A DNA stretch of 52,597 bases from NCBI GenBank assembly GCA_045105515.1, contig JBGCDR010000161.1, positions 1 to 52,597 of the forward strand. Direction: 5' to 3'. The first letter of the stretch is position 1; each line of letters opens with the position of its first letter. Positions 1-52,597 of the stretch are shown in pieces. The position numbers and the translations under genes were made by a program. The stretch comes from Oligoflexales bacterium. GTDB lineage: Bacteria; Bdellovibrionota_B; Oligoflexia; Oligoflexales; Bog-1112. The notes beneath the pieces are model-generated. The model was not told the origin of the DNA, made no database searches, and saw nothing but the letters and a program-made list of their open reading frames with translations.

Positions 1-155
1 CGTTTAATCATAGCATGTTGATATTACATATATATTATATGGCGGTTTTTTCTGTTTTTACATCATATCTTTTGCGGTTTCAGTGATTATACATGGAAAG
101 TAGGTGTTAATGGGAGCTTAATCTTCGTCTTGCCAGTAAATTAATACGCGCTGTA

Positions 156-401
156 TTGTTTGTATCGAATAAGAAGTTAGATAAGGCACAGGAAATACTT
201 GATGGCTTATATGCTAAACATAAAACTAACCCAGTAATCTTACACAATATGAGTGCACATTCCCTTAAGAAGCGGGATTATGAAAAAGCCCTCAAACTGA
301 TTAATCGTTCCATTAAGTATTCTCGTAAATATAAATTCTCGATAGACAGGTCTATCAGATTAAAGGAAGAGATTGGTTTGAAGAAGAAGGCAGGTGCTTA
401 G
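156..401 (+). CDS. Short TPR-like helical protein, possibly a gene fragment
   Basis: TPR-like pattern (KAQEILDGL...NPVILHNMS...DYEKALKLINRSI). TTG start with in-frame stops just upstream, so the start is uncertain. Confidence 0.35.
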   Translation: MFVSNKKLDKAQEILDGLYAKHKTNPVILHNMSAHSLKKRDYEKALKLINRSIKYSRKYKFSIDRSIRLKEEIGLKKKAGA

Positions 402-420
402 ATGTTTGGGACGATAGTGC

Positions 421-1443
421 ATGGATGACGGGCATGCTTTTATTAAATTTTATCTGACTTTAATAACTACACTCATAGTTTACTTTCTTAGTATTGTTCT
501 TATTAGCCTGGGAATGAACCGATTTGAATCGATGCCTAGGCCAGAGAATTTACTTACCCCATTTAAGCCCAATAAATTTCAAACTCACCGTATTAAAGAT
601 AACTCTGTTTCCTCTGCTCATGAATGTCATCTTGTCACAGACTTGATAGATATTACTGCACATGAGCTGAAATGGTCAGAGGAATATTTACGGAAACTTC
701 CGCCAGCTGGAATCGAACAAATCAGTGAAATTAGTCGTGAGAGCAAGACCAACTCAGAAGTAAGACCGGCAAAAACAGTAGAAATTTGGCATGATCTCAA
801 TCTGACCAATATGGAAACCTTACAAGAGTCTATCGACTACGGTTTTGCTCAGAAACTTGCTTTAGCTTCCAAGGAATTTGCCTCATATCGAAATAGTCGA
901 GGACTCTGTCTTATGGGAGTTCGTATTGCTCTCAATACGGTGTTAAAGGACTATATGGAGGGAATGCTACCAACCCGCAACCTCCACTTATTGCCTCATG
1001 ACTTAGAAATGACCAATGTGCCAACGAGAAGAAGTTTGGGCTCACCTGGGCGCTCAGCCGAAACTTTTAAAAGGTGGGCAATAAAAAATCCAGTCACTAT
1101 GTGCGTGACCTTGGGGCTAGGAGAGTTATCAAAACGTGGTGATAAAGACACACCTTTGATGCGAGGTAGCATCTTAGCTTATGGCCGAGGTAGATGTGGC
1201 TTTCATCGAAAATTTGGCCATATTGAAATAGTCGTAAATGAAGAAACTAAGGAAGTTTGTTCCGATCATTGCCGTGTTTTTGCGCCATATTGCCAGCCTG
1301 ACCTAGTATTGATACCAGTTCGTTCCTGTGATTGGCTTATGTCTTACCAAGGCGTCCAAGATCAGCTGATGCGCATGCACCATGGAATGGTAAATTTTGG
1401 AGAGCAGAGCTATCATGTGAAGTCGTGGCACGATCACTCTTGA
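421..1443 (+). CDS. Membrane-anchored protein with a putative CHAP/NlpC-like Cys-His amidase domain
   Basis: N-terminal hydrophobic helix. C-terminal half has GLCLMGVRIAL and FGHIEIV, matching the Cys...His-x-Glu order of CHAP-type enzymes. Confidence 0.45.
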   Translation: MDDGHAFIKFYLTLITTLIVYFLSIVLISLGMNRFESMPRPENLLTPFKPNKFQTHRIKDNSVSSAHECHLVTDLIDITAHELKWSEEYLRKLPPAGIEQISEISRESKTNSEVRPAKTVEIWHDLNLTNMETLQESIDYGFAQKLALASKEFASYRNSRGLCLMGVRIALNTVLKDYMEGMLPTRNLHLLPHDLEMTNVPTRRSLGSPGRSAETFKRWAIKNPVTMCVTLGLGELSKRGDKDTPLMRGSILAYGRGRCGFHRKFGHIEIVVNEETKEVCSDHCRVFAPYCQPDLVLIPVRSCDWLMSYQGVQDQLMRMHHGMVNFGEQSYHVKSWHDHS

Positions 1444-1457
1444 TAATTTAAGGAAGA

Positions 1458-2348
1458 TTGATGTTCAATCAATTAGTCCTGTTGGTTTTTTTGAGTTTTA
1501 TTACAACATCCTGCAACTCCCTTTTCTATTACCCTGATCGCATCACTTATTTGACCCCTGATAAAAAAGGTTTCAAATATAGAGAGGCAACGATGAAAAC
1601 CCCAGATGGGGAAACGCTTAACTATTGGGTGATTGCTCCAAAACGGGAAAAAATTGGTACTATATTGCATTTTCATGGTAATGCACAAAACGTATCAGCT
1701 CACTTCTTGTTTGTTGCTTGGTTAACTGAGTTTGGTTATGAAGTAATAAGCTTTGATTATCGAGGTTATGGCCATTCTACGGGAACTCCTGATCGAAAAG
1801 GGTTAATTGTTGACGGACAGGTTATGCTGAGTTTTTTAGAATCTAAGCAGATTCCTTATTTGGTTATTGGGCAAAGCCTCGGAGGGGCTGTTGCCATTCC
1901 AGCTATAACTCGCCTTAATCCTAAATACTTACGGGGCTTGATATTAGATAGCACCTTTGCTTCTTATAGAGGGATTGCTCGAGATAAGCTGGCTCAGCAA
2001 GCTATTACGTGGTTGTTTCAATGGCCCTTGTCTTTTCTCGTGACCGATGATCTTAGTCCTGTTGACACCCTTCAAGGCATAGAAGTTCCGGTGATGCAAT
2101 TTCATAGTAAACAGGACTTTGTAGTACCTTTTAAACAGGGGAAAGAGCTATTTAACGCTTTAGGTAAGGTGGGCCAATTTGTAGTTTTAAAAAGAAGAGG
2201 TCACACAACAGCCTTTGTGCCTCCCTTTGAGCAACATCATAAAGATTTATTACATTGGCTATGTACCTTAAATTCTAAACCGGATCGTTGTCTCAAATTA
2301 GTAGGAGGGCATGAACTTGTTAAACAATTGGAATCTAGCTCACACTAG
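1458..2348 (+). CDS. Alpha/beta hydrolase, probable lipoprotein
   Basis: HFHGNA, DYRGYG, nucleophile elbow GQSLG, Asp (QDFVVP), His (RGH). Signal peptide ending TSC. Confidence 0.9.
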   Translation: MMFNQLVLLVFLSFITTSCNSLFYYPDRITYLTPDKKGFKYREATMKTPDGETLNYWVIAPKREKIGTILHFHGNAQNVSAHFLFVAWLTEFGYEVISFDYRGYGHSTGTPDRKGLIVDGQVMLSFLESKQIPYLVIGQSLGGAVAIPAITRLNPKYLRGLILDSTFASYRGIARDKLAQQAITWLFQWPLSFLVTDDLSPVDTLQGIEVPVMQFHSKQDFVVPFKQGKELFNALGKVGQFVVLKRRGHTTAFVPPFEQHHKDLLHWLCTLNSKPDRCLKLVGGHELVKQLESSSH

Positions 2349-2758
2349 CAACGGTTTTTGTATTGAGGAACGTTAGTGTAGAGCTTATCAAGCTTTTTTA
2401 TAAACTGAACCCAGTCTTGGTATGAATCCGAAGGTTTCAATTTTACACCAATGACGGATTCAAACATTTCATTCCGTTTTAAATTTTCATTGGCATGTCT
2501 TACGACTTCCCCTTCCAGGTCAAAAGACTCATGGTAGGTTTGATCACTTGCCTTTAGGAATATTGATAATTTGTTGTGAATATCAACAGGAATTTTACTT
2601 TGAGAGCACAGCAACAGCCCTGACTCAGATAAATTGAGTGTGATCCCTTTATGGAGGAAATCAGAATCGAAAATATTCTTTAATTTTGTAACAAGGATAA
2701 TATCATACCTAGGACTTGCTACTGTATTTCCTTGTTCTTCTAGCTTGTTTTCACTCAT
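2345..2758 (-). CDS. PilZ domain protein
   Basis: PR...NLSESG motif, GEVVR, GVKL. The RxxxR motif is incomplete (ASPR). Confidence 0.7.
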   Translation of the reverse strand: MSENKLEEQGNTVASPRYDIILVTKLKNIFDSDFLHKGITLNLSESGLLLCSQSKIPVDIHNKLSIFLKASDQTYHESFDLEGEVVRHANENLKRNEMFESVIGVKLKPSDSYQDWVQFIKKLDKLYTNVPQYKNRC

Positions 2759-3032
2759 CCTGATATCTCCTGCAATTAGTGTGGCCTGACTTCGGACGCT
2801 TTAATTTTATCATAAGATCATAATTTGCAAAAGAAGTGGGATACCCAGGCTTGCCATTAAGTGCTTTTGATCTTAAAATTGTTAAAAAAAGAACTAATAT
2901 TTTTGACAAAAATTAGAGTGGTTTGGTTCAAGTGATAGAAACAACTTATCTGAAAATTAAGAGCTAATTTTGTTTATTGTGAAGCAGGGTCTAAGTTTTT
3001 TGGAGAATAAACAAAAAGGATTTTTTTAAAAT

Positions 3033-3947
3033 ATGAAAAGGGGTTTTATGAAATTTGTCAAGAAATATGCTCTTATTCTAGATACTAAGGATGGGAGGGT
3101 CGTAAAACTTTCAGAGAAACTAAAGGACCTCAATTTCAGAATAGTTTTGGCTACCGACCCTGAATCTGCACTTGAAATTATCGAAAAATCTAATCAAATT
3201 TCTACATTTCTGATTAATGCAGAAGTTACAGGCGATCAAGGTTTAAATCTAATTAAAAAAATTAGTCAATTTAATACCACGATTACTACTATTTGGTTTG
3301 AACCAAAAGGAGTAAAAACCAAATTTGACGTTTATAAACCTAAAGCAGTCGTAGATTACTCCAGTTCCATTGGACAGCTGAAGCAAGCGATTCTTAAGCG
3401 CTTGCTTGCCAACATATATCCAGAACACCTTTTGTCTGCATTTTCTGATAGTTGCGAATCATTTCTTAGAAGGTCATTCAAAGTATTTGCAACTCCCAGA
3501 GAAGCCTTTCTAAGGTCATCTAACCGACTTTTTGCAGATACAACAGCTCTCCTTTATTTAAACGGTGACAATGTGAAAGGCCAGATTGCAGTTACTACCA
3601 CTGTCGAATATGCCTCAGAGATTTATGGGCGTTTATCCAACTCTGAAACCTTTCCCCGAAGCAAGGTTTGGGATTTACTCGGAGAGATCGGCAATATGGT
3701 AGCGGGAAGCTTTAAAAGTTGCTTTCCGGAATCTGAACATTGCAAGATAGGATTACCCACTGTGCTATACGGAGATGATATTGAAATCATCACAAAATAT
3801 AATCAACCATCTTTGGTATTGGCATTTGATGAAGAAGCAAACACAATCTTTGTCGAGTTTATTTTTGATGTATTTGATGCAGAGCAAGCCCTGAAAGGTG
3901 ATTCTATAGAAGACATTGCCGATGAAGGAGATATTTGTTTTCTTTGA
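3033..3947 (+). CDS. Receiver-like domain fused to a CheX-family phosphatase domain
   Basis: N-terminal REC-like fold. C-terminal DLLGEIGNMVAG (ExxN) and IGLPTV typical of CheX. Confidence 0.65.
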   Translation: MKRGFMKFVKKYALILDTKDGRVVKLSEKLKDLNFRIVLATDPESALEIIEKSNQISTFLINAEVTGDQGLNLIKKISQFNTTITTIWFEPKGVKTKFDVYKPKAVVDYSSSIGQLKQAILKRLLANIYPEHLLSAFSDSCESFLRRSFKVFATPREAFLRSSNRLFADTTALLYLNGDNVKGQIAVTTTVEYASEIYGRLSNSETFPRSKVWDLLGEIGNMVAGSFKSCFPESEHCKIGLPTVLYGDDIEIITKYNQPSLVLAFDEEANTIFVEFIFDVFDAEQALKGDSIEDIADEGDICFL

Positions 3948-3977
3948 GTACCAATTAAGGTGAAATATTTCCTTATA

Positions 3978-4730
3978 TTATAATAATTTAAGCTTATTTT
4001 TGATCAGTTCAGTCATCTCTAGAATTGATTCTTCTATTCCCAAATCACTAGTATCAAACTCAATAGCTTCAGGAGATTTTTTTAGAGGAGCTGTTCCTCG
4101 GTATTTGTCCTGTGAATCACGCTTCTCAATCTCAAGCATGATTTCATGATGGTTTGGAATCTGTTCACTAGGAGAAGCCTGTTCTTGAAGTTGGAGCAAA
4201 CGGCGTTTAGCGCGTTGTTCTAAGCTTGCAGTCATAAAAATCTTTAGATCTGCATTAGGGAATACAACCGTACCAATGTCTCTGCCGTCTAGTAGTGCAC
4301 CATTGGGAGCTGACTCAGCAAGCTTACGCTGCAATGGCAGGAGCAAGTTGCGTAGCTTTGGGTTCTTTGCAATTTTGCTCGCAAACGAGCCAACCTGCTC
4401 GTCATAAAGGTGAGGGCTTAAATTTTCTCCTTCAAAGAATAAACAACCTGATTTGGCATCCCATTCTAATCCCTCCTTAAAAATAGTAACAAGGTTGCCC
4501 AATTGCTGCTCATTGGCAAGATCAATGTTCATTCGCTTTGCAATAAATCCCAACGCGCGGTAGATGGCTCCTGTATTGATGTATACAAAGCCAATCTTTT
4601 TACAAACTTGGCGGCAGATGCTTGATTTTCCTGAGCCAGCGGGACCATCAACAGCAACAATTACTGCAGGCTTTGGTGTCATTGAAAGGTCCCCCTTGCC
4701 ATTTTCTTTTTCTGAACTGGGTAATAACAT
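3978..4730 (-). CDS. cmk: Cytidylate kinase (true start probably MTPKP at 4682)
   Basis: AVDGPAGSGKS, TGAIYR, DGRDIGTVVFPNA, RDSQD motifs. Confidence 0.96.
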   Translation of the reverse strand: MLLPSSEKENGKGDLSMTPKPAVIVAVDGPAGSGKSSICRQVCKKIGFVYINTGAIYRALGFIAKRMNIDLANEQQLGNLVTIFKEGLEWDAKSGCLFFEGENLSPHLYDEQVGSFASKIAKNPKLRNLLLPLQRKLAESAPNGALLDGRDIGTVVFPNADLKIFMTASLEQRAKRRLLQLQEQASPSEQIPNHHEIMLEIEKRDSQDKYRGTAPLKKSPEAIEFDTSDLGIEESILEMTELIKNKLKLL

Positions 4731-4844
4731 GAATTCTCACCTAATCGAAATTAAAAGGTCCAGTTAGAGCTCAAAGGCTCAAAATAAATGTTTCTTACTT
4801 GCGTTCTCATTATGCTTTTAGCGATCAATGCTTGGCAATAGCTC

Positions 4845-5852
4845 TTAGCTTTGAGGGATCTTCTGCTTTGTTAGATTCGAGTCTTCAAAGGGAGTTGTTT
4901 CTTCTGTAACCCCTTGTGCTAGAAACTTTTCGATACGGTGGTTTTGCAGTTTTTCCCTTGAAAAGCTTGATAGCTCAGTTAGGTCGGCGATGATTACTTT
5001 CTTAATAGATTGAGCACATATATCCGGTGCACGGTGAGCTCCGCCTATTGGTTCGTCGATGATGCTATCAATAACTTTAAACTTAAATGCTGCCTGTGCG
5101 GTTAGATTGAGTGAATTCGCAGCATCTGGAGCTTTAGATGCGTCCTTCATGAGTATAGATGCGCAGCCTTCTGGGGATATGACTGAGTAAGTGGCATATT
5201 GCATCATGTGAACCTTATTCCCTACTCCCAAGGCCAGAGCTCCTCCACTTCCACCTTCGCCAATCACAATAGATATTATTGGGACTTTTAGCCTGGACAT
5301 CACCATAATATTCTTGCCGATAGCCTCGGACTGGCCTCGTTCTTCAGCACCTACTCCCGGATATGCGCCAGGAGTATCAATGAGGGTGATAATGGGAAGG
5401 GAAAAACGTTCAGCTAAAGACATTAGCCTAAGCGCTTTTCGGTATCCTTCTGGTTTTGGCATTCCAAAGTTGCGAGCAATGTTATCCTTGGTTCCCCGGC
5501 CTTTTTGATGTCCAATGATGACCACGGATTTTTTGTCTATGGTCCCTATACCACCAATAATAGCAGAATCATCAAAATAGTTACGGTCTCCGTGCAGCTC
5601 GATAAAGTTGAGGCAAATCTTGTCAATGATCTCAAGAGAGTTAGGCCTACGGGGGTGCCTGGAAAGCTGTGTGGTTTCATAGGGAGTTAAATTTGCAAAC
5701 ATCTGATCCCTCAAACAGCTTGCTTTAATTTCAAGCTCTCTAATTTCAGAGTCGAGGTTGATGGCCTGGGTAACTGCCATACGTCTTAGTTCTTCTATTT
5801 GTATTTCAAGTTCGGCAATCGGTTTTTCAAAGGGAATATAATCCATGGGCAC
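4845..5852 (-). CDS. accA: Acetyl-CoA carboxylase carboxyltransferase alpha subunit
   Basis: FEKPI, LHGDR, NFGMPKPEGYRKA, DTPGAYPG, GEGGSGGALA, VISPEGCASIL. Confidence 0.97.
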   Translation of the reverse strand: MPMDYIPFEKPIAELEIQIEELRRMAVTQAINLDSEIRELEIKASCLRDQMFANLTPYETTQLSRHPRRPNSLEIIDKICLNFIELHGDRNYFDDSAIIGGIGTIDKKSVVIIGHQKGRGTKDNIARNFGMPKPEGYRKALRLMSLAERFSLPIITLIDTPGAYPGVGAEERGQSEAIGKNIMVMSRLKVPIISIVIGEGGSGGALALGVGNKVHMMQYATYSVISPEGCASILMKDASKAPDAANSLNLTAQAAFKFKVIDSIIDEPIGGAHRAPDICAQSIKKVIIADLTELSSFSREKLQNHRIEKFLAQGVTEETTPFEDSNLTKQKIPQS

Positions 5853-6181
5853 CCCTGTTTTTCGCTTTAGCTTAGTTTATTCATTCCTATCAAACGAGCT
5901 CTTAGGCTACCTTTTGATATTATTGGGGAATTAGGGTATCGACCTATAGTGCTAATCAGTTGATGTTTTGGTTTTTACCACAATAGATGGCGTAAATCCA
6001 TTATGAAATGCTCAACTTGCCTCTTGTGGCCAGGTGTAAATGCTGTGTATGAATGTCTCTAAGCTTAATCATGGCTTTGGACTTGATCATTGCAAATTTG
6101 AGCTTAACCTTCTGGGGAGAAGAATGGACCTTTTCGCTCCGAAATGAAAAACAGCTAGTAAGTTAGATAAGGATGTGAATA

Positions 6182-6529
6182 ATGCCGCTGTATGAATTTG
6201 AGTGTAAAAATTGCGGGGGAGTTTTAGAGAAATTGATGAAAATTTCTGATAGCAACCCTGAAGTTTGCGAAAGTTGCCAAGGAGGGCCTTTAGTAAAACT
6301 GATGAGTCGGACAAATTTCGTATTAAAAGGGCAAGGATGGTATGAGACGGATTTTAAGCATAACGGCAAAAATCCAAAGCCTCAAAAATCTGTCGAGAGT
6401 GACGACTCTGCGGATAAAAGTGCCTCCACTAAAAGTGAAGGTGAAAAAGGTGAAAGTAGTGGTTCAAAAGAAGTTAAAACAGAATCTAAGCCTTCAAGTG
6501 CGAGCAAGCCTAAAGCTAAAGAGAGTTGA
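6182..6529 (+). CDS. FmdB-family zinc-ribbon protein with low-complexity tail
   Basis: MPLYEFECKNCG...CESC...FVLKGQGWYETDF. Confidence 0.9.
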   Translation: MPLYEFECKNCGGVLEKLMKISDSNPEVCESCQGGPLVKLMSRTNFVLKGQGWYETDFKHNGKNPKPQKSVESDDSADKSASTKSEGEKGESSGSKEVKTESKPSSASKPKAKES

Positions 6530-6625
6530 TCTCGATACTCAGGGAATCCTTCTGCAAGACATATGCTATACTTTTAAGTAACCTAAACGTAAGGTTTATG
6601 TTCCTTTAAATAGGTAGCTTACAAG

Positions 6626-8869
6626 ATGCCTGAAAAAATGATGATGCCTGCAGCTGAGGTGGTTTTGATCGGTAATGGTCATTGCCATCTTGAAGTTATT
6701 CGAGATTATAAAAAACTCTCACCGAAGCCCTATAGACTCACACTTGTTAGTGAATTTAGCGATGGAATTTATAAGGGGATGCTTCCTAGGCTAATAGCTG
6801 GAGATGTTTCCCCACAAATGGCTTTTCTTGACATTGGTCACCTTTGTTGTGAGGCTGGTGTACGGTATATCAAGCAAAAAGTCACTAAAATTTCATTAGA
6901 TGAAAAGAGAATCTACACCACTCAACCACACCAGCAAATTAGCTACGATGTTTTGTCTTTGGACGTTGGTGCTGTGCCTCAGTCTTATCAAGATAGAATT
7001 CCTGGTCTAGCTCATAAAACCATTAGTATAAAACCATTAAGGTCTTTTCTTGATAAGCTCATACGATTAGAAATGGTCATTAAAACTCGATTTCAAGAAG
7101 AAACTTTTAATCTGGTCGTTGAAGGTGGTGATTATCGGTCAATTGAAATTGTTAACGCTTTGGGCGAGCGCGTCAAACGAAGTAGACGCTTAAGCGAAAG
7201 GGTTGCTTTACATTTTATTAGCTCTAAAAATTTAGCTCCTCCACTTTCTCCTAAAGAATGGAGGAAGGTAACTGCCAATTTTAAGAGGCTCAATATATCA
7301 TTCCATGGCAGTTCCCCAATTTCCGATTACCAAAATAGTTTTCTTGTCCTAGCTGATGATAGTAAGGTGCCATGCCACTGTTTAATCCAAGCAAGCAATC
7401 AGCAGGGAAACGAGTTGCTTCAGGAAACTGGGCTTGCTTTAGATCATAGAGGGCTCGTAAGGATTAATCCAAACCTGGAGAGTTCCTCCCACTTAGGTAT
7501 TTATGCAGTTGCTAGTACAGCAGCCTGGAGTCACCCTTATATTCTTTCGCAGAGTACGAGCTATAGCTTAGCTATGTCTAGAATTTTGGCAAAAAACCTA
7601 GGTCGTCGATTTTCAGGCTTACAGCAAGTTCAGTGCAATAAATCTCACAAGATCGGCCAGTATATGTATTTGGGTCGAGATCAAGCTCTTTACCACAAGG
7701 GCAAAGGATTTATTACTAATGGCTTTATGAAAGATCGCAAGCTTCGTTTAGATATGAAGTGGTATGACCGGTACTTTGCTCGTGCTGAAACATTAAGAAC
7801 TTCAACTTACATGGAGTCTGGGAATTTATCGATCCAACCATGTCGAGGAAGTGCCGATAGCCTGCCCTATGACGTGCAACACCCTTTGGCACTAGATTTG
7901 TATGGCTTGTCTGGGTCTCAATCCAAGAAGAAGTTTCTCTCACAAACCAGTGTGCGTAGAATTCCTCTAGATGGCGGCACATACCTCATGCAGTCAATGG
8001 GAGCACTCAGTTCTTTTACTAAAGACCTATTCAGCTTTGCTAAAGTAGCAGTCGCAGATCGAGCAAATTATCTATATGCTTTGGGACAAGCCCCCCAATC
8101 TGCACGAGTTATAGTTACCGTGCCCTATGGGCCCAAGAGGGCTATGAATCGTGATGCTAATGATATGCTGGCTGGGATGGCAGAAGGGTTTGGTTTTTAT
8201 AAGATTCAGCTGGATTCATTTTATTGCCATGCTGGACCACTTGCCAATATTGGAATTGAGTTGGAAGCAGTATTTTTTAATGAAACTGCTGATATACAAG
8301 ACCAATTTTTAGAAGAAGGTGACGCTCTTATCTTGACCAAGCCTCTAGGTACCGGTGTGATGTTCTCTGGTTATGAGCGAATTAAAGTAAGTTCTAGACA
8401 TCTTTGGCAGACCATGGCGCATATGACCCTAAGTCATGAGTCGCTCCTTAGTCTAAGCTGTAAGTACCCTCTTCGGACGATGTGTGCAGTATCTAGTTAT
8501 GGTCTAGCAGGGGCCATCGCTAGTTGTGTTGCTAGTGATTCCTATGTTGCTGCGATTAATTTAAAAAAACTTCCTCTATATGGAGGAATGTTGAATGCCC
8601 TTTCTGAAGGCATTAGATCAAGCATTCACTCTCAAAACCGTATTCCCTACACTAAAACTTTGCAATTACTTTCCAATCACGATAGAGCCATTGCAGAGTT
8701 TCTATTTGACCCACAGACAGCGGGTCCCATTTTAATTGGGGTGCCAGCAGAACATGCAGAATCACTTTGTAAAGAACTAAGACACCATAGACTTAGGCAG
8801 GCAAGTGTGATTGGTCAAATCAAAGCTAAGAAGCACTCGAGCCATCCATTAATTATTTGCCAAAGCTGA
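6626..8869 (+). CDS. Pyridine nucleotide-disulfide oxidoreductase / SelD (selenophosphate synthetase)-like fusion with degenerate active sites
   Basis: N-terminal GNGHCH, YKGMLP, YDVLSLDVG. C-terminal GDALILTKPLGTG and FDPQTAG are characteristic of SelD fusions. Confidence 0.85.
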   Translation: MPEKMMMPAAEVVLIGNGHCHLEVIRDYKKLSPKPYRLTLVSEFSDGIYKGMLPRLIAGDVSPQMAFLDIGHLCCEAGVRYIKQKVTKISLDEKRIYTTQPHQQISYDVLSLDVGAVPQSYQDRIPGLAHKTISIKPLRSFLDKLIRLEMVIKTRFQEETFNLVVEGGDYRSIEIVNALGERVKRSRRLSERVALHFISSKNLAPPLSPKEWRKVTANFKRLNISFHGSSPISDYQNSFLVLADDSKVPCHCLIQASNQQGNELLQETGLALDHRGLVRINPNLESSSHLGIYAVASTAAWSHPYILSQSTSYSLAMSRILAKNLGRRFSGLQQVQCNKSHKIGQYMYLGRDQALYHKGKGFITNGFMKDRKLRLDMKWYDRYFARAETLRTSTYMESGNLSIQPCRGSADSLPYDVQHPLALDLYGLSGSQSKKKFLSQTSVRRIPLDGGTYLMQSMGALSSFTKDLFSFAKVAVADRANYLYALGQAPQSARVIVTVPYGPKRAMNRDANDMLAGMAEGFGFYKIQLDSFYCHAGPLANIGIELEAVFFNETADIQDQFLEEGDALILTKPLGTGVMFSGYERIKVSSRHLWQTMAHMTLSHESLLSLSCKYPLRTMCAVSSYGLAGAIASCVASDSYVAAINLKKLPLYGGMLNALSEGIRSSIHSQNRIPYTKTLQLLSNHDRAIAEFLFDPQTAGPILIGVPAEHAESLCKELRHHRLRQASVIGQIKAKKHSSHPLIICQS

Positions 8870-8883
8870 GATTTTTTGACTTT

Positions 8884-9459
8884 TTAGAAGAGTTCGACGT
8901 CTGGAGGAGCTGTATTTTGGAGCATGGTGTCATTGATTTTATTTAATATGGAATCCTTGTAATATTGTATGCTCACAGACATGATAAATTCTTCTTTTTG
9001 ATTTGAAATAGCCCAAGAATCAGAAAATTCGTTATTGCGTTTTTCAATAAAAAAAAGCTGGTTGAAACCATCAAAGTTAACCGGCAAACTTTGACCGATA
9101 TTGCAGTTCATGGTCAATAATTTGTATTTAATCCGGCCTGCTGTTACGTTGGTCAGTTCTTTCATATAGTCGCGAGATTTTTTTTCAACAATAGTTTCAG
9201 CATGTGCAGGGTGCACCTTTTTAAGGACCTTTATTGCATCTTCGAGCCAGTAGTGGACTTTAAATACTACTTTAATCTCATCACCTATAAGCATAATGCA
9301 GGCGATATCTTGTATATAAATGAGCTTATTGGGATCTTGATCGTTGAATTCTCGGATAGAAGCTTCAGGGCATTTTGCTTCAGCCCGAAATACTTCTAAG
9401 CTTGCAGATCTTATTCCCTGAAATATTATTCGATTGGCTTCTAAAAATTTCTCGCTCAT
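8884..9459 (-). CDS. CheX-like phosphatase
   Basis: DYMKELTNVTAG (ExxN) and SLP motif; last gene of an RR-HK operon. Confidence 0.65.
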   Translation of the reverse strand: MSEKFLEANRIIFQGIRSASLEVFRAEAKCPEASIREFNDQDPNKLIYIQDIACIMLIGDEIKVVFKVHYWLEDAIKVLKKVHPAHAETIVEKKSRDYMKELTNVTAGRIKYKLLTMNCNIGQSLPVNFDGFNQLFFIEKRNNEFSDSWAISNQKEEFIMSVSIQYYKDSILNKINDTMLQNTAPPDVELF

Positions 9460-9464
9460 TTTGC

Positions 9465-10595
9465 TTACTCTTCCTTTGAGTATTCTGGAAAGCCGATGGT
9501 AAAACGTGTGTACTTTCCTTCTTCACTTTCCACATCAACAATTCCAGAATGCATTTTCACTATGTTATACAGTCTTGAGAGCCCTAAGCCTGTACCTTTA
9601 CCTACTCCTTTAGTAGTAAAAAATGGGTCGAAAATACGGTCAATAATATGTTTAGGAATACCACAACCGTTATCCTCAAATATTAGAGTCACTTGGCGAT
9701 TTACTTTCTTAGTTTTGATACTAATGATACGCTGTCTTTCATCTGATGTTGCATCAAATGCATCCTTAGCATTTTCAATCAGGATATGAAGGACCGATTC
9801 AATTTCTTTTAGATTGCCGTTTAATTTTAGACCTTCATTTAGACTGAAAGAAAAGACAGTCTTCTCATCTCTAAGTAGAGTCTTAAAAAAACCTTCTGCT
9901 GATTTTACAGCATCATTTATATCCACAATCGATAATCCAGTAGTAGGAGATCGCGTGGAAAATCTTCGCAGATGCTGGACAATATCTGCCATTCTTAATG
10001 CATGTTTTTCAATATCATCAGTGAGCTTTTTTAGCTTAGGATTTTCATCTGATATCCGTGTAATAAGCTCATTGCAACCTCTGACTACGGTGAGTGGATT
10101 GTTAATTTCATGGGCGACCCCTCCTGCCAATGTTGCCATAGACGTTAGAGTTGAGGCTTTAATCAATTCACCTTGATAGGCTTGCATTAACTCCTGAGAA
10201 TTATTTCCGATAATGGCATAAATTTTTGTTTGGTTATCTTGACTCTTATTACTTAAGAATTTAACTTGCCAAAAAGTATACTCAGTTTTAGCATCCACGT
10301 ATGATTGAAAGGGAGCTCGTTCGCTATTTGGGTCAACTGTAAAAAAATCTTCGAAGTATTTTCTAGCAGATCCTACAGAAAAAACTTCATGAAGCTTTTT
10401 TCCAATGATGTCTCTTGGTGTTTTTTCTAAGTATTTACAAGCTTCCTTGTTAGTCTTGAGGATATGTCCAGATTCACTAGTTAGCATTAGGACCATTGGC
10501 AAATGATCCCAGATAAAATTGGAAATATTACTTGAAATTTCCAGAATTCCAAATATTTCATGAGTAGAAATGAGATCGTTTTTTAAGGTATCCAT
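9465..10595 (-). CDS. PAS-domain sensor histidine kinase (NtrB-like)
   Basis: AHEINNPL H-box, ENAKDA N-box, DNGCGI, FDPFFTTK, GTGLGL. Confidence 0.93.
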   Translation of the reverse strand: MDTLKNDLISTHEIFGILEISSNISNFIWDHLPMVLMLTSESGHILKTNKEACKYLEKTPRDIIGKKLHEVFSVGSARKYFEDFFTVDPNSERAPFQSYVDAKTEYTFWQVKFLSNKSQDNQTKIYAIIGNNSQELMQAYQGELIKASTLTSMATLAGGVAHEINNPLTVVRGCNELITRISDENPKLKKLTDDIEKHALRMADIVQHLRRFSTRSPTTGLSIVDINDAVKSAEGFFKTLLRDEKTVFSFSLNEGLKLNGNLKEIESVLHILIENAKDAFDATSDERQRIISIKTKKVNRQVTLIFEDNGCGIPKHIIDRIFDPFFTTKGVGKGTGLGLSRLYNIVKMHSGIVDVESEEGKYTRFTIGFPEYSKEE

Positions 10596-10602
10596 ATCGA
10601 GC

Positions 10603-10983
10603 TCAAACTTTCTTGAATTTTTTTATTATTTTTTCTACTACACTACTGATTACAGATTCTTTGCACGGCTTAACAATCCAACCAACAACTCCATATTCTT
10701 TTGACTGATTTTTTAAGACTGGATCAGCCTCAGAAGACAAAATTAGAATGGGAGGCCTTGGGGCCGGGTATTTTGTATGCAATGTTTCACACATTTGCAT
10801 ACCATCCATTACGGGCATATTGAGATCTGTAATGATCAAGTCAAAGTCATTTTGTTTATCATAGATTGATAAACCCTCTTCTCCATTGACCGCAAGGGTC
10901 GCTGTATGCCCAGCTTTTTCAAGGGCTTCTTTAAGGCTGTCACGAACATGATCAGCGTCATCTACAACAAGGATTTTTGCCAT
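10603..10983 (-). CDS. Single-domain response regulator (CheY-like)
   Basis: ILVVDD, DLNMPVMDG, KP motif. Confidence 0.93.
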   Translation of the reverse strand: MAKILVVDDADHVRDSLKEALEKAGHTATLAVNGEEGLSIYDKQNDFDLIITDLNMPVMDGMQMCETLHTKYPAPRPPILILSSEADPVLKNQSKEYGVVGWIVKPCKESVISSVVEKIIKKFKKV

Positions 10984-11116
10984 TTCGCCCTCAAGCTTTG
11001 TAGATACGATTGTTTGGTGATTTTACTTTAGTATAATTTATAGGCTGCCTTTCAACAAGTAAGGGGGCAAGAAATTAGGCTGACTTGAGGCCATGTTTAG
11101 AATATTAGTGCAATGT

Positions 11117-12763
11117 TTACTGGGTGATAAATTGATTGCAGTCTATATTATCCAGTTCATCAAAGCCTCTTGCAATGGCAGTATCCTTAATTAAACAGGC
11201 ATTTTTTCCCTGGTTTAAATCTTTATCTCCTGACATAAGTGCAATTAGAAAATCTGCATAGCCACTATCCTCTTTTAAGTAGTTAATAGCTTGATAAACA
11301 ATATTAGCAGTAGGTTGTTGGCCAATATTCTTGCCAATATCCCAAAGCATCCCCGAGATGAGCTGAGAGATCTTATGAGGTTCGGAAGGTAGATTAGATC
11401 CATTCTTAGTAAAATCGTTGTCTGCTGTCCTCAGGCATTGAGTAGAGTTGCAAACTGAGCTGGTAACTGGGCAAATTGTTTCAGCTAAGCATGGATCATT
11501 GGTTCTAGCAAACACAAAGTAATCAGATAAACCCTCATGGAGGATTAGAGATTCTCCTCTTGTTTCTGTTAATTTGCGATATACGATATGATGTCCTAAC
11601 TCATGAGAAACAACCTCTGGGTCTTTCCACAGATTTTTAAGGGCTCTTCCATCACCATCACCCAGCTGAATCTGTGGGACTTCATTCCCATTCGGGTAAT
11701 AAACAGCAGTATTGTTAATTCCATCATTTTCGTCATCAATGGTTAATCGGATTTGTGGACCAGGCCAACCTTCAGACGACGGGAGGCTTTTAACCCAGTC
11801 AGAGTGAATGTTGGCATTATAAAAAATAGTAACTTGAAAAAGTGCGAAATTTGCCGATTCTGTTGTGAAGAAGAATGTCTTATCAGTGCTAAATGCCTTA
11901 TCGGGAACAAATTTGCTGTTGCAGAGAAAGTTACCTCCACTAATATTTGGAAGATCCACGCGGTTGATTTCGAATGAGTAAGATGTACCGTTTTGTACTC
12001 GTTGCAGAACATCTCCAGATCCCTCGGCAGTAAAGAATCCTCGATCGAATACATCGCCGTATTGATCTTTATAAAAATCTTTTTCATCTGCAATAGCATG
12101 AATTCTTGCTTGATGATTGCCAATTCGAACTTGTGAAAAATCCCAGAAAGGAAGAAGTGTTCCAGAGCTGTCAAAACCAAGACAGGCTGCAACATTATAG
12201 TCTTTATACATTAAATCAGTAATTTGATAATCTAAGAAGGCTGGTTCTTGTTTGATCCGATTAAAAATAACTTTAGCAGCTGATTTAACATCAGGCCATT
12301 CTGGTAAACTCGTGCTTTTATCAAATTCTGGAATTTTTGGTAAATTACCATAGTGGACCAAATTACCTTCATCCATATATGCGATGATTTTGTGACTGCA
12401 GAATGGGATGCCTTTAAACTCAAAACCAAGAGTTACGGTTTCTTTGTTTCTTTGTAGAAGACCTAAGCCTGTAGTGATTGGTGTGTAAGTTGCTGGATCC
12501 GCGACGACTTTGACCCCTTCTGGAAGCTCATCCTGAAGAGCAAGCTGAGTGTTTTCTTGAAGTGCTATCATGGATCCAATATCTTGGCTCGTTAGTGATA
12601 AGCCTGACTTTGATAGACCAATTGCTTTACAAATTGGGTCGTTAACACCTAATCCATTTGCAGAGAAAGGTTTATTTAGTCGACGTTTATCGACTACAGT
12701 TTCTTCCATGCAAGATCCCAAGACAAAGCTTATTACAAGCAAGATTTTGAGACAAAAGGCCAT
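11117..12763 (-). CDS. M4/M36-type zinc metallopeptidase, lipoprotein
   Basis: Lipobox LGSC, NNTAVY, HELGH, third ligand in HEGLSD, EPH. Confidence 0.8.
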   Translation of the reverse strand: MAFCLKILLVISFVLGSCMEETVVDKRRLNKPFSANGLGVNDPICKAIGLSKSGLSLTSQDIGSMIALQENTQLALQDELPEGVKVVADPATYTPITTGLGLLQRNKETVTLGFEFKGIPFCSHKIIAYMDEGNLVHYGNLPKIPEFDKSTSLPEWPDVKSAAKVIFNRIKQEPAFLDYQITDLMYKDYNVAACLGFDSSGTLLPFWDFSQVRIGNHQARIHAIADEKDFYKDQYGDVFDRGFFTAEGSGDVLQRVQNGTSYSFEINRVDLPNISGGNFLCNSKFVPDKAFSTDKTFFFTTESANFALFQVTIFYNANIHSDWVKSLPSSEGWPGPQIRLTIDDENDGINNTAVYYPNGNEVPQIQLGDGDGRALKNLWKDPEVVSHELGHHIVYRKLTETRGESLILHEGLSDYFVFARTNDPCLAETICPVTSSVCNSTQCLRTADNDFTKNGSNLPSEPHKISQLISGMLWDIGKNIGQQPTANIVYQAINYLKEDSGYADFLIALMSGDKDLNQGKNACLIKDTAIARGFDELDNIDCNQFITQ

Positions 12764-12971
12764 TTTGATGTTTCGAGCCTCCTTAGAATGAGCTATCCCA
12801 CCACTTCAACATATCGGAGCTATGCTCGACTTTCTTTATATTTAGCGATTATTGATATTAAATTTATTAATATCAATAGCTTAAAGCCGCGAGAGCCTAG
12901 AAATTTATTGGTGCAGTTTGCATAAGCTTGATCGGTACTAACTCACTAACTTTATTGTCTTTCATCCTTAT

Positions 12972-13637
12972 TTAGCGGTAGACCTTCAGGATGCTAGTGC
13001 TCTTACCAGTAGGGCAACAGGCATCGAATAAGTAGAGGTGAAGAGACATTGAGATAGCGTCGCTAGTGTTTTCTAAGTGATGAATGTTTGGTTGGCATTT
13101 ATGCAGATAAGCTCCCTCATATGGTTTGTAAATCTGGGACCGTATCTTTTCCAAACATGGGTTAGGATCGTCTTTGGTTTGTTCTGTCTCTTGATATAAG
13201 GTCTCTTGCACCAAGCCTTTAAGGCACAAAGGAGCACAATCTACTCGATGCGAATGCTTCGGGGTTTTTTGTTTTGGTGCGAAAACAATAAGCGTAAATG
13301 AAAATGGTGGGAGCCAAGCTTCGATATGGTTATATATAATATATTTTTGATAGGATCTACTAGAAGCTGGATAGACTGTTAGATCGATTTTTTCCAAAAT
13401 ATTCTTGCTGCTTTTTAATTCTTCGAAAATTAAAAAAGGAATTTTGGAACCATTTATTCTTCCTTTATGAGCAGAAAGAGAGGATTCTACAAAACTCCTC
13501 AAGATCTTTGAGTTCTGTTTTTGGCCGTCAAGTTTACCTTGAGCCAGATTTTGATCTTGGTTTTTATGAGAACTTAAGCTGTGCCAGTCGTTAGAGGTGA
13601 CCATAGTATCTATCCTGGGTCTTATTGGAGGATTCAA
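12972..13637 (-). CDS. Cysteine dioxygenase-family cupin (start uncertain)
   Basis: TPKHSH...C, IHHLEN, SLHLY. Confidence 0.75.
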   Translation of the reverse strand: MNPPIRPRIDTMVTSNDWHSLSSHKNQDQNLAQGKLDGQKQNSKILRSFVESSLSAHKGRINGSKIPFLIFEELKSSKNILEKIDLTVYPASSRSYQKYIIYNHIEAWLPPFSFTLIVFAPKQKTPKHSHRVDCAPLCLKGLVQETLYQETEQTKDDPNPCLEKIRSQIYKPYEGAYLHKCQPNIHHLENTSDAISMSLHLYLFDACCPTGKSTSILKVYR

Positions 13638-13687
13638 TTTTTTCTGTCAAAATCGTGTGCTCTAAGGATATCGAAATTGATATGGTA

Positions 13688-15037
13688 TTAGCAAGCTTTT
13701 ACTCGGTTATATATTGAATGTGGACTAAAATGGTGGAACGCAGCTGATGTAGCCATCCTGTAGCCTGCTAGTAAGCATAAAGATAACCAAACACCAAACA
13801 GATTGTCCAAGATTATTGTTAGAAGGCCAATTGAAGGAATAAATATAAGAACAAGTCCTTCTAACATTCGCTTTCTCAGAAATGTATAGTCTCTAGTTCC
13901 AAATAAAATTCCATCATACACATACACAAGACCATTAATGGGTTGGGTCAAAACCAGAATTAACCAAATGGTATCTAGGAGTGTCCTAAGCTCTTGGTCG
14001 CTGCTAAATATTGGGATGATAAAACTTTTTCCAAAGGTATAAATCAAGCTAAATAGGCAACCGCAAAAGAATCCTCCTGTTAGCAGACGTTTGCTCATAA
14101 GCTTGTGCAAATCTTTCTTATTTTCTCCTATTAGCTTCGAGCCAATAGAAGCTGCTGTTACTGCTAGGCCATCTGTAAAGAAAGAAGTTAATAACCAAAG
14201 TTGCAATGCAATTTGATGGGCTGCCAATGACAAAGATCCTAAACGGGTAGCTATAGCGCTCATCAAAAACACACTTGTAGTTAAGCATGCAGATCTTCCA
14301 AATAAATTAAGACTGTCTTTACTGAAGCTTTTCACATACCGCAGAGGAATATGACCTTTAATGGACCATTTGAAAATTTTTTGTTTGAAGATGAGCCAGT
14401 ACAGAGATACGGTATTTCCAGCTGCAAATGCTAGTACCGTTGACCAAGCTACCCCCTGCATGCCCAGAGAAAAGTGATACAAACTGAGGTAAGAGCCGAT
14501 GGCATTGAATCCAGTAATAACAAAGATTACCAAGAAACACAGTTTGAATTGCTGTAGTCCCCTTAGAACACCCATAAGCGCTAAAGACAATAGTGAGAGG
14601 CTAAATCCAAGAATACGGATATTCCAATACACCTGAGCTGTATCACGAAGCTGCTCACTCGCTCCTAAAATGCTTTCTAGGAAAAAGTTCTTCCCGAACA
14701 TTAGCACTAGTGTCACCAAAGCTCCAATTCCTAAGGAAAGTAAAATTGCTAGCTTTATCAGGCCAAGGAGGGCATGTTCATTTCTTGAACCAAGATTTTG
14801 CCCGATTTGTGCAGTAACAGAATAGGATAGAAAATTGAACACCCAGGTAAATGAGGCAATGAAAGTATTGGTGGCTGCTGCACCGGCCACCCACAGACTA
14901 TTGAACTGGCCCAGCAATGCAGTATCAATGATTTCGGCAATAGGCTCTAAGGCGAGCGCTGCGATTGCGGGGATACTAGTGAGAAAAAGGCTGGGGTAGG
15001 AAATTTGATGAAGAGTGGTGGGAGTATTCATATGCAC
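13688..15037 (-). CDS. MATE-family efflux transporter (DinF-like)
   Basis: EPIAEIIDTALLG, GVLRG, AAHQI, DGLA; about 12 TM segments. Confidence 0.9.
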   Translation of the reverse strand: MHMNTPTTLHQISYPSLFLTSIPAIAALALEPIAEIIDTALLGQFNSLWVAGAAATNTFIASFTWVFNFLSYSVTAQIGQNLGSRNEHALLGLIKLAILLSLGIGALVTLVLMFGKNFFLESILGASEQLRDTAQVYWNIRILGFSLSLLSLALMGVLRGLQQFKLCFLVIFVITGFNAIGSYLSLYHFSLGMQGVAWSTVLAFAAGNTVSLYWLIFKQKIFKWSIKGHIPLRYVKSFSKDSLNLFGRSACLTTSVFLMSAIATRLGSLSLAAHQIALQLWLLTSFFTDGLAVTAASIGSKLIGENKKDLHKLMSKRLLTGGFFCGCLFSLIYTFGKSFIIPIFSSDQELRTLLDTIWLILVLTQPINGLVYVYDGILFGTRDYTFLRKRMLEGLVLIFIPSIGLLTIILDNLFGVWLSLCLLAGYRMATSAAFHHFSPHSIYNRVKAC

Positions 15038-15104
15038 CTTAAAATTGGTTTATATTTTTTACTAGGATCAAGACAAAAACTTATGCTAGTTTCAGTTTTT
15101 TTGT

Positions 15105-15749
15105 TTGGAGAATTCATTGTCACAAACTGCCTTCATTAACATGATTGCTGAGTACCGCAATTTGGTGCTAGCGAAATATGATTTAACTCAAGAACAACAT
15201 GCTCATGAAATTGAATTGTGTAATCGCTTTAGTAGTTTTGTACAGCAAAATCCATCTTGTTTCGAGTCTGATCATAACTTTCCACCAGAGCTTCCAGAAA
15301 GCTTGCAAGGGCATCTGACAGGCTCAGCGCTGGTTTTAAGTCCGGACCGATCTAAAGCCGTGTTAACTTTGCATAAAAAGTTGGGGAAATGGCTTCAGTT
15401 GGGTGGTCATGCAGATGGCAACCCGAGCCTTGAAGAAGTGGCAAAACGCGAAGCTCATGAAGAATCAGGGCTTAAAGATTTGCACTACATTTATTTCAAA
15501 GCAAGTTCTGGCAAGCGAATTTTGCCTTTTGATTTAGACATCCATGAGATTCCTCGTTCCTCAAAAAAGCCTCGCCATTATCACTATGATGTCCGCTACT
15601 TGCTTTTTGCTCAGGATGAGTGCCTCACCATTTCTGATGAATCAGAAGATCTACGGTGGTTTAGCTTTGATGAAGTAAGCAAGGTTTCTTATGAGGAAAG
15701 TTTGCTTAAACAGTTCAGGAAGCTGGAGCAATTACTCAAGGTCCTTTAG
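15105..15749 (+). CDS. NUDIX hydrolase
   Basis: GHLTGSA, WLQLGGHADG, Nudix box AKREAHEESG, HYDVRY. Confidence 0.92.
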   Translation: MENSLSQTAFINMIAEYRNLVLAKYDLTQEQHAHEIELCNRFSSFVQQNPSCFESDHNFPPELPESLQGHLTGSALVLSPDRSKAVLTLHKKLGKWLQLGGHADGNPSLEEVAKREAHEESGLKDLHYIYFKASSGKRILPFDLDIHEIPRSSKKPRHYHYDVRYLLFAQDECLTISDESEDLRWFSFDEVSKVSYEESLLKQFRKLEQLLKVL

Positions 15750-15757
15750 GCTGATTC

Positions 15758-15785
15758 TTGACAGCGTATTTTCTAATCTTATTCT
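15758..15785 (+). promoter_or_regulatory. Possible sigma70 promoter of the DnaJ-class gene
   Basis: TTGACA (15758-15763), 16 bp spacer, TATTCT (15780-15785). Confidence 0.4.
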
Positions 15786-15879
15786 TAGTAAAGGGACCGC
15801 TCAGTGATAGTGGAATCAAACCCTAAATATATCAGACTATTAAACTCCAGATGGACGTTATTCGGAGAGGTGCCTCTAA

Positions 15880-16770
15880 GTGATTGATTATTATGAAATC
15901 CTTGGCCTACAAAAAGGTGCATCGGATGATGAGATTAAAAAAGCCTACCGCAAGTTGGCATTGAAATATCATCCAGACCGCAATGCGGGTAATAAAGAGT
16001 ACGAAGAAAAATTTAAAAAAATCAGTGAGGCTTACGCAGTACTCTCTGATTCGGAAAAAAGAAAGCAATATGATACCTTCGGCTCCAGTGGTTTTCACCA
16101 ACGTTATTCTACAGATGATATTTTCCGCGGCACTGATTTTCACTCGATATTTAATGATTTTAATTTTGGTGGAGGTGGTGGTGGTAGTGGCTTTGATCAG
16201 ATCTTTAGTCAGATGTTTTCTGGGGGAGGCGCTCGCCGCTCGATGAAAGGTCAGGATGTGGAATATCCCCTCCGCATCAGTTTTGAAGACAGTTTCAACG
16301 GTGCTGAGAAGCAGGTCATCTTTACCCTTTCTAACGGGGAAAGTAGGGATTTAAAAATTAAAATACCTGCAGGTGTGACCGATGGCGGAAAGCTTCGAGT
16401 TGCAGGAAAAGGTGCAAAATCCCCTCATGGCGGACAAGCTGGTGACCTCTTAGTGGTCGTTAATGTGATTCCTCATGCTACCTTCTCACGCAATGGACAA
16501 GATATCGAAGTTGACCTACCCCTGAAGCTTTCTCAAGCCATATTGGGAGATAGTGTAGAGCTAAAGACTCCCGATGGAACAAGAAAGATTAAGGTCCCTG
16601 CAGGGGTGAATTCTGGGACTAAGATTAGGCTGAGAGGTTTAGGATTTCAATCACCGCGAAACCCTAGTCAAAGAGGAGATCTCTTTGGAATCATTAAGCT
16701 TGAGATTCCGCAAAATCTTGATTCTACTCAAAGGAAAGTAATCGAAAAGTTGCAGGAAGCTGGCCTCTGA
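15880..16770 (+). CDS. DnaJ class B / CbpA-like co-chaperone
   Basis: J-domain with HPD, G/F-rich linker, C-terminal domain, no zinc finger. Confidence 0.93.
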
Positions 16771-16772
16771 AT

Positions 16773-17699
16773 TTAGTTTTTTGGCTGTTTGTCTCCTTCA
16801 ATTTGCGGCTCAGGTTTCAGGTACCTATCTGGCTTTACGGGCTCCGGAGCTTTTATGAGCATTTCGGTTTTAGGGGTATAAAAACTCTTTAATTCCATGA
16901 CGACATTGCCGATTTTGATCTCCCCGGTGAGTTTGACTAATGGGCGGTTTGGGTGGTTTTTTGCTATCCATGCGAAAACATCACCTTTTTGTTGGAGTTC
17001 TTTGCCGATATAGGTTTGCAGTTTTAATTTAAAGGCTTGGAATTCTCCCGCGGGCACTTTGATCTGTTCAATGGCCACAGGTTTTGCTTCCAGCCACCAG
17101 TTCTTTTGCGAGGAATATACTAATAATTTCTGCATTTTGCCTATTTCGAAATCAAGAGTTCTGATCTTGTAAATAACTCCAAGAGCATCAATTGCTCCAG
17201 GGTTTAATTCTGCTTTCTCAATTTTTGCTGGTTTTTCTGGTTTTTTTATCGTTTCTAAGACTTTGCAGTTCTGATGGTTAAATGTAAGCCACTTCTCTTG
17301 AATGAAGCGACTCCCGAACATCTTACCTTCATCTTGTTTGATATAAAATTTCTTGATGGCAAAGTTTTGAGGGCTTGAATATGCCATTGCATAATCCTTT
17401 GCGACGAAAATAGCTCGGTACCAATCACCAGTACTTGCATGAGCAACAAAGTGCTGAAGCCAATTATTACTGTATTTTACCGGGTTGCGAACCTCGAGAT
17501 GCCCATACCCCACCAAGACTCCAAAATAATGCACTTCATAGGAAGCTTTTTCACCAGGGTAGAACGGTTGGCCTTGATAGACTTCTTTTTGGCTACTGAT
17601 AGTGCGCGGGGTCTTGAGTGGTGGCTTGCATTCAGCATACAAAGTGCCGGAAATCAGTGACAAGCCCAAAACTGCTTTAACTTTTTGCTGGAAAATCAT
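16773..17699 (-). CDS. DUF3108-like exported protein
   Basis: Signal peptide, PFYPGEKASY, EQIKVPAGEF, VFAWI...PLVK pattern. Confidence 0.7.
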   Translation of the reverse strand: MIFQQKVKAVLGLSLISGTLYAECKPPLKTPRTISSQKEVYQGQPFYPGEKASYEVHYFGVLVGYGHLEVRNPVKYSNNWLQHFVAHASTGDWYRAIFVAKDYAMAYSSPQNFAIKKFYIKQDEGKMFGSRFIQEKWLTFNHQNCKVLETIKKPEKPAKIEKAELNPGAIDALGVIYKIRTLDFEIGKMQKLLVYSSQKNWWLEAKPVAIEQIKVPAGEFQAFKLKLQTYIGKELQQKGDVFAWIAKNHPNRPLVKLTGEIKIGNVVMELKSFYTPKTEMLIKAPEPVKPDRYLKPEPQIEGDKQPKN

Positions 17700-17903
17700 A
17701 TAAACTGCTTTCTATGTTTAGGCCACTTGACGGGTGTTCCTGATAAATATTTGCTTTGTACCCTATACTATAGCACTACATGATTGATTTTTATCTGTTA
17801 ACATGTTACTGGGAACCGTCAACGATAACGTTAACCTTTTTACCACTATCAGTTGCGCTTAAGAAAAAATGATAGCAAGCGCTTACGGGAGTAACCACGT
17901 TTT

Positions 17904-19679
17904 ATGAACCTTTCAGAATCTAAGTTGGTCGGAATCGGTGTCGTTAAATGGGAAGATGAAGACACTGAATTTGATCATCAGGACAATGCTTCCAAAGAAT
18001 TTAGTAACATGCTTGAAGAAAACCCTGGTGGTTCCGCAATTCGCGAAGGAACTATCGTCAAGGGGAGCATTGTACGTATCACTGACGACACCGTCCATAT
18101 TGATATTGGTCATAAGGCGGATGGTGAAGTGCCGATCCAAGAGTTCCGTGGAGCTGATGGTGAGTTAAGTGCTCAAGTTGGTGACGACATCGAGGTTTAC
18201 CTTGATTGCTTCGAAGACAACGATGGAGAGATGGTACTCAGCCGCGAAAGAGCAGAAATGCTTAGGGCATGGGATCGCATCTCCGAAGCTTACGAAAATG
18301 ACGAGATTGTTGAAGGTATGATCATGGCCCGCGTTAAGGGTGGTCTATCTGTCGATATCGGTGTCAAAGCCTTCCTACCAGGCTCACAGGTTGATTTGAG
18401 ACCTGTACGTAATTTGGACAAGTTGATCAATAATAAGTTCAATTTCAAAATTATTAAGTTCAACAAGAAGCGTGGAAACATCGTTCTTAGCCGTAGAGTC
18501 CTTCTTGAGCAAGATCGTGAAAAACTACGCACTGAGACTCTTGAAAGTCTCAAAGAAGGTGCGGTTCTTAAAGGAATCGTTAAGAATATCACCGATTACG
18601 GTGCATTCGTTGACCTTGGCGGAATTGATGGACTTCTTCACATCACAGATATGTCTTGGGGTCGCATAAACCACCCAAGTCAGTTATTTGAAGTTGGTCA
18701 AGAAGTTGAAGTTAAGGTTCTTAACTACGATGAGGGTCGTCAGCGTGTATCACTTGGCTACAAGCAGCTGCAAGAGGATCCTTGGGATAAAGCTTCTAAG
18801 ATTTACACTGAAGGCATTAAGACTAAAGGTACTGTTGTCAGCTTAACTGATTACGGTGCGTTTGTTGAGCTTGAAGATGGCATCGAAGGCTTGATTCATA
18901 TCAGTGAAATGTCATGGTCTAAGCGAATCCGTCATCCTTCTAAGGTGGTCTCGATTGGCGATGAAGTCGATGTTGTGGTTCTTGCAATCGATCTTGAAGC
19001 TAGACGTATTAGCTTGGGTATGAAGCAAATGGAGCCAAATCCTTGGGAAATCGTTAACGAAAAATACAGTGTTGGCGATATCATCCGAGGAAAGATTAGA
19101 AACATTACTGATTTCGGTATCTTTGTCGGAATTGAAGAAGGTATTGATGGACTGATTCATATCTCAGATATCAGCTGGACAGAACGTATTAAGCACCCAG
19201 GAGATATCTACAAAAAAGGTGATGAGGTCGAAGCGAAGATTCTTCAGATTAATACCGAAGGTGAAAAATTCTCTCTTGGTATTAAGCAACTGAGTGAAGA
19301 TCCATGGGTTGCAGCTGCACGAGACTTTGTTCCTGGAAGCAAAGGCAAAGGTGTTGTAACTAAGCTTACGGACTTCGGTGTTTTTGTTCAGATCGCAGAA
19401 GGCGTTGAAGGGATGATTCACGTTAGTGAACTTGACTCTCAACCAGTCGAAAAGCCAGGTGATGTGGTAAAAGAAGGTGATGATATTGAGTTCTTGGTAC
19501 TTTCAAGTGACTCAGAAGAAAGAAGATTTTCACTTTCTCGTAAAGCCCACTTGCAAGGTCTTGATGGAGCGCAGTTGAAAGAATATCTCAGCACAGTTAC
19601 TGAACCACAGACGGCATTTGCTGACGCCTTTAACCTAGCTCAAGAAGTTGCAGCTTCTGACAAGACTAAAGAAGACTAA
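17904..19679 (+). CDS. rpsA: 30S ribosomal protein S1
   Basis: Six S1 repeats (AFLPGSQVD, YGAFVDLGGIDGLLHITDMSW, etc.). Confidence 0.98.
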   Translation: MNLSESKLVGIGVVKWEDEDTEFDHQDNASKEFSNMLEENPGGSAIREGTIVKGSIVRITDDTVHIDIGHKADGEVPIQEFRGADGELSAQVGDDIEVYLDCFEDNDGEMVLSRERAEMLRAWDRISEAYENDEIVEGMIMARVKGGLSVDIGVKAFLPGSQVDLRPVRNLDKLINNKFNFKIIKFNKKRGNIVLSRRVLLEQDREKLRTETLESLKEGAVLKGIVKNITDYGAFVDLGGIDGLLHITDMSWGRINHPSQLFEVGQEVEVKVLNYDEGRQRVSLGYKQLQEDPWDKASKIYTEGIKTKGTVVSLTDYGAFVELEDGIEGLIHISEMSWSKRIRHPSKVVSIGDEVDVVVLAIDLEARRISLGMKQMEPNPWEIVNEKYSVGDIIRGKIRNITDFGIFVGIEEGIDGLIHISDISWTERIKHPGDIYKKGDEVEAKILQINTEGEKFSLGIKQLSEDPWVAAARDFVPGSKGKGVVTKLTDFGVFVQIAEGVEGMIHVSELDSQPVEKPGDVVKEGDDIEFLVLSSDSEERRFSLSRKAHLQGLDGAQLKEYLSTVTEPQTAFADAFNLAQEVAASDKTKED

Positions 19680-19719
19680 GGAAGTACTTCTCATCTAACT
19701 CATTTTTAAAACTGTTTGT

Positions 19720-19747
19720 AAAACCCGCGCTAAGCGGGTTTTTTTTT
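19720..19747 (+). terminator. Rho-independent terminator of rpsA
   Basis: AAAACCCGC-GCTAA-GCGGGTTTT stem-loop running into a T tract. Confidence 0.9.
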
Positions 19748-19881
19748 ATTCTTGCCCCTTTTAAAAAAACATGCCAAACATTTCACTGCTATGAATTAAG
19801 TGAAATATTGAAGCGATGCATACCCATTGAGCTTATAAGCAAATATTGGTGGTTTTGAACTTTTTGATATAGGATGCGCCT

Positions 19882-21258
19882 TTGTCAACGAAACTGACGC
19901 AAACAAGAGAAATAGCCTACGATTCTTTCGTCGAGGTCATGGAACACAAAAAGAATCCTGACGAAGTGGTCGAAGCTCACTTTGCTAAACAAAATGAACC
20001 TCTCAGGCGTATAGATCGCAATTTGGTCAAAGAAATCCTATATGGAAGCTTGCGCTGGTATTCGAAGATTTTTTGGATTGTGCAGAATACCTCTAATCGA
20101 GATCTGGAAAAATCTTCTCCCGAGATTAGAACTGCGCTCATTTTAGGAACTTATCAAATATTTTATATGGATAGGATTCCTGATAGGGCTGCAGTGAATG
20201 AAAGTGTCGAGTATATTCGGAAAAAAGGGCAATCCCACGCTGTAAAATTTGTGAATGGAATTCTTCGTTCAATAGCTAGGCGATCTGAATATTTTACTAA
20301 GCCTGATAAAGACAAACGCCCAGTAGACTATTTGGCACTTCAATTTTCGCATCCTAAATGGATTGTCGAGCGGTGGAGTAGGCGTTTTAATTTTGAACGC
20401 ATAAAAGACCTTCTGGCTGATAATAATAAAACTCCGCCTTATTCAGTTCGAATCAATAGTCTCAAGGTATCTTCCGAACAGACTCAGGAATTCCGCTCAC
20501 AATTACTGAAACAAGACAAAAATCATTCAAATCGAAGGTCACTAAGGTCTTGTTTGCATTTAAAAATATCTCCTAATTTTTCTCCTGATAGCTTATTTCA
20601 GAATGGTTATTACAGCATCCAAGATGAAGCTTCGCAACTAGTAGGCTTATTGGTTGCTCCACAAGCTGGAGAAACCGTGCTAGATGCCTGCTGTGGCCCT
20701 GGTGGCAAGGTGGGGCATATTTATGAACTAGGAAAAGGAGAGATCAATCTAATTGGTGTAGAGAAGGACGAATTACAACTTCAGAAAGCTAAGGAAAACT
20801 TTGAAAGGCTTGGACATACGGAAAAAGTTACCTGGGTGCATGAAAGTTTTAATGATTTTAAGCCTGAGGAACCAATAGATAGGATTTTGCTAGATTCTCC
20901 TTGTTCTGGATTAGGAGTTTTGAGACGACATCCAGAAGGTAAGTGGCACAAAAAAATCAGTATCATTAGCAATATGGCAAACAAGCAGCGGGAACTTCTT
21001 ACCCATGCAATATCAATACTTAAACCAGGTGGAGAGCTGATTTATTCTGTATGTTCTTTCGAGTATGAAGAAACAGTTGGGCAGTTAGAGTGGCTCCAAA
21101 ATGAGTTTGGAGATAAAATAGAGTTGATATCACCTTTAGGTAGGCTTCCCGATTATTATAAGCGCTTCGTTACGAAAGAGTTAGTGTTGCTCATTTACTC
21201 TGGAAACAAGGAATTGATGGATGGCTTTGGAGCATTTATAGTACGGAAAGTTAGTTAA
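19882..21258 (+). CDS. rsmB: 16S rRNA m5C967 methyltransferase (NusB-like domain + MTase)
   Basis: AAVNESVE, FVNGILR, SHPKW, IQDEASQ, DACCGPGGK, DSPCSGLG, YSVCS. Confidence 0.93.
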   Translation: MSTKLTQTREIAYDSFVEVMEHKKNPDEVVEAHFAKQNEPLRRIDRNLVKEILYGSLRWYSKIFWIVQNTSNRDLEKSSPEIRTALILGTYQIFYMDRIPDRAAVNESVEYIRKKGQSHAVKFVNGILRSIARRSEYFTKPDKDKRPVDYLALQFSHPKWIVERWSRRFNFERIKDLLADNNKTPPYSVRINSLKVSSEQTQEFRSQLLKQDKNHSNRRSLRSCLHLKISPNFSPDSLFQNGYYSIQDEASQLVGLLVAPQAGETVLDACCGPGGKVGHIYELGKGEINLIGVEKDELQLQKAKENFERLGHTEKVTWVHESFNDFKPEEPIDRILLDSPCSGLGVLRRHPEGKWHKKISIISNMANKQRELLTHAISILKPGGELIYSVCSFEYEETVGQLEWLQNEFGDKIELISPLGRLPDYYKRFVTKELVLLIYSGNKELMDGFGAFIVRKVS

Positions 21259-21291
21259 AGGTAAAAACCCTTATACTAGGCTTGTCTCCAC

Positions 21292-21999
21292 ATGTTGAAG
21301 CTCCATGCTCTCATAGGAATCTTGCTTGCATTCACTTGCAGGAGCTATTCCAGACCTCTGGTCATAAAAAATTATAATCGATCTTTTGAAACATATCAGG
21401 ATTACTCACAGCACCTTTCGCAGCTAATATCTCGAGCAGGTGGGGCAGTTTGGATCGCTAGTTCAAAGCTAAACGATGGCGATATTACGAACTCGCTTTT
21501 TCTCTCCCAGTATCGCCAGGTACAGGTAGCCGTTTTGTTGGCTTCTAACTCAATTAAACACTTTTCAAGTCAGTTTCCATGGCTCCAAGCTCACCAAATA
21601 CCAGTGAGGCTTACAAAACAAAACTTATTTAGAACATGGCCAACCTTTATCATTATTGATGGCTCTTTGCTACTAGCATCAGTTAGTTTAGATCCCAGTG
21701 TTAGAAAGGGAAAATTTTTGATTCGTAGTGGAGGGGCAGACTATCAGGCTAATTCTTTTATTCGTTTGTTTAAGTCTCAATTCCTCCGGAACGTAAGGCA
21801 AAACACCCCGTCCATGGGACTCAATTTGCATAACCCTAGAGGAGTAAAAGTATTCAAGGCCAAAGACCCGTCCCAATGGAATGGGTTTAAACCATATCAT
21901 TATGGAAATCGTAGGACTGGGGCTCCTGCAGATGTAGCAAGACGTCTCCCCAAAAAAACGAAATACCAAGAATTAGGTAAGTTGCAAAGAAAGGACTAA
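21292..21999 (+). CDS. Exported phospholipase D-like domain protein lacking HKD
   Basis: Signal peptide and PLD-like fold order; WPTFIIIDG sits where HxKxxxxDG is expected. Confidence 0.5.
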   Translation: MLKLHALIGILLAFTCRSYSRPLVIKNYNRSFETYQDYSQHLSQLISRAGGAVWIASSKLNDGDITNSLFLSQYRQVQVAVLLASNSIKHFSSQFPWLQAHQIPVRLTKQNLFRTWPTFIIIDGSLLLASVSLDPSVRKGKFLIRSGGADYQANSFIRLFKSQFLRNVRQNTPSMGLNLHNPRGVKVFKAKDPSQWNGFKPYHYGNRRTGAPADVARRLPKKTKYQELGKLQRKD

Positions 22000-22001
22000 T
22001 A

Positions 22002-22562
22002 ATGAATCATCAGCGCTTTCCCTGGAAAATATATTTATTGAGCTTTGTTATGACAGCCTGCAGCACTATGTGTACTAAAAGTCATGAAGAAATGAGCGCC
22101 GAAGAAGTGGTGGAGACTTATCTAGATTATGCCCTTAATATTACAGATGTATCAGAAAAAGAAGAGCTGATGGAATATACAACAGGTAATCTTGAAGCAG
22201 CACTTGCTGGAGCGGATAATGAAACTTTTAGAAAAGCCTATGTTGAACGTAAGTATAAAATAACGCGTTTTTCTCTTTTAGAGAGGCGTGATAGAACCCC
22301 AAGGGAAACAGAAATTACTTTTCAACTGACTTACAAGGATATAGCAGATGGAAACACTGATGTAAAATCAGCTCCTGAAGTTACGACTGAAAATACGGTT
22401 GCTGTCATTAAAGAAAAAGGTAAATGGCTGGTTCGTGAAGTAGTTGGGAATAAAACTACGTTTGACTTTCCTACTTCAGAGCTATCTAAGATAACAGCTA
22501 AACCTGGAGAGATAAGCAATCCTGAATTAGACCAGGAACAAGGAGAAGAACCTTCTCCTTAA
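22002..22562 (+). CDS. Hypothetical lipoprotein
   Basis: Lipobox MTAC; C-terminal KEKGKWLV typical of NTF2-like lipoproteins. Confidence 0.6.
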   Translation: MNHQRFPWKIYLLSFVMTACSTMCTKSHEEMSAEEVVETYLDYALNITDVSEKEELMEYTTGNLEAALAGADNETFRKAYVERKYKITRFSLLERRDRTPRETEITFQLTYKDIADGNTDVKSAPEVTTENTVAVIKEKGKWLVREVVGNKTTFDFPTSELSKITAKPGEISNPELDQEQGEEPSP

Positions 22563-23752
22563 GAAGCTTTAGCAATCTCAAGGCCGCCTAAAAAGGTTAC
22601 CTGTCCCATTGTTCCAATATTGTTTGCTCGTGAAAACGAGGGTTTTCTTCCTCTTTTCGGTGATCTGAACTGGGCTACAGACTCAGCAAATTGGTTTGAA
22701 CCACCAGAATCTTTCAACTGACTTAAGAGATCTCTAAACATTGGTCTGATCGACCGATCACTCAAAATGTGTTCAATTAATTCATCCTTAAATTGACTCG
22801 GATCAAACTTTTGAATTGCAATTAGGAGTTCACGGGCGAGGGTTTTATGATTTACCTCAGACACTACTTTGAATAAAGCACCAATGTGCTGCATCATAAC
22901 TTTTTTAGAGTTTTCATGGTTTTTGACCTGTATCAAATGGTCAGTGAACGTTTGGATAAAAAGAGCAAAGCGTTCAGGTTTTTTCAGCATGTAGTACTTA
23001 AAAGTTTCATGTAATATTCTTTGGCAGTTACTATCGGCTTCCAGAGCAAACGGGAGGTTTTCAAGTAGGAACTGCAGGGAAATTGCCTCACTTTTTTTGT
23101 TAAATAAGTGGGAAAATAAGTGATCTAAGACTGTATGTCCAAAACGATTCATGATTCGATTAAACGAGGTTTTATCTGGTTTATGAGAGCAGATATAGCC
23201 AAAGTAATGAAGAAGGCTAAGTCTGATGCAAGTATTATTGTTGTTGCTCACAGACAGTAAGTAGGTAGTAATGTGGTCAAGTACTTCTTTAGCATTCGTA
23301 AACTGTTTTGGATGGCGATTATCATATTCCCTTATGGCGATGCCTAGCTCACAAATGAGAGCCACTGCCATTGAGTAGATTTCTTCGTCATGAGAATTTT
23401 CAGCTACTTCGCTAGTCAATGCAATTTCAACCAGTGCTCTGCATGCTAGATCATGATGTTCTTCTTCAAAGAGCTGATCGAGAAATGAAGCGATCAGAGG
23501 CTCATTGATAGCATTTGCAATCCAAATGAGTAAGCTTTCAACGATGATTTCGCAAGCTAGACGATCATTTGACCTTTCACATAGGCGTTTAGCAAAATGC
23601 CTTAAGACGTTACCTTGGTCCTCTTCTGACAAAGACCTTTTTAGTGTCCGCATCTCTTTCCACTTAATGATGACCCCGGAATCTACAAGAAGCAAAGCAT
23701 CTTCGACCGTTTTCACATCCTTCCAATATTTGTGTTCTGACCCAATCTCCAC
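22559..23752 (-). CDS. Hypothetical all-helical protein
   Basis: 397-aa ORF; RBS-like GGAGGG upstream; no recognised motif. Confidence 0.7.
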   Translation of the reverse strand: MEIGSEHKYWKDVKTVEDALLLVDSGVIIKWKEMRTLKRSLSEEDQGNVLRHFAKRLCERSNDRLACEIIVESLLIWIANAINEPLIASFLDQLFEEEHHDLACRALVEIALTSEVAENSHDEEIYSMAVALICELGIAIREYDNRHPKQFTNAKEVLDHITTYLLSVSNNNNTCIRLSLLHYFGYICSHKPDKTSFNRIMNRFGHTVLDHLFSHLFNKKSEAISLQFLLENLPFALEADSNCQRILHETFKYYMLKKPERFALFIQTFTDHLIQVKNHENSKKVMMQHIGALFKVVSEVNHKTLARELLIAIQKFDPSQFKDELIEHILSDRSIRPMFRDLLSQLKDSGGSNQFAESVAQFRSPKRGRKPSFSRANNIGTMGQVTFLGGLEIAKAS

Positions 23753-23821
23753 AGTACTGTCCCTCCAGCAACTTTGTTTCTAAAAATTTAAGTAGCCCCA
23801 CTACTATTCCGGTAAATTTTG

Positions 23822-24403
23822 CTAGAGAGCACTCTCTTGCAAAATCTGATTTGACTGATCAATTAACCCCTGGATCTCTGACTCAACTTTTTTATCTAAA
23901 GCAACAAACTTTAGACCATAGCCAACTGGAAATTTGCGATCCTGATTAAAGCGCATAACCTGGGCGCTTGCATTGAATGCTTGCAAAAATCCATCGATCC
24001 TGCAGGTCACCTTTAAGGTTTCCCCAACCTCAAAGATAGGGTCAGGAGTTTCAACAAACATACCTGAAGAAGATATGTTTACTCCTGCACCAATCACAAG
24101 CTGACCATTGTTGTGGACTATGATGCGCCCTTTTATTGTTGCCCTAGGTGCTCGTGCTTCTCTGACGATCGTGTCTGCATTCCCACTGGGAGTTGTGCCC
24201 AATTGTCCGTGACAATCTTCAAGGGGAAGCCAATCCTTCCAACCTACCTTGAATAGGTACGCATCTTGGGAGATCATATTAGTGCCAAGCATTTGCATGA
24301 TCTTGGGATGGTCAAATGGACCTTGTTGCTGAGATTGCTGATAGATATACCAAACTTGCTCGCTCATGAAAGGTTCCCTCAGGCTGTAATCCGTCTTTGG
24401 CAA
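23822..24403 (-). CDS. GYF_2 (DUF4339) + PilZ domain protein (start probably MSEQ at 24367)
   Basis: WYI...QQGPF...GWKDW; RAPR and NISSSG; GYGLKF. Confidence 0.85.
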   Translation of the reverse strand: MPKTDYSLREPFMSEQVWYIYQQSQQQGPFDHPKIMQMLGTNMISQDAYLFKVGWKDWLPLEDCHGQLGTTPSGNADTIVREARAPRATIKGRIIVHNNGQLVIGAGVNISSSGMFVETPDPIFEVGETLKVTCRIDGFLQAFNASAQVMRFNQDRKFPVGYGLKFVALDKKVESEIQGLIDQSNQILQESAL

Positions 24404-24501
24404 ACTTAGCTTTTTTTAAAAAAAGGCAAACCTGCAACATATGCCCTTGATTTTGGGCACCATACCCTAAATCGGCTAAAGTTGGCGGTCTCTTTAGTTA
24501 T

Positions 24502-25146
24502 ATGATAAAAACTATTTATTTTAATATTAATATTAAGGGGATACAGACTATGATCAAGGTGTTCTTGTATTTGTGCATTGCAATGCTGCACCTTAGTAGC
24601 AATTCAGGGCTGGCAAGAAAAAGTAATCAATACAGCAAACTAACGAATCACTGGCAAGATCCCGGCTTCGATATCAGCAAAGCAGTCAGTAAGGAAGATT
24701 GGTCATTTTTCATGCAAAGTGCCATAACATGGAAAAAACAGTTTTGGCACTATCACTGGAACCGAGGGAAATCCCTAGGAGATTGGTCATGGACCTGGCG
24801 CAGTGGGTGGTTGCAGGTTTGCAGCCAAGAAAGTAAAAAGTGGTGTACACAGATACTGCAAGCAGCTCTTTTTGACAAAGCTCTGGTAATCAGAGCTAAG
24901 GCTGCCCAAGTCTGGGGGCGACTTTATTCTGGTACTGGAAATCCGGCAATAGGTGGGATGCTAGAAAAGGCGTACCAGATGAAAGAAAATAACCGCAATG
25001 GAAAGCCCCTTTTTATTAAAAAGAGAATTCTCTTTGCTTTAAAGAGCATAGGAGGTGATAAGAACTTGATAACAGGAAGAAATTTAGCTAGTAGTAATGT
25101 GCAGATGCTAGACTATTGGCAGAGGCTTGCAAAGCCCAATGGCTAG
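24502..25146 (+). CDS. Hypothetical exported protein with HEAT-like repeat (start probably MIKVF at 24550)
   Basis: Signal-like segment; ALFDKALVIRAKAA HEAT-like motif. Confidence 0.55.
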   Translation: MIKTIYFNINIKGIQTMIKVFLYLCIAMLHLSSNSGLARKSNQYSKLTNHWQDPGFDISKAVSKEDWSFFMQSAITWKKQFWHYHWNRGKSLGDWSWTWRSGWLQVCSQESKKWCTQILQAALFDKALVIRAKAAQVWGRLYSGTGNPAIGGMLEKAYQMKENNRNGKPLFIKKRILFALKSIGGDKNLITGRNLASSNVQMLDYWQRLAKPNG

Positions 25147-25312
25147 GTTTGTTAAAAACATCGCCGAGCTAATTGATAAATTGTATCTTGCATTTTTATA
25201 TCAGTTACAGTACTTAAACTTCCTGTAACGAAATTAGCTATCTATAATTCAGCTAAAAAAGCATTGTAAATAGCTTATTACGTCTTGTTTCAGAGGCTTA
25301 TTGTTACATTGG

Positions 25313-25389
25313 GGAGGCGTAGCTCAGCTGGATAGAGCACTAGATTTCTAATCTAGCGGTCGCAGGTTCGAGTCCTGCCGCCTTCGCCA
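25313..25389 (+). tRNA. tRNA-Arg (anticodon TCT)
   Basis: Acceptor GGAGGCG/CGCCTTC, D-arm TAGCTCAGCTGGATAGAGC, anticodon arm CTAGA-TTTCTAA-TCTAG, T-arm GCAGG-TTCGAGT-CCTGC, encoded CCA; 77 nt. Confidence 0.97.
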
Positions 25390-25424
25390 CAATTTCAGGT
25401 ACTTATATCCTTCCTAGAGCAAAA

Positions 25425-25760
25425 ATGGATACAAACCATCACAAAAAAATTGATACAAATGTATCCAATAATGAAATCAGTGACTTACGCTTTGAAGAGC
25501 ATGCCCTTATAGAATTCTATTGCAGTTTACTTGTACTTAAGCCAGATACACCTAAATCGTATTTTCCTACCTACCGAGAAGATCTAAAGCGGTGGTGGGA
25601 CGATTCAAGTGAGGAATGGCGGTGCCAGATTTACAAGAACAACTTAGACTTACTGATTACATTAGGTGTATCTCGCCAAGCGGTACATACAGGAAATTTA
25701 GAATACAGGGACGGAACCGTGAAACAAAAAAGTGGTTTACGATCAAGTCAGAAGCCCTAG
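25425..25760 (+). CDS. Hypothetical protein overlapping the integrase 5' end
   Basis: 111-aa ORF directly after the tRNA; overlaps the next ORF by 145 bp, so one of the two ORF boundaries is doubtful. Confidence 0.35.
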   Translation: MDTNHHKKIDTNVSNNEISDLRFEEHALIEFYCSLLVLKPDTPKSYFPTYREDLKRWWDDSSEEWRCQIYKNNLDLLITLGVSRQAVHTGNLEYRDGTVKQKSGLRSSQKP

Positions 25761-26722
25761 ATGCAATCAATCAGTCCTATCTAAATAAGCATTCTTCTTT
25801 AGTTCAAGCAAAGCAGAAATGTGATGAACTTTTAAGAGATTTGTACAAAAAAAGAGACCAAGAAAAACCTATCCCAGTATTTCATTCCAATAATCTTAGG
25901 ATACTAGAAGATTACTTAGAATCAGAATACCCACCAAGAAGGAGAAGAAAGTTAGTTTCCTTCCAAAGTATTTGCTGGGATGTCAAAAGGGCTGTTGGTG
26001 CCCTAGAGAATCACCCCTTAGACACTACAGATCCAGAAGTCCTGCAAAATTTCATTGATACTAAGTTTGAAGAAGATCCTTCAAACCAGCGCAGGATAGT
26101 AATGTGGCTCAATAGTATTTTGAAATTTCTCAAAAAAGACTATCAATTGGTAAAGTTTAATCCAAATAATTCTGAAGTGAAATACTTAACACTTGCTGAA
26201 TTTAATCAAGTACTTCCTAAGCTTACCAATAATAAACTTAGAATAACAGCGGGAATAGCCTGGCATACCGGCTTAAGGTTTGGTGAGATATTTGGAGTTG
26301 AAGATCAAAACATCCACAATGATTCTTTGAGAGTGATTTCCCAAATGAACAAGGAGGGGTCAATTACAAACACAAAAACTAAGAAAGCTAGAGCTATTGC
26401 TTTGACACCAGAAGCTAGAAAGTATTTATGTGAATGGGTGCAAGTCCCTTACGAAGAAAAACTAGCTTTTCGTAAATATAAGGTATCTGAAAAGTTTAAA
26501 CAGGCTTGTAAGGAGGTATTCCCTCATAGGTCAAATAAACACCTCAAATTCCATGACCTAAGGCATTCCCATGCGATTCACCTTTTTGCTAAAGGGGTAA
26601 GTCTTGGTCATGTAGCTCAGCAATTGGGAAATAGTATTACTGTTTGTGAAAAACACTATGTTGGATATTGCTTGACTGCTGATAGCCTTAAAATAGTAAA
26701 AGATGCGCTCAAGGGTATTTGA
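25616..26722 (+). CDS. Tyrosine recombinase/integrase
   Basis: HTGLRFGE (R), TKT (K), FHDLRHS (HxxR), LGNS, HYV (Y); adjacent to a tRNA 3' end. Confidence 0.9.
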   Translation: MAVPDLQEQLRLTDYIRCISPSGTYRKFRIQGRNRETKKWFTIKSEALDAINQSYLNKHSSLVQAKQKCDELLRDLYKKRDQEKPIPVFHSNNLRILEDYLESEYPPRRRRKLVSFQSICWDVKRAVGALENHPLDTTDPEVLQNFIDTKFEEDPSNQRRIVMWLNSILKFLKKDYQLVKFNPNNSEVKYLTLAEFNQVLPKLTNNKLRITAGIAWHTGLRFGEIFGVEDQNIHNDSLRVISQMNKEGSITNTKTKKARAIALTPEARKYLCEWVQVPYEEKLAFRKYKVSEKFKQACKEVFPHRSNKHLKFHDLRHSHAIHLFAKGVSLGHVAQQLGNSITVCEKHYVGYCLTADSLKIVKDALKGI

Positions 26723-26870
26723 ATCCCTGCATAGTTTGTCTGAATTCCTCTGCAGGAGACAGTCAAAGGCTTCTTTTTCACTCGATATGGCAGCTGACGT
26801 CCCGGTTCGTCATGCTCCAGACATTGCTCTCGGTCGCTCTGAATTCGCTGCTTCGATTCTGTTCCCAGTG

Positions 26871-26884
26871 TGGTGGAGGCGGCG
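26871..26884 (-). repeat. att core, distal copy (tmRNA 3'-end 14-mer)
   Basis: Minus strand CGCCGCCTCCACCA, identical to 40114-40127. Confidence 0.85.
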
Positions 26885-26947
26885 CCTACCGATTTATCCT
26901 GATTAGTATCGATAAAACAGTATGTTGGGTAATACTAGGCTTAGAGG

Positions 26948-26967
26948 TGCCCCCAAATCTGCCCCCA
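26948..26967. promoter_or_regulatory. Putative integrase arm-type binding sites
   Basis: TGCCCCCA twice at 12-bp period; the same motif and period recur at 39981-40000. Confidence 0.65.
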
Positions 26968-27172
26968 TATAGTACATCTTGTGGTTGCAATTTTGAAGAA
27001 ATGAAATATTTTTCACTATTTTTAGATGATTACAAAATAATCAGATCTAGCTCTTGACTTGGACCGTTGTCTTTGGCATCTTTGCCAACGCCGCGGTAAA
27101 TACCGTCAGATTCAGTAAATATAAAACACTTAGACAAAAAATGACTTTACGAGTCAAGAGGATAATACAAAA

Positions 27173-27712
27173 TTGGCAAACATATTGTTAAATACAGTAA
27201 AATTTTTGGTGATAATAGGAGCTTCCTTAATGTTTCATGCTTCAGCAAGGTCACAAGTATTCTTTGGTATTCAAAATATTTCTAACAAAGAAGTGCTAAC
27301 ACCGATTACAGTTTATGGTCGATTAGAGGCTACCAACTGTCGGTTTGGCAATCTGGACTTATCTGGTGATGCTTTGTTTAATGATACTATAGTTAATAGT
27401 GTTTTCGTCAAAGGTAATTTTAGTGCTAAGAAACTGAGCACTAAAAAAATCGAAGTAGTTGGTAATGTTGAGACAGACTCTTCAACAATAAATAGAGCAT
27501 CCGTTACTGGAAATCGAGTGGTTTTTTCTAACACAAAATTAGATGAAATCATTCTGAGAAGTAAAAATGACGAAGAACAGGTTCTGATCTTAAAAAATCG
27601 TGTGTCCGTGGCCTCAAAAATTGAGTTTGAATCTGGTAAAGGGAAAATAATAGTCGATAGTACCGTAGCATTACCAGCAAATATAATTGGTGCAACAATA
27701 GTCAACATTTAG
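27173..27712 (+). CDS. Exported beta-solenoid (bactofilin/DUF4097-like) protein
   Basis: Signal peptide ending ASA; repeated VxG/LxG beta-helix turns. Confidence 0.55.
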   Translation: MANILLNTVKFLVIIGASLMFHASARSQVFFGIQNISNKEVLTPITVYGRLEATNCRFGNLDLSGDALFNDTIVNSVFVKGNFSAKKLSTKKIEVVGNVETDSSTINRASVTGNRVVFSNTKLDEIILRSKNDEEQVLILKNRVSVASKIEFESGKGKIIVDSTVALPANIIGATIVNI

Positions 27713-27826
27713 CAATAAAGTCATATTCTGTAAAAGGCCTTTAGGCAATAAGTTCAATGCTTGGACTGTAATAATTTGCTTTACCATATTCATATTTTTT
27801 TAAAATTTTCGAGAAGGATTCATGTA

Positions 27827-28000
27827 ATGAAAAACGGTTTATTTGTTAAGAAACTTAAGAAGCAAAGTAATGAAACTCCAGTAACATTAGCTTTTGGTGG
27901 CTGCAGTAAGAACGATAAAAAGGACGGAAAAGAAGGAAAAGATGGTGATGTTGGTGGCGTTGTTAAGCCAACCGAAGTCAAGGCTGACTTTCAATTCTAA
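27827..28000 (+). CDS. Putative RiPP precursor peptide (57 aa)
   Basis: AAGGA RBS then ATG at 27827; MKNGLFVKKLKKQSNETPVTLAFGGCSKNDKKDGKEGKDGDVGGVVKPTEVKADFQF; directly upstream of the modification operon. Confidence 0.7.
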   Translation: MKNGLFVKKLKKQSNETPVTLAFGGCSKNDKKDGKEGKDGDVGGVVKPTEVKADFQF

Positions 28001-28020
28001 CTAATAATAATTTTATTCTT

Positions 28021-28040
28021 TTAAGGGGATGTTCCCTTAA
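28021..28040 (+). promoter_or_regulatory. Stem-loop between precursor and maturase genes
   Basis: TTAAGGG-GATGTT-CCCTTAA; could stabilise or attenuate the precursor transcript (inference). Confidence 0.45.
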
Positions 28041-28063
28041 TTTCACATTGAGTATTTGAGTAA

Positions 28064-28594
28064 ATGCATTACATCCAAGCATGGGCTGTCGGTTTTAATG
28101 AGATTAAACATGACATTATACCTTTTGAAATTTTATATAAGTCTGGGCAAGGCAGGACAAATGTGACCGGCATTCTTAGTAATGAAGTCAAAAACGATAT
28201 AGAATTATGTTATCTCTCTGTACAGTATCAATGCTCAAGATTGAAATATAAAGTTCCAAATTACGATGTGCATGTAAATTTCCCGATTCGAAATGTATCA
28301 ATATTGGGGAGTTCGTACAGACTAGCCTTAGTTAATGCTTTTTGTCAAATGTCTACGCTTCCGAATAAATATAAGGCCTCTGAGTCATTGTTGACTGGAG
28401 ATGTTAGTTTGTCAGGAGACATATTTTCTGTTGATGGAATCAAACAAAAATATGATGCATTTAAGCAGCATGATCTTAAAAATTTTATTATACCAGAGGA
28501 AGCTCAATTTAGCTTTTCAAATGACCATCGAGTTATAAAAGCTAGCTATATCATTGAACTACTTGATATTAGCAAAGGTGACGTAGGATTATGA
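28064..28594 (+). CDS. Stand-alone Lon (S16) protease C-terminal domain
   Basis: GQGRTNVTG, DVHVNFP, GSS (Ser), LTGDVSLSGDIFSVDGIKQK (Lys), FIIP align by eye with the Lon proteolytic domain. Confidence 0.8.
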   Translation: MHYIQAWAVGFNEIKHDIIPFEILYKSGQGRTNVTGILSNEVKNDIELCYLSVQYQCSRLKYKVPNYDVHVNFPIRNVSILGSSYRLALVNAFCQMSTLPNKYKASESLLTGDVSLSGDIFSVDGIKQKYDAFKQHDLKNFIIPEEAQFSFSNDHRVIKASYIIELLDISKGDVGL

Positions 28595-29577
28595 AAAGAT
28601 GCTTTATTTCAGCTAAATTGCGCCCCTTAGTGCCAGGAGCAACTTTTGATACTCAGGTTACTGAGGAACTTGACGAATTTGTAGGGGATGAAGAATTTTT
28701 TCAGTCAGTATGTGGGGAAGGAATTCTTCTGTTATCTAGTGAATATGATAAAACATCTCTTCATTTCTACGAATATTGTGAGTCCAAAAAAATTCCTATT
28801 GTATACCTTACTTTCGAATATTTATTTGGAAGTAAAGTTTTGGTAGATCGAGTTGTTAGTAATGAGTTTCTTAAGCAGTTTAGAGGAATATACTACAGGC
28901 CTCCGTCAATAGATGATCACGTTATGGCACCATATGTAGCGGTTTTAGAGTCTTTTATTGAATTTTTTCCTGGCAATGTTGTAAACAGACCAAAATCATC
29001 TGTTAAGAATATTTCAAAGCCTTGGCAAATGGCCGATACTATTATGAAAGTGGGTACGGCTGTAAAGCCTATAAAAACTCTATTGACGAATAATCCTGAT
29101 GTTCTTGCTAGATGCAATTCAAGGCAAACCATAGCCAAATCTATTAGTGATGTAAGAAGCACTGTAAAGGTTTTGGGTGAAATTCAACATGATCAGAAAT
29201 GCAAGCGATTGCATTCTCCAATTCAAGTACAAAAAAAATTAAATGGCTTTAATATTAGAGTTCACGTTATAGGGCAAAATATTTCAGCAATAAAAGTCGA
29301 TTCAGATTCCATTGATTACCGGGTCTCAGATTTTCGGTCATTCTCAGAAATTTCGCTTCCAGAAGATGTGAAAAAGTGGTGTCTTCGTGCATCAAAAGCT
29401 GAAAAATTGGAGTTTGCAGGGGTGGATTTATTTCGATCAACAAAAGATCAAGCTTTCTATTGTTTCGAAATCAATCCGTCGCCTGGTTACCACTTTTACG
29501 AAAAAAATGCAAAATTGGATTATAAGATCACAAACTGGATTGTTGACTATCTAATCCCCAAATCGATTGGAGAATAA
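28591..29577 (+). CDS. RimK/MvdC-like ATP-grasp ligase 1
   Basis: VVNRP, NISKPWQ, IAKSIS..RS, QKKLNG.NIRVHVIG, DYR, GVDL, FEINPSPG; ATGA overlap with the upstream gene. Confidence 0.88.
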   Translation: MKRCFISAKLRPLVPGATFDTQVTEELDEFVGDEEFFQSVCGEGILLLSSEYDKTSLHFYEYCESKKIPIVYLTFEYLFGSKVLVDRVVSNEFLKQFRGIYYRPPSIDDHVMAPYVAVLESFIEFFPGNVVNRPKSSVKNISKPWQMADTIMKVGTAVKPIKTLLTNNPDVLARCNSRQTIAKSISDVRSTVKVLGEIQHDQKCKRLHSPIQVQKKLNGFNIRVHVIGQNISAIKVDSDSIDYRVSDFRSFSEISLPEDVKKWCLRASKAEKLEFAGVDLFRSTKDQAFYCFEINPSPGYHFYEKNAKLDYKITNWIVDYLIPKSIGE

Positions 29578-29583
29578 GATAAG

Positions 29584-30468
29584 ATGATCCTTTTGATAGG
29601 CAATGAAAATTGCCCTTATATTAAAAAAATACATAGACGAATACTTGATTACCACAAATCTGACTGCATTTGGCTAACACCATTTAATTTAATAAATGAC
29701 ATATTGATTGATGACTCTATCGATGCTTCCACAGGAATATCAATTAGGTGGCAGTATAAAGGAAGAGTTATCACCCCAGTGAATGTGGAACTTGTTATTA
29801 ACAACGTATCATATCTTCCTTCAGATTTTTTTCAAGACTTTGTCAAGGAAGATCGAAGCTATGCTGAGGCTGAATTTGTATCATATTTTTTATTTGCTTT
29901 AAGTCAGTTCAAGAACATTTTAAATAAACCTCATGGTGGAAGCCTAAGCGGATGGACGAAGTCCTTGCCCGCACAGTGGATCTATGTATCAAATAAATTT
30001 CCGGGTGTGGATACTCCTACATGGGCCTTATCTTCGGGCAAAAATCTTCCTCAATGGGTTATTGATGAGAATAATAATAACCTTATTGCAAATGAAAATT
30101 TGTTTAATTTGAGGTATTGGAGAGTTAGGGATAAACCACTACAGTGGGTTCAAGATAAAGATATGCTTTACTATAATAGACCGGCTGGAGTTCCAATTGT
30201 CATAAATGGAGTCGAAGAAAATATTTTTGTAGATATCGATTCCCCTATTTCATCCTCTGAGCTTCAAGATCTACTTCCTATTAACTTTCTCAGAGACATG
30301 GCTACAAATTATGGACTTTCTTTGTACCATGCTGTTTTCTTTTTTGATAGGGACAAGAATAACTTGACATTTGGTAGTATTCTTCCTTTTCTTCATTTAA
30401 ATGACAAGAAAGACTTTCAGCTGAATAATTCGATAATAGATTACCTTGTCACGGATACGAAGAAATGA
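29584..30468 (+). CDS. Degenerate ATP-grasp-like protein
   Basis: N-terminal MILLIG, EDRSYAEAEF and LNKP resemble the pre-ATP-grasp region of graspetide ligases; no ExN motif at the C-terminus. Confidence 0.6.
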   Translation: MILLIGNENCPYIKKIHRRILDYHKSDCIWLTPFNLINDILIDDSIDASTGISIRWQYKGRVITPVNVELVINNVSYLPSDFFQDFVKEDRSYAEAEFVSYFLFALSQFKNILNKPHGGSLSGWTKSLPAQWIYVSNKFPGVDTPTWALSSGKNLPQWVIDENNNNLIANENLFNLRYWRVRDKPLQWVQDKDMLYYNRPAGVPIVINGVEENIFVDIDSPISSSELQDLLPINFLRDMATNYGLSLYHAVFFFDRDKNNLTFGSILPFLHLNDKKDFQLNNSIIDYLVTDTKK

Positions 30469-31349
30469 AAAGGTGCCTTATCATTATAGCCTCTCAACAG
30501 GATGAAGCTGCTGTCGCATGGCATGAGATGTGCTTACAAATTGGCAGAAAGTCCCTTTTCCTTACTGTTGAAAGTTATAACCACGGCTGGACATTTCAAG
30601 GGTCGAACAGTAGATGTTTTATAAAGTCTGTAGACTTTGGCAAAATTCATTTGGTTGACGAGTCAATTTGTTTTTATACTAGAATTCCCTTTAATCTGCC
30701 AAAAAATTTTTTTTCTCTTAAAGTGCTTAACGATTTCCTTTCTTTAATTTCCTATGACCACGGCGGTTATTTTTTTAGAGGCGCAGTTGAAGCTAATTAC
30801 AATACTAAGCCTTTACAATTTCTACTTAGAGGGTGTTTTTCGTACCCTTTTACTTTAATAGGAAATGTTGGGTTAGTAAAAAAAAAATTGAGATCAGATT
30901 ATATTACTAAATCTTTGAGTTTTACTAGAAGTCAAGTTGTTGAACTGTCAAGTCCATTGCTGAAAAAATGCGAAAAGGTGATTCTTAATACACCTTCGCA
31001 GGTTCAGGAAAAGATTGTTGGATATGAGGAAAAAATTCATTTCTATAAAAAAAGAAATGGTGACTGGATATTTTTCCCTGTTCGTATTGATTCTGATTCG
31101 TGTGACTATCGGTATTCTGATCCAAATTTTAGTTCATCCAGTTGCGTTGATGGAGAGGGATTAGCTTCTTTTGCAAGCTATATTTTCGAACATTTGGGGT
31201 GCAGATTCTTTGACATAGATATTATTGTGAAAGAAGAAAAAAATTTTTTTTTGGAGATAAACTTGGCTCCGGTACCAACGTTTTTTGAAAGCAAGCTTAT
31301 TCAGAAAAATCAGTTCACTCAAGAAGTATTGATGGATTGGTTGTCATGA
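30465..31349 (+). CDS. RimK/MvdC-like ATP-grasp ligase 2
   Basis: NTKPLQ, ITKSLS..RS.V, QVQEKIVG, DYR, DID, LEINLAP; ATGA overlap. Confidence 0.8.
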   Translation: MKRCLIIIASQQDEAAVAWHEMCLQIGRKSLFLTVESYNHGWTFQGSNSRCFIKSVDFGKIHLVDESICFYTRIPFNLPKNFFSLKVLNDFLSLISYDHGGYFFRGAVEANYNTKPLQFLLRGCFSYPFTLIGNVGLVKKKLRSDYITKSLSFTRSQVVELSSPLLKKCEKVILNTPSQVQEKIVGYEEKIHFYKKRNGDWIFFPVRIDSDSCDYRYSDPNFSSSSCVDGEGLASFASYIFEHLGCRFFDIDIIVKEEKNFFLEINLAPVPTFFESKLIQKNQFTQEVLMDWLS

Positions 31350-32968
31350 TAAAACTAAATCTATTTTGTATAGAGAAAAAGAACTGGCTTCCCTTGACAA
31401 AAACGTCAGTGTTTTTTGTCTGCATGGTACCATTCCTCTTGTATTTTTCCAGTACCGTTGCGCTCTTGTTCCGAGCGGATGCCATAGATTTGATAACGAA
31501 TAAGAGTGGAGATGTGCAGAAGTTAGGTCTGCATTTTTTGAGTTATTTTAGTTTTATGGTTTTAAATGTTTTGCTTAATACCTTATTCGATAGGTTTTCT
31601 GAAAGAGAGGTACAAATTACCATTAGTAAATGGATTAAATTAGCTTTACCTTCTGGGTTTATGTCAGATATGTCAATTGAATCACCGACTATCTTCTATC
31701 AAAATATGGTTAGCAGGCTTTCCGAAATTAAAGCAGCTTATTTTCGAATAATTTATAAATTTTTTACTTTCGTAGCGTCTTTAGTATTTTTTGGATTTGT
31801 TGTGTGGAAAGAGGGTTATTATAAACCACTGATAATTAGTCCTATCATTTTTTTTATGGTAATGCTTTCTGAGCAGATCCTGAAGAAAGAATTTAGATCT
31901 AGGTGTAGAGAAGATCTTAAATCTGCTGATAGGTTTACAGAATGGCTGAAGAGTGTTTTTAGCTCTTGGGCTATGATAAGTCGAGTGTGGGCTCCTGATT
32001 TAATTAGAAAATGGTCATATCTTCACGTTGATGAGAAGCTTTATCATATGAAACGCCTTCTTAAGACCTCTACAGCAAGAGACACAATTCAGAGTCTATT
32101 CTTAAATTCGTCTACTATCGCTTTAGCTATTTTTTTCTTATATGAAGCTTACTGTGATTCAATCACAGTTGGAATGGCTCTTTCATGGCTGCCTCTTTGT
32201 AACTATATCAACGAAGGTGCTTTTAATATACTTGATTGCGTAAAATCTTTGACTGAAAAAAGGATAAAAGAAGAACACTTGCAAGGGTATTTGAGAGGCG
32301 TTTATGATAGGCAGTTTACAGTTCAGCATGATACATCGAGACTTACATCATTTGAAAAAATACCTTGGTCAGTTAATGTTTCATTGCCTGGTATTCAATT
32401 AATTGCAAATAGCAATCCAGGAATATATTGTGTTCGAGGCACTAACGGATCTGGAAAAAGTACCTTATTAAGGTATCTTTCTGGGATGCCTATAGATCCT
32501 CTTCTTAGAGAGAAGCTAGACAGATACGTTTCAATGTCTGGATTTGATTCTAAATTTACTTGCCTATTGCCCCAAGATCTTGCTCAGGTATATCCCTTAA
32601 AATCCCTAGGTCAGCACCTTTACGGTCCAGAGTGTCAACTACTTAACGAATATTTAATTGCTGAATGCAAAAGTAGATTCGCTGAATGGCAGTTCAGCAA
32701 AAATTTGGTTGCGCGTTGGATATTCGTTTTGAGGCGTATTGACAAATTATTCGATGAAAGATCGAAGCTATCTGGGGGCGAGAGCCGACTTGTTCAGATA
32801 GCTAGGATTTTGATTAGCAGATCACCGGAAAATACAATTCTCGTATTAGATGAACCAGAGCTTTCATTAGACGAAGAAAACAGAAAATTGGTTTTTGAGA
32901 CAATTAAAACTATTGGCCAAAAGTTCCCTTTAATAATGGTCACACATACGATTCAAAATTTAGATTAA
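31346..32968 (+). CDS. ABC exporter (TMD + NBD), no C39 peptidase domain
   Basis: TM helices, Walker A GTNGSGKST, LSGGE, ILVLDEP, VTH. ATG at 31346 overlaps the previous TGA. Confidence 0.85.
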   Translation: MIKLNLFCIEKKNWLPLTKTSVFFVCMVPFLLYFSSTVALLFRADAIDLITNKSGDVQKLGLHFLSYFSFMVLNVLLNTLFDRFSEREVQITISKWIKLALPSGFMSDMSIESPTIFYQNMVSRLSEIKAAYFRIIYKFFTFVASLVFFGFVVWKEGYYKPLIISPIIFFMVMLSEQILKKEFRSRCREDLKSADRFTEWLKSVFSSWAMISRVWAPDLIRKWSYLHVDEKLYHMKRLLKTSTARDTIQSLFLNSSTIALAIFFLYEAYCDSITVGMALSWLPLCNYINEGAFNILDCVKSLTEKRIKEEHLQGYLRGVYDRQFTVQHDTSRLTSFEKIPWSVNVSLPGIQLIANSNPGIYCVRGTNGSGKSTLLRYLSGMPIDPLLREKLDRYVSMSGFDSKFTCLLPQDLAQVYPLKSLGQHLYGPECQLLNEYLIAECKSRFAEWQFSKNLVARWIFVLRRIDKLFDERSKLSGGESRLVQIARILISRSPENTILVLDEPELSLDEENRKLVFETIKTIGQKFPLIMVTHTIQNLD

Positions 32969-32985
32969 AGAGGTAAGCTTGAAAA

Positions 32986-34233
32986 ATGATGATATTCAAT
33001 AATAATAAATTAGATAAGTTTTTAGACGATTCAAATAATCTTGAAGAGTCTGCTACGCTTCGCAATGCGTTTTCAGATATTGATCTTTGTTTAGCCGACA
33101 TCACAGATCTCTTTCGCAATATTGTTAAGCAGAAAGACCCTTACAATACATTAAAGATATACGTTGATAGAGCAATTAGACATGATTTTGAAGCAGAGGT
33201 TCTCGACAAGGAGTTCAGGTCAGAGGAAACTCTACAGGCATGGTGTGAGAGAGTCTTTAAGAGCAAAAACTATTGTCTTGAATCAAACCATGGCGATCAT
33301 TATTCTGAGATTCTCAGTCGTAAAATTGCAAGAGCAGTATCTCCTTTGTTCGAAAGAACTAAACTACCTCTTGGCGGGGTCGCCATTAGCATTTTTGCTG
33401 GTGACTATGGTTTCACTCCTTTTGGTGTTCATTATGACCACGATCTGAGTAGTGTTTTTCATTTTCATTTGGGGCCTAATAATAAAAAGATACATCTATG
33501 GGATAGAGAAACTTTTCTTAAGGAAACTGGGAGTATCAAACCTTATTTTGATGCTAAAAAAATCCTAAGTTCGGGTCATTCCGACATTATAGAAAAAAAT
33601 GATTTCTACAATTTGCCAGGTAATTATCATCATGTGGGTGAAACTCTTGGTTATTCTGTCGGTATAGCGGTGGCGCTCGTGCGGTTTAATCAGCAAGCTT
33701 TTTTTTCTAATGTACTTTCGTACCTAAATAATAGTATCTTGCGAGGAAAAGGGACCGATATTCTTGATCATCGTACCCACAATCTAACCACCTGTGGTGA
33801 GGAACAGTTTTATGTCCAGTTTCTTGAACATCTAACTTGCGATCTGACGGCTCCATTTGGAGAGGTGCTCAAACAAGCCTATCGGGATTATCGTCACTCT
33901 ATCTTGAGTAATGCGGGTCTTGTTACGGCCTCAAAACCAAGGAATATTGATAGCTCTACTTTCGAAAAATGTCAATTTATTCCAATAACCCCATTCAAAA
34001 TATCGTATTATAACGAGCATGGTAAGTTAATCTATTTTGTCCGACGAAATAAGTTTGTGTGTTCTTATCATCCTGATATCACTAAATTTTTCGACAAGCT
34101 GAATGATGGGAATACATTTTTGTTAAACCAAGTTTATTCTGAGTTGAAGTCTCTCCGAAAGGATCAGATTATAAATCTACTCAAAGGCATTGTTTCCTAC
34201 AATGGAATGGATTGTGATGTTAAAGCACAATAA
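32986..34233 (+). CDS. JmjC/cupin 2-oxoglutarate-Fe(II) oxygenase
   Basis: TPFGVHYD (HxD), FHLGP, YHHVG (distal His); C-terminal winged-helix-like extension. Confidence 0.75.
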   Translation: MMIFNNNKLDKFLDDSNNLEESATLRNAFSDIDLCLADITDLFRNIVKQKDPYNTLKIYVDRAIRHDFEAEVLDKEFRSEETLQAWCERVFKSKNYCLESNHGDHYSEILSRKIARAVSPLFERTKLPLGGVAISIFAGDYGFTPFGVHYDHDLSSVFHFHLGPNNKKIHLWDRETFLKETGSIKPYFDAKKILSSGHSDIIEKNDFYNLPGNYHHVGETLGYSVGIAVALVRFNQQAFFSNVLSYLNNSILRGKGTDILDHRTHNLTTCGEEQFYVQFLEHLTCDLTAPFGEVLKQAYRDYRHSILSNAGLVTASKPRNIDSSTFEKCQFIPITPFKISYYNEHGKLIYFVRRNKFVCSYHPDITKFFDKLNDGNTFLLNQVYSELKSLRKDQIINLLKGIVSYNGMDCDVKAQ

Positions 34234-34975
34234 ATCTATAAAACAGGTACTTCTATTACTCACCTTACTTGGGGTGCTTTCTGTCCCTTATGTCTTTATG
34301 AATGCGTGGTGGAAGTTCCTCCCCTCATTTATGGCAATTTGCTTATTTGTTTATGCTTATGATGTGAATAATTGGAAAGACCGTCTTGGCTTTAGTTTAG
34401 AGAAAATATCAATTTTGAGGACCTTCATTGCTTGGATAGTGGCACTAACAGCGACACCTTTTACGTTGTTGCTAGTTATGAAGTATGAAGGTTTAACCTA
34501 TGTCAAGGATGGCTTGACATTTTACAGATTTATGCCTTTTTTTCAAAGCTTAAACGAAGAAATTGTATTCAGAGCTATCTTTTTCAGCATCTGCTTTGAT
34601 AGAAGGTGGAATTCAAACTCTTTTAATTTTGCTATATCGGGGCTATTTTCCTTAACTCACGGATTGTTATACTTGTCTCTTGAAAATTATATGATCACTT
34701 TTGGTGTTTTAATTTCTCTTTTTCTCTTTTCATATTCTATGAATTGCATTTTTTTAGCCTGCAATAGTATTTTGCCCACATTTATCATTCACTTTTCATG
34801 GAACTTTTATCGATTCCCGAATCAATGGATTGATAGGTCTGGAAAACTTCTATCAGAGGCGGGATCGTTCGTAGCGATTGAAGGAAGTTTGATTGTATTT
34901 GTATTATCCGCTTTTATATTTTTGTCTAAGCATCGAATAGCGAATACTTTCCTTAAAAGCGAGATAGAAAGTTAA
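34217..34975 (+). CDS. CPBP/CAAX (Abi) intramembrane metalloprotease
   Basis: EEIVFR, FSLTH, HFSWN motifs; multiple TM helices. Confidence 0.88.
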   Translation: MLKHNKSIKQVLLLLTLLGVLSVPYVFMNAWWKFLPSFMAICLFVYAYDVNNWKDRLGFSLEKISILRTFIAWIVALTATPFTLLLVMKYEGLTYVKDGLTFYRFMPFFQSLNEEIVFRAIFFSICFDRRWNSNSFNFAISGLFSLTHGLLYLSLENYMITFGVLISLFLFSYSMNCIFLACNSILPTFIIHFSWNFYRFPNQWIDRSGKLLSEAGSFVAIEGSLIVFVLSAFIFLSKHRIANTFLKSEIES

Positions 34976-35196
34976 AAATTTTACTGAATAGTCAGTTTAT
35001 TATTTTTCCGGTTTCGAGTAGTTGTGGGTTATCTTGATGGCATTGATTGTTATGGAAGTATGATAGGTGCATTAGGTCCGGTATTTAAAATTCAAAATGT
35101 ACTAAAATTATAATATTCCAGCTGAGAATATGTCGTAATATTATGTAGATATTTAGGGTAGGCTAAATTTTTTGACCATTTTAAGCAAGCTTTATG

Positions 35197-35275
35197 AGTA
35201 ATGACAGTGACAATGGAGACAGATGCGACGGAATAGGCTGATGATTAAGCTGTCGCACCTGTCATTACTGTCATT
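35197..35275. repeat. Inverted/iterated GACAG repeats, candidate replication origin of the element
   Basis: AGTAATGACAG (35197-35207) / CTGTCATTACT (35259-35269) perfect IR, plus GACAGATGCGAC / GTCGCACCTGTC. Confidence 0.5.
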
Positions 35276-35389
35276 GCCGTACTTTTTCCAAAAGAGAAAA
35301 AAACTTTCTGCCGAGGGTCTTAGAGGAATCTGAGCCCCCTACCATGCCATACGCTATATTATAATGTCTGGGTTGCATCATTTTACCCA

Positions 35390-37706
35390 TCATTTCGATG
35401 TGTCCAATAGATCAGGATTCACTACTAATATCTTTTGTTTGCCCTGTGATTTAATCTTTAACCTATTATTCTCGCAAAGTATATCCACTGCGCTAGAAAA
35501 ATTGGCAGGTTTTCTCAGTCTAGTAGGGGTAATTGTTCTCTGTGTATCCCTTCGATTTATTTCCTTAGTATTCGACATCCTGCAACAGTCGAGAATCCAC
35601 GCCTCCATTGCTATTGCATTGCTAATTTCCTCGGGCAAAGCTAGTAAATTGAAGAACTTTAGCGACTCCCTTAAATGCCATTCAGCTATTGTACATGCAG
35701 CTTCCATTGTTGAATTCGAGATTGGGGTTTGAATATCAGATTCCAAAGCATGGAAATTGACAGCGATCCTAGCAGCATTATCAGCTGTCTTGCTAGCAAC
35801 ATCTTTTATATCCGCATATTCACCGCTACTGCTGAGTTGCTTTTCGATTCGATCGTGAAGCTTGATCCAGGTCTCCTTTGCGTGAGCATTTATTTCTATG
35901 GTTAATGGATCAAGCTTGCCATATTCATTAAACCTCAGCTCCTTGTTTATTATAGAGCTTATCCTGGCATTGTGTTTTTCTAGCTTTGGCCAATTTTCAG
36001 GAGGGTCTTGAAAAAACCTTTTGCCCTGTGTCGACTCTGGCCAGCTCAAAAGAAAGCGAGCAAAATAACCGATGCCTCGGGCCATTTTTCCAGATTTGTT
36101 GTTAAACTCCTGAATTATCGAAGGCTGAGCCTGTAATCCTATGGTTAACCTAGCGTCTGATACCCGAAATGATTGAGATGTTTTTCTACCAACAGACAAA
36201 GATCCACCATCCCATAAAACATTAAGGCAACGCTAAATTCTTCATAATGTTTTCCGAATTCATGGCTTGAGAGCCAAAAACCAAACCAGCCTCAGATGAT
36301 AATATGCCACTTGAGGGCCATTCTCGTGAGAGAGACCACGCTAAGTTTTCAGGTGTATCATCGCTTTTTAAATATTGTGGCTCGAGCGGCTTAATAGGTT
36401 TTTGCTTTTCAGTTTTTTCGAGAGAACTTTCAAGATCCGAGATTTTTTCTCCCTTTTTTGTTTTATGTTTTATGTTATCTATAATCGCTGATTTCTGGGC
36501 TTCCCAGGATAAGAGCTTTGATTGATATTCTTGCAACTCACTAATATTTTTAGATTCTTGTAATGTTTGGTATTCCATAATTGGTTTTTGAAAAAGCTTG
36601 TCGCAGGTAGATTTTCTTTCTCCTGACTCTGCGATAGCAAGCAAATACAAACTTGCGGGCCCTTCAAGGTTTTGCGCTCTCTTAACATTTACATGTCCTT
36701 GGGCTACGGTGGAGAGGACAGAGAGTGCTGAAGTAACGACAAGTGATATTGGGGCTTGAGTATAGGTCACGACCTCTTCAATAGCATCGCGTAGTAATTG
36801 TGGTAAAGATGACAGGGGATATGGTTTTGATTCATACTCGTCCACAAGAGAATTAGGTGTGGCCCATGTATCTCCGATTTTTTTTGCATTCAGTATCTGT
36901 CGGCAAACCTCATCAAGATTTGTAACGGAAGCAAGGTCATTAAAGTCATTGTGATTTTCGTCCCTAGGCTCGGGAAAGATGGGTTTCGCTAATTTGGCGT
37001 TATATAGCTGAGCAACTTCTGATGCAGCGATTAAGCCTGTATTTTCGTCGTTTTTGAAATCATCATCTGAACATATTATTAACTCAATATCAGGATAAAC
37101 GGTGAGCAGGCTGGTTATAGCTGGCATCATGTTACCTGAAGAAAAAGTTATGAGAGTAGGTAAATTAGTAGCTTCATGAATAGTTGCCCCTGTTGAGTAG
37201 CCTTCTGAGACACACACGGGCTTTGATTCATCAATCGAATCTATTATGTGATAACCTCCCTTCATCTTTTTGTTTTTTTGGAAAAATTTACACCCATTTC
37301 TGAAAATGATTTGTGAAGAAATGCAACTTTCACCAATTTTTATGGGTATTACTAAATTTCCAGCATTATCCTCTTTTATTCCGTGAGATTTTACGTTTTT
37401 TCTTACTAAGTATGGATGCGAATTGCTCGCGCATTTTAATTTTTCAATAGTTTGCAGGTCTCCTGGAAGCGATAGCGAACCGTCACATAAAGATCCCTCC
37501 CATTCTTTTGTTAGACCTCTTGAAAAGTCCCCAAAGGTCCCTTTGTGAGCACTATGGCGTATGCACCAACCAGCTTGGTTTTTTGATCCTTTACCTTTAC
37601 CCGGAATTCTGTACGGCTCTCCATATTTCATGTCATTGGGGGGGATCATTCCACTTTGCCTTACAGAATCTTCAAAACTAAGCCCATCGGAATTCCTAAT
37701 TTGCAT
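35390..37706 (-). pseudogene. TOPRIM primase + DUF3987 (YfjI-like) helicase, split by a single-base frameshift
   Basis: EGYSTG, DDD, NDFND (TOPRIM); SGERKS Walker A. Removing one G at 36226-36227 restores NLALLNVLWDG and joins the two ORFs into 771 aa. Confidence 0.85.
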
Positions 37707-37908
37707 TTTTATCCTCCTGTTTGACTTGACTTAAATTAGCGATTTTACATTCGATCCATTCCTCGATTTCATGCTCTAACCATCCAACAGATCTCCAACT
37801 CAGTTGAATCTGTTTTGGGAATTCTCCTTTTTCAATTAATTGGTAAATGGTTGATCTACCTAGCCCTGTGCGCGATCTAACTTCCGGTAAGCGCAAGAAT
37901 TTAAGCAT
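37696..37908 (-). CDS. alpA: AlpA-family regulator/excisionase
   Basis: LRLPEV..RTGLGRSTIY.....GEFPKQIQL..RSVGW; GGAGG RBS. Confidence 0.93.
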   Translation of the reverse strand: MLKFLRLPEVRSRTGLGRSTIYQLIEKGEFPKQIQLSWRSVGWLEHEIEEWIECKIANLSQVKQEDKNAN

Positions 37909-38040
37909 AAATATCCTCCATATTGAGAATGCTTAAACGGCTTTAGTTCTCCGAAAAGATCTTAAGGGAAGCTACAGGATTTTACTTCTAGTTGCGGTAT
38001 AAAAAGTTAGCAATTGCGAAAAATTAAAATGGTATAATTT

Positions 38041-38769
38041 TTATAGTTCTTTAAAAATTTCCTTTGCATCTCGAAATGTTTGCTCCAGTGTTCGCTTTGC
38101 TAATCCTTCGTAACCATCGAAGGTCGAGGCGAGATAGGTGATCAAAGCGCTTTGATTTTGTATAGTATTCCGAGGGACTAACTCAAAAATCGTATCTACT
38201 AATGCAGATATTACTCTGTGCAATGATTTCTTTTTCCTTGGATTTAAGTCTTTTGAAATAATGTCGTATTTCTTGCTTATAGATATCAATTTATTTTTTT
38301 TTTCAGTAAGCTGGTTTAACAAATTTTCTTTTTCATGCTTCAGCTCATTGCATCTGGTGACCATTTCGTTTTTATCTTTATTTTCTGTTTCTTCTTCGTT
38401 GATTTCTTGTTCTGAAAATAGGTTTCGAGGGCGAAAGCGCTTGTACTTTTTTTTAATAAAACTTTTCAAATCACTTCTTTTAATTCGAAGCTCTTTTCTG
38501 CCAGTTGGTTCGAAACTCTCTAATGTCTCGTCAGTTACTGCTGATAAAATAATTTTATAGCAAATCGAATATCTCTTTTTCCCTTCTTTATCTTCTCCCG
38601 GCCAGTCGAAATAATAGATCTTTTTTTCTCGATCACTACATTTAACGAAGTCTGTGCCCTTGAGGTGGCTTGGAATTCTAATACCTGATATTATTGAAGC
38701 GGCTTCTTCTGAAGAATAATCAATCAAATCATCAATTAATTCACCGTAATCTTGTGTGTCATCTTTCAT
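38041..38769 (-). CDS. Hypothetical protein of the integrative element
   Basis: Lies between int and alpA and overlaps the integrase stop; coiled coil then HTH-like GLAKRTL. Confidence 0.7.
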   Translation of the reverse strand: MKDDTQDYGELIDDLIDYSSEEAASIISGIRIPSHLKGTDFVKCSDREKKIYYFDWPGEDKEGKKRYSICYKIILSAVTDETLESFEPTGRKELRIKRSDLKSFIKKKYKRFRPRNLFSEQEINEEETENKDKNEMVTRCNELKHEKENLLNQLTEKKNKLISISKKYDIISKDLNPRKKKSLHRVISALVDTIFELVPRNTIQNQSALITYLASTFDGYEGLAKRTLEQTFRDAKEIFKEL

Positions 38770-39949
38770 GGTTAGTTTTTAGTTCCTCCAAATAATTAGC
38801 CCAAACCTGCATCATATTTTTTCTTTCTTGAAGATGGGCTGTGCGGTTGTACGCCCTTCCATGGGGATCACGAACAGCGTGACCTAATTGGTGTTCTATT
38901 ATGTCGGGCCTAAATCCAAGAACCTCATCGAGAACTGTACGTGCCATTGCTCTGAACCCATGCCCGGTCATTTCATCTTTAGATATGTCCAATCTTCGAA
39001 GTGCTGCAAGGATAGCGTTGTCACTCATAGGCCGATTTCTGTCTCGTGCACTGTGGAATACATATGGGGAAACGTTTGTTATTGGTTTTATTGTATTTAT
39101 AATTTTGGTTGCTTGTTTGGAAAGAGGAACGATTAATGGTTGTTTTGTTTTCGACAATACAAATGACCATTCATTCGTTTTTAAGTCAAAATTTTCCCAT
39201 TTGGCATGTCTCAGTTCACCCGGGCGCACAAAAACTAAAGGTGCAAGTCTGAGCGCAGCTTTAACAATATCAGAGCCTTGATAACTGTCTAAAGCTCTCA
39301 ATAAAGGTCCGATATTTTTTGGTGAAGTTATTGCTGGAAAATGATTTTTAGTTGCAGGTGTCAATGCTCCCTTTAAATCCGAGCAAGGTTCAAAATCTAA
39401 TCGACTTGTGGCTATAGCGTAACGGAAAATTTGGCGGCAGCGGCTCAAGATCCTGTGTGCGGTTTCATTGGTTCCCCGTTCCTCGATTCGGCGAATAACT
39501 TGAAGAATGCCAATTGGCTTAATCTTGTCAATAGGAGTGTTTCCAATCCAAGGAAATACGTTAAGCTCAAGACTGCGAATAATTCTTTTAGCGTGCGCGG
39601 CGTTCCATGCTTCCTCGTTTTTGTTAAACCATTCGCGAGCAATAATTTCAAATCCGTTTTCAGAAGACTTTCTCAGCGCAGTTTTGAAAGCTTTCTTGTG
39701 TTCGCTTGGATTAATACCGCCTGCTAAGAGGGTCCGGTACTCTTGATGTTTGGTCCTTGCATCTTTTAGAGTGACATCTGGGTAAACGCCAAGTGACACC
39801 TTCTTTTCTTTGCCTGCATAACGGTACTTGTAGCGCCACCATTTTCCGCCGGACTTAGAAATTTCTAGGTGTAACCCTCCTCCGTCAAACAACTTATAAG
39901 TTTTTTCTTTTGGCTTCGCATTCTTGATCTGGGTATTTGTCAAAGGCAT
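38759..39949 (-). CDS. P4-family tyrosine integrase
   Basis: MPLT...DGGGL...WRYKYR...LGVYP arm-binding domain; VRPGELR, HGFR, QLGH, AYNR. Confidence 0.96.
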   Translation of the reverse strand: MPLTNTQIKNAKPKEKTYKLFDGGGLHLEISKSGGKWWRYKYRYAGKEKKVSLGVYPDVTLKDARTKHQEYRTLLAGGINPSEHKKAFKTALRKSSENGFEIIAREWFNKNEEAWNAAHAKRIIRSLELNVFPWIGNTPIDKIKPIGILQVIRRIEERGTNETAHRILSRCRQIFRYAIATSRLDFEPCSDLKGALTPATKNHFPAITSPKNIGPLLRALDSYQGSDIVKAALRLAPLVFVRPGELRHAKWENFDLKTNEWSFVLSKTKQPLIVPLSKQATKIINTIKPITNVSPYVFHSARDRNRPMSDNAILAALRRLDISKDEMTGHGFRAMARTVLDEVLGFRPDIIEHQLGHAVRDPHGRAYNRTAHLQERKNMMQVWANYLEELKTNHER

Positions 39950-40000
39950 TGGGGGCAACAGATCTCCATCTAGTACAAGTTGCCCCTTAAGTTGCCCCCA
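39950..40000. promoter_or_regulatory. Putative integrase arm-type sites at the proximal att
   Basis: TGCCCCTT (39981) and TGCCCCCA (39993) at 12-bp period, plus inverted TGGGGGCA (39950) abutting the int start. Confidence 0.65.
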
Positions 40001-40113
40001 GAAATCTAGGATGTCAATGGATTTAAGTAGACTTTGACGGATGCTGGAAAGTCTTATAAGTTCTTACTTAGCAAGAGGATGTGGATGTTATCGGATCTTG
40101 GCAGAACTCAATT

Positions 40114-40145
40114 TGGTGGAGGCGGCGGGAATCGAACCCGCGTCC
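40114..40145 (-). repeat. tmRNA (ssrA) 3'-end fragment / att site; not a full gene
   Basis: Minus strand GGACGCGGGTTCGATTCCCGCCGCCTCCACCA (T-arm, acceptor strand, ACCA); no tmRNA 5' end seen upstream. Confidence 0.85.
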
Positions 40146-40329
40146 AAATTGAAATGAGAAATCGTATAATACTTTGTTAGAATTGAAGCTTTACGTTATT
40201 CACTTTTTGAGCCAGAGTCACCATCGTTCTTCATCATTCATCATTCATCATTTTTGTGCAGCAATCTGCAAAGTTCCCCCTCCCCATCCCCTCCCCGAAT
40301 TATCGTGCCAGTTGGCCAAATTTCAGGAT
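40129..40329 (+). repeat. Imperfect direct repeat, copy 1
   Basis: Shares CGTCCAAATTGAAATGAG, AATCGTATAAT, GAATTGAAGCTTT, TATTCACTTTTTGAGC, GCAGCAATCTGCAAAGTT, CCGAATTATCGT and CAGGAT in order with 41240-41412. Confidence 0.9.
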
Positions 40330-41166
40330 CTAAGATGTACTTTTTATCTTTGCCATGTGCTTAAGGTATTCTATTAGATTATTCAGTTCTGTATTGGATA
40401 GGAACTCATCTGAGAAACCAGACATTTTAGACTTTGGCCAATTTCTAATGCTTTGGGGATCTCTTATTAATTTGCGGAGGTTCTGCTCACTGAAATATTC
40501 TGTAGGATTTAAAGGGAAGTTTAAGTCGGGTCCAATTTGAGAAGGTCCAGTTTTGTTTAGGGTATGACAAGCAAAGCAATTCTTCGTAAACACTCTAAAC
40601 CCCTCCTGAACTGGAGAGTCTTCGGGCACAGTATTTTTCGGAAAAATTTGAGGATAGAGTCCGATTAGGGAACTTTTAATTTCAAAAGAAGCTAGCATAA
40701 AGGGCCATTCCTCTGGCCCAATATTAGAGAGCTTGGGGTTCTCCCAAATTAGGTAAAATGGTCCCGCAGACGGCTTCCCAAGGCTTAATGGAGGCCATTT
40801 ATCTGATGTTGGTTCAATGGCAATGTAGGCAATAGATTGATCCGGCGATTCGTTTAAGATTCTATCTTTTGATATTGGTGCGGCAAATCCATCAATTGCT
40901 CTAAATTGAACAACAGCATTATGAGAGATTTTAATGCCTTCAAATAGACTAGATACTTTAACGGCCTTAAGGTTTATTTTTTGGTCTGGGTAAGCGGGGG
41001 CATCGCTTATTGTAAAATCTTTTAAATCCGTTCTCTTAAGTAACTCGCTTTTAGTAAATAATCTGATATCAGTTTTTGTTTTAATAGAAATTATGGGCTC
41101 GGAAGCCAAGGATGACTTAGAAATAAGTGCCGACACTATAAGAAGAATAGAGATAATTTTTAGCAT
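40330..41166 (-). CDS. Exported c-type cytochrome with an N-terminal molybdopterin-oxidoreductase-like domain
   Basis: Signal peptide from MLKIISILL (ATG 41166, GAAAGGG upstream), AIDGF...AGPFYLIW...WPF, heme motif CFACH, distal Met in SKM. Confidence 0.85.
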   Translation of the reverse strand: MLKIISILLIVSALISKSSLASEPIISIKTKTDIRLFTKSELLKRTDLKDFTISDAPAYPDQKINLKAVKVSSLFEGIKISHNAVVQFRAIDGFAAPISKDRILNESPDQSIAYIAIEPTSDKWPPLSLGKPSAGPFYLIWENPKLSNIGPEEWPFMLASFEIKSSLIGLYPQIFPKNTVPEDSPVQEGFRVFTKNCFACHTLNKTGPSQIGPDLNFPLNPTEYFSEQNLRKLIRDPQSIRNWPKSKMSGFSDEFLSNTELNNLIEYLKHMAKIKSTS

Positions 41167-41239
41167 TGGGGACCCTTTCATAACGATAATAAGTCCGAAG
41201 GTTTTGAACGATAGGTTCAAAACTGATTTAACTACTGCA

Positions 41240-41412
41240 GAATCGACCCACCGTCCAAATTGAAATGAGGAATCGTATAATAAATTGTGAGAATTGAAGC
41301 TTTGGCTATTCACTTTTTGAGCTAGAGTTACCAACGTTCTTCATCATTTTTATGCAGCAATCTGCAAAGTTACAACTATCCGAATTATCGTTCTAATTCC
41401 AAATTCCAGGAT
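41240..41412 (+). repeat. Imperfect direct repeat, copy 2
   Basis: See copy 1. Begins AATCGACCCACCGTCC, an eroded version of the ssrA-derived AATCGAACCCGCGTCC. Confidence 0.9.
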
Positions 41413-41801
41413 AAAAAAACTGAAGGGCCCATATGCTGGGAAAATTGCATTTACACTTACCACTGCACTTGTAACAATACAAGTGAAGCTACAGCATTAC
41501 ATCATTGTCATAGGCAATTTCACAATTATTCGGAGCATTGTTTGGAGATATACTCTGTTGTATTTACGAGCATAATCCCAACAAACAATGCTACTCTTAG
41601 AATCGCTCGTTTTTAGTACTGAATCATATTCCGATGTATAAAATTTTTCCTATTTTTCTTTGAGAATAAGTCTGTAAAATTATATTATGCCGTTGTTTCA
41701 TGTGAAGCTGCCCCAAGGCAAGAAAAAAAGATTGGAACAATATAACCTTAGTTTAGGCGATAGAAAATTTCACATTAGATCCTCAAGAGATTCATAAGTA
41801 A

Positions 41802-42302
41802 TCAGTTAAAAATAACACTTCCTGCACCTAGTGTAACAGAAAAATCCCCACCATTAGATTTACTTTCGGCAAATGATGACATCATTAGCTTACTTATTCT
41901 TATCTTACCCGTGATCGACGTAATATTTCCGTTTCCGACAGTCGTGTCTACTTTATATTCTTTAGCAACCCATTCACTATGGTCCACTTCAATATTGCCT
42001 GCACCAACTGCTAGGTTTACACTCGAAAAAGTTGGTAATGAAAAGCTCAAATTAGTCCATTGCTTGCAACCTTCAGCAGCTTTTACTGAAATCTTGTTAG
42101 AACTATGGACAACTTTGGGCGGAAATGCACACATATTATTCTGAATTGATAATTTAGGTTCCGAAATTGAATCACTAAATTCAATTCTTATTTTTCCACT
42201 ATCAACTTCTATGTCAAAAGAATTGTCCGCAGCTCCATGGGAAATAGGGTTCATAGCCACTCCTGTAAATAACAATCCGCTTAATAGTTTTCCAAATAAC
42301 AT
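41802..42302 (-). CDS. Exported beta-solenoid (DUF4097/adhesin-like) protein
   Basis: Signal peptide; repeated VGAGNI / VGNGNI / LGAGSV turns; AGGAG RBS. Confidence 0.6.
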   Translation of the reverse strand: MLFGKLLSGLLFTGVAMNPISHGAADNSFDIEVDSGKIRIEFSDSISEPKLSIQNNMCAFPPKVVHSSNKISVKAAEGCKQWTNLSFSLPTFSSVNLAVGAGNIEVDHSEWVAKEYKVDTTVGNGNITSITGKIRISKLMMSSFAESKSNGGDFSVTLGAGSVIFN

Positions 42303-42323
42303 TCCATTTACTCCTATATTAAT

Positions 42324-45300
42324 TTAAGTTTCGCTAAAGTCCCTCATGGCCTTAGCTACACTATCAATAGTTAGAATTTCTCCAAGGTCTCGGAACTCGT
42401 GACGATGGTTTATGAGTAGATAGGCTGGTACCCCGGCTTTGTTGTGTTCTCTTAAAAAATCACTGATATCTGAATTTTTTTCAGTATAGTCAGCCTTATA
42501 AAGCTCAATATTTAGTTCGTTCACAAGTTTATTGAACTTCGAGGAACTAAAAACTAACTGTTCATTCCATTTGCAAGTCAGACACCAATTTGCTGTCACA
42601 TTAACTAAAATCATATTGTTTTTGGCAATATTTATCTGACTAACATCAGGAGACCACTTTTTCCATTTTGGTCCGTCGTTATCTTGCTGCTTCTTTAAAT
42701 TAGCAGCTGTGATTATTGTAAACAAGAATGCTGAAATCGATAATATCCATGCTTTCCTTAAAATTTTTTTTCCATGAATTGCTGAATAAATTAGAATTAT
42801 ACTCAGCAAAATTAAAAAAATATTCTCTCTTGCAACCTCAATTAAAAACAAAGAGCTAAGAATCCATGCACACGATATTAGCATTATGATTGCACAAACG
42901 TATTTGAGCTTTTCCATCCATAATCCCGGCTTGGGAAGTTTTTCTACTAGCCCTGGAAAGATCATAAAGATCCAGAACGGAAAACCAAGTCCCAATCCAA
43001 TACCAATAAAAATAAAAAGCATTTTTAAGAAGGAGTCAGAACCAATTCCATACATTACTGCGGTTCCTAGAAAAGGGGCTGTACAAGGAGTAGACAGAAT
43101 TGTTGCAATAACCCCATTGAAAAACTCATTGAGATATTTGCTCGAAAAAGATGTGTTAAAAATTTTAGAAGTGAAGTTTATTGGAACGTAAATGAGCCCA
43201 AACATAGACAGAGTCAAAATAAACATAACCAACAATATAAAGTAAAGAAATTGAGGAGATTGAAAATGTAATCCCCAACCTACTGCTTGTCCTAAACTTT
43301 TCATTATGAATGTTGTTGCAGCTAATACTATAAAGCTAAACATGATTCCTAGGCAATAAAACAGGGAGAACCGGCGTATATTAGAACTAGATATCGACTT
43401 CCAATCAGCTAGGTTTTGCACCTTCAATGCAACTACTGGTAAGACGCAAGGCATTCCATTAAGTATGAGGCCACCGATAAATGCCAAGATTATCATAAAT
43501 ATTATGCTATCGTTATACCAATCCATACTCCAATCACAATGGTCATTTCCAACTAAGTTTAAAGACTCTTCATCAACGTTTTCATTGGTTGAAAAATTAT
43601 GCTTTTCGTCTTCCAAACTAAGTCCCAAGTAGCCATCATTAAATGTGGATTTCCCGTTAATTGAAATGGTTTGTTGCTTACATATTTGATTACACAAAGT
43701 TACTTTCACTAAAAAATTAATCGGTATATCTGGCTTTTCATCAATCGCAAAATCATATAAAATTCGGTATTTGGCTGGGTAAATTTCCAATTTTTTTTGG
43801 TTTTGAATTATTTTTTTAGTCCTAGGCTCCCTTAAAACATTGAGTTGCAACACCTTACCTTCTACAGTTGGTATTAGCTCAACTCCTGGCTTACCATTTG
43901 GTAATTTAACAAGGGTCTTCCAATTTGGATCTGTTATTACTTGTAAAGTTAATTCCCTAGTTCCATCTTTGTTAAGTACTCCAACTTTAGCAGAAAAATC
44001 TAATCTTTCACTTCTAGATTGAATTGGAATTTTCTGATTTAAACTAAATAATAGATTCTTATGAAAATTATTTTTCGGGGATAGCTTACTAGAAATTATT
44101 TCAGATACTTCATTGCTATTAGGTAGGGAGTATATTATTTTCAAAGTATTATTGAGAGATTTTAAAAACACTGGTTCATCGTAGTCAGGGATTCCTCTAA
44201 AAATTTCTATCAAGAATTCTGACAGTTTTGCTGTATTATAAGGACTTCTAGTAATTGAATTCAGTACCTTTCTTGTCCTCATCAATCTACTCATCCATCC
44301 TCTTTCAGATTTAGCGGACTCCATGTAAAATTTTATAGATCGTTCATCTCCTTGTACTTCATACGCATAACCTTGTAAATCTTTGAAAATTGAGCCTACT
44401 ACCTCATCTTCAACCAGACTATCTATTGAGAGTTGTGCTATATCGAACAACCCAATCTCTATTGCTAGCTCACCAACGGTCTTTATCTCAAGGGTTCTGG
44501 CTCTATTTTTTTCCAGAGAATTAAAAACCGAGGTAAGCAGCTCTTTTACGGCAAGAAGTTCATCAGATGTCAGATTTAAACCCTTTTGAATAATTCCCTT
44601 CCATAAAATAATTTTATGGAAATCTTCCATCAAGTCACTAGTCGCATGATATCTAATTTTTTTAAAATATTTTTCATTCTGTTCTGTTATTTTGAGAATT
44701 GATAGAAAATCAGGTAGATTGAAAGGAAGGTCCCAAATTAGATTTGACAATCTACTAGGAGAATCGATTATTTTATCCAAATGAGTGACCAATTCCTTGC
44801 GTGATGTTTCTGTTATTGGAGCATCTAATATTGAGAGAAGGTAAATGTATTGATAATAGATTCGATCCTCTGCGCTTTTAGGCCATAAATCTTTACTACT
44901 ATAAAGTTTACTAAAAAAATATTTTTTCTGATCAATCGACGTAAACGGCTTTGCCTCTTTTGAATAACACCATCCATAAGAAAGAATTCTGCCAACTTCA
45001 GATATCGAATTAGCTTCACCATTGCTAATTACGGAATCTATAATTTCATCTGCAGTCCGCAAAGAACCTATACTGGATATACGATCAAGGAGTTGCATAT
45101 ATTCATCAACTTCAATCCCTGCATTTATTTTTTCAATTATCTGACCATTTTTATCTATGAACATAATAGTAGGATAAGAAGTAATTGAATACCTTTTTAG
45201 CCACTCTGATGAAAATTCCGCATCTGCATCTAAATATATGGGAACAAAATTTGACATTTTATCTAGAACTGCAGGATGATTTAAAACCTTATCTTTAAAA

Positions 45301-45482
45301 ATCATACAAGGTTGACACCACGATGCAGACCAAAATAGTAATATTGGTTTATTAGTAGTTTTGGATTCCGAAAAAGCCTGAGATGGAGATTTTTCCTTCC
45401 AATAAAAAGATGGATCTCCATAACTAGCATGGCTATATAGAAAAAACTGAGTTAGTAGCAATACAAAAAAAAATTTAGGCAT
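42324..45482 (-). CDS. Thioredoxin-helical-DsbD fusion protein (1052 aa)
   Basis: Signal peptide, WCQPC thioredoxin, long helical region, LCNQIC, TM domain with MPCVLP and TPCTAP, C-terminal WCLTC thioredoxin. Confidence 0.88.
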   Translation of the reverse strand: MPKFFFVLLLTQFFLYSHASYGDPSFYWKEKSPSQAFSESKTTNKPILLFWSASWCQPCMIFKDKVLNHPAVLDKMSNFVPIYLDADAEFSSEWLKRYSITSYPTIMFIDKNGQIIEKINAGIEVDEYMQLLDRISSIGSLRTADEIIDSVISNGEANSISEVGRILSYGWCYSKEAKPFTSIDQKKYFFSKLYSSKDLWPKSAEDRIYYQYIYLLSILDAPITETSRKELVTHLDKIIDSPSRLSNLIWDLPFNLPDFLSILKITEQNEKYFKKIRYHATSDLMEDFHKIILWKGIIQKGLNLTSDELLAVKELLTSVFNSLEKNRARTLEIKTVGELAIEIGLFDIAQLSIDSLVEDEVVGSIFKDLQGYAYEVQGDERSIKFYMESAKSERGWMSRLMRTRKVLNSITRSPYNTAKLSEFLIEIFRGIPDYDEPVFLKSLNNTLKIIYSLPNSNEVSEIISSKLSPKNNFHKNLLFSLNQKIPIQSRSERLDFSAKVGVLNKDGTRELTLQVITDPNWKTLVKLPNGKPGVELIPTVEGKVLQLNVLREPRTKKIIQNQKKLEIYPAKYRILYDFAIDEKPDIPINFLVKVTLCNQICKQQTISINGKSTFNDGYLGLSLEDEKHNFSTNENVDEESLNLVGNDHCDWSMDWYNDSIIFMIILAFIGGLILNGMPCVLPVVALKVQNLADWKSISSSNIRRFSLFYCLGIMFSFIVLAATTFIMKSLGQAVGWGLHFQSPQFLYFILLVMFILTLSMFGLIYVPINFTSKIFNTSFSSKYLNEFFNGVIATILSTPCTAPFLGTAVMYGIGSDSFLKMLFIFIGIGLGLGFPFWIFMIFPGLVEKLPKPGLWMEKLKYVCAIIMLISCAWILSSLFLIEVARENIFLILLSIILIYSAIHGKKILRKAWILSISAFLFTIITAANLKKQQDNDGPKWKKWSPDVSQINIAKNNMILVNVTANWCLTCKWNEQLVFSSSKFNKLVNELNIELYKADYTEKNSDISDFLREHNKAGVPAYLLINHRHEFRDLGEILTIDSVAKAMRDFSET

Positions 45483-45510
45483 TGTTGTCTGACCTTATTG
45501 AAAGTGGATG

Positions 45511-46539
45511 TCACTTATTAAGATGATTTTCTATCTTATGTAATAATCTATAAGCTTCAGCTGGAGCTTTACATTGTTTTGAAATAGAGAAATAATTGCT
45601 ATTCTGCTCAATTTTTTTTAGAATTTTTTCATACTTTGGATTTAATGATGAAGCCCTAGAAATTTGTAAAAGAGAAGACCAAAGTCTCAATTCTTCTCCA
45701 GCTTCAATTAAGTCTCCTGAAACTAAGTTCAATACCTTTAAATATTCAGCAGTCAGACCATTACTTTTCAGGTGTTTAGAAAAATACAGGAAAAATTCAA
45801 CCCATCCAGAATTAAGACTATTTTTAACTTCAACATACGATTCTATAATCTTGTTCGCAGTATTTCTAAATTCCGCATGATACCCTGTTTCCGCGAAAAT
45901 AATCGAAAAATATAGTATATATATCCACTTAAATTGGGAACTTTTTTCAAGTGCCTCGTAACATAAATCCAATGCATTATCAAAATTTTCTGCAAGCAGT
46001 TGGCTTATCAACCTTACCTCAGAAACCATGAGTTTATCTATGACATACTCTTTAGTTATCTCATTTAAATAATCGTAGTCTCTTAATTGGATAGCGATTT
46101 TGCATGACTCTGTAAAATACACTTTACTACAGAGTAACTGATCGTCGAGAGATAAATTTTTTCTAGAGATCCGATGTTTTTCTATATTTATCTCATTGAG
46201 AATCAATTGACCAAGCTTTTCATTTGCTGCTACAAAATTCCTCTCTAATCGGTGAATTCTAGCTAGATTAATCCATGGCTGGATGATCCCAACATGAAAT
46301 AATGATCTCTTGCGTGCAAAAAAGTCGATCGACATCTTGCAAGTACTTTGACTAACTTTCTTGTCTCCAGAAAGGAAAAAGATAAAGGACAGCTGATTAA
46401 TTATTTTAGATAGATTTGAGTCTGATAATTGGAAACAATCTGCATCTGTAAAGATGTTATTCAGATCATCTGTCCACAATTTTAAATTGCTGAATATATT
46501 AATATCTTTGGGTTCTGAAAAGATGCAGAAAGTTTCCAT
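45511..46539 (-). CDS. Hypothetical TPR-like helical protein in the RiPP-like operon
   Basis: AGGA RBS before ATG at 46539; QPWINLAR motif; helical pattern. Confidence 0.65.
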   Translation of the reverse strand: METFCIFSEPKDINIFSNLKLWTDDLNNIFTDADCFQLSDSNLSKIINQLSFIFFLSGDKKVSQSTCKMSIDFFARKRSLFHVGIIQPWINLARIHRLERNFVAANEKLGQLILNEINIEKHRISRKNLSLDDQLLCSKVYFTESCKIAIQLRDYDYLNEITKEYVIDKLMVSEVRLISQLLAENFDNALDLCYEALEKSSQFKWIYILYFSIIFAETGYHAEFRNTANKIIESYVEVKNSLNSGWVEFFLYFSKHLKSNGLTAEYLKVLNLVSGDLIEAGEELRLWSSLLQISRASSLNPKYEKILKKIEQNSNYFSISKQCKAPAEAYRLLHKIENHLNK

Positions 46540-46562
46540 TTTGGTCCTAACTTTACTTGCTA

Positions 46563-46751
46563 TTAGCAAGTACCATTACATGTCGTGCCGCTACCACAAC
46601 ATCCATTTGAATGCACACTAGAATCACTAGATTCAATACTGGCAATCCTACATTCTGTTTCTGGAATATTTTTCACATTTGCAAAAGAATTTCCAGCAGC
46701 TAATAATAATTGGATGGCAGCAATTGCTTTAATTACTTTTTTTTCTTTCAT
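46563..46751 (-). CDS. Putative RiPP precursor 2 (signal peptide + Cys-rich core)
   Basis: AAGGA RBS; ends HSNGCCGSGTTCNGTC; paralogous to the neighbouring ORF. Confidence 0.85.
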   Translation of the reverse strand: MKEKKVIKAIAAIQLLLAAGNSFANVKNIPETECRIASIESSDSSVHSNGCCGSGTTCNGTC

Positions 46752-46776
46752 GAAAATATCCTTACTTTAATAGAAA

Positions 46777-46974
46777 TTAACAAGAACCGTTACATGTTGC
46801 TCCGCCACAACATCCATTGTGATTTGGGGAATGATCACCGTCTTGTACATTTTCAATTCGATTACTTCTTTGTTTCTCCTCACAACCTTTTTTCGTCTCT
46901 GCTTGGCTAATACCTGAAGTTATAATCAAGTTTGTCAATGCAATAGCGTGGATAATCTTTGATTTTTTCATCAT
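46777..46974 (-). CDS. Putative RiPP precursor 1 (signal peptide + Cys-rich core)
   Basis: AGGAG RBS; ends NHNGCCGGATCNGSC. Confidence 0.85.
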   Translation of the reverse strand: MMKKSKIIHAIALTNLIITSGISQAETKKGCEEKQRSNRIENVQDGDHSPNHNGCCGGATCNGSC

Positions 46975-47233
46975 ATACTCCTAATAAGTTGTTATTTATA
47001 AAGACCTGTGATATACAAGTCTTTGAATAATTTTTAATTAACGACAAAACTAAATAATGCTTTCCATGAGTACTGTACACCTTTATATTGTATGTTCGCA
47101 AATACCGTGTAACTGAATATCCATACTATTGCGACCGAAAGATAGCCTTGGAAATAGTTTCAGCTATAAATGATTGTCTCAATAATATTTCAACAAATTA
47201 AAGATGTCGATTTATCAGACAATATGTCCATAT

Positions 47234-48634
47234 TCAATCTTGTTTCCCCTTATTTATTTTTAATAGATAGGAAAGTAGCATCCTCTCACGTATGTTGTAT
47301 TTAAAAGATGGACATGGTATTTCTTTACCTTCAATCCATGCTTTTGGACAATGTCCTCCGCAAACTGGAAGAACCTGACAAGTAGAACAAGGAGTACTTT
47401 TATTTTGAATTTTGGTATTGTAACTTCCAAAAATATTTCTCTCGGGGTTACCCGTGATATTTTGTTCGCCCAGTTTACCAAATTCATGAATATTTTTGCC
47501 ATTTTTATGGTAACTTGGCACTAAACTCACTTCTGTGCATCCATAGACACCACCAAAAGGATCTATAAGAAAATTATTTTTATTTACGGCTAAGCATACC
47601 TGCTTTTTTCTACCAGGTAATAAAGACAATTTAAAACCAAGATTGATCATCAAACAAAACCATTCAATCTCCCATTCTGCAAAAGCTTGTTTTTCAGCAG
47701 ACTGTTTATGAGCATCATTTCCCCAAGAATGAATCGGCGCAAAGTAGACTGAAACTTTTTCATGAAGCCCATCATCTTTCATTTTTTGAAGAAGCTTTGG
47801 TATACTATCTTTGTTTGAGCCATCTACGTTGCATCTGATTGTTATAGACACATCGTTTGGCTTAACTTCCGCTATTTCAATTAAATTTTTATAGATCCTC
47901 TTAAATGAATTCTGCCCGCTCTTGAGTGGACGCCTTACATTATGTTGTTCTTCAAGACCATCTAGCGTTATTTCAAAGGACTTAATATTATGTTCATTTA
48001 CTAATTTCTGAAATCTCTGTCTTGAAAGCAAAATCCCATTAGTCACAATATTTGAGAAATATCGAAGCTCACTATCTCTTGCTAATCCTTGTAACTGAGT
48101 AGAGATGTCTTCAAGTGTCTTGAATGAAGCAAGCGGTTCAGCTCCAAACCATCCAATATTCATTGCTTTAAATTTCCCAGATTTTATAGATTTTTTGGCA
48201 AACTCAATTAATTTTTTCTGATTAGTCTCCGACATATGTTTTGAACTGTGGTCTTGTCCACAATATCCGCATCCTAACGGACAAGCTGCTGTTGGTTGAA
48301 CTACAAGCTTAAATATTTTGCTTTGCTCTACAAAATCCTCATTTTCTTCGGTTACTTCTTGCAAGCTATTGGAATGTTCTTCCACAATTATTTTAGATTT
48401 GATCAGTAAATCTAACTCATTCTGAGTTAGATTAGATAAATTCCCTTTAGAAATCTGAGTCCATAAGTCGGGATCTATGGACTGTAACTTCCCTGTTACA
48501 GGGCTAAAAAGAAGGACTTTATCAATTTCATGATCACCCAAATGCACGTCTATCGTATAATAACTTACTTTTAAATTCTTTTGTTTGATCGCAGTATTGA
48601 TAGACTGCTCGCTGATATCACATGTAATTGTCAT
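47234..48634 (-). CDS. Radical SAM/SPASM peptide maturase
   Basis: N-terminal RRE-like segment, CPLGCGYC, WFGAEPL, TNG, ITLDG, SPASM CLA...C...CSTCQVLPVCGGHCP...CP. Confidence 0.93.
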   Translation of the reverse strand: MTITCDISEQSINTAIKQKNLKVSYYTIDVHLGDHEIDKVLLFSPVTGKLQSIDPDLWTQISKGNLSNLTQNELDLLIKSKIIVEEHSNSLQEVTEENEDFVEQSKIFKLVVQPTAACPLGCGYCGQDHSSKHMSETNQKKLIEFAKKSIKSGKFKAMNIGWFGAEPLASFKTLEDISTQLQGLARDSELRYFSNIVTNGILLSRQRFQKLVNEHNIKSFEITLDGLEEQHNVRRPLKSGQNSFKRIYKNLIEIAEVKPNDVSITIRCNVDGSNKDSIPKLLQKMKDDGLHEKVSVYFAPIHSWGNDAHKQSAEKQAFAEWEIEWFCLMINLGFKLSLLPGRKKQVCLAVNKNNFLIDPFGGVYGCTEVSLVPSYHKNGKNIHEFGKLGEQNITGNPERNIFGSYNTKIQNKSTPCSTCQVLPVCGGHCPKAWIEGKEIPCPSFKYNIRERMLLSYLLKINKGKQD

Positions 48635-49951
48635 TTATAGCCCTTTTAAAAATTTTGAGCAATTGCCCCTTAATTTTTTATATGCAATAAAAATGGAAGT
48701 GTGACCCTGCATACAAAAGTGTGAATCCTGCGATTTTATGACTAGCAAAAACATATTTTTCCTGCTGTCAATACAAAGCATTATTTTGAATGCCTACCTT
48801 AAAAGAGAGATAATATTTGTTCACAAAGTTTCAATTTACCAAAAATTTTTCACTATCATAAACTCCCTACACCGATTCTTTTAAGGATTTACTACTGATT
48901 CTTATGTAACAATCAGTAACCAATATTTACCTTGTAAATTAATTTTGTCCATGCCATAAAATCCTGTAAAACGGGAATTGTCTGCAAACTATCTAGTAAA
49001 CAGATGAAATATCTCAATAAAAAAAAACGATATTTTATGTTTTTTTTCATTTTAAGCTTGCGGCGTTAATTGTAACAACATCACCAAAAATAAATTAAGT
49101 CTATTAGATGCACTTAATCATATTCCCTTGAAATCGGTAACGATGATTTGACTAGTAAAAATTAAATTGGAAGGAACTGCATCCGTTTAGATATTTAAGA
49201 TTTGGAGAAAATATTAATTGAACAATTCTTGGACCCCAATTTAGACTCACTTAAGTTTTTCACAGAGTAATTTCAGATAAACTCACTACAAGAACTGTGA
49301 AAAATAGCATCTTGAAGACATGAAAAGTTAGCTAAAATTCTCAAAAAACGAAGGGTTTAGTGGTTTAGTTATAAAAGAACTTATTCCTAATAATATCTTT
49401 AAGGAAAAATCTAAGATTGATTACATCTGTAAATAGGTTGGAACGATTTAATATTCTCCATCGTCACAATTTAGCAAAGGATAAATAATTCTTCATTGAT
49501 GGAGAAGAGAGCATGTGAGAAAAGCAACCCTCTTACAGCCATCTTTTCCGGTAAAATATCATTTCTGCGACCAAAGAAGGTACCTTTTGGAGCAGAAAAG
49601 CCGCAATCTCCCGAAATTGAGGAAAATCGGAACATAAGAAAACTAACATTCAAAGATCTTTTTATCGATAAAATTGAAAAAAATTGAAAGTATTTTTTAT
49701 ACTTAAACAAAAAAGTCAAGTGGCCTTAGAGAATATTTAAGAGAGATATCCTTAACACGTTAAAAAAGGAATAATTAATTGATTGGCGCCGATAAAACAA
49801 CTTCAATTATTTCGCCTATAGCTTTAAAAATGCAGCGTGATCCAGAGAGCTGCGGGAGTTGGCAGCTTGTTTATCAAAAAAGCCCTAGAATACTCCGCCT
49901 ATAATATTTCATTGCGAAGCTCTTGAAATATTTAGGGGGAGATGAATCGGC

Positions 49952-49993
49952 AAAGAAAAAATGCCAGGGTGGAGTACACTCTCCATCCTTGGC
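49952..49993 (-). terminator. Probable terminator of the CAAX protease gene
   Basis: GCCAGGGTGGAG / CTCCATCCTTGGC stem, followed by a T-rich tract on the minus strand. Confidence 0.55.
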
Positions 49994-50059
49994 TAGCGGA
50001 ATAAAAAAAAGCGACTGCATTTTTTTATGACTTCCTTTTGACTACCCTTAGCCCGCCAA

Positions 50060-50617
50060 TTATTCCCAAAAATTGCTATAGGTATTCTGGAGAAAGTGAT
50101 CTAGCCCCACTGCAACGTAAGATTTGGTAAAAACATACATCATTGAAAAATATAGAGAAGCGTCGAACACATTGAAAAATGTCTCAACAGGATGTCCTGC
50201 AGCAAATATAAAACATACGGCAATCATGGATATTGCTGGGAATTTACCCAATCTTAAGTATTTGTTGTTAAGTTCAAATTCAGCAAGATTTTTGAATAAA
50301 ATTCCTCTAAAAATAACCTCTTCGAAGAAAGAGGGAAACAATTGCCATATGAGGTTACTATTTAAACTAATTTTCAAAGGTATTCCATTTAGCACAAGCT
50401 TTAGAAATAGAACAAAAACAACTGCAAGAGCAGCAGACTTCTTCTCTATCTCGAGAAGGCTCCATTTTAATGCTAACCAAGTTAAGATTATGAATATTGG
50501 TATTAAGGCGTAATTGTAGCGCCATCCTAGTGAGGTTTTTACTTGAAGAGCCAACCTAGCTAGAACCATTTCTAAAACTACAAATGCAATAAGCCATTTT
50601 ATGAAATTTTTGTTCAC
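50060..50617 (-). CDS. CPBP/CAAX (Abi) intramembrane metalloprotease
   Basis: EEVIFRG, FAAGH, HFLQN. Confidence 0.85.
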   Translation of the reverse strand: MNKNFIKWLIAFVVLEMVLARLALQVKTSLGWRYNYALIPIFIILTWLALKWSLLEIEKKSAALAVVFVLFLKLVLNGIPLKISLNSNLIWQLFPSFFEEVIFRGILFKNLAEFELNNKYLRLGKFPAISMIAVCFIFAAGHPVETFFNVFDASLYFSMMYVFTKSYVAVGLDHFLQNTYSNFWE

Positions 50618-51737
50618 CCCAGCCCCCTAATCATGACATACATAAAATATTATGTATTTCAGAATGGCTAACTGACTAATGCTCCAGTGTACACATAAAA
50701 AATGACCCTTCAACCAAATATATCAAGGTTAACATAGATGCTCCGGTTTTCATTTAGCGATAAATGCTTGAAAAAAACATAAGTCGAAGTTTTCAAAATT
50801 GTTAAAAAGTGGGGTGATAGAATAAGAAAAATAGTGCAAGAAACATAAACATATAACTGCAACTGTCATACTACAAAAAAAAGGTACATGAAATTCATCT
50901 AAAAACGCATTAAAATGGGCTAATCAAGTACAATCTATGCTATGTAAAATCTTTTTTAACATTTTTCATTGATTATTTTAGTCAAAATATTTTGAGACTG
51001 TTATTTTATCCTTGATTTCTCTTCAAGATTTTTAATCATTGGTGCTGTTTTATGATATTGACTATTAAATTTTTCTTAGAGTACTCCGTGCATATTTTAT
51101 ATGCAAAGGTGGTAGGATACAATATTTTTTATCCTTTCAACAGATATGTAGGTTCAATATTGTAAAGAGTATAATCTCGTAAAAATGACCTATAAATAGA
51201 AATTCATGTTTGTAAGCGACTCCTTACGTTCTTTGTAAATGACTTTATTCCAGTTTCCGAATTCATTCCATACTTCATTTATATAGTTCTTCCAAGGAGG
51301 GACTCGAAAAAATCAAGTGCACTAACTTTTAACCAGACTAAGTTTGCTATTCTTCGTATTTCCAATCCAAGCTCATAAAAAATCATTCTCAGAACCGGAG
51401 ACTAAGTATGTCGCTGAGCAGCAGACGGACACGAATCTTTCTAGGTCTAGCAAACCTTCATTAATATGGTTACTTTTTTAGCTCACATTCTTGCATATTC
51501 TTGATTTCTTTGCGATCAATTTTTTTGCAAATATGTGGCTCCTGTAATTCTTTTAAAGATGCTTTCGTTGATTTTTAATTATCAAACTAAAAGTATGTTA
51601 ATCATCTTAAATTTAAATCTTGTTATACTGGAAATTGGGAATCAACTTCAATCAATGACCTCGGAAAGATGAGATTCCCCAAAAACGGTAGACAATACTA
51701 TTCGAATGGCTTATTACCGAAATCAAGGAGATAAGCC

Positions 51738-52052
51738 GTGAAAATGAAATCGCCATCAAGACCTACTTACAGTGTAGAATTCAGAGAAGCTGCAGTGGCT
51801 AAGTGCCTAGAAATAGGTGTAACTGAGACATGTCAGCAACTAGGGGTATCTCTATCCACCCTAAATGGTTGGAAGAAGAAATATGGCTCACAAGGAAGCT
51901 CATCAGGAACCATAGCGAAGCCGAGCTACGAAGACCTGGAGCTAGAGGTTAAAAAGCTCAAAAAAGAGCTTACATATGTAAGTCAGATTAACCAGGTTTT
52001 AAAAAAAAGCACAGCCATCTTTTGCGCAGAACAGATGGAAGATTTGCGGTGA
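51738..52052 (+). CDS. IS3 transposase OrfA
   Basis: YSVEFREAAV...LGVSLSTL..W HTH, leucine zipper, LKK ending; AAGGAG RBS. Confidence 0.92.
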   Translation: MKMKSPSRPTYSVEFREAAVAKCLEIGVTETCQQLGVSLSTLNGWKKKYGSQGSSSGTIAKPSYEDLELEVKKLKKELTYVSQINQVLKKSTAIFCAEQMEDLR

Positions 52053-52460
52053 TACAAGCCATAAGCAATGAAAGTAGCCAAATACCGATAGACTTCTTAT
52101 GCACCTACTTTGGCGTTAGCAGGAGTGGGTATTACAAATGGCAAAGTTGCAAAAAGACCATCAAATTTGTCAGAAAAGAAAAGCTCTGTGCTGCCATCAA
52201 AGAATCTTTTCTTGCGAGTGATAAGACATATGGATCACCAAGGATTTATGATGATCTCATAGATAAAGGCTTTAGAGTCAGCGAGAATACTGTAGCGAAG
52301 TATATGCAGGAGCTAGGGCTAGATGCCAGGTTAAAGAAGAAATTTATGGTTAAAACAACTGACTCAAATCATAATAGTCCAATTGCTGACAGGCTATTCA
52401 AAGTTGAAGATCATAATAGCCTGCCATCAGCCCCTGGTGAGGTTCTGGCAGGCGATATAA
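52022..52460 (+). CDS. IS3 transposase OrfB, 5' exon
   Basis: GVSRSGYYKW, TYGSPRI, TTDSNH, and AGDI (first Asp of DDE), where homology stops abruptly. Confidence 0.88.
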
Positions 52461-52597
52461 GTGTGCTGCAGCAAGCAGCGTGAAAGATGAGGGTATGGCC
52501 CCTCGCAGTCGCCTTGCAGGAGGAGACTGCAAACCACCGTAAGCGGCTTTGATAAAGAGTCATGGTCGTGAGCGTTACGGAAAAGGCAGTATGAACT
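52461..52597 (+). mobile_element. 5' end (domain I) of a group II intron
   Basis: Starts GTGTG (GUGYG consensus) exactly where OrfB breaks; GC-richer, with stems GAGGG/CCCTC and GCAGTC/GACTGC. Confidence 0.8.

Follow-up and report, generated by a model that had tools for sequence, protein, structure and literature searches.

A mobile graspetide-like cluster whose ligase bears a candidate recognition motif at its own N-terminus

The logic of RiPP enzymes centres on their dependence on a leader. The graspetide ligases PsnB, MdnB/MdnC and CdnC bind an N-terminal leader on their precursor, as PDB titles also indicate, and to our knowledge they need no pseudo-enzyme partner. Engineered leaders work in RiPP enzymes in cis, in trans and as followers, and in such constructs, as far as the available text goes, the recognition peptide sits on the enzyme or is supplied free while the core is leaderless (PMC13003496); that arrangement is engineered there and genomic in the locus described here. 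Among the closest known systems are branch 8 (Makarova et al., 2022, PMC8939145) and group 32 (Carter et al., 2026, PMC13097080), uncharacterised sets that combine, as here, a ligase with a truncated inactive ATP-grasp protein and a peptidase of an unrelated family (here Lon_C and Rce1). In the portions available, no precursor is named for branch 8, group 32 holds mixed automatic picks, and no recognition motif is named. Our locus differs from both in its small precursor, its Lon_C protease, its second ligase and a motif placed on the enzyme. Myxomiditide, in the available description, likewise brings several ATP-grasp proteins together, with a MyxD1-MyxD2 hetero-complex and Lys-Glu lactams on KxxE repeats, but it belongs to the microviridin clade, has a PFFxRF leader, and its MyxD2 is catalytic when partnered, whereas our pseudo-ligase lacks the catalytic motifs (PMC12848669). 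Corallotide, again from a partial source, forms Lys-Asp isopeptide rings before a 2OG-Fe(II) oxygenase acts, and so could serve as a model for a JmjC step; it differs in using a single TIGR04187 ligase, a PF13640 oxygenase and a large precursor with KxxxD repeats (PMC13097080).

The window, that is the whole stretch of 52,597 nucleotides from an Oligoflexales bacterium, holds nine plus-strand ORFs within 27173-34975 (Table 1). The initial annotation had nine co-oriented genes following a peptide gene; their common orientation is confirmed, and since the total of nine counts the 179-aa ORF and the peptide, only seven lie 3' of the latter. The ATGA stop/start overlaps that it described at 28591, 30465 and 31346 are present at all three sites, and the Lon, ABC exporter and CAAX protease assignments were borne out by Pfam. 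Its oxygenase is JmjC-like by Atlas features, by structural similarity (TM 0.78-0.80) to Atlas clusters in which 65-68% of the members are JmjC_2, and by the candidate metal-site residues in Table 1; searches of Pfam and of PDB sequences gave no match. The stem-loop placed after the peptide is an 8-bp hairpin (28021-28040) no better than shuffles (z -0.75) and absent from the terminator-like sites of a terminator scan; as a terminator it was rejected, being at chance level. A promoter scan was uninformative (34 found versus 32.2 expected).

Table 1. Features of the cluster and its surroundings, in window coordinates
Feature	Position	Strand	Basis
tRNA-Arg; host synteny ends here	25313..25389	+	DNA match to genome G001
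Second tyrosine integrase, outside the 14-bp repeats	25616..26722	+	PF00589, E 1.8e-14
Left 14-bp att core, tmRNA 3'-end type	26871..26884	.	Repeat search
All-beta 179-aa protein, hydrophobic N-terminus	27173..27712	+	Model pLDDT 75, all strands
Precursor, 57 aa, F-G-G at 23-25, core DKKDGKEGKDG, C-terminal F-Q-F	27827..28000	+	ORF, motif score
Stand-alone Lon_C (S16) protease, candidate maturation protease	28064..28594	+	Ser84/Lys129 dyad; PF05362, E 1.4e-13
G1, intact graspetide-synthetase-like ATP-grasp ligase	28591..29577	+	K143, K183, DYR242, EIN293
Putative built-in recognition motif, G1 residues 1-16, F5-I-S-A-K-L-R-P12	28591..28638	+	Motif score, hhalign, pLDDT
G2, pseudo-ligase without DYR or ExN	29584..30468	+	Keeps D90-R-S-Y93-A-E-A-E97 helix
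G3, second intact-looking ligase without motif extension	30465..31349	+	K115, K149, DYR214, EIN264
ABC exporter without C39 peptidase domain	31346..32968	+	PF00005; no C39 match
JmjC-like Fe(II)/2OG oxygenase	32986..34233	+	H149-x-D151, H215/H216; tailoring role from position only
Rce1/CAAX-type membrane protease	34217..34975	+	PF02517, E 3e-8; EE123, F153xxxH, H201xxxN; ORF listed from 34190, ATG 34217
DUF3987 primase/helicase-type gene in two ORFs	35390..37706	-	Pfam positions 1-168, 182-363 on separate ORFs
AlpA regulator/excisionase-like	37696..37908	-	PF05930, E 5e-22
P4/CP4-57-type integrase	38759..39958	-	PF13356, PF22022, PF00589
Right att, 32-bp copy of tmRNA 3' end	40114..40145	-	Whole tmRNA on contig C132

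The ligases are graspetide-like, as had been proposed. G1 matches the RimK-type ATP-grasp family in Pfam. A profile search against the PDB ranks PsnB (7DRM; 2e-42), CdnC (1e-33) and four more graspetide ligases (to 5e-26) above RimK (2e-11), and Foldseek agrees with this ranking. G1 and G3 carry the ATP-binding lysines, D-[FY]-R and E-x-N of PsnB, MdnB/MdnC and CdnC, their best sequence and fold matches. G2 is full length, yet without D-[YFW]-R and E-x-N, which reduces the three active ligases of the earlier reading to two. In the phylogeny the ligases form a clade separate from the stand-ins for characterised groups (L171, L178, L179, L186, L187), both best match and tree position lie away from RimK and LysX, and a conserved peptide adjoins the homologs, so that on these points the initial annotation withstood its own refuting test. 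G1 scores 27-51 bits against NCBIfam cut-offs of 350-475 (TIGR04184/04185/04187), far below them. In our own tree the ligases appear to group instead with the precursor-less, peptidase-linked branch 8/group 32: the window's clade is sister (UFBoot 97) to the follower-type clade with loci L016 and L003, which carry the motif at the C-terminus of the precursor and match group-32 rows by organism and neighbouring ORF. The tree places G3 tentatively, with a support of 37. Compared with seven double-ligase fusions, G3 is in every case more similar to their first domain. A word-index search with G2 returned only G2 itself, and its identity was resolved by neighbours and the Atlas. Among the matches listed, 119 of 120 loci have a pseudo-ligase of this type upstream of the G1 relative, eight proteins fuse the two, and a profile-profile comparison (98.9%) also speaks for the pairing. 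The novelty first claimed for the enzyme combination is not supported by ligase count or by an oxygenase: in the parts available, myxomiditide already has four ATP-grasp ligases (PMC12848669) and corallotide an oxygenase (PMC13097080). What that reading missed is a recognition motif on the ligase.

This motif, F-I-x4-R-P, emerges from the relatives. The gene upstream of the branch's ligases encodes a Lys/Asp/Glu-rich tract in 85 of 110 loci (controls 2/99 and 1/75), after which F-I-x4-R-P usually comes (80 of 84 tails). At the level of sequence the motif is found at four positions: substrate leader, substrate follower, a free trans-acting gene and the ligase N-terminus. In four loci a separate small ORF encodes it (scores 10.3-20.9) beside precursors without it. 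The N-termini of all six closest G1 relatives score 4.1-17.5, where the 99.9th percentile of the null is 3.2, whereas in 17 further relatives the first 40 residues stay below -7. A follower profile aligns by hhalign to G1 residues 3-19 (E 7e-4, probability 27%), and pLDDT rises to 83 at residues 11-20 between flanking blocks at 64-69. Among the best 150 G1 homologs, 24 have the motif within their first 20 residues. Substrate and ligase exclude each other as carriers, the N-terminal motif being present in 0/53 ligases of follower loci and absent from the window's 57-mer (score -17.6). Of the six, the window has the weakest motif (4.1), and it is outscored by two unrelated ORFs in the genome; 9 of 53 pseudo-ligases also pass 3.2 somewhere, so the score gives false positives. 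Three ligase-fused loci were read with their neighbours (the window, L001 and L175), and the motif-coding frame of L175 has no ATG, GTG or TTG start. Our literature searches found no natural leader-fused graspetide ligase, motif string or Lon-type RiPP protease, and three motif strings are absent from the 11 supplement files of Makarova et al. (2022; PMC8939145).

A model of the complex suggests what the motif might do. Folded from alignments made for this analysis, the proteins of the relative L016, rather than those of the window, gave a motif docked at the ligase/pseudo-ligase interface with a score of 0.80 (best of three controls 0.00), above a mark reached by 116/157 solved pairs and 2/215 mismatched pairs, although likeness to solved ligase-leader complexes may have raised it. 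At least 68% of the contacts recur between runs, and partner pLDDT is at least 56. The modelled contacts, ligase 167-196 and pseudo-ligase 85-97, correspond to G1 182-211 and G2 D90, Y93, A94 and E97. The same picture, with the motif between two subunits, could also describe a structural clamp or auto-inhibitory plug of G1/G2, the precursor being recruited by its own N-terminus or by a C-terminal aromatic-x-Phe. Consistent with this, most G2-G1 fusions keep a degenerate motif in their linker (one of eight passes the threshold), and the precursors of the window, L172, L173 and L174 all end in [FY]-x-F and carry F-G ahead of the core. However, in follower and leader loci the motif is part of the substrate, as would be expected for recruitment and activation and less for a lasting clamp or a plug, and we regard this alternative as unlikely, though the most credible of the alternatives.

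The precursor itself leaves room for a conventional graspetide, in which the 57-mer brings its own leader at the N-terminus (L-F-x-x-x-L ... G-G) and the G1 extension is left over from an ancient gene fusion. The L-F-x-x-x-L start, with L-F at residues 5-6, is shared with the L001 and L175 precursors and could be such a leader; GG precedes the core, and published leaders, in the text available, carry a short hydrophobic motif (PMC8939145). Against this, I6, R11 and P12 are invariant in 26/26 hand-picked extension-bearing rows (25-36% identity) while the linker varies freely, and no L-F start is present in the precursors of L173, L174 and L177; we hold this explanation to be quite unlikely. The peptide had been described as rich in K, D, E, T and S. 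Its size and Lys/Asp richness hold (K12 D5 E3 S2 T3 overall); the part after GG has K7 D5 E2 and only S1 T1, and is therefore Lys/Asp-rich, not Ser/Thr-rich. This donor/acceptor-bearing ribosomal peptide adjoins the ligase and is kept beside homologs, with similar cores in L177, L173, L001 and published rows. An identical 57-mer is already listed in table si_004 of Carter et al. (2026), as an ungrouped row (PMC13097080). In that table, group 35 and ungrouped rows, uncharacterised in the available text, share cores DKGKD or DKKDGKEGKDG, and in several of them F-I-x4-R-[PD] forms a leader at the N-terminus, on the precursor rather than on the ligase as in the window (PMC13097080).

A third explanation has the ligases join Lys/Asp tracts of different chains, or add free amino acids as RimK does, in place of forming intramolecular rings. 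The cores are of low complexity, with no fixed donor/acceptor spacing, and many are protease tails, where bonds could anchor or polymerise the enzyme. Yet the DYR motif and the PDB ranking resemble graspetide ligases and not RimK, related ligases form KxxE and KxxxD lactams intramolecularly in the accounts available (PMC12848669, PMC13097080), and an exporter with a protease suggests a small secreted product, so that we consider cross-linking or RimK-style ligation improbable. The exporter has homologs in L173 (E 5e-15) and L174 (E 1.5e-13), relatives carry Lon_C at the exporter C-terminus instead of C39, and the same kit occurs rearranged in L172-L174. Lon_C is also encoded in L001 and L175 and fused to the exporter in L173. 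Its S84 and K129 are invariant in 10/10 family members; they form what we take to be the Ser-Lys dyad by the positions of Lon.

The remaining genes were not seen to travel with this kit, and the "complete pathway" of the initial annotation shrinks accordingly: no co-occurrence was found for the JmjC gene, the CAAX gene or the first ORF. The 179-aa ORF has no Pfam match and no PDB fold match at E<=0.001, and a search of 160 ligase loci and of six close loci found no homolog of it or of the CAAX protease. The JmjC protein has close homologs in two other genomes among 131 of the phylum and matches 31 plasmid records; as a conserved pathway partner it was rejected, ATP-grasp genes being absent from all four homolog loci examined. 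The oxygenases of L172 and L177 are of other types. By their position, the JmjC enzyme may tailor the product and the CAAX protease may take some part in the pathway.

The mobile setting of the cluster was read correctly: a 14-bp direct repeat encloses it together with AlpA, an integrase and a DUF3987 gene split into two ORFs, and the element is of the tmRNA-targeting P4/CP4-57-like type. The repeat (26871-26884 and 40114-40127; 2e-5 copies expected by composition) is of tmRNA 3'-end type, and Rfam finds no tmRNA in the window. The DNA match to a same-genus genome covers 22018-25390 and stops at tRNA-Arg, where the second integrase probably marks a separate element; no second copy of the tRNA-Arg 3' end was found. 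That the cluster is decayed or chance-assembled cargo, as the split DUF3987 gene and its rarity might suggest (1/401 genomes in the family of L001 and 2/95 in the window's order, among the matches listed in scans that are samples), is very improbable, since all cluster ORFs are intact, junctions are coupled, active sites are kept and the gene set recurs in distant taxa.

Taken together, we think it probable that this is a graspetide-type RiPP pathway of an uncharacterised, pseudo-ligase-paired branch, with a ligase that naturally carries a fused leader. G1 and G2 would form a heterodimer, and a pocket at their interface would receive the short F-I-x4-R-P peptide. Most relatives have this motif on the substrate, as a C-terminal follower or sometimes an N-terminal leader; in the window a linker of about 30 residues joins it to the N-terminus of G1. 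Because the motif is fused to G1, the enzyme would be activated by a signal that it carries itself, and the 57-aa precursor would need none. G1, and probably G3 docked on the same scaffold, would use ATP to form Lys-Asp/Glu lactams in DKKDGKEGKDG (-18 Da each), Lon_C would cut the precursor, possibly at the F-G ahead of the core, and the exporter, fused to the protease in relatives, would secrete a product that the JmjC enzyme possibly hydroxylates. With somewhat less assurance, we lean toward the broader view that F-I-x4-R-P unites a large uncharacterised graspetide lineage in which it has moved among its four positions, the window representing a natural, constitutively self-activated G1/G2 pair that would staple leaderless peptides by Lys-Asp/Glu lactams, with a Lon-type protease and ABC exporter in place of the C39 transporter.

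A leader-enzyme fusion has previously been described as a laboratory construct, and here it would belong to a natural ligase. If this is true, a natural lineage that uses all arrangements lets the role of the leader, activation versus tethering, be tested directly; the dead ATP-grasp twin would be kept because it is half of the pocket, and leader-free lactam-stapling enzymes would be at hand. The motif may also help to find precursors that were missed or mis-picked when the branch was surveyed in published work.

The cluster at 27173..34975 very probably works like a graspetide pathway, as the initial annotation had proposed, and is not part of any characterised group that we tested. With a profile of G1 (the first of the three ATP-grasp genes G1 to G3) and 21 homologs, six graspetide ligase structures (2e-42 to 5e-26) outranked RimK (2e-11), and Foldseek with the G1 model (pLDDT 90) returned PsnB, PruB, CdnC and MdnC at the top; G1 lies far under the curated cut-offs of the named ligase families. 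In an IQ-TREE phylogeny built from 274 columns of 48 core domains stripped of N-terminal extensions, the window-related ligases fell apart from the RimK-like outgroup and formed one clade (97), the stand-ins for characterised groups forming another (84); the latter are family members from genomes rather than characterised enzymes, L178, L186 and L187 being above cut-off and L171 and L179 taken by resemblance. The window-related clade divides into the window's side (90) and a follower-type side (89), named for a C-terminal copy, on the substrate, of the putative recognition peptide F-I-x4-R-P. FastTree gave the same picture with 132 sequences.

The nine ORFs, three ATGA overlaps and 57-aa peptide annotated initially are all there in the sequence, Pfam backs the Lon_C, ABC and Rce1 (CAAX) domains, and the oxygenase is JmjC-like by Atlas; the stem-loop after the peptide turned out to be a hairpin at chance level. 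That there are three ATP-grasp proteins stands with a qualification. G1 is RimK-type by Pfam, and G3 (29% identity to G1 over 149 residues, E 1e-8) retains the full motif set, with both lysines, DYR and EIN, but G2 lacks both D-[YFW]-R and E-x-N and is a pseudo-ligase, although by its Atlas model it resembles ATP-grasp proteins (TM 0.75-0.78 to named clusters). Pfam gave no match for G2, G3, the oxygenase or the first ORF.

The combination of peptide, Lon_C, G2 and G1 returns in L001 (Paenibacillus profundus) and, next to an integrase on a plasmid of Bacillus wiedmannii, in L175, and the Lon_C dyad is kept in nine further stand-alone Lon_C proteins. L173 and L174 join a G3-like and a G1-like domain in one protein, and Lon_C is fused to the exporter, at its C-terminus, in L173 and apparently also in L174; among double-ligase fusions, G3 is closer to the first domain in 7/7 and G1 to the second in 7/7. 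This recurrence and these fusions mark the two ligases, pseudo-ligase, exporter and Lon_C as one kit. A complete pathway that takes in the JmjC, CAAX and first-ORF genes is not supported, as these did not co-occur with the pathway among the relative loci examined. Novelty by ligase count or by an oxygenase is not supported either: clusters with four ATP-grasp ligases (PMC12848669) and a Lys-lactam pathway with an oxygenase (PMC13097080) are published. The precursors have F-G (or Y-G) in common before the core, where a cut may fall, and a terminal [FY]-x-F occurs in four loci. In Paenibacillus and Bacillus the label 'YciI family protein' on the precursor stems from a YciI domain to which the core is joined. 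The L172-L174 group carries an arginase (PF00491), fused in L174 to the double ATP-grasp; Arg would possibly be turned to Orn, then into Orn-Asp lactams. The repeat peptide and JmjC homolog of L203, with no ATP-grasp nearby, are a candidate for another RiPP.

Features and their coordinates in the window and in loci of relatives
Sequence	Position	Feature	Remark
Window	27173..27712	First ORF	179 aa
Window	27827-28000	Precursor	57 aa
Window	28591..29577	G1	Motif at residues 5-12
Window	29584..30468	G2	Pseudo-ligase
Window	30465..31349	G3	
Window	26871 and 40114	14-bp tmRNA-end repeat	
Window	40129-40275 and 41240-41371	Imperfect direct repeat (89-97%)	Begins in tmRNA-end fragment
Window	40330-41334	Cytochrome c gene	Flanked by the imperfect repeat copies
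Window	42324-50617	Low-GC stretch	DsbD/thioredoxin fusion, radical SAM, second Rce1 protease
Window	52489-52597	Group II intron start	At contig end
L001	8016-8516	Lys/Asp core fused to YciI domain	
L175	4953-5432	Lys/Asp core fused to YciI domain	
L175	6989-7108	Motif-coding frame upstream of annotated ligase start	No ATG/GTG/TTG; left out of annotation
L177	3531-7031	Locus on plasmid AP017967.1 (endosymbiont)	Core nearly like the window's; 41-aa motif ORF overlaps start of ligase (annotated 'glutathione synthase'); pseudo-ligase, two 2OG dioxygenases
L172	4798-12750	Same-order relative	Arg-Asp repeat precursor
L173	3202-9698	Same-order relative	
L174	1427-8346	Same-order relative	Arg-Asp repeat precursor
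L203	4603-4776	57-aa peptide, Nostoc plasmid	Four G-L-K-T-G-V-R-P-D repeats; precedes JmjC homolog
L171 (G024)	2-1551	Plesiocin-like cluster, same-order genome	T-T-x-A-x-G-E-E repeats; tree reference
L016	10639-10935	Conserved ORF, ~98 aa	Downstream of follower-type ligase

A G2-like gene lies directly upstream in 134 of 160 loci of G1 relatives, and where the upstream sequence exceeds 1.5 kb it does so in 119 of 120; the profile used for these counts took its seeds from the window's G2 and 13 of the counted loci. Eight proteins are G2-G1 fusions. The pairing fits group 32 of Carter et al. (PMC13097080) and branch 8 of Makarova et al. (PMC8939145), where the accessible text describes a 'truncated ATP-grasp ... 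catalytically inactive', peptidase neighbours and no predicted precursor. The expected conserved adjacent peptide was recovered: a Lys- and Asp/Glu-rich 30-mer scoring 14 or more (the window peptide itself scores 14) lies in the 1.2 kb before G2 in 85/110 loci versus 2/99 and 1/75 control stretches. This tract sits in the gene adjoining G2, where it often forms a C-terminal tail; a scan of 32 of these 85 carriers gave seven M6, S8, C13 or astacin peptidases, six members of other families and 19 without a match. F-I-x4-R-P follows the tract in 80/84 carriers (L001 held out), a median of 42 residues from the end. ORFs like the ~98-aa one of follower-type loci, which has no Pfam match, occur in 23/160 loci, and several group-32 rows seen in PMC13097080 choose it as 'precursor'.

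A matrix built on 72 different follower motifs, all from outside the window's clade, scored 4.1-17.5 at the N-termini of G1 and the five relatives nearest to it, and 3/4,498 genome ORFs, G1 among them, reached 4.1 or more in their first 40 residues. Matrix scans found the motif neither in 17 further G1 relatives nor in the precursors of the window and L001. Among the best 150 matches in a 50%-identity library it lay in the first 20 residues of 24 (five being query rows) and elsewhere in four; the 53 ligases of follower loci all lack it at the N-terminus, and 9/53 pseudo-ligases exceed the threshold somewhere, which gauges the noise in the score. L172, L173, L174 and L177 carry it on a separate small ORF, not in ligase or precursor, and several ungrouped precursors among the rows listed in table si_004 (PMC13097080) bear it as an N-terminal leader, one of them before a core matching the window's. 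The matrix scans, separate ORFs and table leaders thus place the motif in four positions, one per locus among the loci read. Two ligases, P0109 and P0106, have it C-terminal to the ATP-grasp domain, P0109 running on into a PqqD (RRE) domain. A peptide with exactly the sequence of the window's 57-mer already stands as a prediction in row 20615 of si_004, listed with two synthetases and assigned to no group; the accessible text (PMC13097080) does not discuss it. PMC13003496 treats leaders placed on the enzyme, supplied in trans or used as followers as engineering, and the end of F-I-x4-R-P is similar to the recognition tetrapeptide R-P-F-G given there; the open-access literature searched yielded no natural enzyme-fused leader.

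The 14-bp repeat encloses the cluster together with an integrase, AlpA and a split DUF3987 gene, which bears out the att-bounded integrative element. Synteny with a same-genus genome (94% complete, 710 contigs) stops at tRNA-Arg, and the cluster has no match there. In genome G000 the tmRNA 3' end is present three further times (27-35 bp), on contigs C48, C132 (with the whole gene) and C377, which suggests several tmRNA-type islands. The imperfect repeat around the cytochrome c gene may be a trace of another insertion or duplication.

When a follower-type trio (L016 ligase, pseudo-ligase and 44-residue follower) was folded, the complex scored 0.80 versus 0.00 for the best control, against a mark that 116/157 solved complexes and 2/215 mismatched pairs meet and that is only rough for the alignments used here; as ligase-leader complexes exist in the PDB, this pass may reflect likeness. 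At least 68% of contacts were common to runs, with partner pLDDT at least 56. They involve the motif itself, ligase residues 167-196 and pseudo-ligase residues 85-97, a D-R-x-Y-A-x-x-E helix that is the best-conserved part of pseudo-ligases and intact in G2. The model supports binding of the motif at the ligase/pseudo-ligase interface, and the better ordering of residues 11-20 in the G1 model (83, flanks 64-69) is weakly consistent with such docking. We lean, with some reserve, towards a leader built into G1 itself as the best reading, and predicted contact of the motif with the best-conserved helix of the dead twin would explain why this protein has been kept.

Follow-up and report, generated by a model that had tools for sequence, protein, structure and literature searches.

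The window analysed here, a stretch of 52,597 nucleotides from an Oligoflexales bacterium, carries a compact gene unit combining a radical SAM (rSAM)/SPASM peptide maturase, two tandem precursor peptides with twin N-x-x-C motifs and signal-like N-termini, a TPR-like partner and a thioredoxin-DsbD redox fusion. It is best read as a new, Sec-routed variant of the NxxC/ranthipeptide-type thioether peptides, and we lean, by a modest degree, towards an operon for ribosomal peptides that undergo cross-linking in the cytoplasm before leaving it through Sec. The observations behind this are the gene set itself, its conserved motifs, their co-occurrence across genomes and synteny with a relative. Judged by homology, the cluster is part of an extensive, broadly distributed family that is not yet described: the enzyme has 792 homologues at E<=1e-10 and the family spans 331 genome loci, no NCBIfam model names it, and we found no paper describing it. 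An earlier sequence-only reading had proposed essentially this system; its maturase cluster, twin motifs and signal-like N-termini stand, but its DsbD fusion does not hold up as a general partner.

The gene unit and its accessory proteins

All genes of the unit lie on the minus strand. The maturase (47234..48634, 466 aa), recognized by Pfam and NCBIfam profiles, is encoded 259 nt upstream of the precursor gene pepA (46777..46974, 65 aa). This is followed by its paralog pepB (46563..46751, 62 aa), the TPR-like helical-repeat partner p352 (45511..46569, 352 aa), the thioredoxin-DsbD fusion (42324..45482, 1052 aa) and, closing the conserved unit, a beta-rich toastrack-like protein predicted to be secreted (41802..42302, 166 aa). 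From pepA to this last gene the gaps are 21-28 nt, with p352 counted from its probable true start, an ATG at 46539 that gives 342 aa. Every feature in the gene list of the sequence-only reading was recovered, including the tandem paralogous ORFs, which have AGGAG or AAGGA 5-10 nt ahead of the ATG, but it had drawn the unit too short, missing the p352 and toastrack-like genes. It had also remarked on the lack of an ABC exporter or C39 peptidase; the Pfam search detected neither in the cluster, and the sole C39 match of this genome is on contig C89, not the window contig. Likewise, neither MNIO (DUF692) nor DUF2063 was detected among the cluster's proteins in the Pfam search, and there are no shp/rgg quorum-sensing genes among the ORFs of 38000-52597. 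A CPBP-type intramembrane protease gene is situated 1.4 kb upstream and a c-type cytochrome gene 467 nt downstream. The same genome has a second cluster on contig C363, whose peptides bear 3 and 4 NxxC motifs.

Among the accessory genes, none is conserved as widely as that of the TPR-like partner. The protein has no match in Pfam or NCBIfam and was recognized by its predicted fold and by homologues beside the rSAM gene in L062/G001, L004, L022, G008 and G009; 142 library representatives were retrieved at E<=1e-3. Its AlphaFold model (pLDDT 92.6) is all-alpha, with only generic TPR proteins as Foldseek matches, and profile-profile comparison connects it to a ~340-aa protein encoded 3' of the rSAM gene in 28 other loci (probability 65%, E 6e-5, 205 columns). 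It lacks a signal peptide and is read as cytoplasmic.

The periplasmic thiol-redox fusion proposed earlier is borne out by matches to Thioredoxin_7 (E 5e-21) and DsbD_TM (E 6e-16; PF02683, 58.8 bits), together with a C-terminal thioredoxin with WCLTC. Its order is signal peptide, thioredoxin (WCQPC), helical repeats (~144-483), beta-sandwich (~489-598), DsbD membrane domain and C-terminal thioredoxin, with cysteines C597/C601 in the beta-sandwich, C679 and C800 in the membrane domain and C967/C970 in WCLTC. It thus displays the DsbD traits of a two-Cys membrane beta domain and a CxxC-bearing C-terminal gamma thioredoxin, and the cysteines of both are kept in its counterpart from the related genome G001, with which it shares 30% identity over the full length and all eight Cys. 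The N-terminal 650 residues comprise the thioredoxin, the helical repeats and the low-confidence beta-sandwich (pLDDT of the model 70; DsbD-gamma and DsbH are the nearest matches to the Trx domain), and this half is homologous to stand-alone secreted thioredoxin proteins of ~530 aa that align with the first ~600 residues. Assignment as a canonical DsbD was rejected, given that the alpha domain is absent and the full-length model NF001419 scores 136 bits against a cut-off of 330, its match being confined to residues 656-1027. The toastrack-like protein matches DUF4097 below threshold (E 4.6e-4, 20.1 bits vs cut-off 22.9); the G001 protein encoded directly 3' of the fusion, 29% identical to it, gives E 3.3e-3, and a neighbour in the Caedibacter locus L001 gives E 1.9e-3.

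In this lineage the fusion would pass cytoplasmic reducing power to the periplasm and act on the Cys of the peptides that remain after cross-linking, i.e. two in the core and one in the spacer, with the secreted toastrack-like protein as a possible further periplasmic partner. Alternatively, and this is the doubt we take most seriously while regarding it as unlikely, the two may constitute a separate envelope redox module that is adjacent by chance in one family, with the peptides not among its targets. The fusion was claimed to be dedicated to the peptides, yet it accompanies the enzyme only in the window's genome and G001, both of one taxonomic family. It is found in 1 of the 80 fetched loci (absent from the other 79), and is absent from the second cluster on C363 and from 80 metagenome loci. 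Among 131 genomes of the phylum the architecture occurs in 2, both with the rSAM, and a match to the thioredoxin domain in 69 (G000 included), most of them without it; the stand-alone relatives of its N-terminal half and the nearby cytochrome gene fit a separate module as well. What tells against such a module, and in favor of a role in the pathway, is the tight single-strand spacing and the synteny with G001. There, precursor, rSAM, TPR partner, (YcaO), fusion and toastrack follow one another in conserved order at 29-46% identity, 29-30% for the last two, even though the flanks differ (no cytochrome gene, YcaO inserted). Fusion and toastrack-like gene recur in this one other genome only, and shared ancestry could account for the synteny since both carriers belong to one family. 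Being Cys-rich and predicted to be exported, the peptides are plausible clients of the fusion.

The maturase, the twin motifs and the predicted chemistry

The enzyme matches Pfam Radical_SAM (E 2e-12) and the SPASM model TIGR04085 (E 1e-10). Its CxxxCxxC motif (C118, C122, C125) and seven SPASM cysteines (C347, C366, C416, C419, C425, C429, C441) are invariant in 25 homologues, giving it the signature expected of a ranthipeptide/NxxC-type enzyme, namely an rSAM core and a 7-Cys SPASM domain for two auxiliary clusters. An N-terminal extension of ~105 aa corresponds in alignments to the RRE-bearing N-terminal region in models of other RiPP maturases. The best NCBIfam match is TIGR04463 (the CrpC family), at 224 bits vs a cut-off of 525; the PapB model NF047865 (83.5 vs 340), the SCIFF maturase model TIGR03974 (54.4 vs 425) and the HxsB model (53 vs 370) trail further. 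Membership in the TIGR04463, PapB or SCIFF maturase families was rejected on these scores. Seven homologues from other clades behave similarly (189-248 bits with TIGR04463, below every NCBIfam cut-off), so that the earlier claim of a new system agrees with there being no curated family to claim the enzyme. Among the best 25 of 53 NCBIfam matches, the nearest curated relatives are TIGR04463/CrpC, CefB, Clo7bot, PapB and SCIFF, all thioether or Cys-peptide maturases, and no NxxcB model appears among those 25. In the tree, the window and G001 enzymes are sister branches (support 97).

The precursors, 42-43% identical to each other, end in HNGCCGGATCNGSC (pepA) and SNGCCGSGTTCNGTC (pepB), and each core contains two NxxC motifs and two more Cys outside them. 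pepA and the G001 precursor are homologues (38% identity); in the latter, the first motif has N-C-C spacing. The 12 precursors compared within the window's clade all keep the N and C of their first NxxC but diverge elsewhere, save for a nearly constant Ala before the presumed cut. We scored as twin any small same-strand ORF beside the rSAM gene with two [N/D]xxC within 12 residues: such an ORF adjoins the gene in 46 of 81 loci vs 19 of 6444 control ORFs, which supports the twin core as the conserved feature of peptides neighbouring homologous enzymes. The remaining 35 loci have N-x-C or N-x-x-x-C spacing (G001 included), other Cys cores or cut contigs; several cyanobacterial cores carry N-x-x-x-C. 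Across phyla, N or D occupies position -3 to the Cys and a small residue position -1.

The enzyme, probably with its TPR-like partner, would bond each motif Cys through its sulfur to the Asn at position -3. If NxxcB is a guide, this bond would be a C-beta thioether, resulting in two small rings: in the available accounts of Caruso et al. 2019 (via PMC9389541, PMC8326336), NxxcB joins Cys23 to the C-beta of Asn20 and tolerates Asp there, which fits the N/D alternation of the family. It is rather improbable, though a real option, that the same system and export route serve another chemistry, with alpha-thioethers, other residue pairs or more than two cross-links engaging all four core Cys. QmpB is described as linking Asn C-alpha to Cys S, and CrpC, of the nearest curated family, as using acceptors 3-4 residues after the Cys; the N-C-C and N-x-x-x-C spacings and the two further core Cys, which have no assigned role, could also be accommodated. 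Against this, the N/D at -3 and the small residue before the Cys across phyla reproduce the NxxcA pattern, and the higher-scoring relatives (among the best 25 of 53 NCBIfam matches) are non-alpha thioether or uncharacterised Cys-peptide maturases, while the sactipeptide maturase model RumMC reaches only ~32-34 bits, in two homologues.

Leader types and proposed export

As described in the sequence-only reading, both peptides begin with a K-rich stretch and an uncharged hydrophobic run ending in SQA or SFA, followed by a spacer with one Cys. Residues 1-25 of pepA and 1-24 of pepB resemble Sec-type signals, and Ala at -1 of the presumed cut is nearly invariant in the 12 clade precursors. Both passed a home-made signal-peptide heuristic that also accepts 4.6% of control ORFs and overlooks precursors whose N-termini look signal-like by eye (L015, L021). 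Combined with the twin motif it is satisfied in 19 of 81 loci vs 0 of 6444 controls, and N-termini of this kind are seen repeatedly, in two clades of the enzyme. The peptides and their locus are thus more than a chance arrangement, since both motif and signal-like N-terminus recur beside homologous enzymes elsewhere.

Leader type tracks enzyme clade. Sec-type signals, judged by layout, are found in Oligoflexia, Holosporales-like bacteria and cyanobacteria, the last having a conserved leader-like motif (LNRANLN-like) C-terminal to the signal region. The Bacteroidota clade has double-glycine leaders with a C39-ABC exporter (a ~730-aa protein in 17 loci); in Alphaproteobacteria and actinomycetes the leaders are of other kinds, frequently accompanied by YcaO. 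The C39-ABC exporter is missing from the clades whose precursors are of the signal type.

We hold it improbable that the hydrophobic N-termini are instead leaders or membrane anchors rather than cleaved Sec signals, leaving the peptides in or on the cell or to exit otherwise. The upstream CPBP-type protease gene and the caution of the bufferin authors, in the accessible part of their paper, that Sec would cope poorly with macrocyclic peptides, which fit SecY badly (PMC11626156), are compatible with this. However, the basic, hydrophobic, small-x-small layout is kept without sequence conservation in three phyla, a pattern of signal peptides and not of RRE-bound leaders; cyanobacteria have a separate leader-like motif after the signal region, and the exporter occurs solely in the absence of the signal. 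Least credible of all, to the point of near-dismissal, is that the peptides stay unmodified, as small Cys-rich (metal-binding) secretion products, and that the rSAM has another target: a sub-threshold CopL-family match of pepA (E 0.003, 18 bits vs cut-off 40) and three relatives of one genus with broken or truncated rSAM genes beside intact precursors would suit it, but peptide-enzyme co-occurrence across phyla is far above chance and no further Cys-rich candidate substrate was found among the ORFs neighbouring the rSAM gene.

In the Sec-routed reading that we prefer, then, a precursor would consist of a Sec signal, an acidic leader-like spacer (a short alternating hydrophobic/acidic stretch) and the core with two N-x-x-C motifs; after cross-linking it would leave via Sec, and signal peptidase I would cut after SQA or SFA. 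We infer actual Sec export from the layout of the N-termini, and any biological role of the peptides, including the metal chelation or toxicity suggested in the sequence-only reading, is to be regarded as putative.

Relationship to known systems

In the parts of the literature available for this comparison, NxxcA/NxxcB share with the present family an rSAM/SPASM maturase and N-x-x-C near the core C-terminus. NxxcA has one cross-link, whereas the peptides here have 2-4 motifs, and in streptococci the clusters are linked to shp/rgg quorum sensing, the genes for which are lacking here. The Sec-type signal, the TPR-like partner and, in this lineage, the DsbD fusion also set the family apart. CrpC of Methanococcus voltae, according to the accessible text (PMC13692751), installs ranthionines on Cys-rich substrates; its TIGR04463 is the best-scoring curated family for our enzyme and has the same RRE-rSAM-SPASM organization with three clusters. 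CrpA differs, being a large protein of repeats in which the acceptors follow the Cys (CAGM, CAVD, CPLV) and for which that text reports no signal peptide; the acceptors of PapB likewise lie downstream, not upstream. PapB/freyrasin and CteB/SCIFF share a thioether-forming rSAM/SPASM enzyme, CteB being the closest solved structure (5wgg, E 4e-8), but differ in their motifs (CxxxD and Cys-Thr, respectively), in having no Sec signal and in family scores far below cut-offs here.

Cys-rich precursors with Sec signals that are modified in the cytoplasm and released to the periplasm are known from the bufferins, described in the available text as rare among RiPPs (PMC11626156), although these are matured by MNIO and DUF2063 to thiooxazoles and not by an rSAM enzyme. 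The rarity of Sec-exported precursors, asserted in the sequence-only reading, is fair on that account, but an rSAM-matured signal-peptide protein is already in print: HxsA of the HXS antiphage system (HxsA-D), which is active in the periplasm and, as far as the accessible text goes, has HxS repeats and a peptidoglycan-binding domain and no NxxC core (PMC13128918). The fusion, finally, shares with DsbD the two-Cys membrane domain and C-terminal thioredoxin, and differs in that a ~600-aa thioredoxin/helical/beta-sandwich module replaces the alpha domain. In Foldseek its N-terminal thioredoxin and helical repeats resemble the thioredoxin-TPR protein CnoX/YbbN (3qou) and the DsbH-domain protein 7tkv; CnoX is cytoplasmic, whereas the thioredoxin-helical module of the fusion is predicted to be exported.

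The gene unit and its surroundings

The unit lies entirely on the minus strand. It opens with the gene for a 466-aa rSAM/SPASM enzyme (47234-48634), followed after a gap of 259 nt by two small genes, pepA (65 aa; 46777-46974) and pepB (62 aa; 46563-46751), and then by genes for a 352-aa protein without a family match (45511-46569), a 1052-aa thioredoxin-DsbD fusion (42324-45482) and a secreted, toastrack-like protein of 166 aa (41802-42302). From pepA onward the genes are separated by 21-28 nt, the 352-aa gene being counted from the ATG at 46539, taken as its start and equipped with an AGGA of its own. PepA and PepB share an architecture: a Lys-rich start, an uncharged hydrophobic run ending in SQA or SFA, then a one-Cys spacer, and finally a core (HNGCCGGATCNGSC, SNGCCGSGTTCNGTC) containing two N-x-x-C motifs. 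Neither an ABC transporter nor a C39 peptidase is encoded in the cluster, the sole C39 match of the genome being on another contig (C89). Thus, the enzyme signature, the peptide features and the lack of ABC or C39 genes in the cluster bear out the sequence-only reading, which had described an rSAM gene, two twin-NxxC peptides and a DsbD fusion with no such exporter or peptidase; it overlooked two genes of the unit, those for the 352-aa and the secreted 166-aa proteins.

A promoter and terminator scan of 41500-50700 was not informative, since 51 promoter-like sites compare with 40.6 +/- 6.2 for shuffled sequence; one 10/12 match falls between the rSAM gene and pepA. The sequencing runs listed for this DNA are three DNA data sets from a single study, perhaps the source sample, and include no RNA. 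A CPBP/Rce1-like intramembrane protease gene (50060-50617, minus strand) lies 1.4 kb upstream of the rSAM gene on the same strand, but was left out of the unit since no counterpart was seen in related loci.

A tmRNA-like sequence (39974-40255, minus strand; 31.7 bits against an Rfam gathering score of 47, E 5.5e-11) adjoins a P4-type integrase gene (38759-39958). About 185 nt of this sequence and its flank recur 1.1 kb away at 89-97% identity (40129-40313 and 41240-41398), bracketing a c-type cytochrome gene (40330-41334), an arrangement suggesting that an insertion or duplication took place at the ssrA site long ago. G+C drops across 42-52 kb from ~0.40 to 0.32-0.34, and the window ends with two overlapping ORFs labelled IS3-like transposases by appearance only (51738-52483, plus strand) and the first part of a group II intron (52489-52597, plus strand; RF01999, 97.7 bits).

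The enzyme family and its peptides

The CxxxCxxC motif and the seven SPASM cysteines of the window enzyme are invariant across 25 homologues. At E<=1e-10 we recovered 792 homologues, the nearest 47% identical and all with generic source names, and a pattern scan using one genome per species yielded 331 enzyme-family loci, of which 80 were fetched. These 331 loci span Bdellovibrionota, Alpha- and Gammaproteobacteria, Cyanobacteriota, Bacteroidota, Actinomycetota and Chloroflexota; cultured carriers among the matches include Trichormus variabilis ATCC 29413, Crocosphaera chwakensis CCY0110, Nitrobacter winogradskyi, Flavobacterium and Kitasatospora. Among the best 25 of 53 NCBIfam matches, the window enzyme stays below the cut-off of every model: the top one is TIGR04463 (224 bits against a cut-off of 525), the CrpC family, for which ranthionine cross-link installation was shown in 2026 (PMC13692751), followed by CefB, Clo7bot, FlmE/OhkG, geopeptide and PapB. 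Seven homologues from other clades likewise reached no NCBIfam cut-off, and seven neighbouring peptides searched against families gave no match. The nearest solved structure is CteB. No description of the family was found in full texts, and subscription-only papers and supplements (e.g. the rSAM compendium, PMC10288494) could contain one.

For the peptides, 81 loci were scanned, comprising the window, a second cluster of the window genome, the extended locus of G001 (a MAG from the same family as the window organism) and 78 of the fetched loci, all with the enzyme ORF intact. The criterion was a small ORF on the enzyme's strand, within 1.6 kb upstream or 0.9 kb downstream, whose two [N/D]xxC motifs lie at most 12 residues from each other. 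Such an ORF is present in 46 of the 81 loci, as against 19 of 6444 other small ORFs of the same loci; the co-occurrence of motif and rSAM enzyme that the sequence-only reading had proposed to check is thus upheld, and the peptides are a conserved partner of the enzyme. The 35 remaining loci form four groups: cut contigs (L016, L022, L025); N-x-C or N-x-x-x-C spacing (G001 and several cyanobacteria); Cys cores of another kind, in some of the Bacteroidota clade; and loci in which no candidate precursor was found. The residue preceding each motif Cys is mostly G, A or S. In an alignment of 12 precursors from the window's clade, only two positions are invariant, the first motif's N and its C, and the Ala before the presumed cleavage site is nearly so. 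Weak peptide matches to DUF6520 (E 0.0036) and CopL (E 0.0029) fell below cut-offs and were discarded.

The second cluster of the window genome (contig C363, 1745-6830) begins with genes for a periplasmic-binding protein and a histidine kinase. Next come two peptides that bear signals and contain three and four NxxC motifs, then a secreted protein of 168 aa, and last an rSAM enzyme with 42% identity to that of the window; neither the TPR-like partner nor the DsbD fusion is encoded on this contig of 7 kb. With its sensor pair immediately upstream, the arrangement hints at peptide sensing. Three loci of one related genus, L101 (G006), L102 (G009) and L103 (G008), retain intact signal-plus-NxxC precursors beside an rSAM gene that is split in two ORFs, interrupted by two TAG stops or reduced to its last 175 residues, reflecting either decay of the enzyme with the peptide kept or assembly error.

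The TPR-like partner and the DsbD fusion

The 352-aa protein is modelled as an all-helical repeat (pLDDT 92.6), for which Foldseek returned generic TPR proteins only. In G001, in two MAGs resembling Silvanigrella and in two further relatives, a homologue adjoins the enzyme, and a profile search of 1.84 billion representatives recovered 142 relatives. Elsewhere, among cyanobacteria, Bacteroidota, Chloroflexota and other groups, 28 loci have a ~340-aa protein without a family match directly after the enzyme. Profile-to-profile comparison of the two families gave 65% probability (E 6e-5, 205 columns) with a partner alignment of 46 sequences, up from 3.9% with one of 4 sequences. Both share the motif QPWINLxRLDR / HRIQQxHNLxR with a nearly invariant N and R. 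The match is suggestive and the two are probably distant homologues, in which case the enzyme-plus-TPR pair would be the core of the family. A predicted complex of the rSAM enzyme and its TPR partner scored 0.00, which gives no verdict and is evidence neither way.

In the model of the fusion (pLDDT 70), a signal comes first, then a thioredoxin that most resembles DsbD-gamma and DsbH, a stretch of ~17 helices, and a beta-sandwich of low confidence. Aligned end to end with a G001 protein, the fusion shows 30% identity and four conserved Cys sets (C56/C59, C597/C601, C679 and C800, C967/C970). For the first ~600 residues there are stand-alone homologues, secreted and ~530 aa long, and it is from that family that the N-terminal half derives. 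The stand-alone proteins (~520-550 aa; L088-L097, L105, L114-L186) combine a DsbD-gamma-like thioredoxin with a helical domain and have no family name; their thioredoxin domain has a match in 69 of 131 phylum genomes, the window's own included, and in many soil metagenome contigs.

The closest cluster is that of G001 (G016 has the same contig and coordinates), with the order precursor, rSAM, TPR partner, YcaO, fusion, toastrack-like protein; the Silvanigrella MAG locus L004 (G128) belongs to the same class as the window genome. Among the 131 phylum genomes, seven have the enzyme and two the full fusion, both with the enzyme; other genomes match the thioredoxin domain only. The remaining 79 fetched loci and C363 lack the fusion, which is therefore a lineage-specific addition. 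None of 80 metagenome loci, scanned with two short patterns of limited sensitivity, matched both fusion halves, and none of them had rSAM, partner, toastrack or peptide genes. Hence, of the proposal that the fusion is dedicated to the peptides, the link itself finds support in tight conserved synteny in the window and G001, two related genomes, but does not extend to the rest of the family. Treating the small secreted neighbours as a single family was rejected because the alignment was too weak; they fall into two groups by appearance.

Leader types, the proposed export route and known systems

In a quick maximum-likelihood tree of the 81 enzymes, those of the window and G001 are sisters (support 97) inside a supported group of 13 from Oligoflexia, Caedibacter, Holosporaceae, Rickettsiaceae and one unclassified proteobacterium. 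Eight of the 13 have signal-type precursors; in the other five no precursor was found, at least two of these (L016, L022) being on contigs cut just upstream of the enzyme. Signal-type precursors also characterize a cyanobacterial clade of 20 (support 100), with a conserved LNRANLN-like stretch after the signal. In the Bacteroidota clade (support 96) the leaders are of the double-glycine type, and 17 loci encode a ~730-aa C39-ABC exporter. Alphaproteobacterial and Kitasatospora loci have other leader types, and a YcaO gene occurs in eight loci, G001 among them. Leader labels were assigned by eye, or for L028 and L080 via BLAST cluster membership; with this caveat, leader type appears to track enzyme clade. 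A home-made signal heuristic, which misses L015 and L021 (signal-like by eye), combined with the twin motif marks 19 of 81 loci against 0 of 6444 controls. The pattern of signal without exporter and exporter without signal is the strongest indirect argument that the signal-type precursors may be exported by Sec.

Six Bacteroidota loci (L049, L050, L053, L055, L058, L059) encode a LanB-type lanthipeptide dehydratase, suggesting peptides with both radical and lanthionine-type thioethers. In Nostocales (L010, L011, L014, L017, L018, L023, L026) the rSAM-peptide pair has two divergently oriented genes as neighbours, both coding for ~390 aa (381-416 aa); sigma-70 region 4 is found in the product of one and DUF1822 in that of the other. 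In three of these loci a ~1750-aa nSTAND-WD40 protein adjoins as well.

rSAM enzymes act in the cytoplasm. From the genes, motifs and co-occurrence observed, we infer a sequence in which the enzyme would make one small ring per motif, Sec would export the ringed product, signal peptidase would cut after SQA or SFA, and the fusion would deliver reducing power to the remaining thiols. The precedent for the ring is NxxcB, the streptococcal maturase that joins Cys-S to Asn-C-beta inside NxxC and also accepts Asp (PMC9389541, PMC8326336). Against this sequence stand the expectation of the bufferin authors that macrocycles should fit SecY poorly (PMC11626156) and the three relatives that keep precursors beside broken enzyme genes. 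A joint reading, possible rather than probable in our estimate, is that of a new thioether RiPP class, in which a Sec signal replaces the dedicated exporter and small rings made by the rSAM enzyme pass through SecYEG. The free thiols would be managed, in this lineage, by the toastrack partner and by a periplasmic electron conduit built for the purpose from a thioredoxin, a helical domain that holds the peptide, and DsbD. The resulting product would be periplasmic and either redox-active or metal-binding, while the same enzyme-plus-TPR core would have been re-plugged into three export/leader solutions in different phyla.

The 331 loci point to a large uncurated enzyme-peptide family with a clear, testable chemical hypothesis, and its members in cultured strains allow study independent of the uncultured window organism. 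The clade-wise export modules, namely Sec signal, GG leader with C39-ABC, and other leaders with YcaO, offer a natural experiment on change of RiPP export route, and the system poses the question, answered doubtfully by the bufferin authors (PMC11626156), of whether SecYEG can pass thioether macrocycles.

Relative to known systems, the window enzyme differs from curated maturase families in scoring under the cut-off of each one tested. An rSAM-matured protein with a signal peptide has been published in HxsA (PMC13128918). Bufferins, as their authors describe them, would share the Sec route predicted here, whereas their MNIO enzyme is without counterpart in the window system. In its predicted chemistry the system would work like the NxxC-type ranthipeptide systems.
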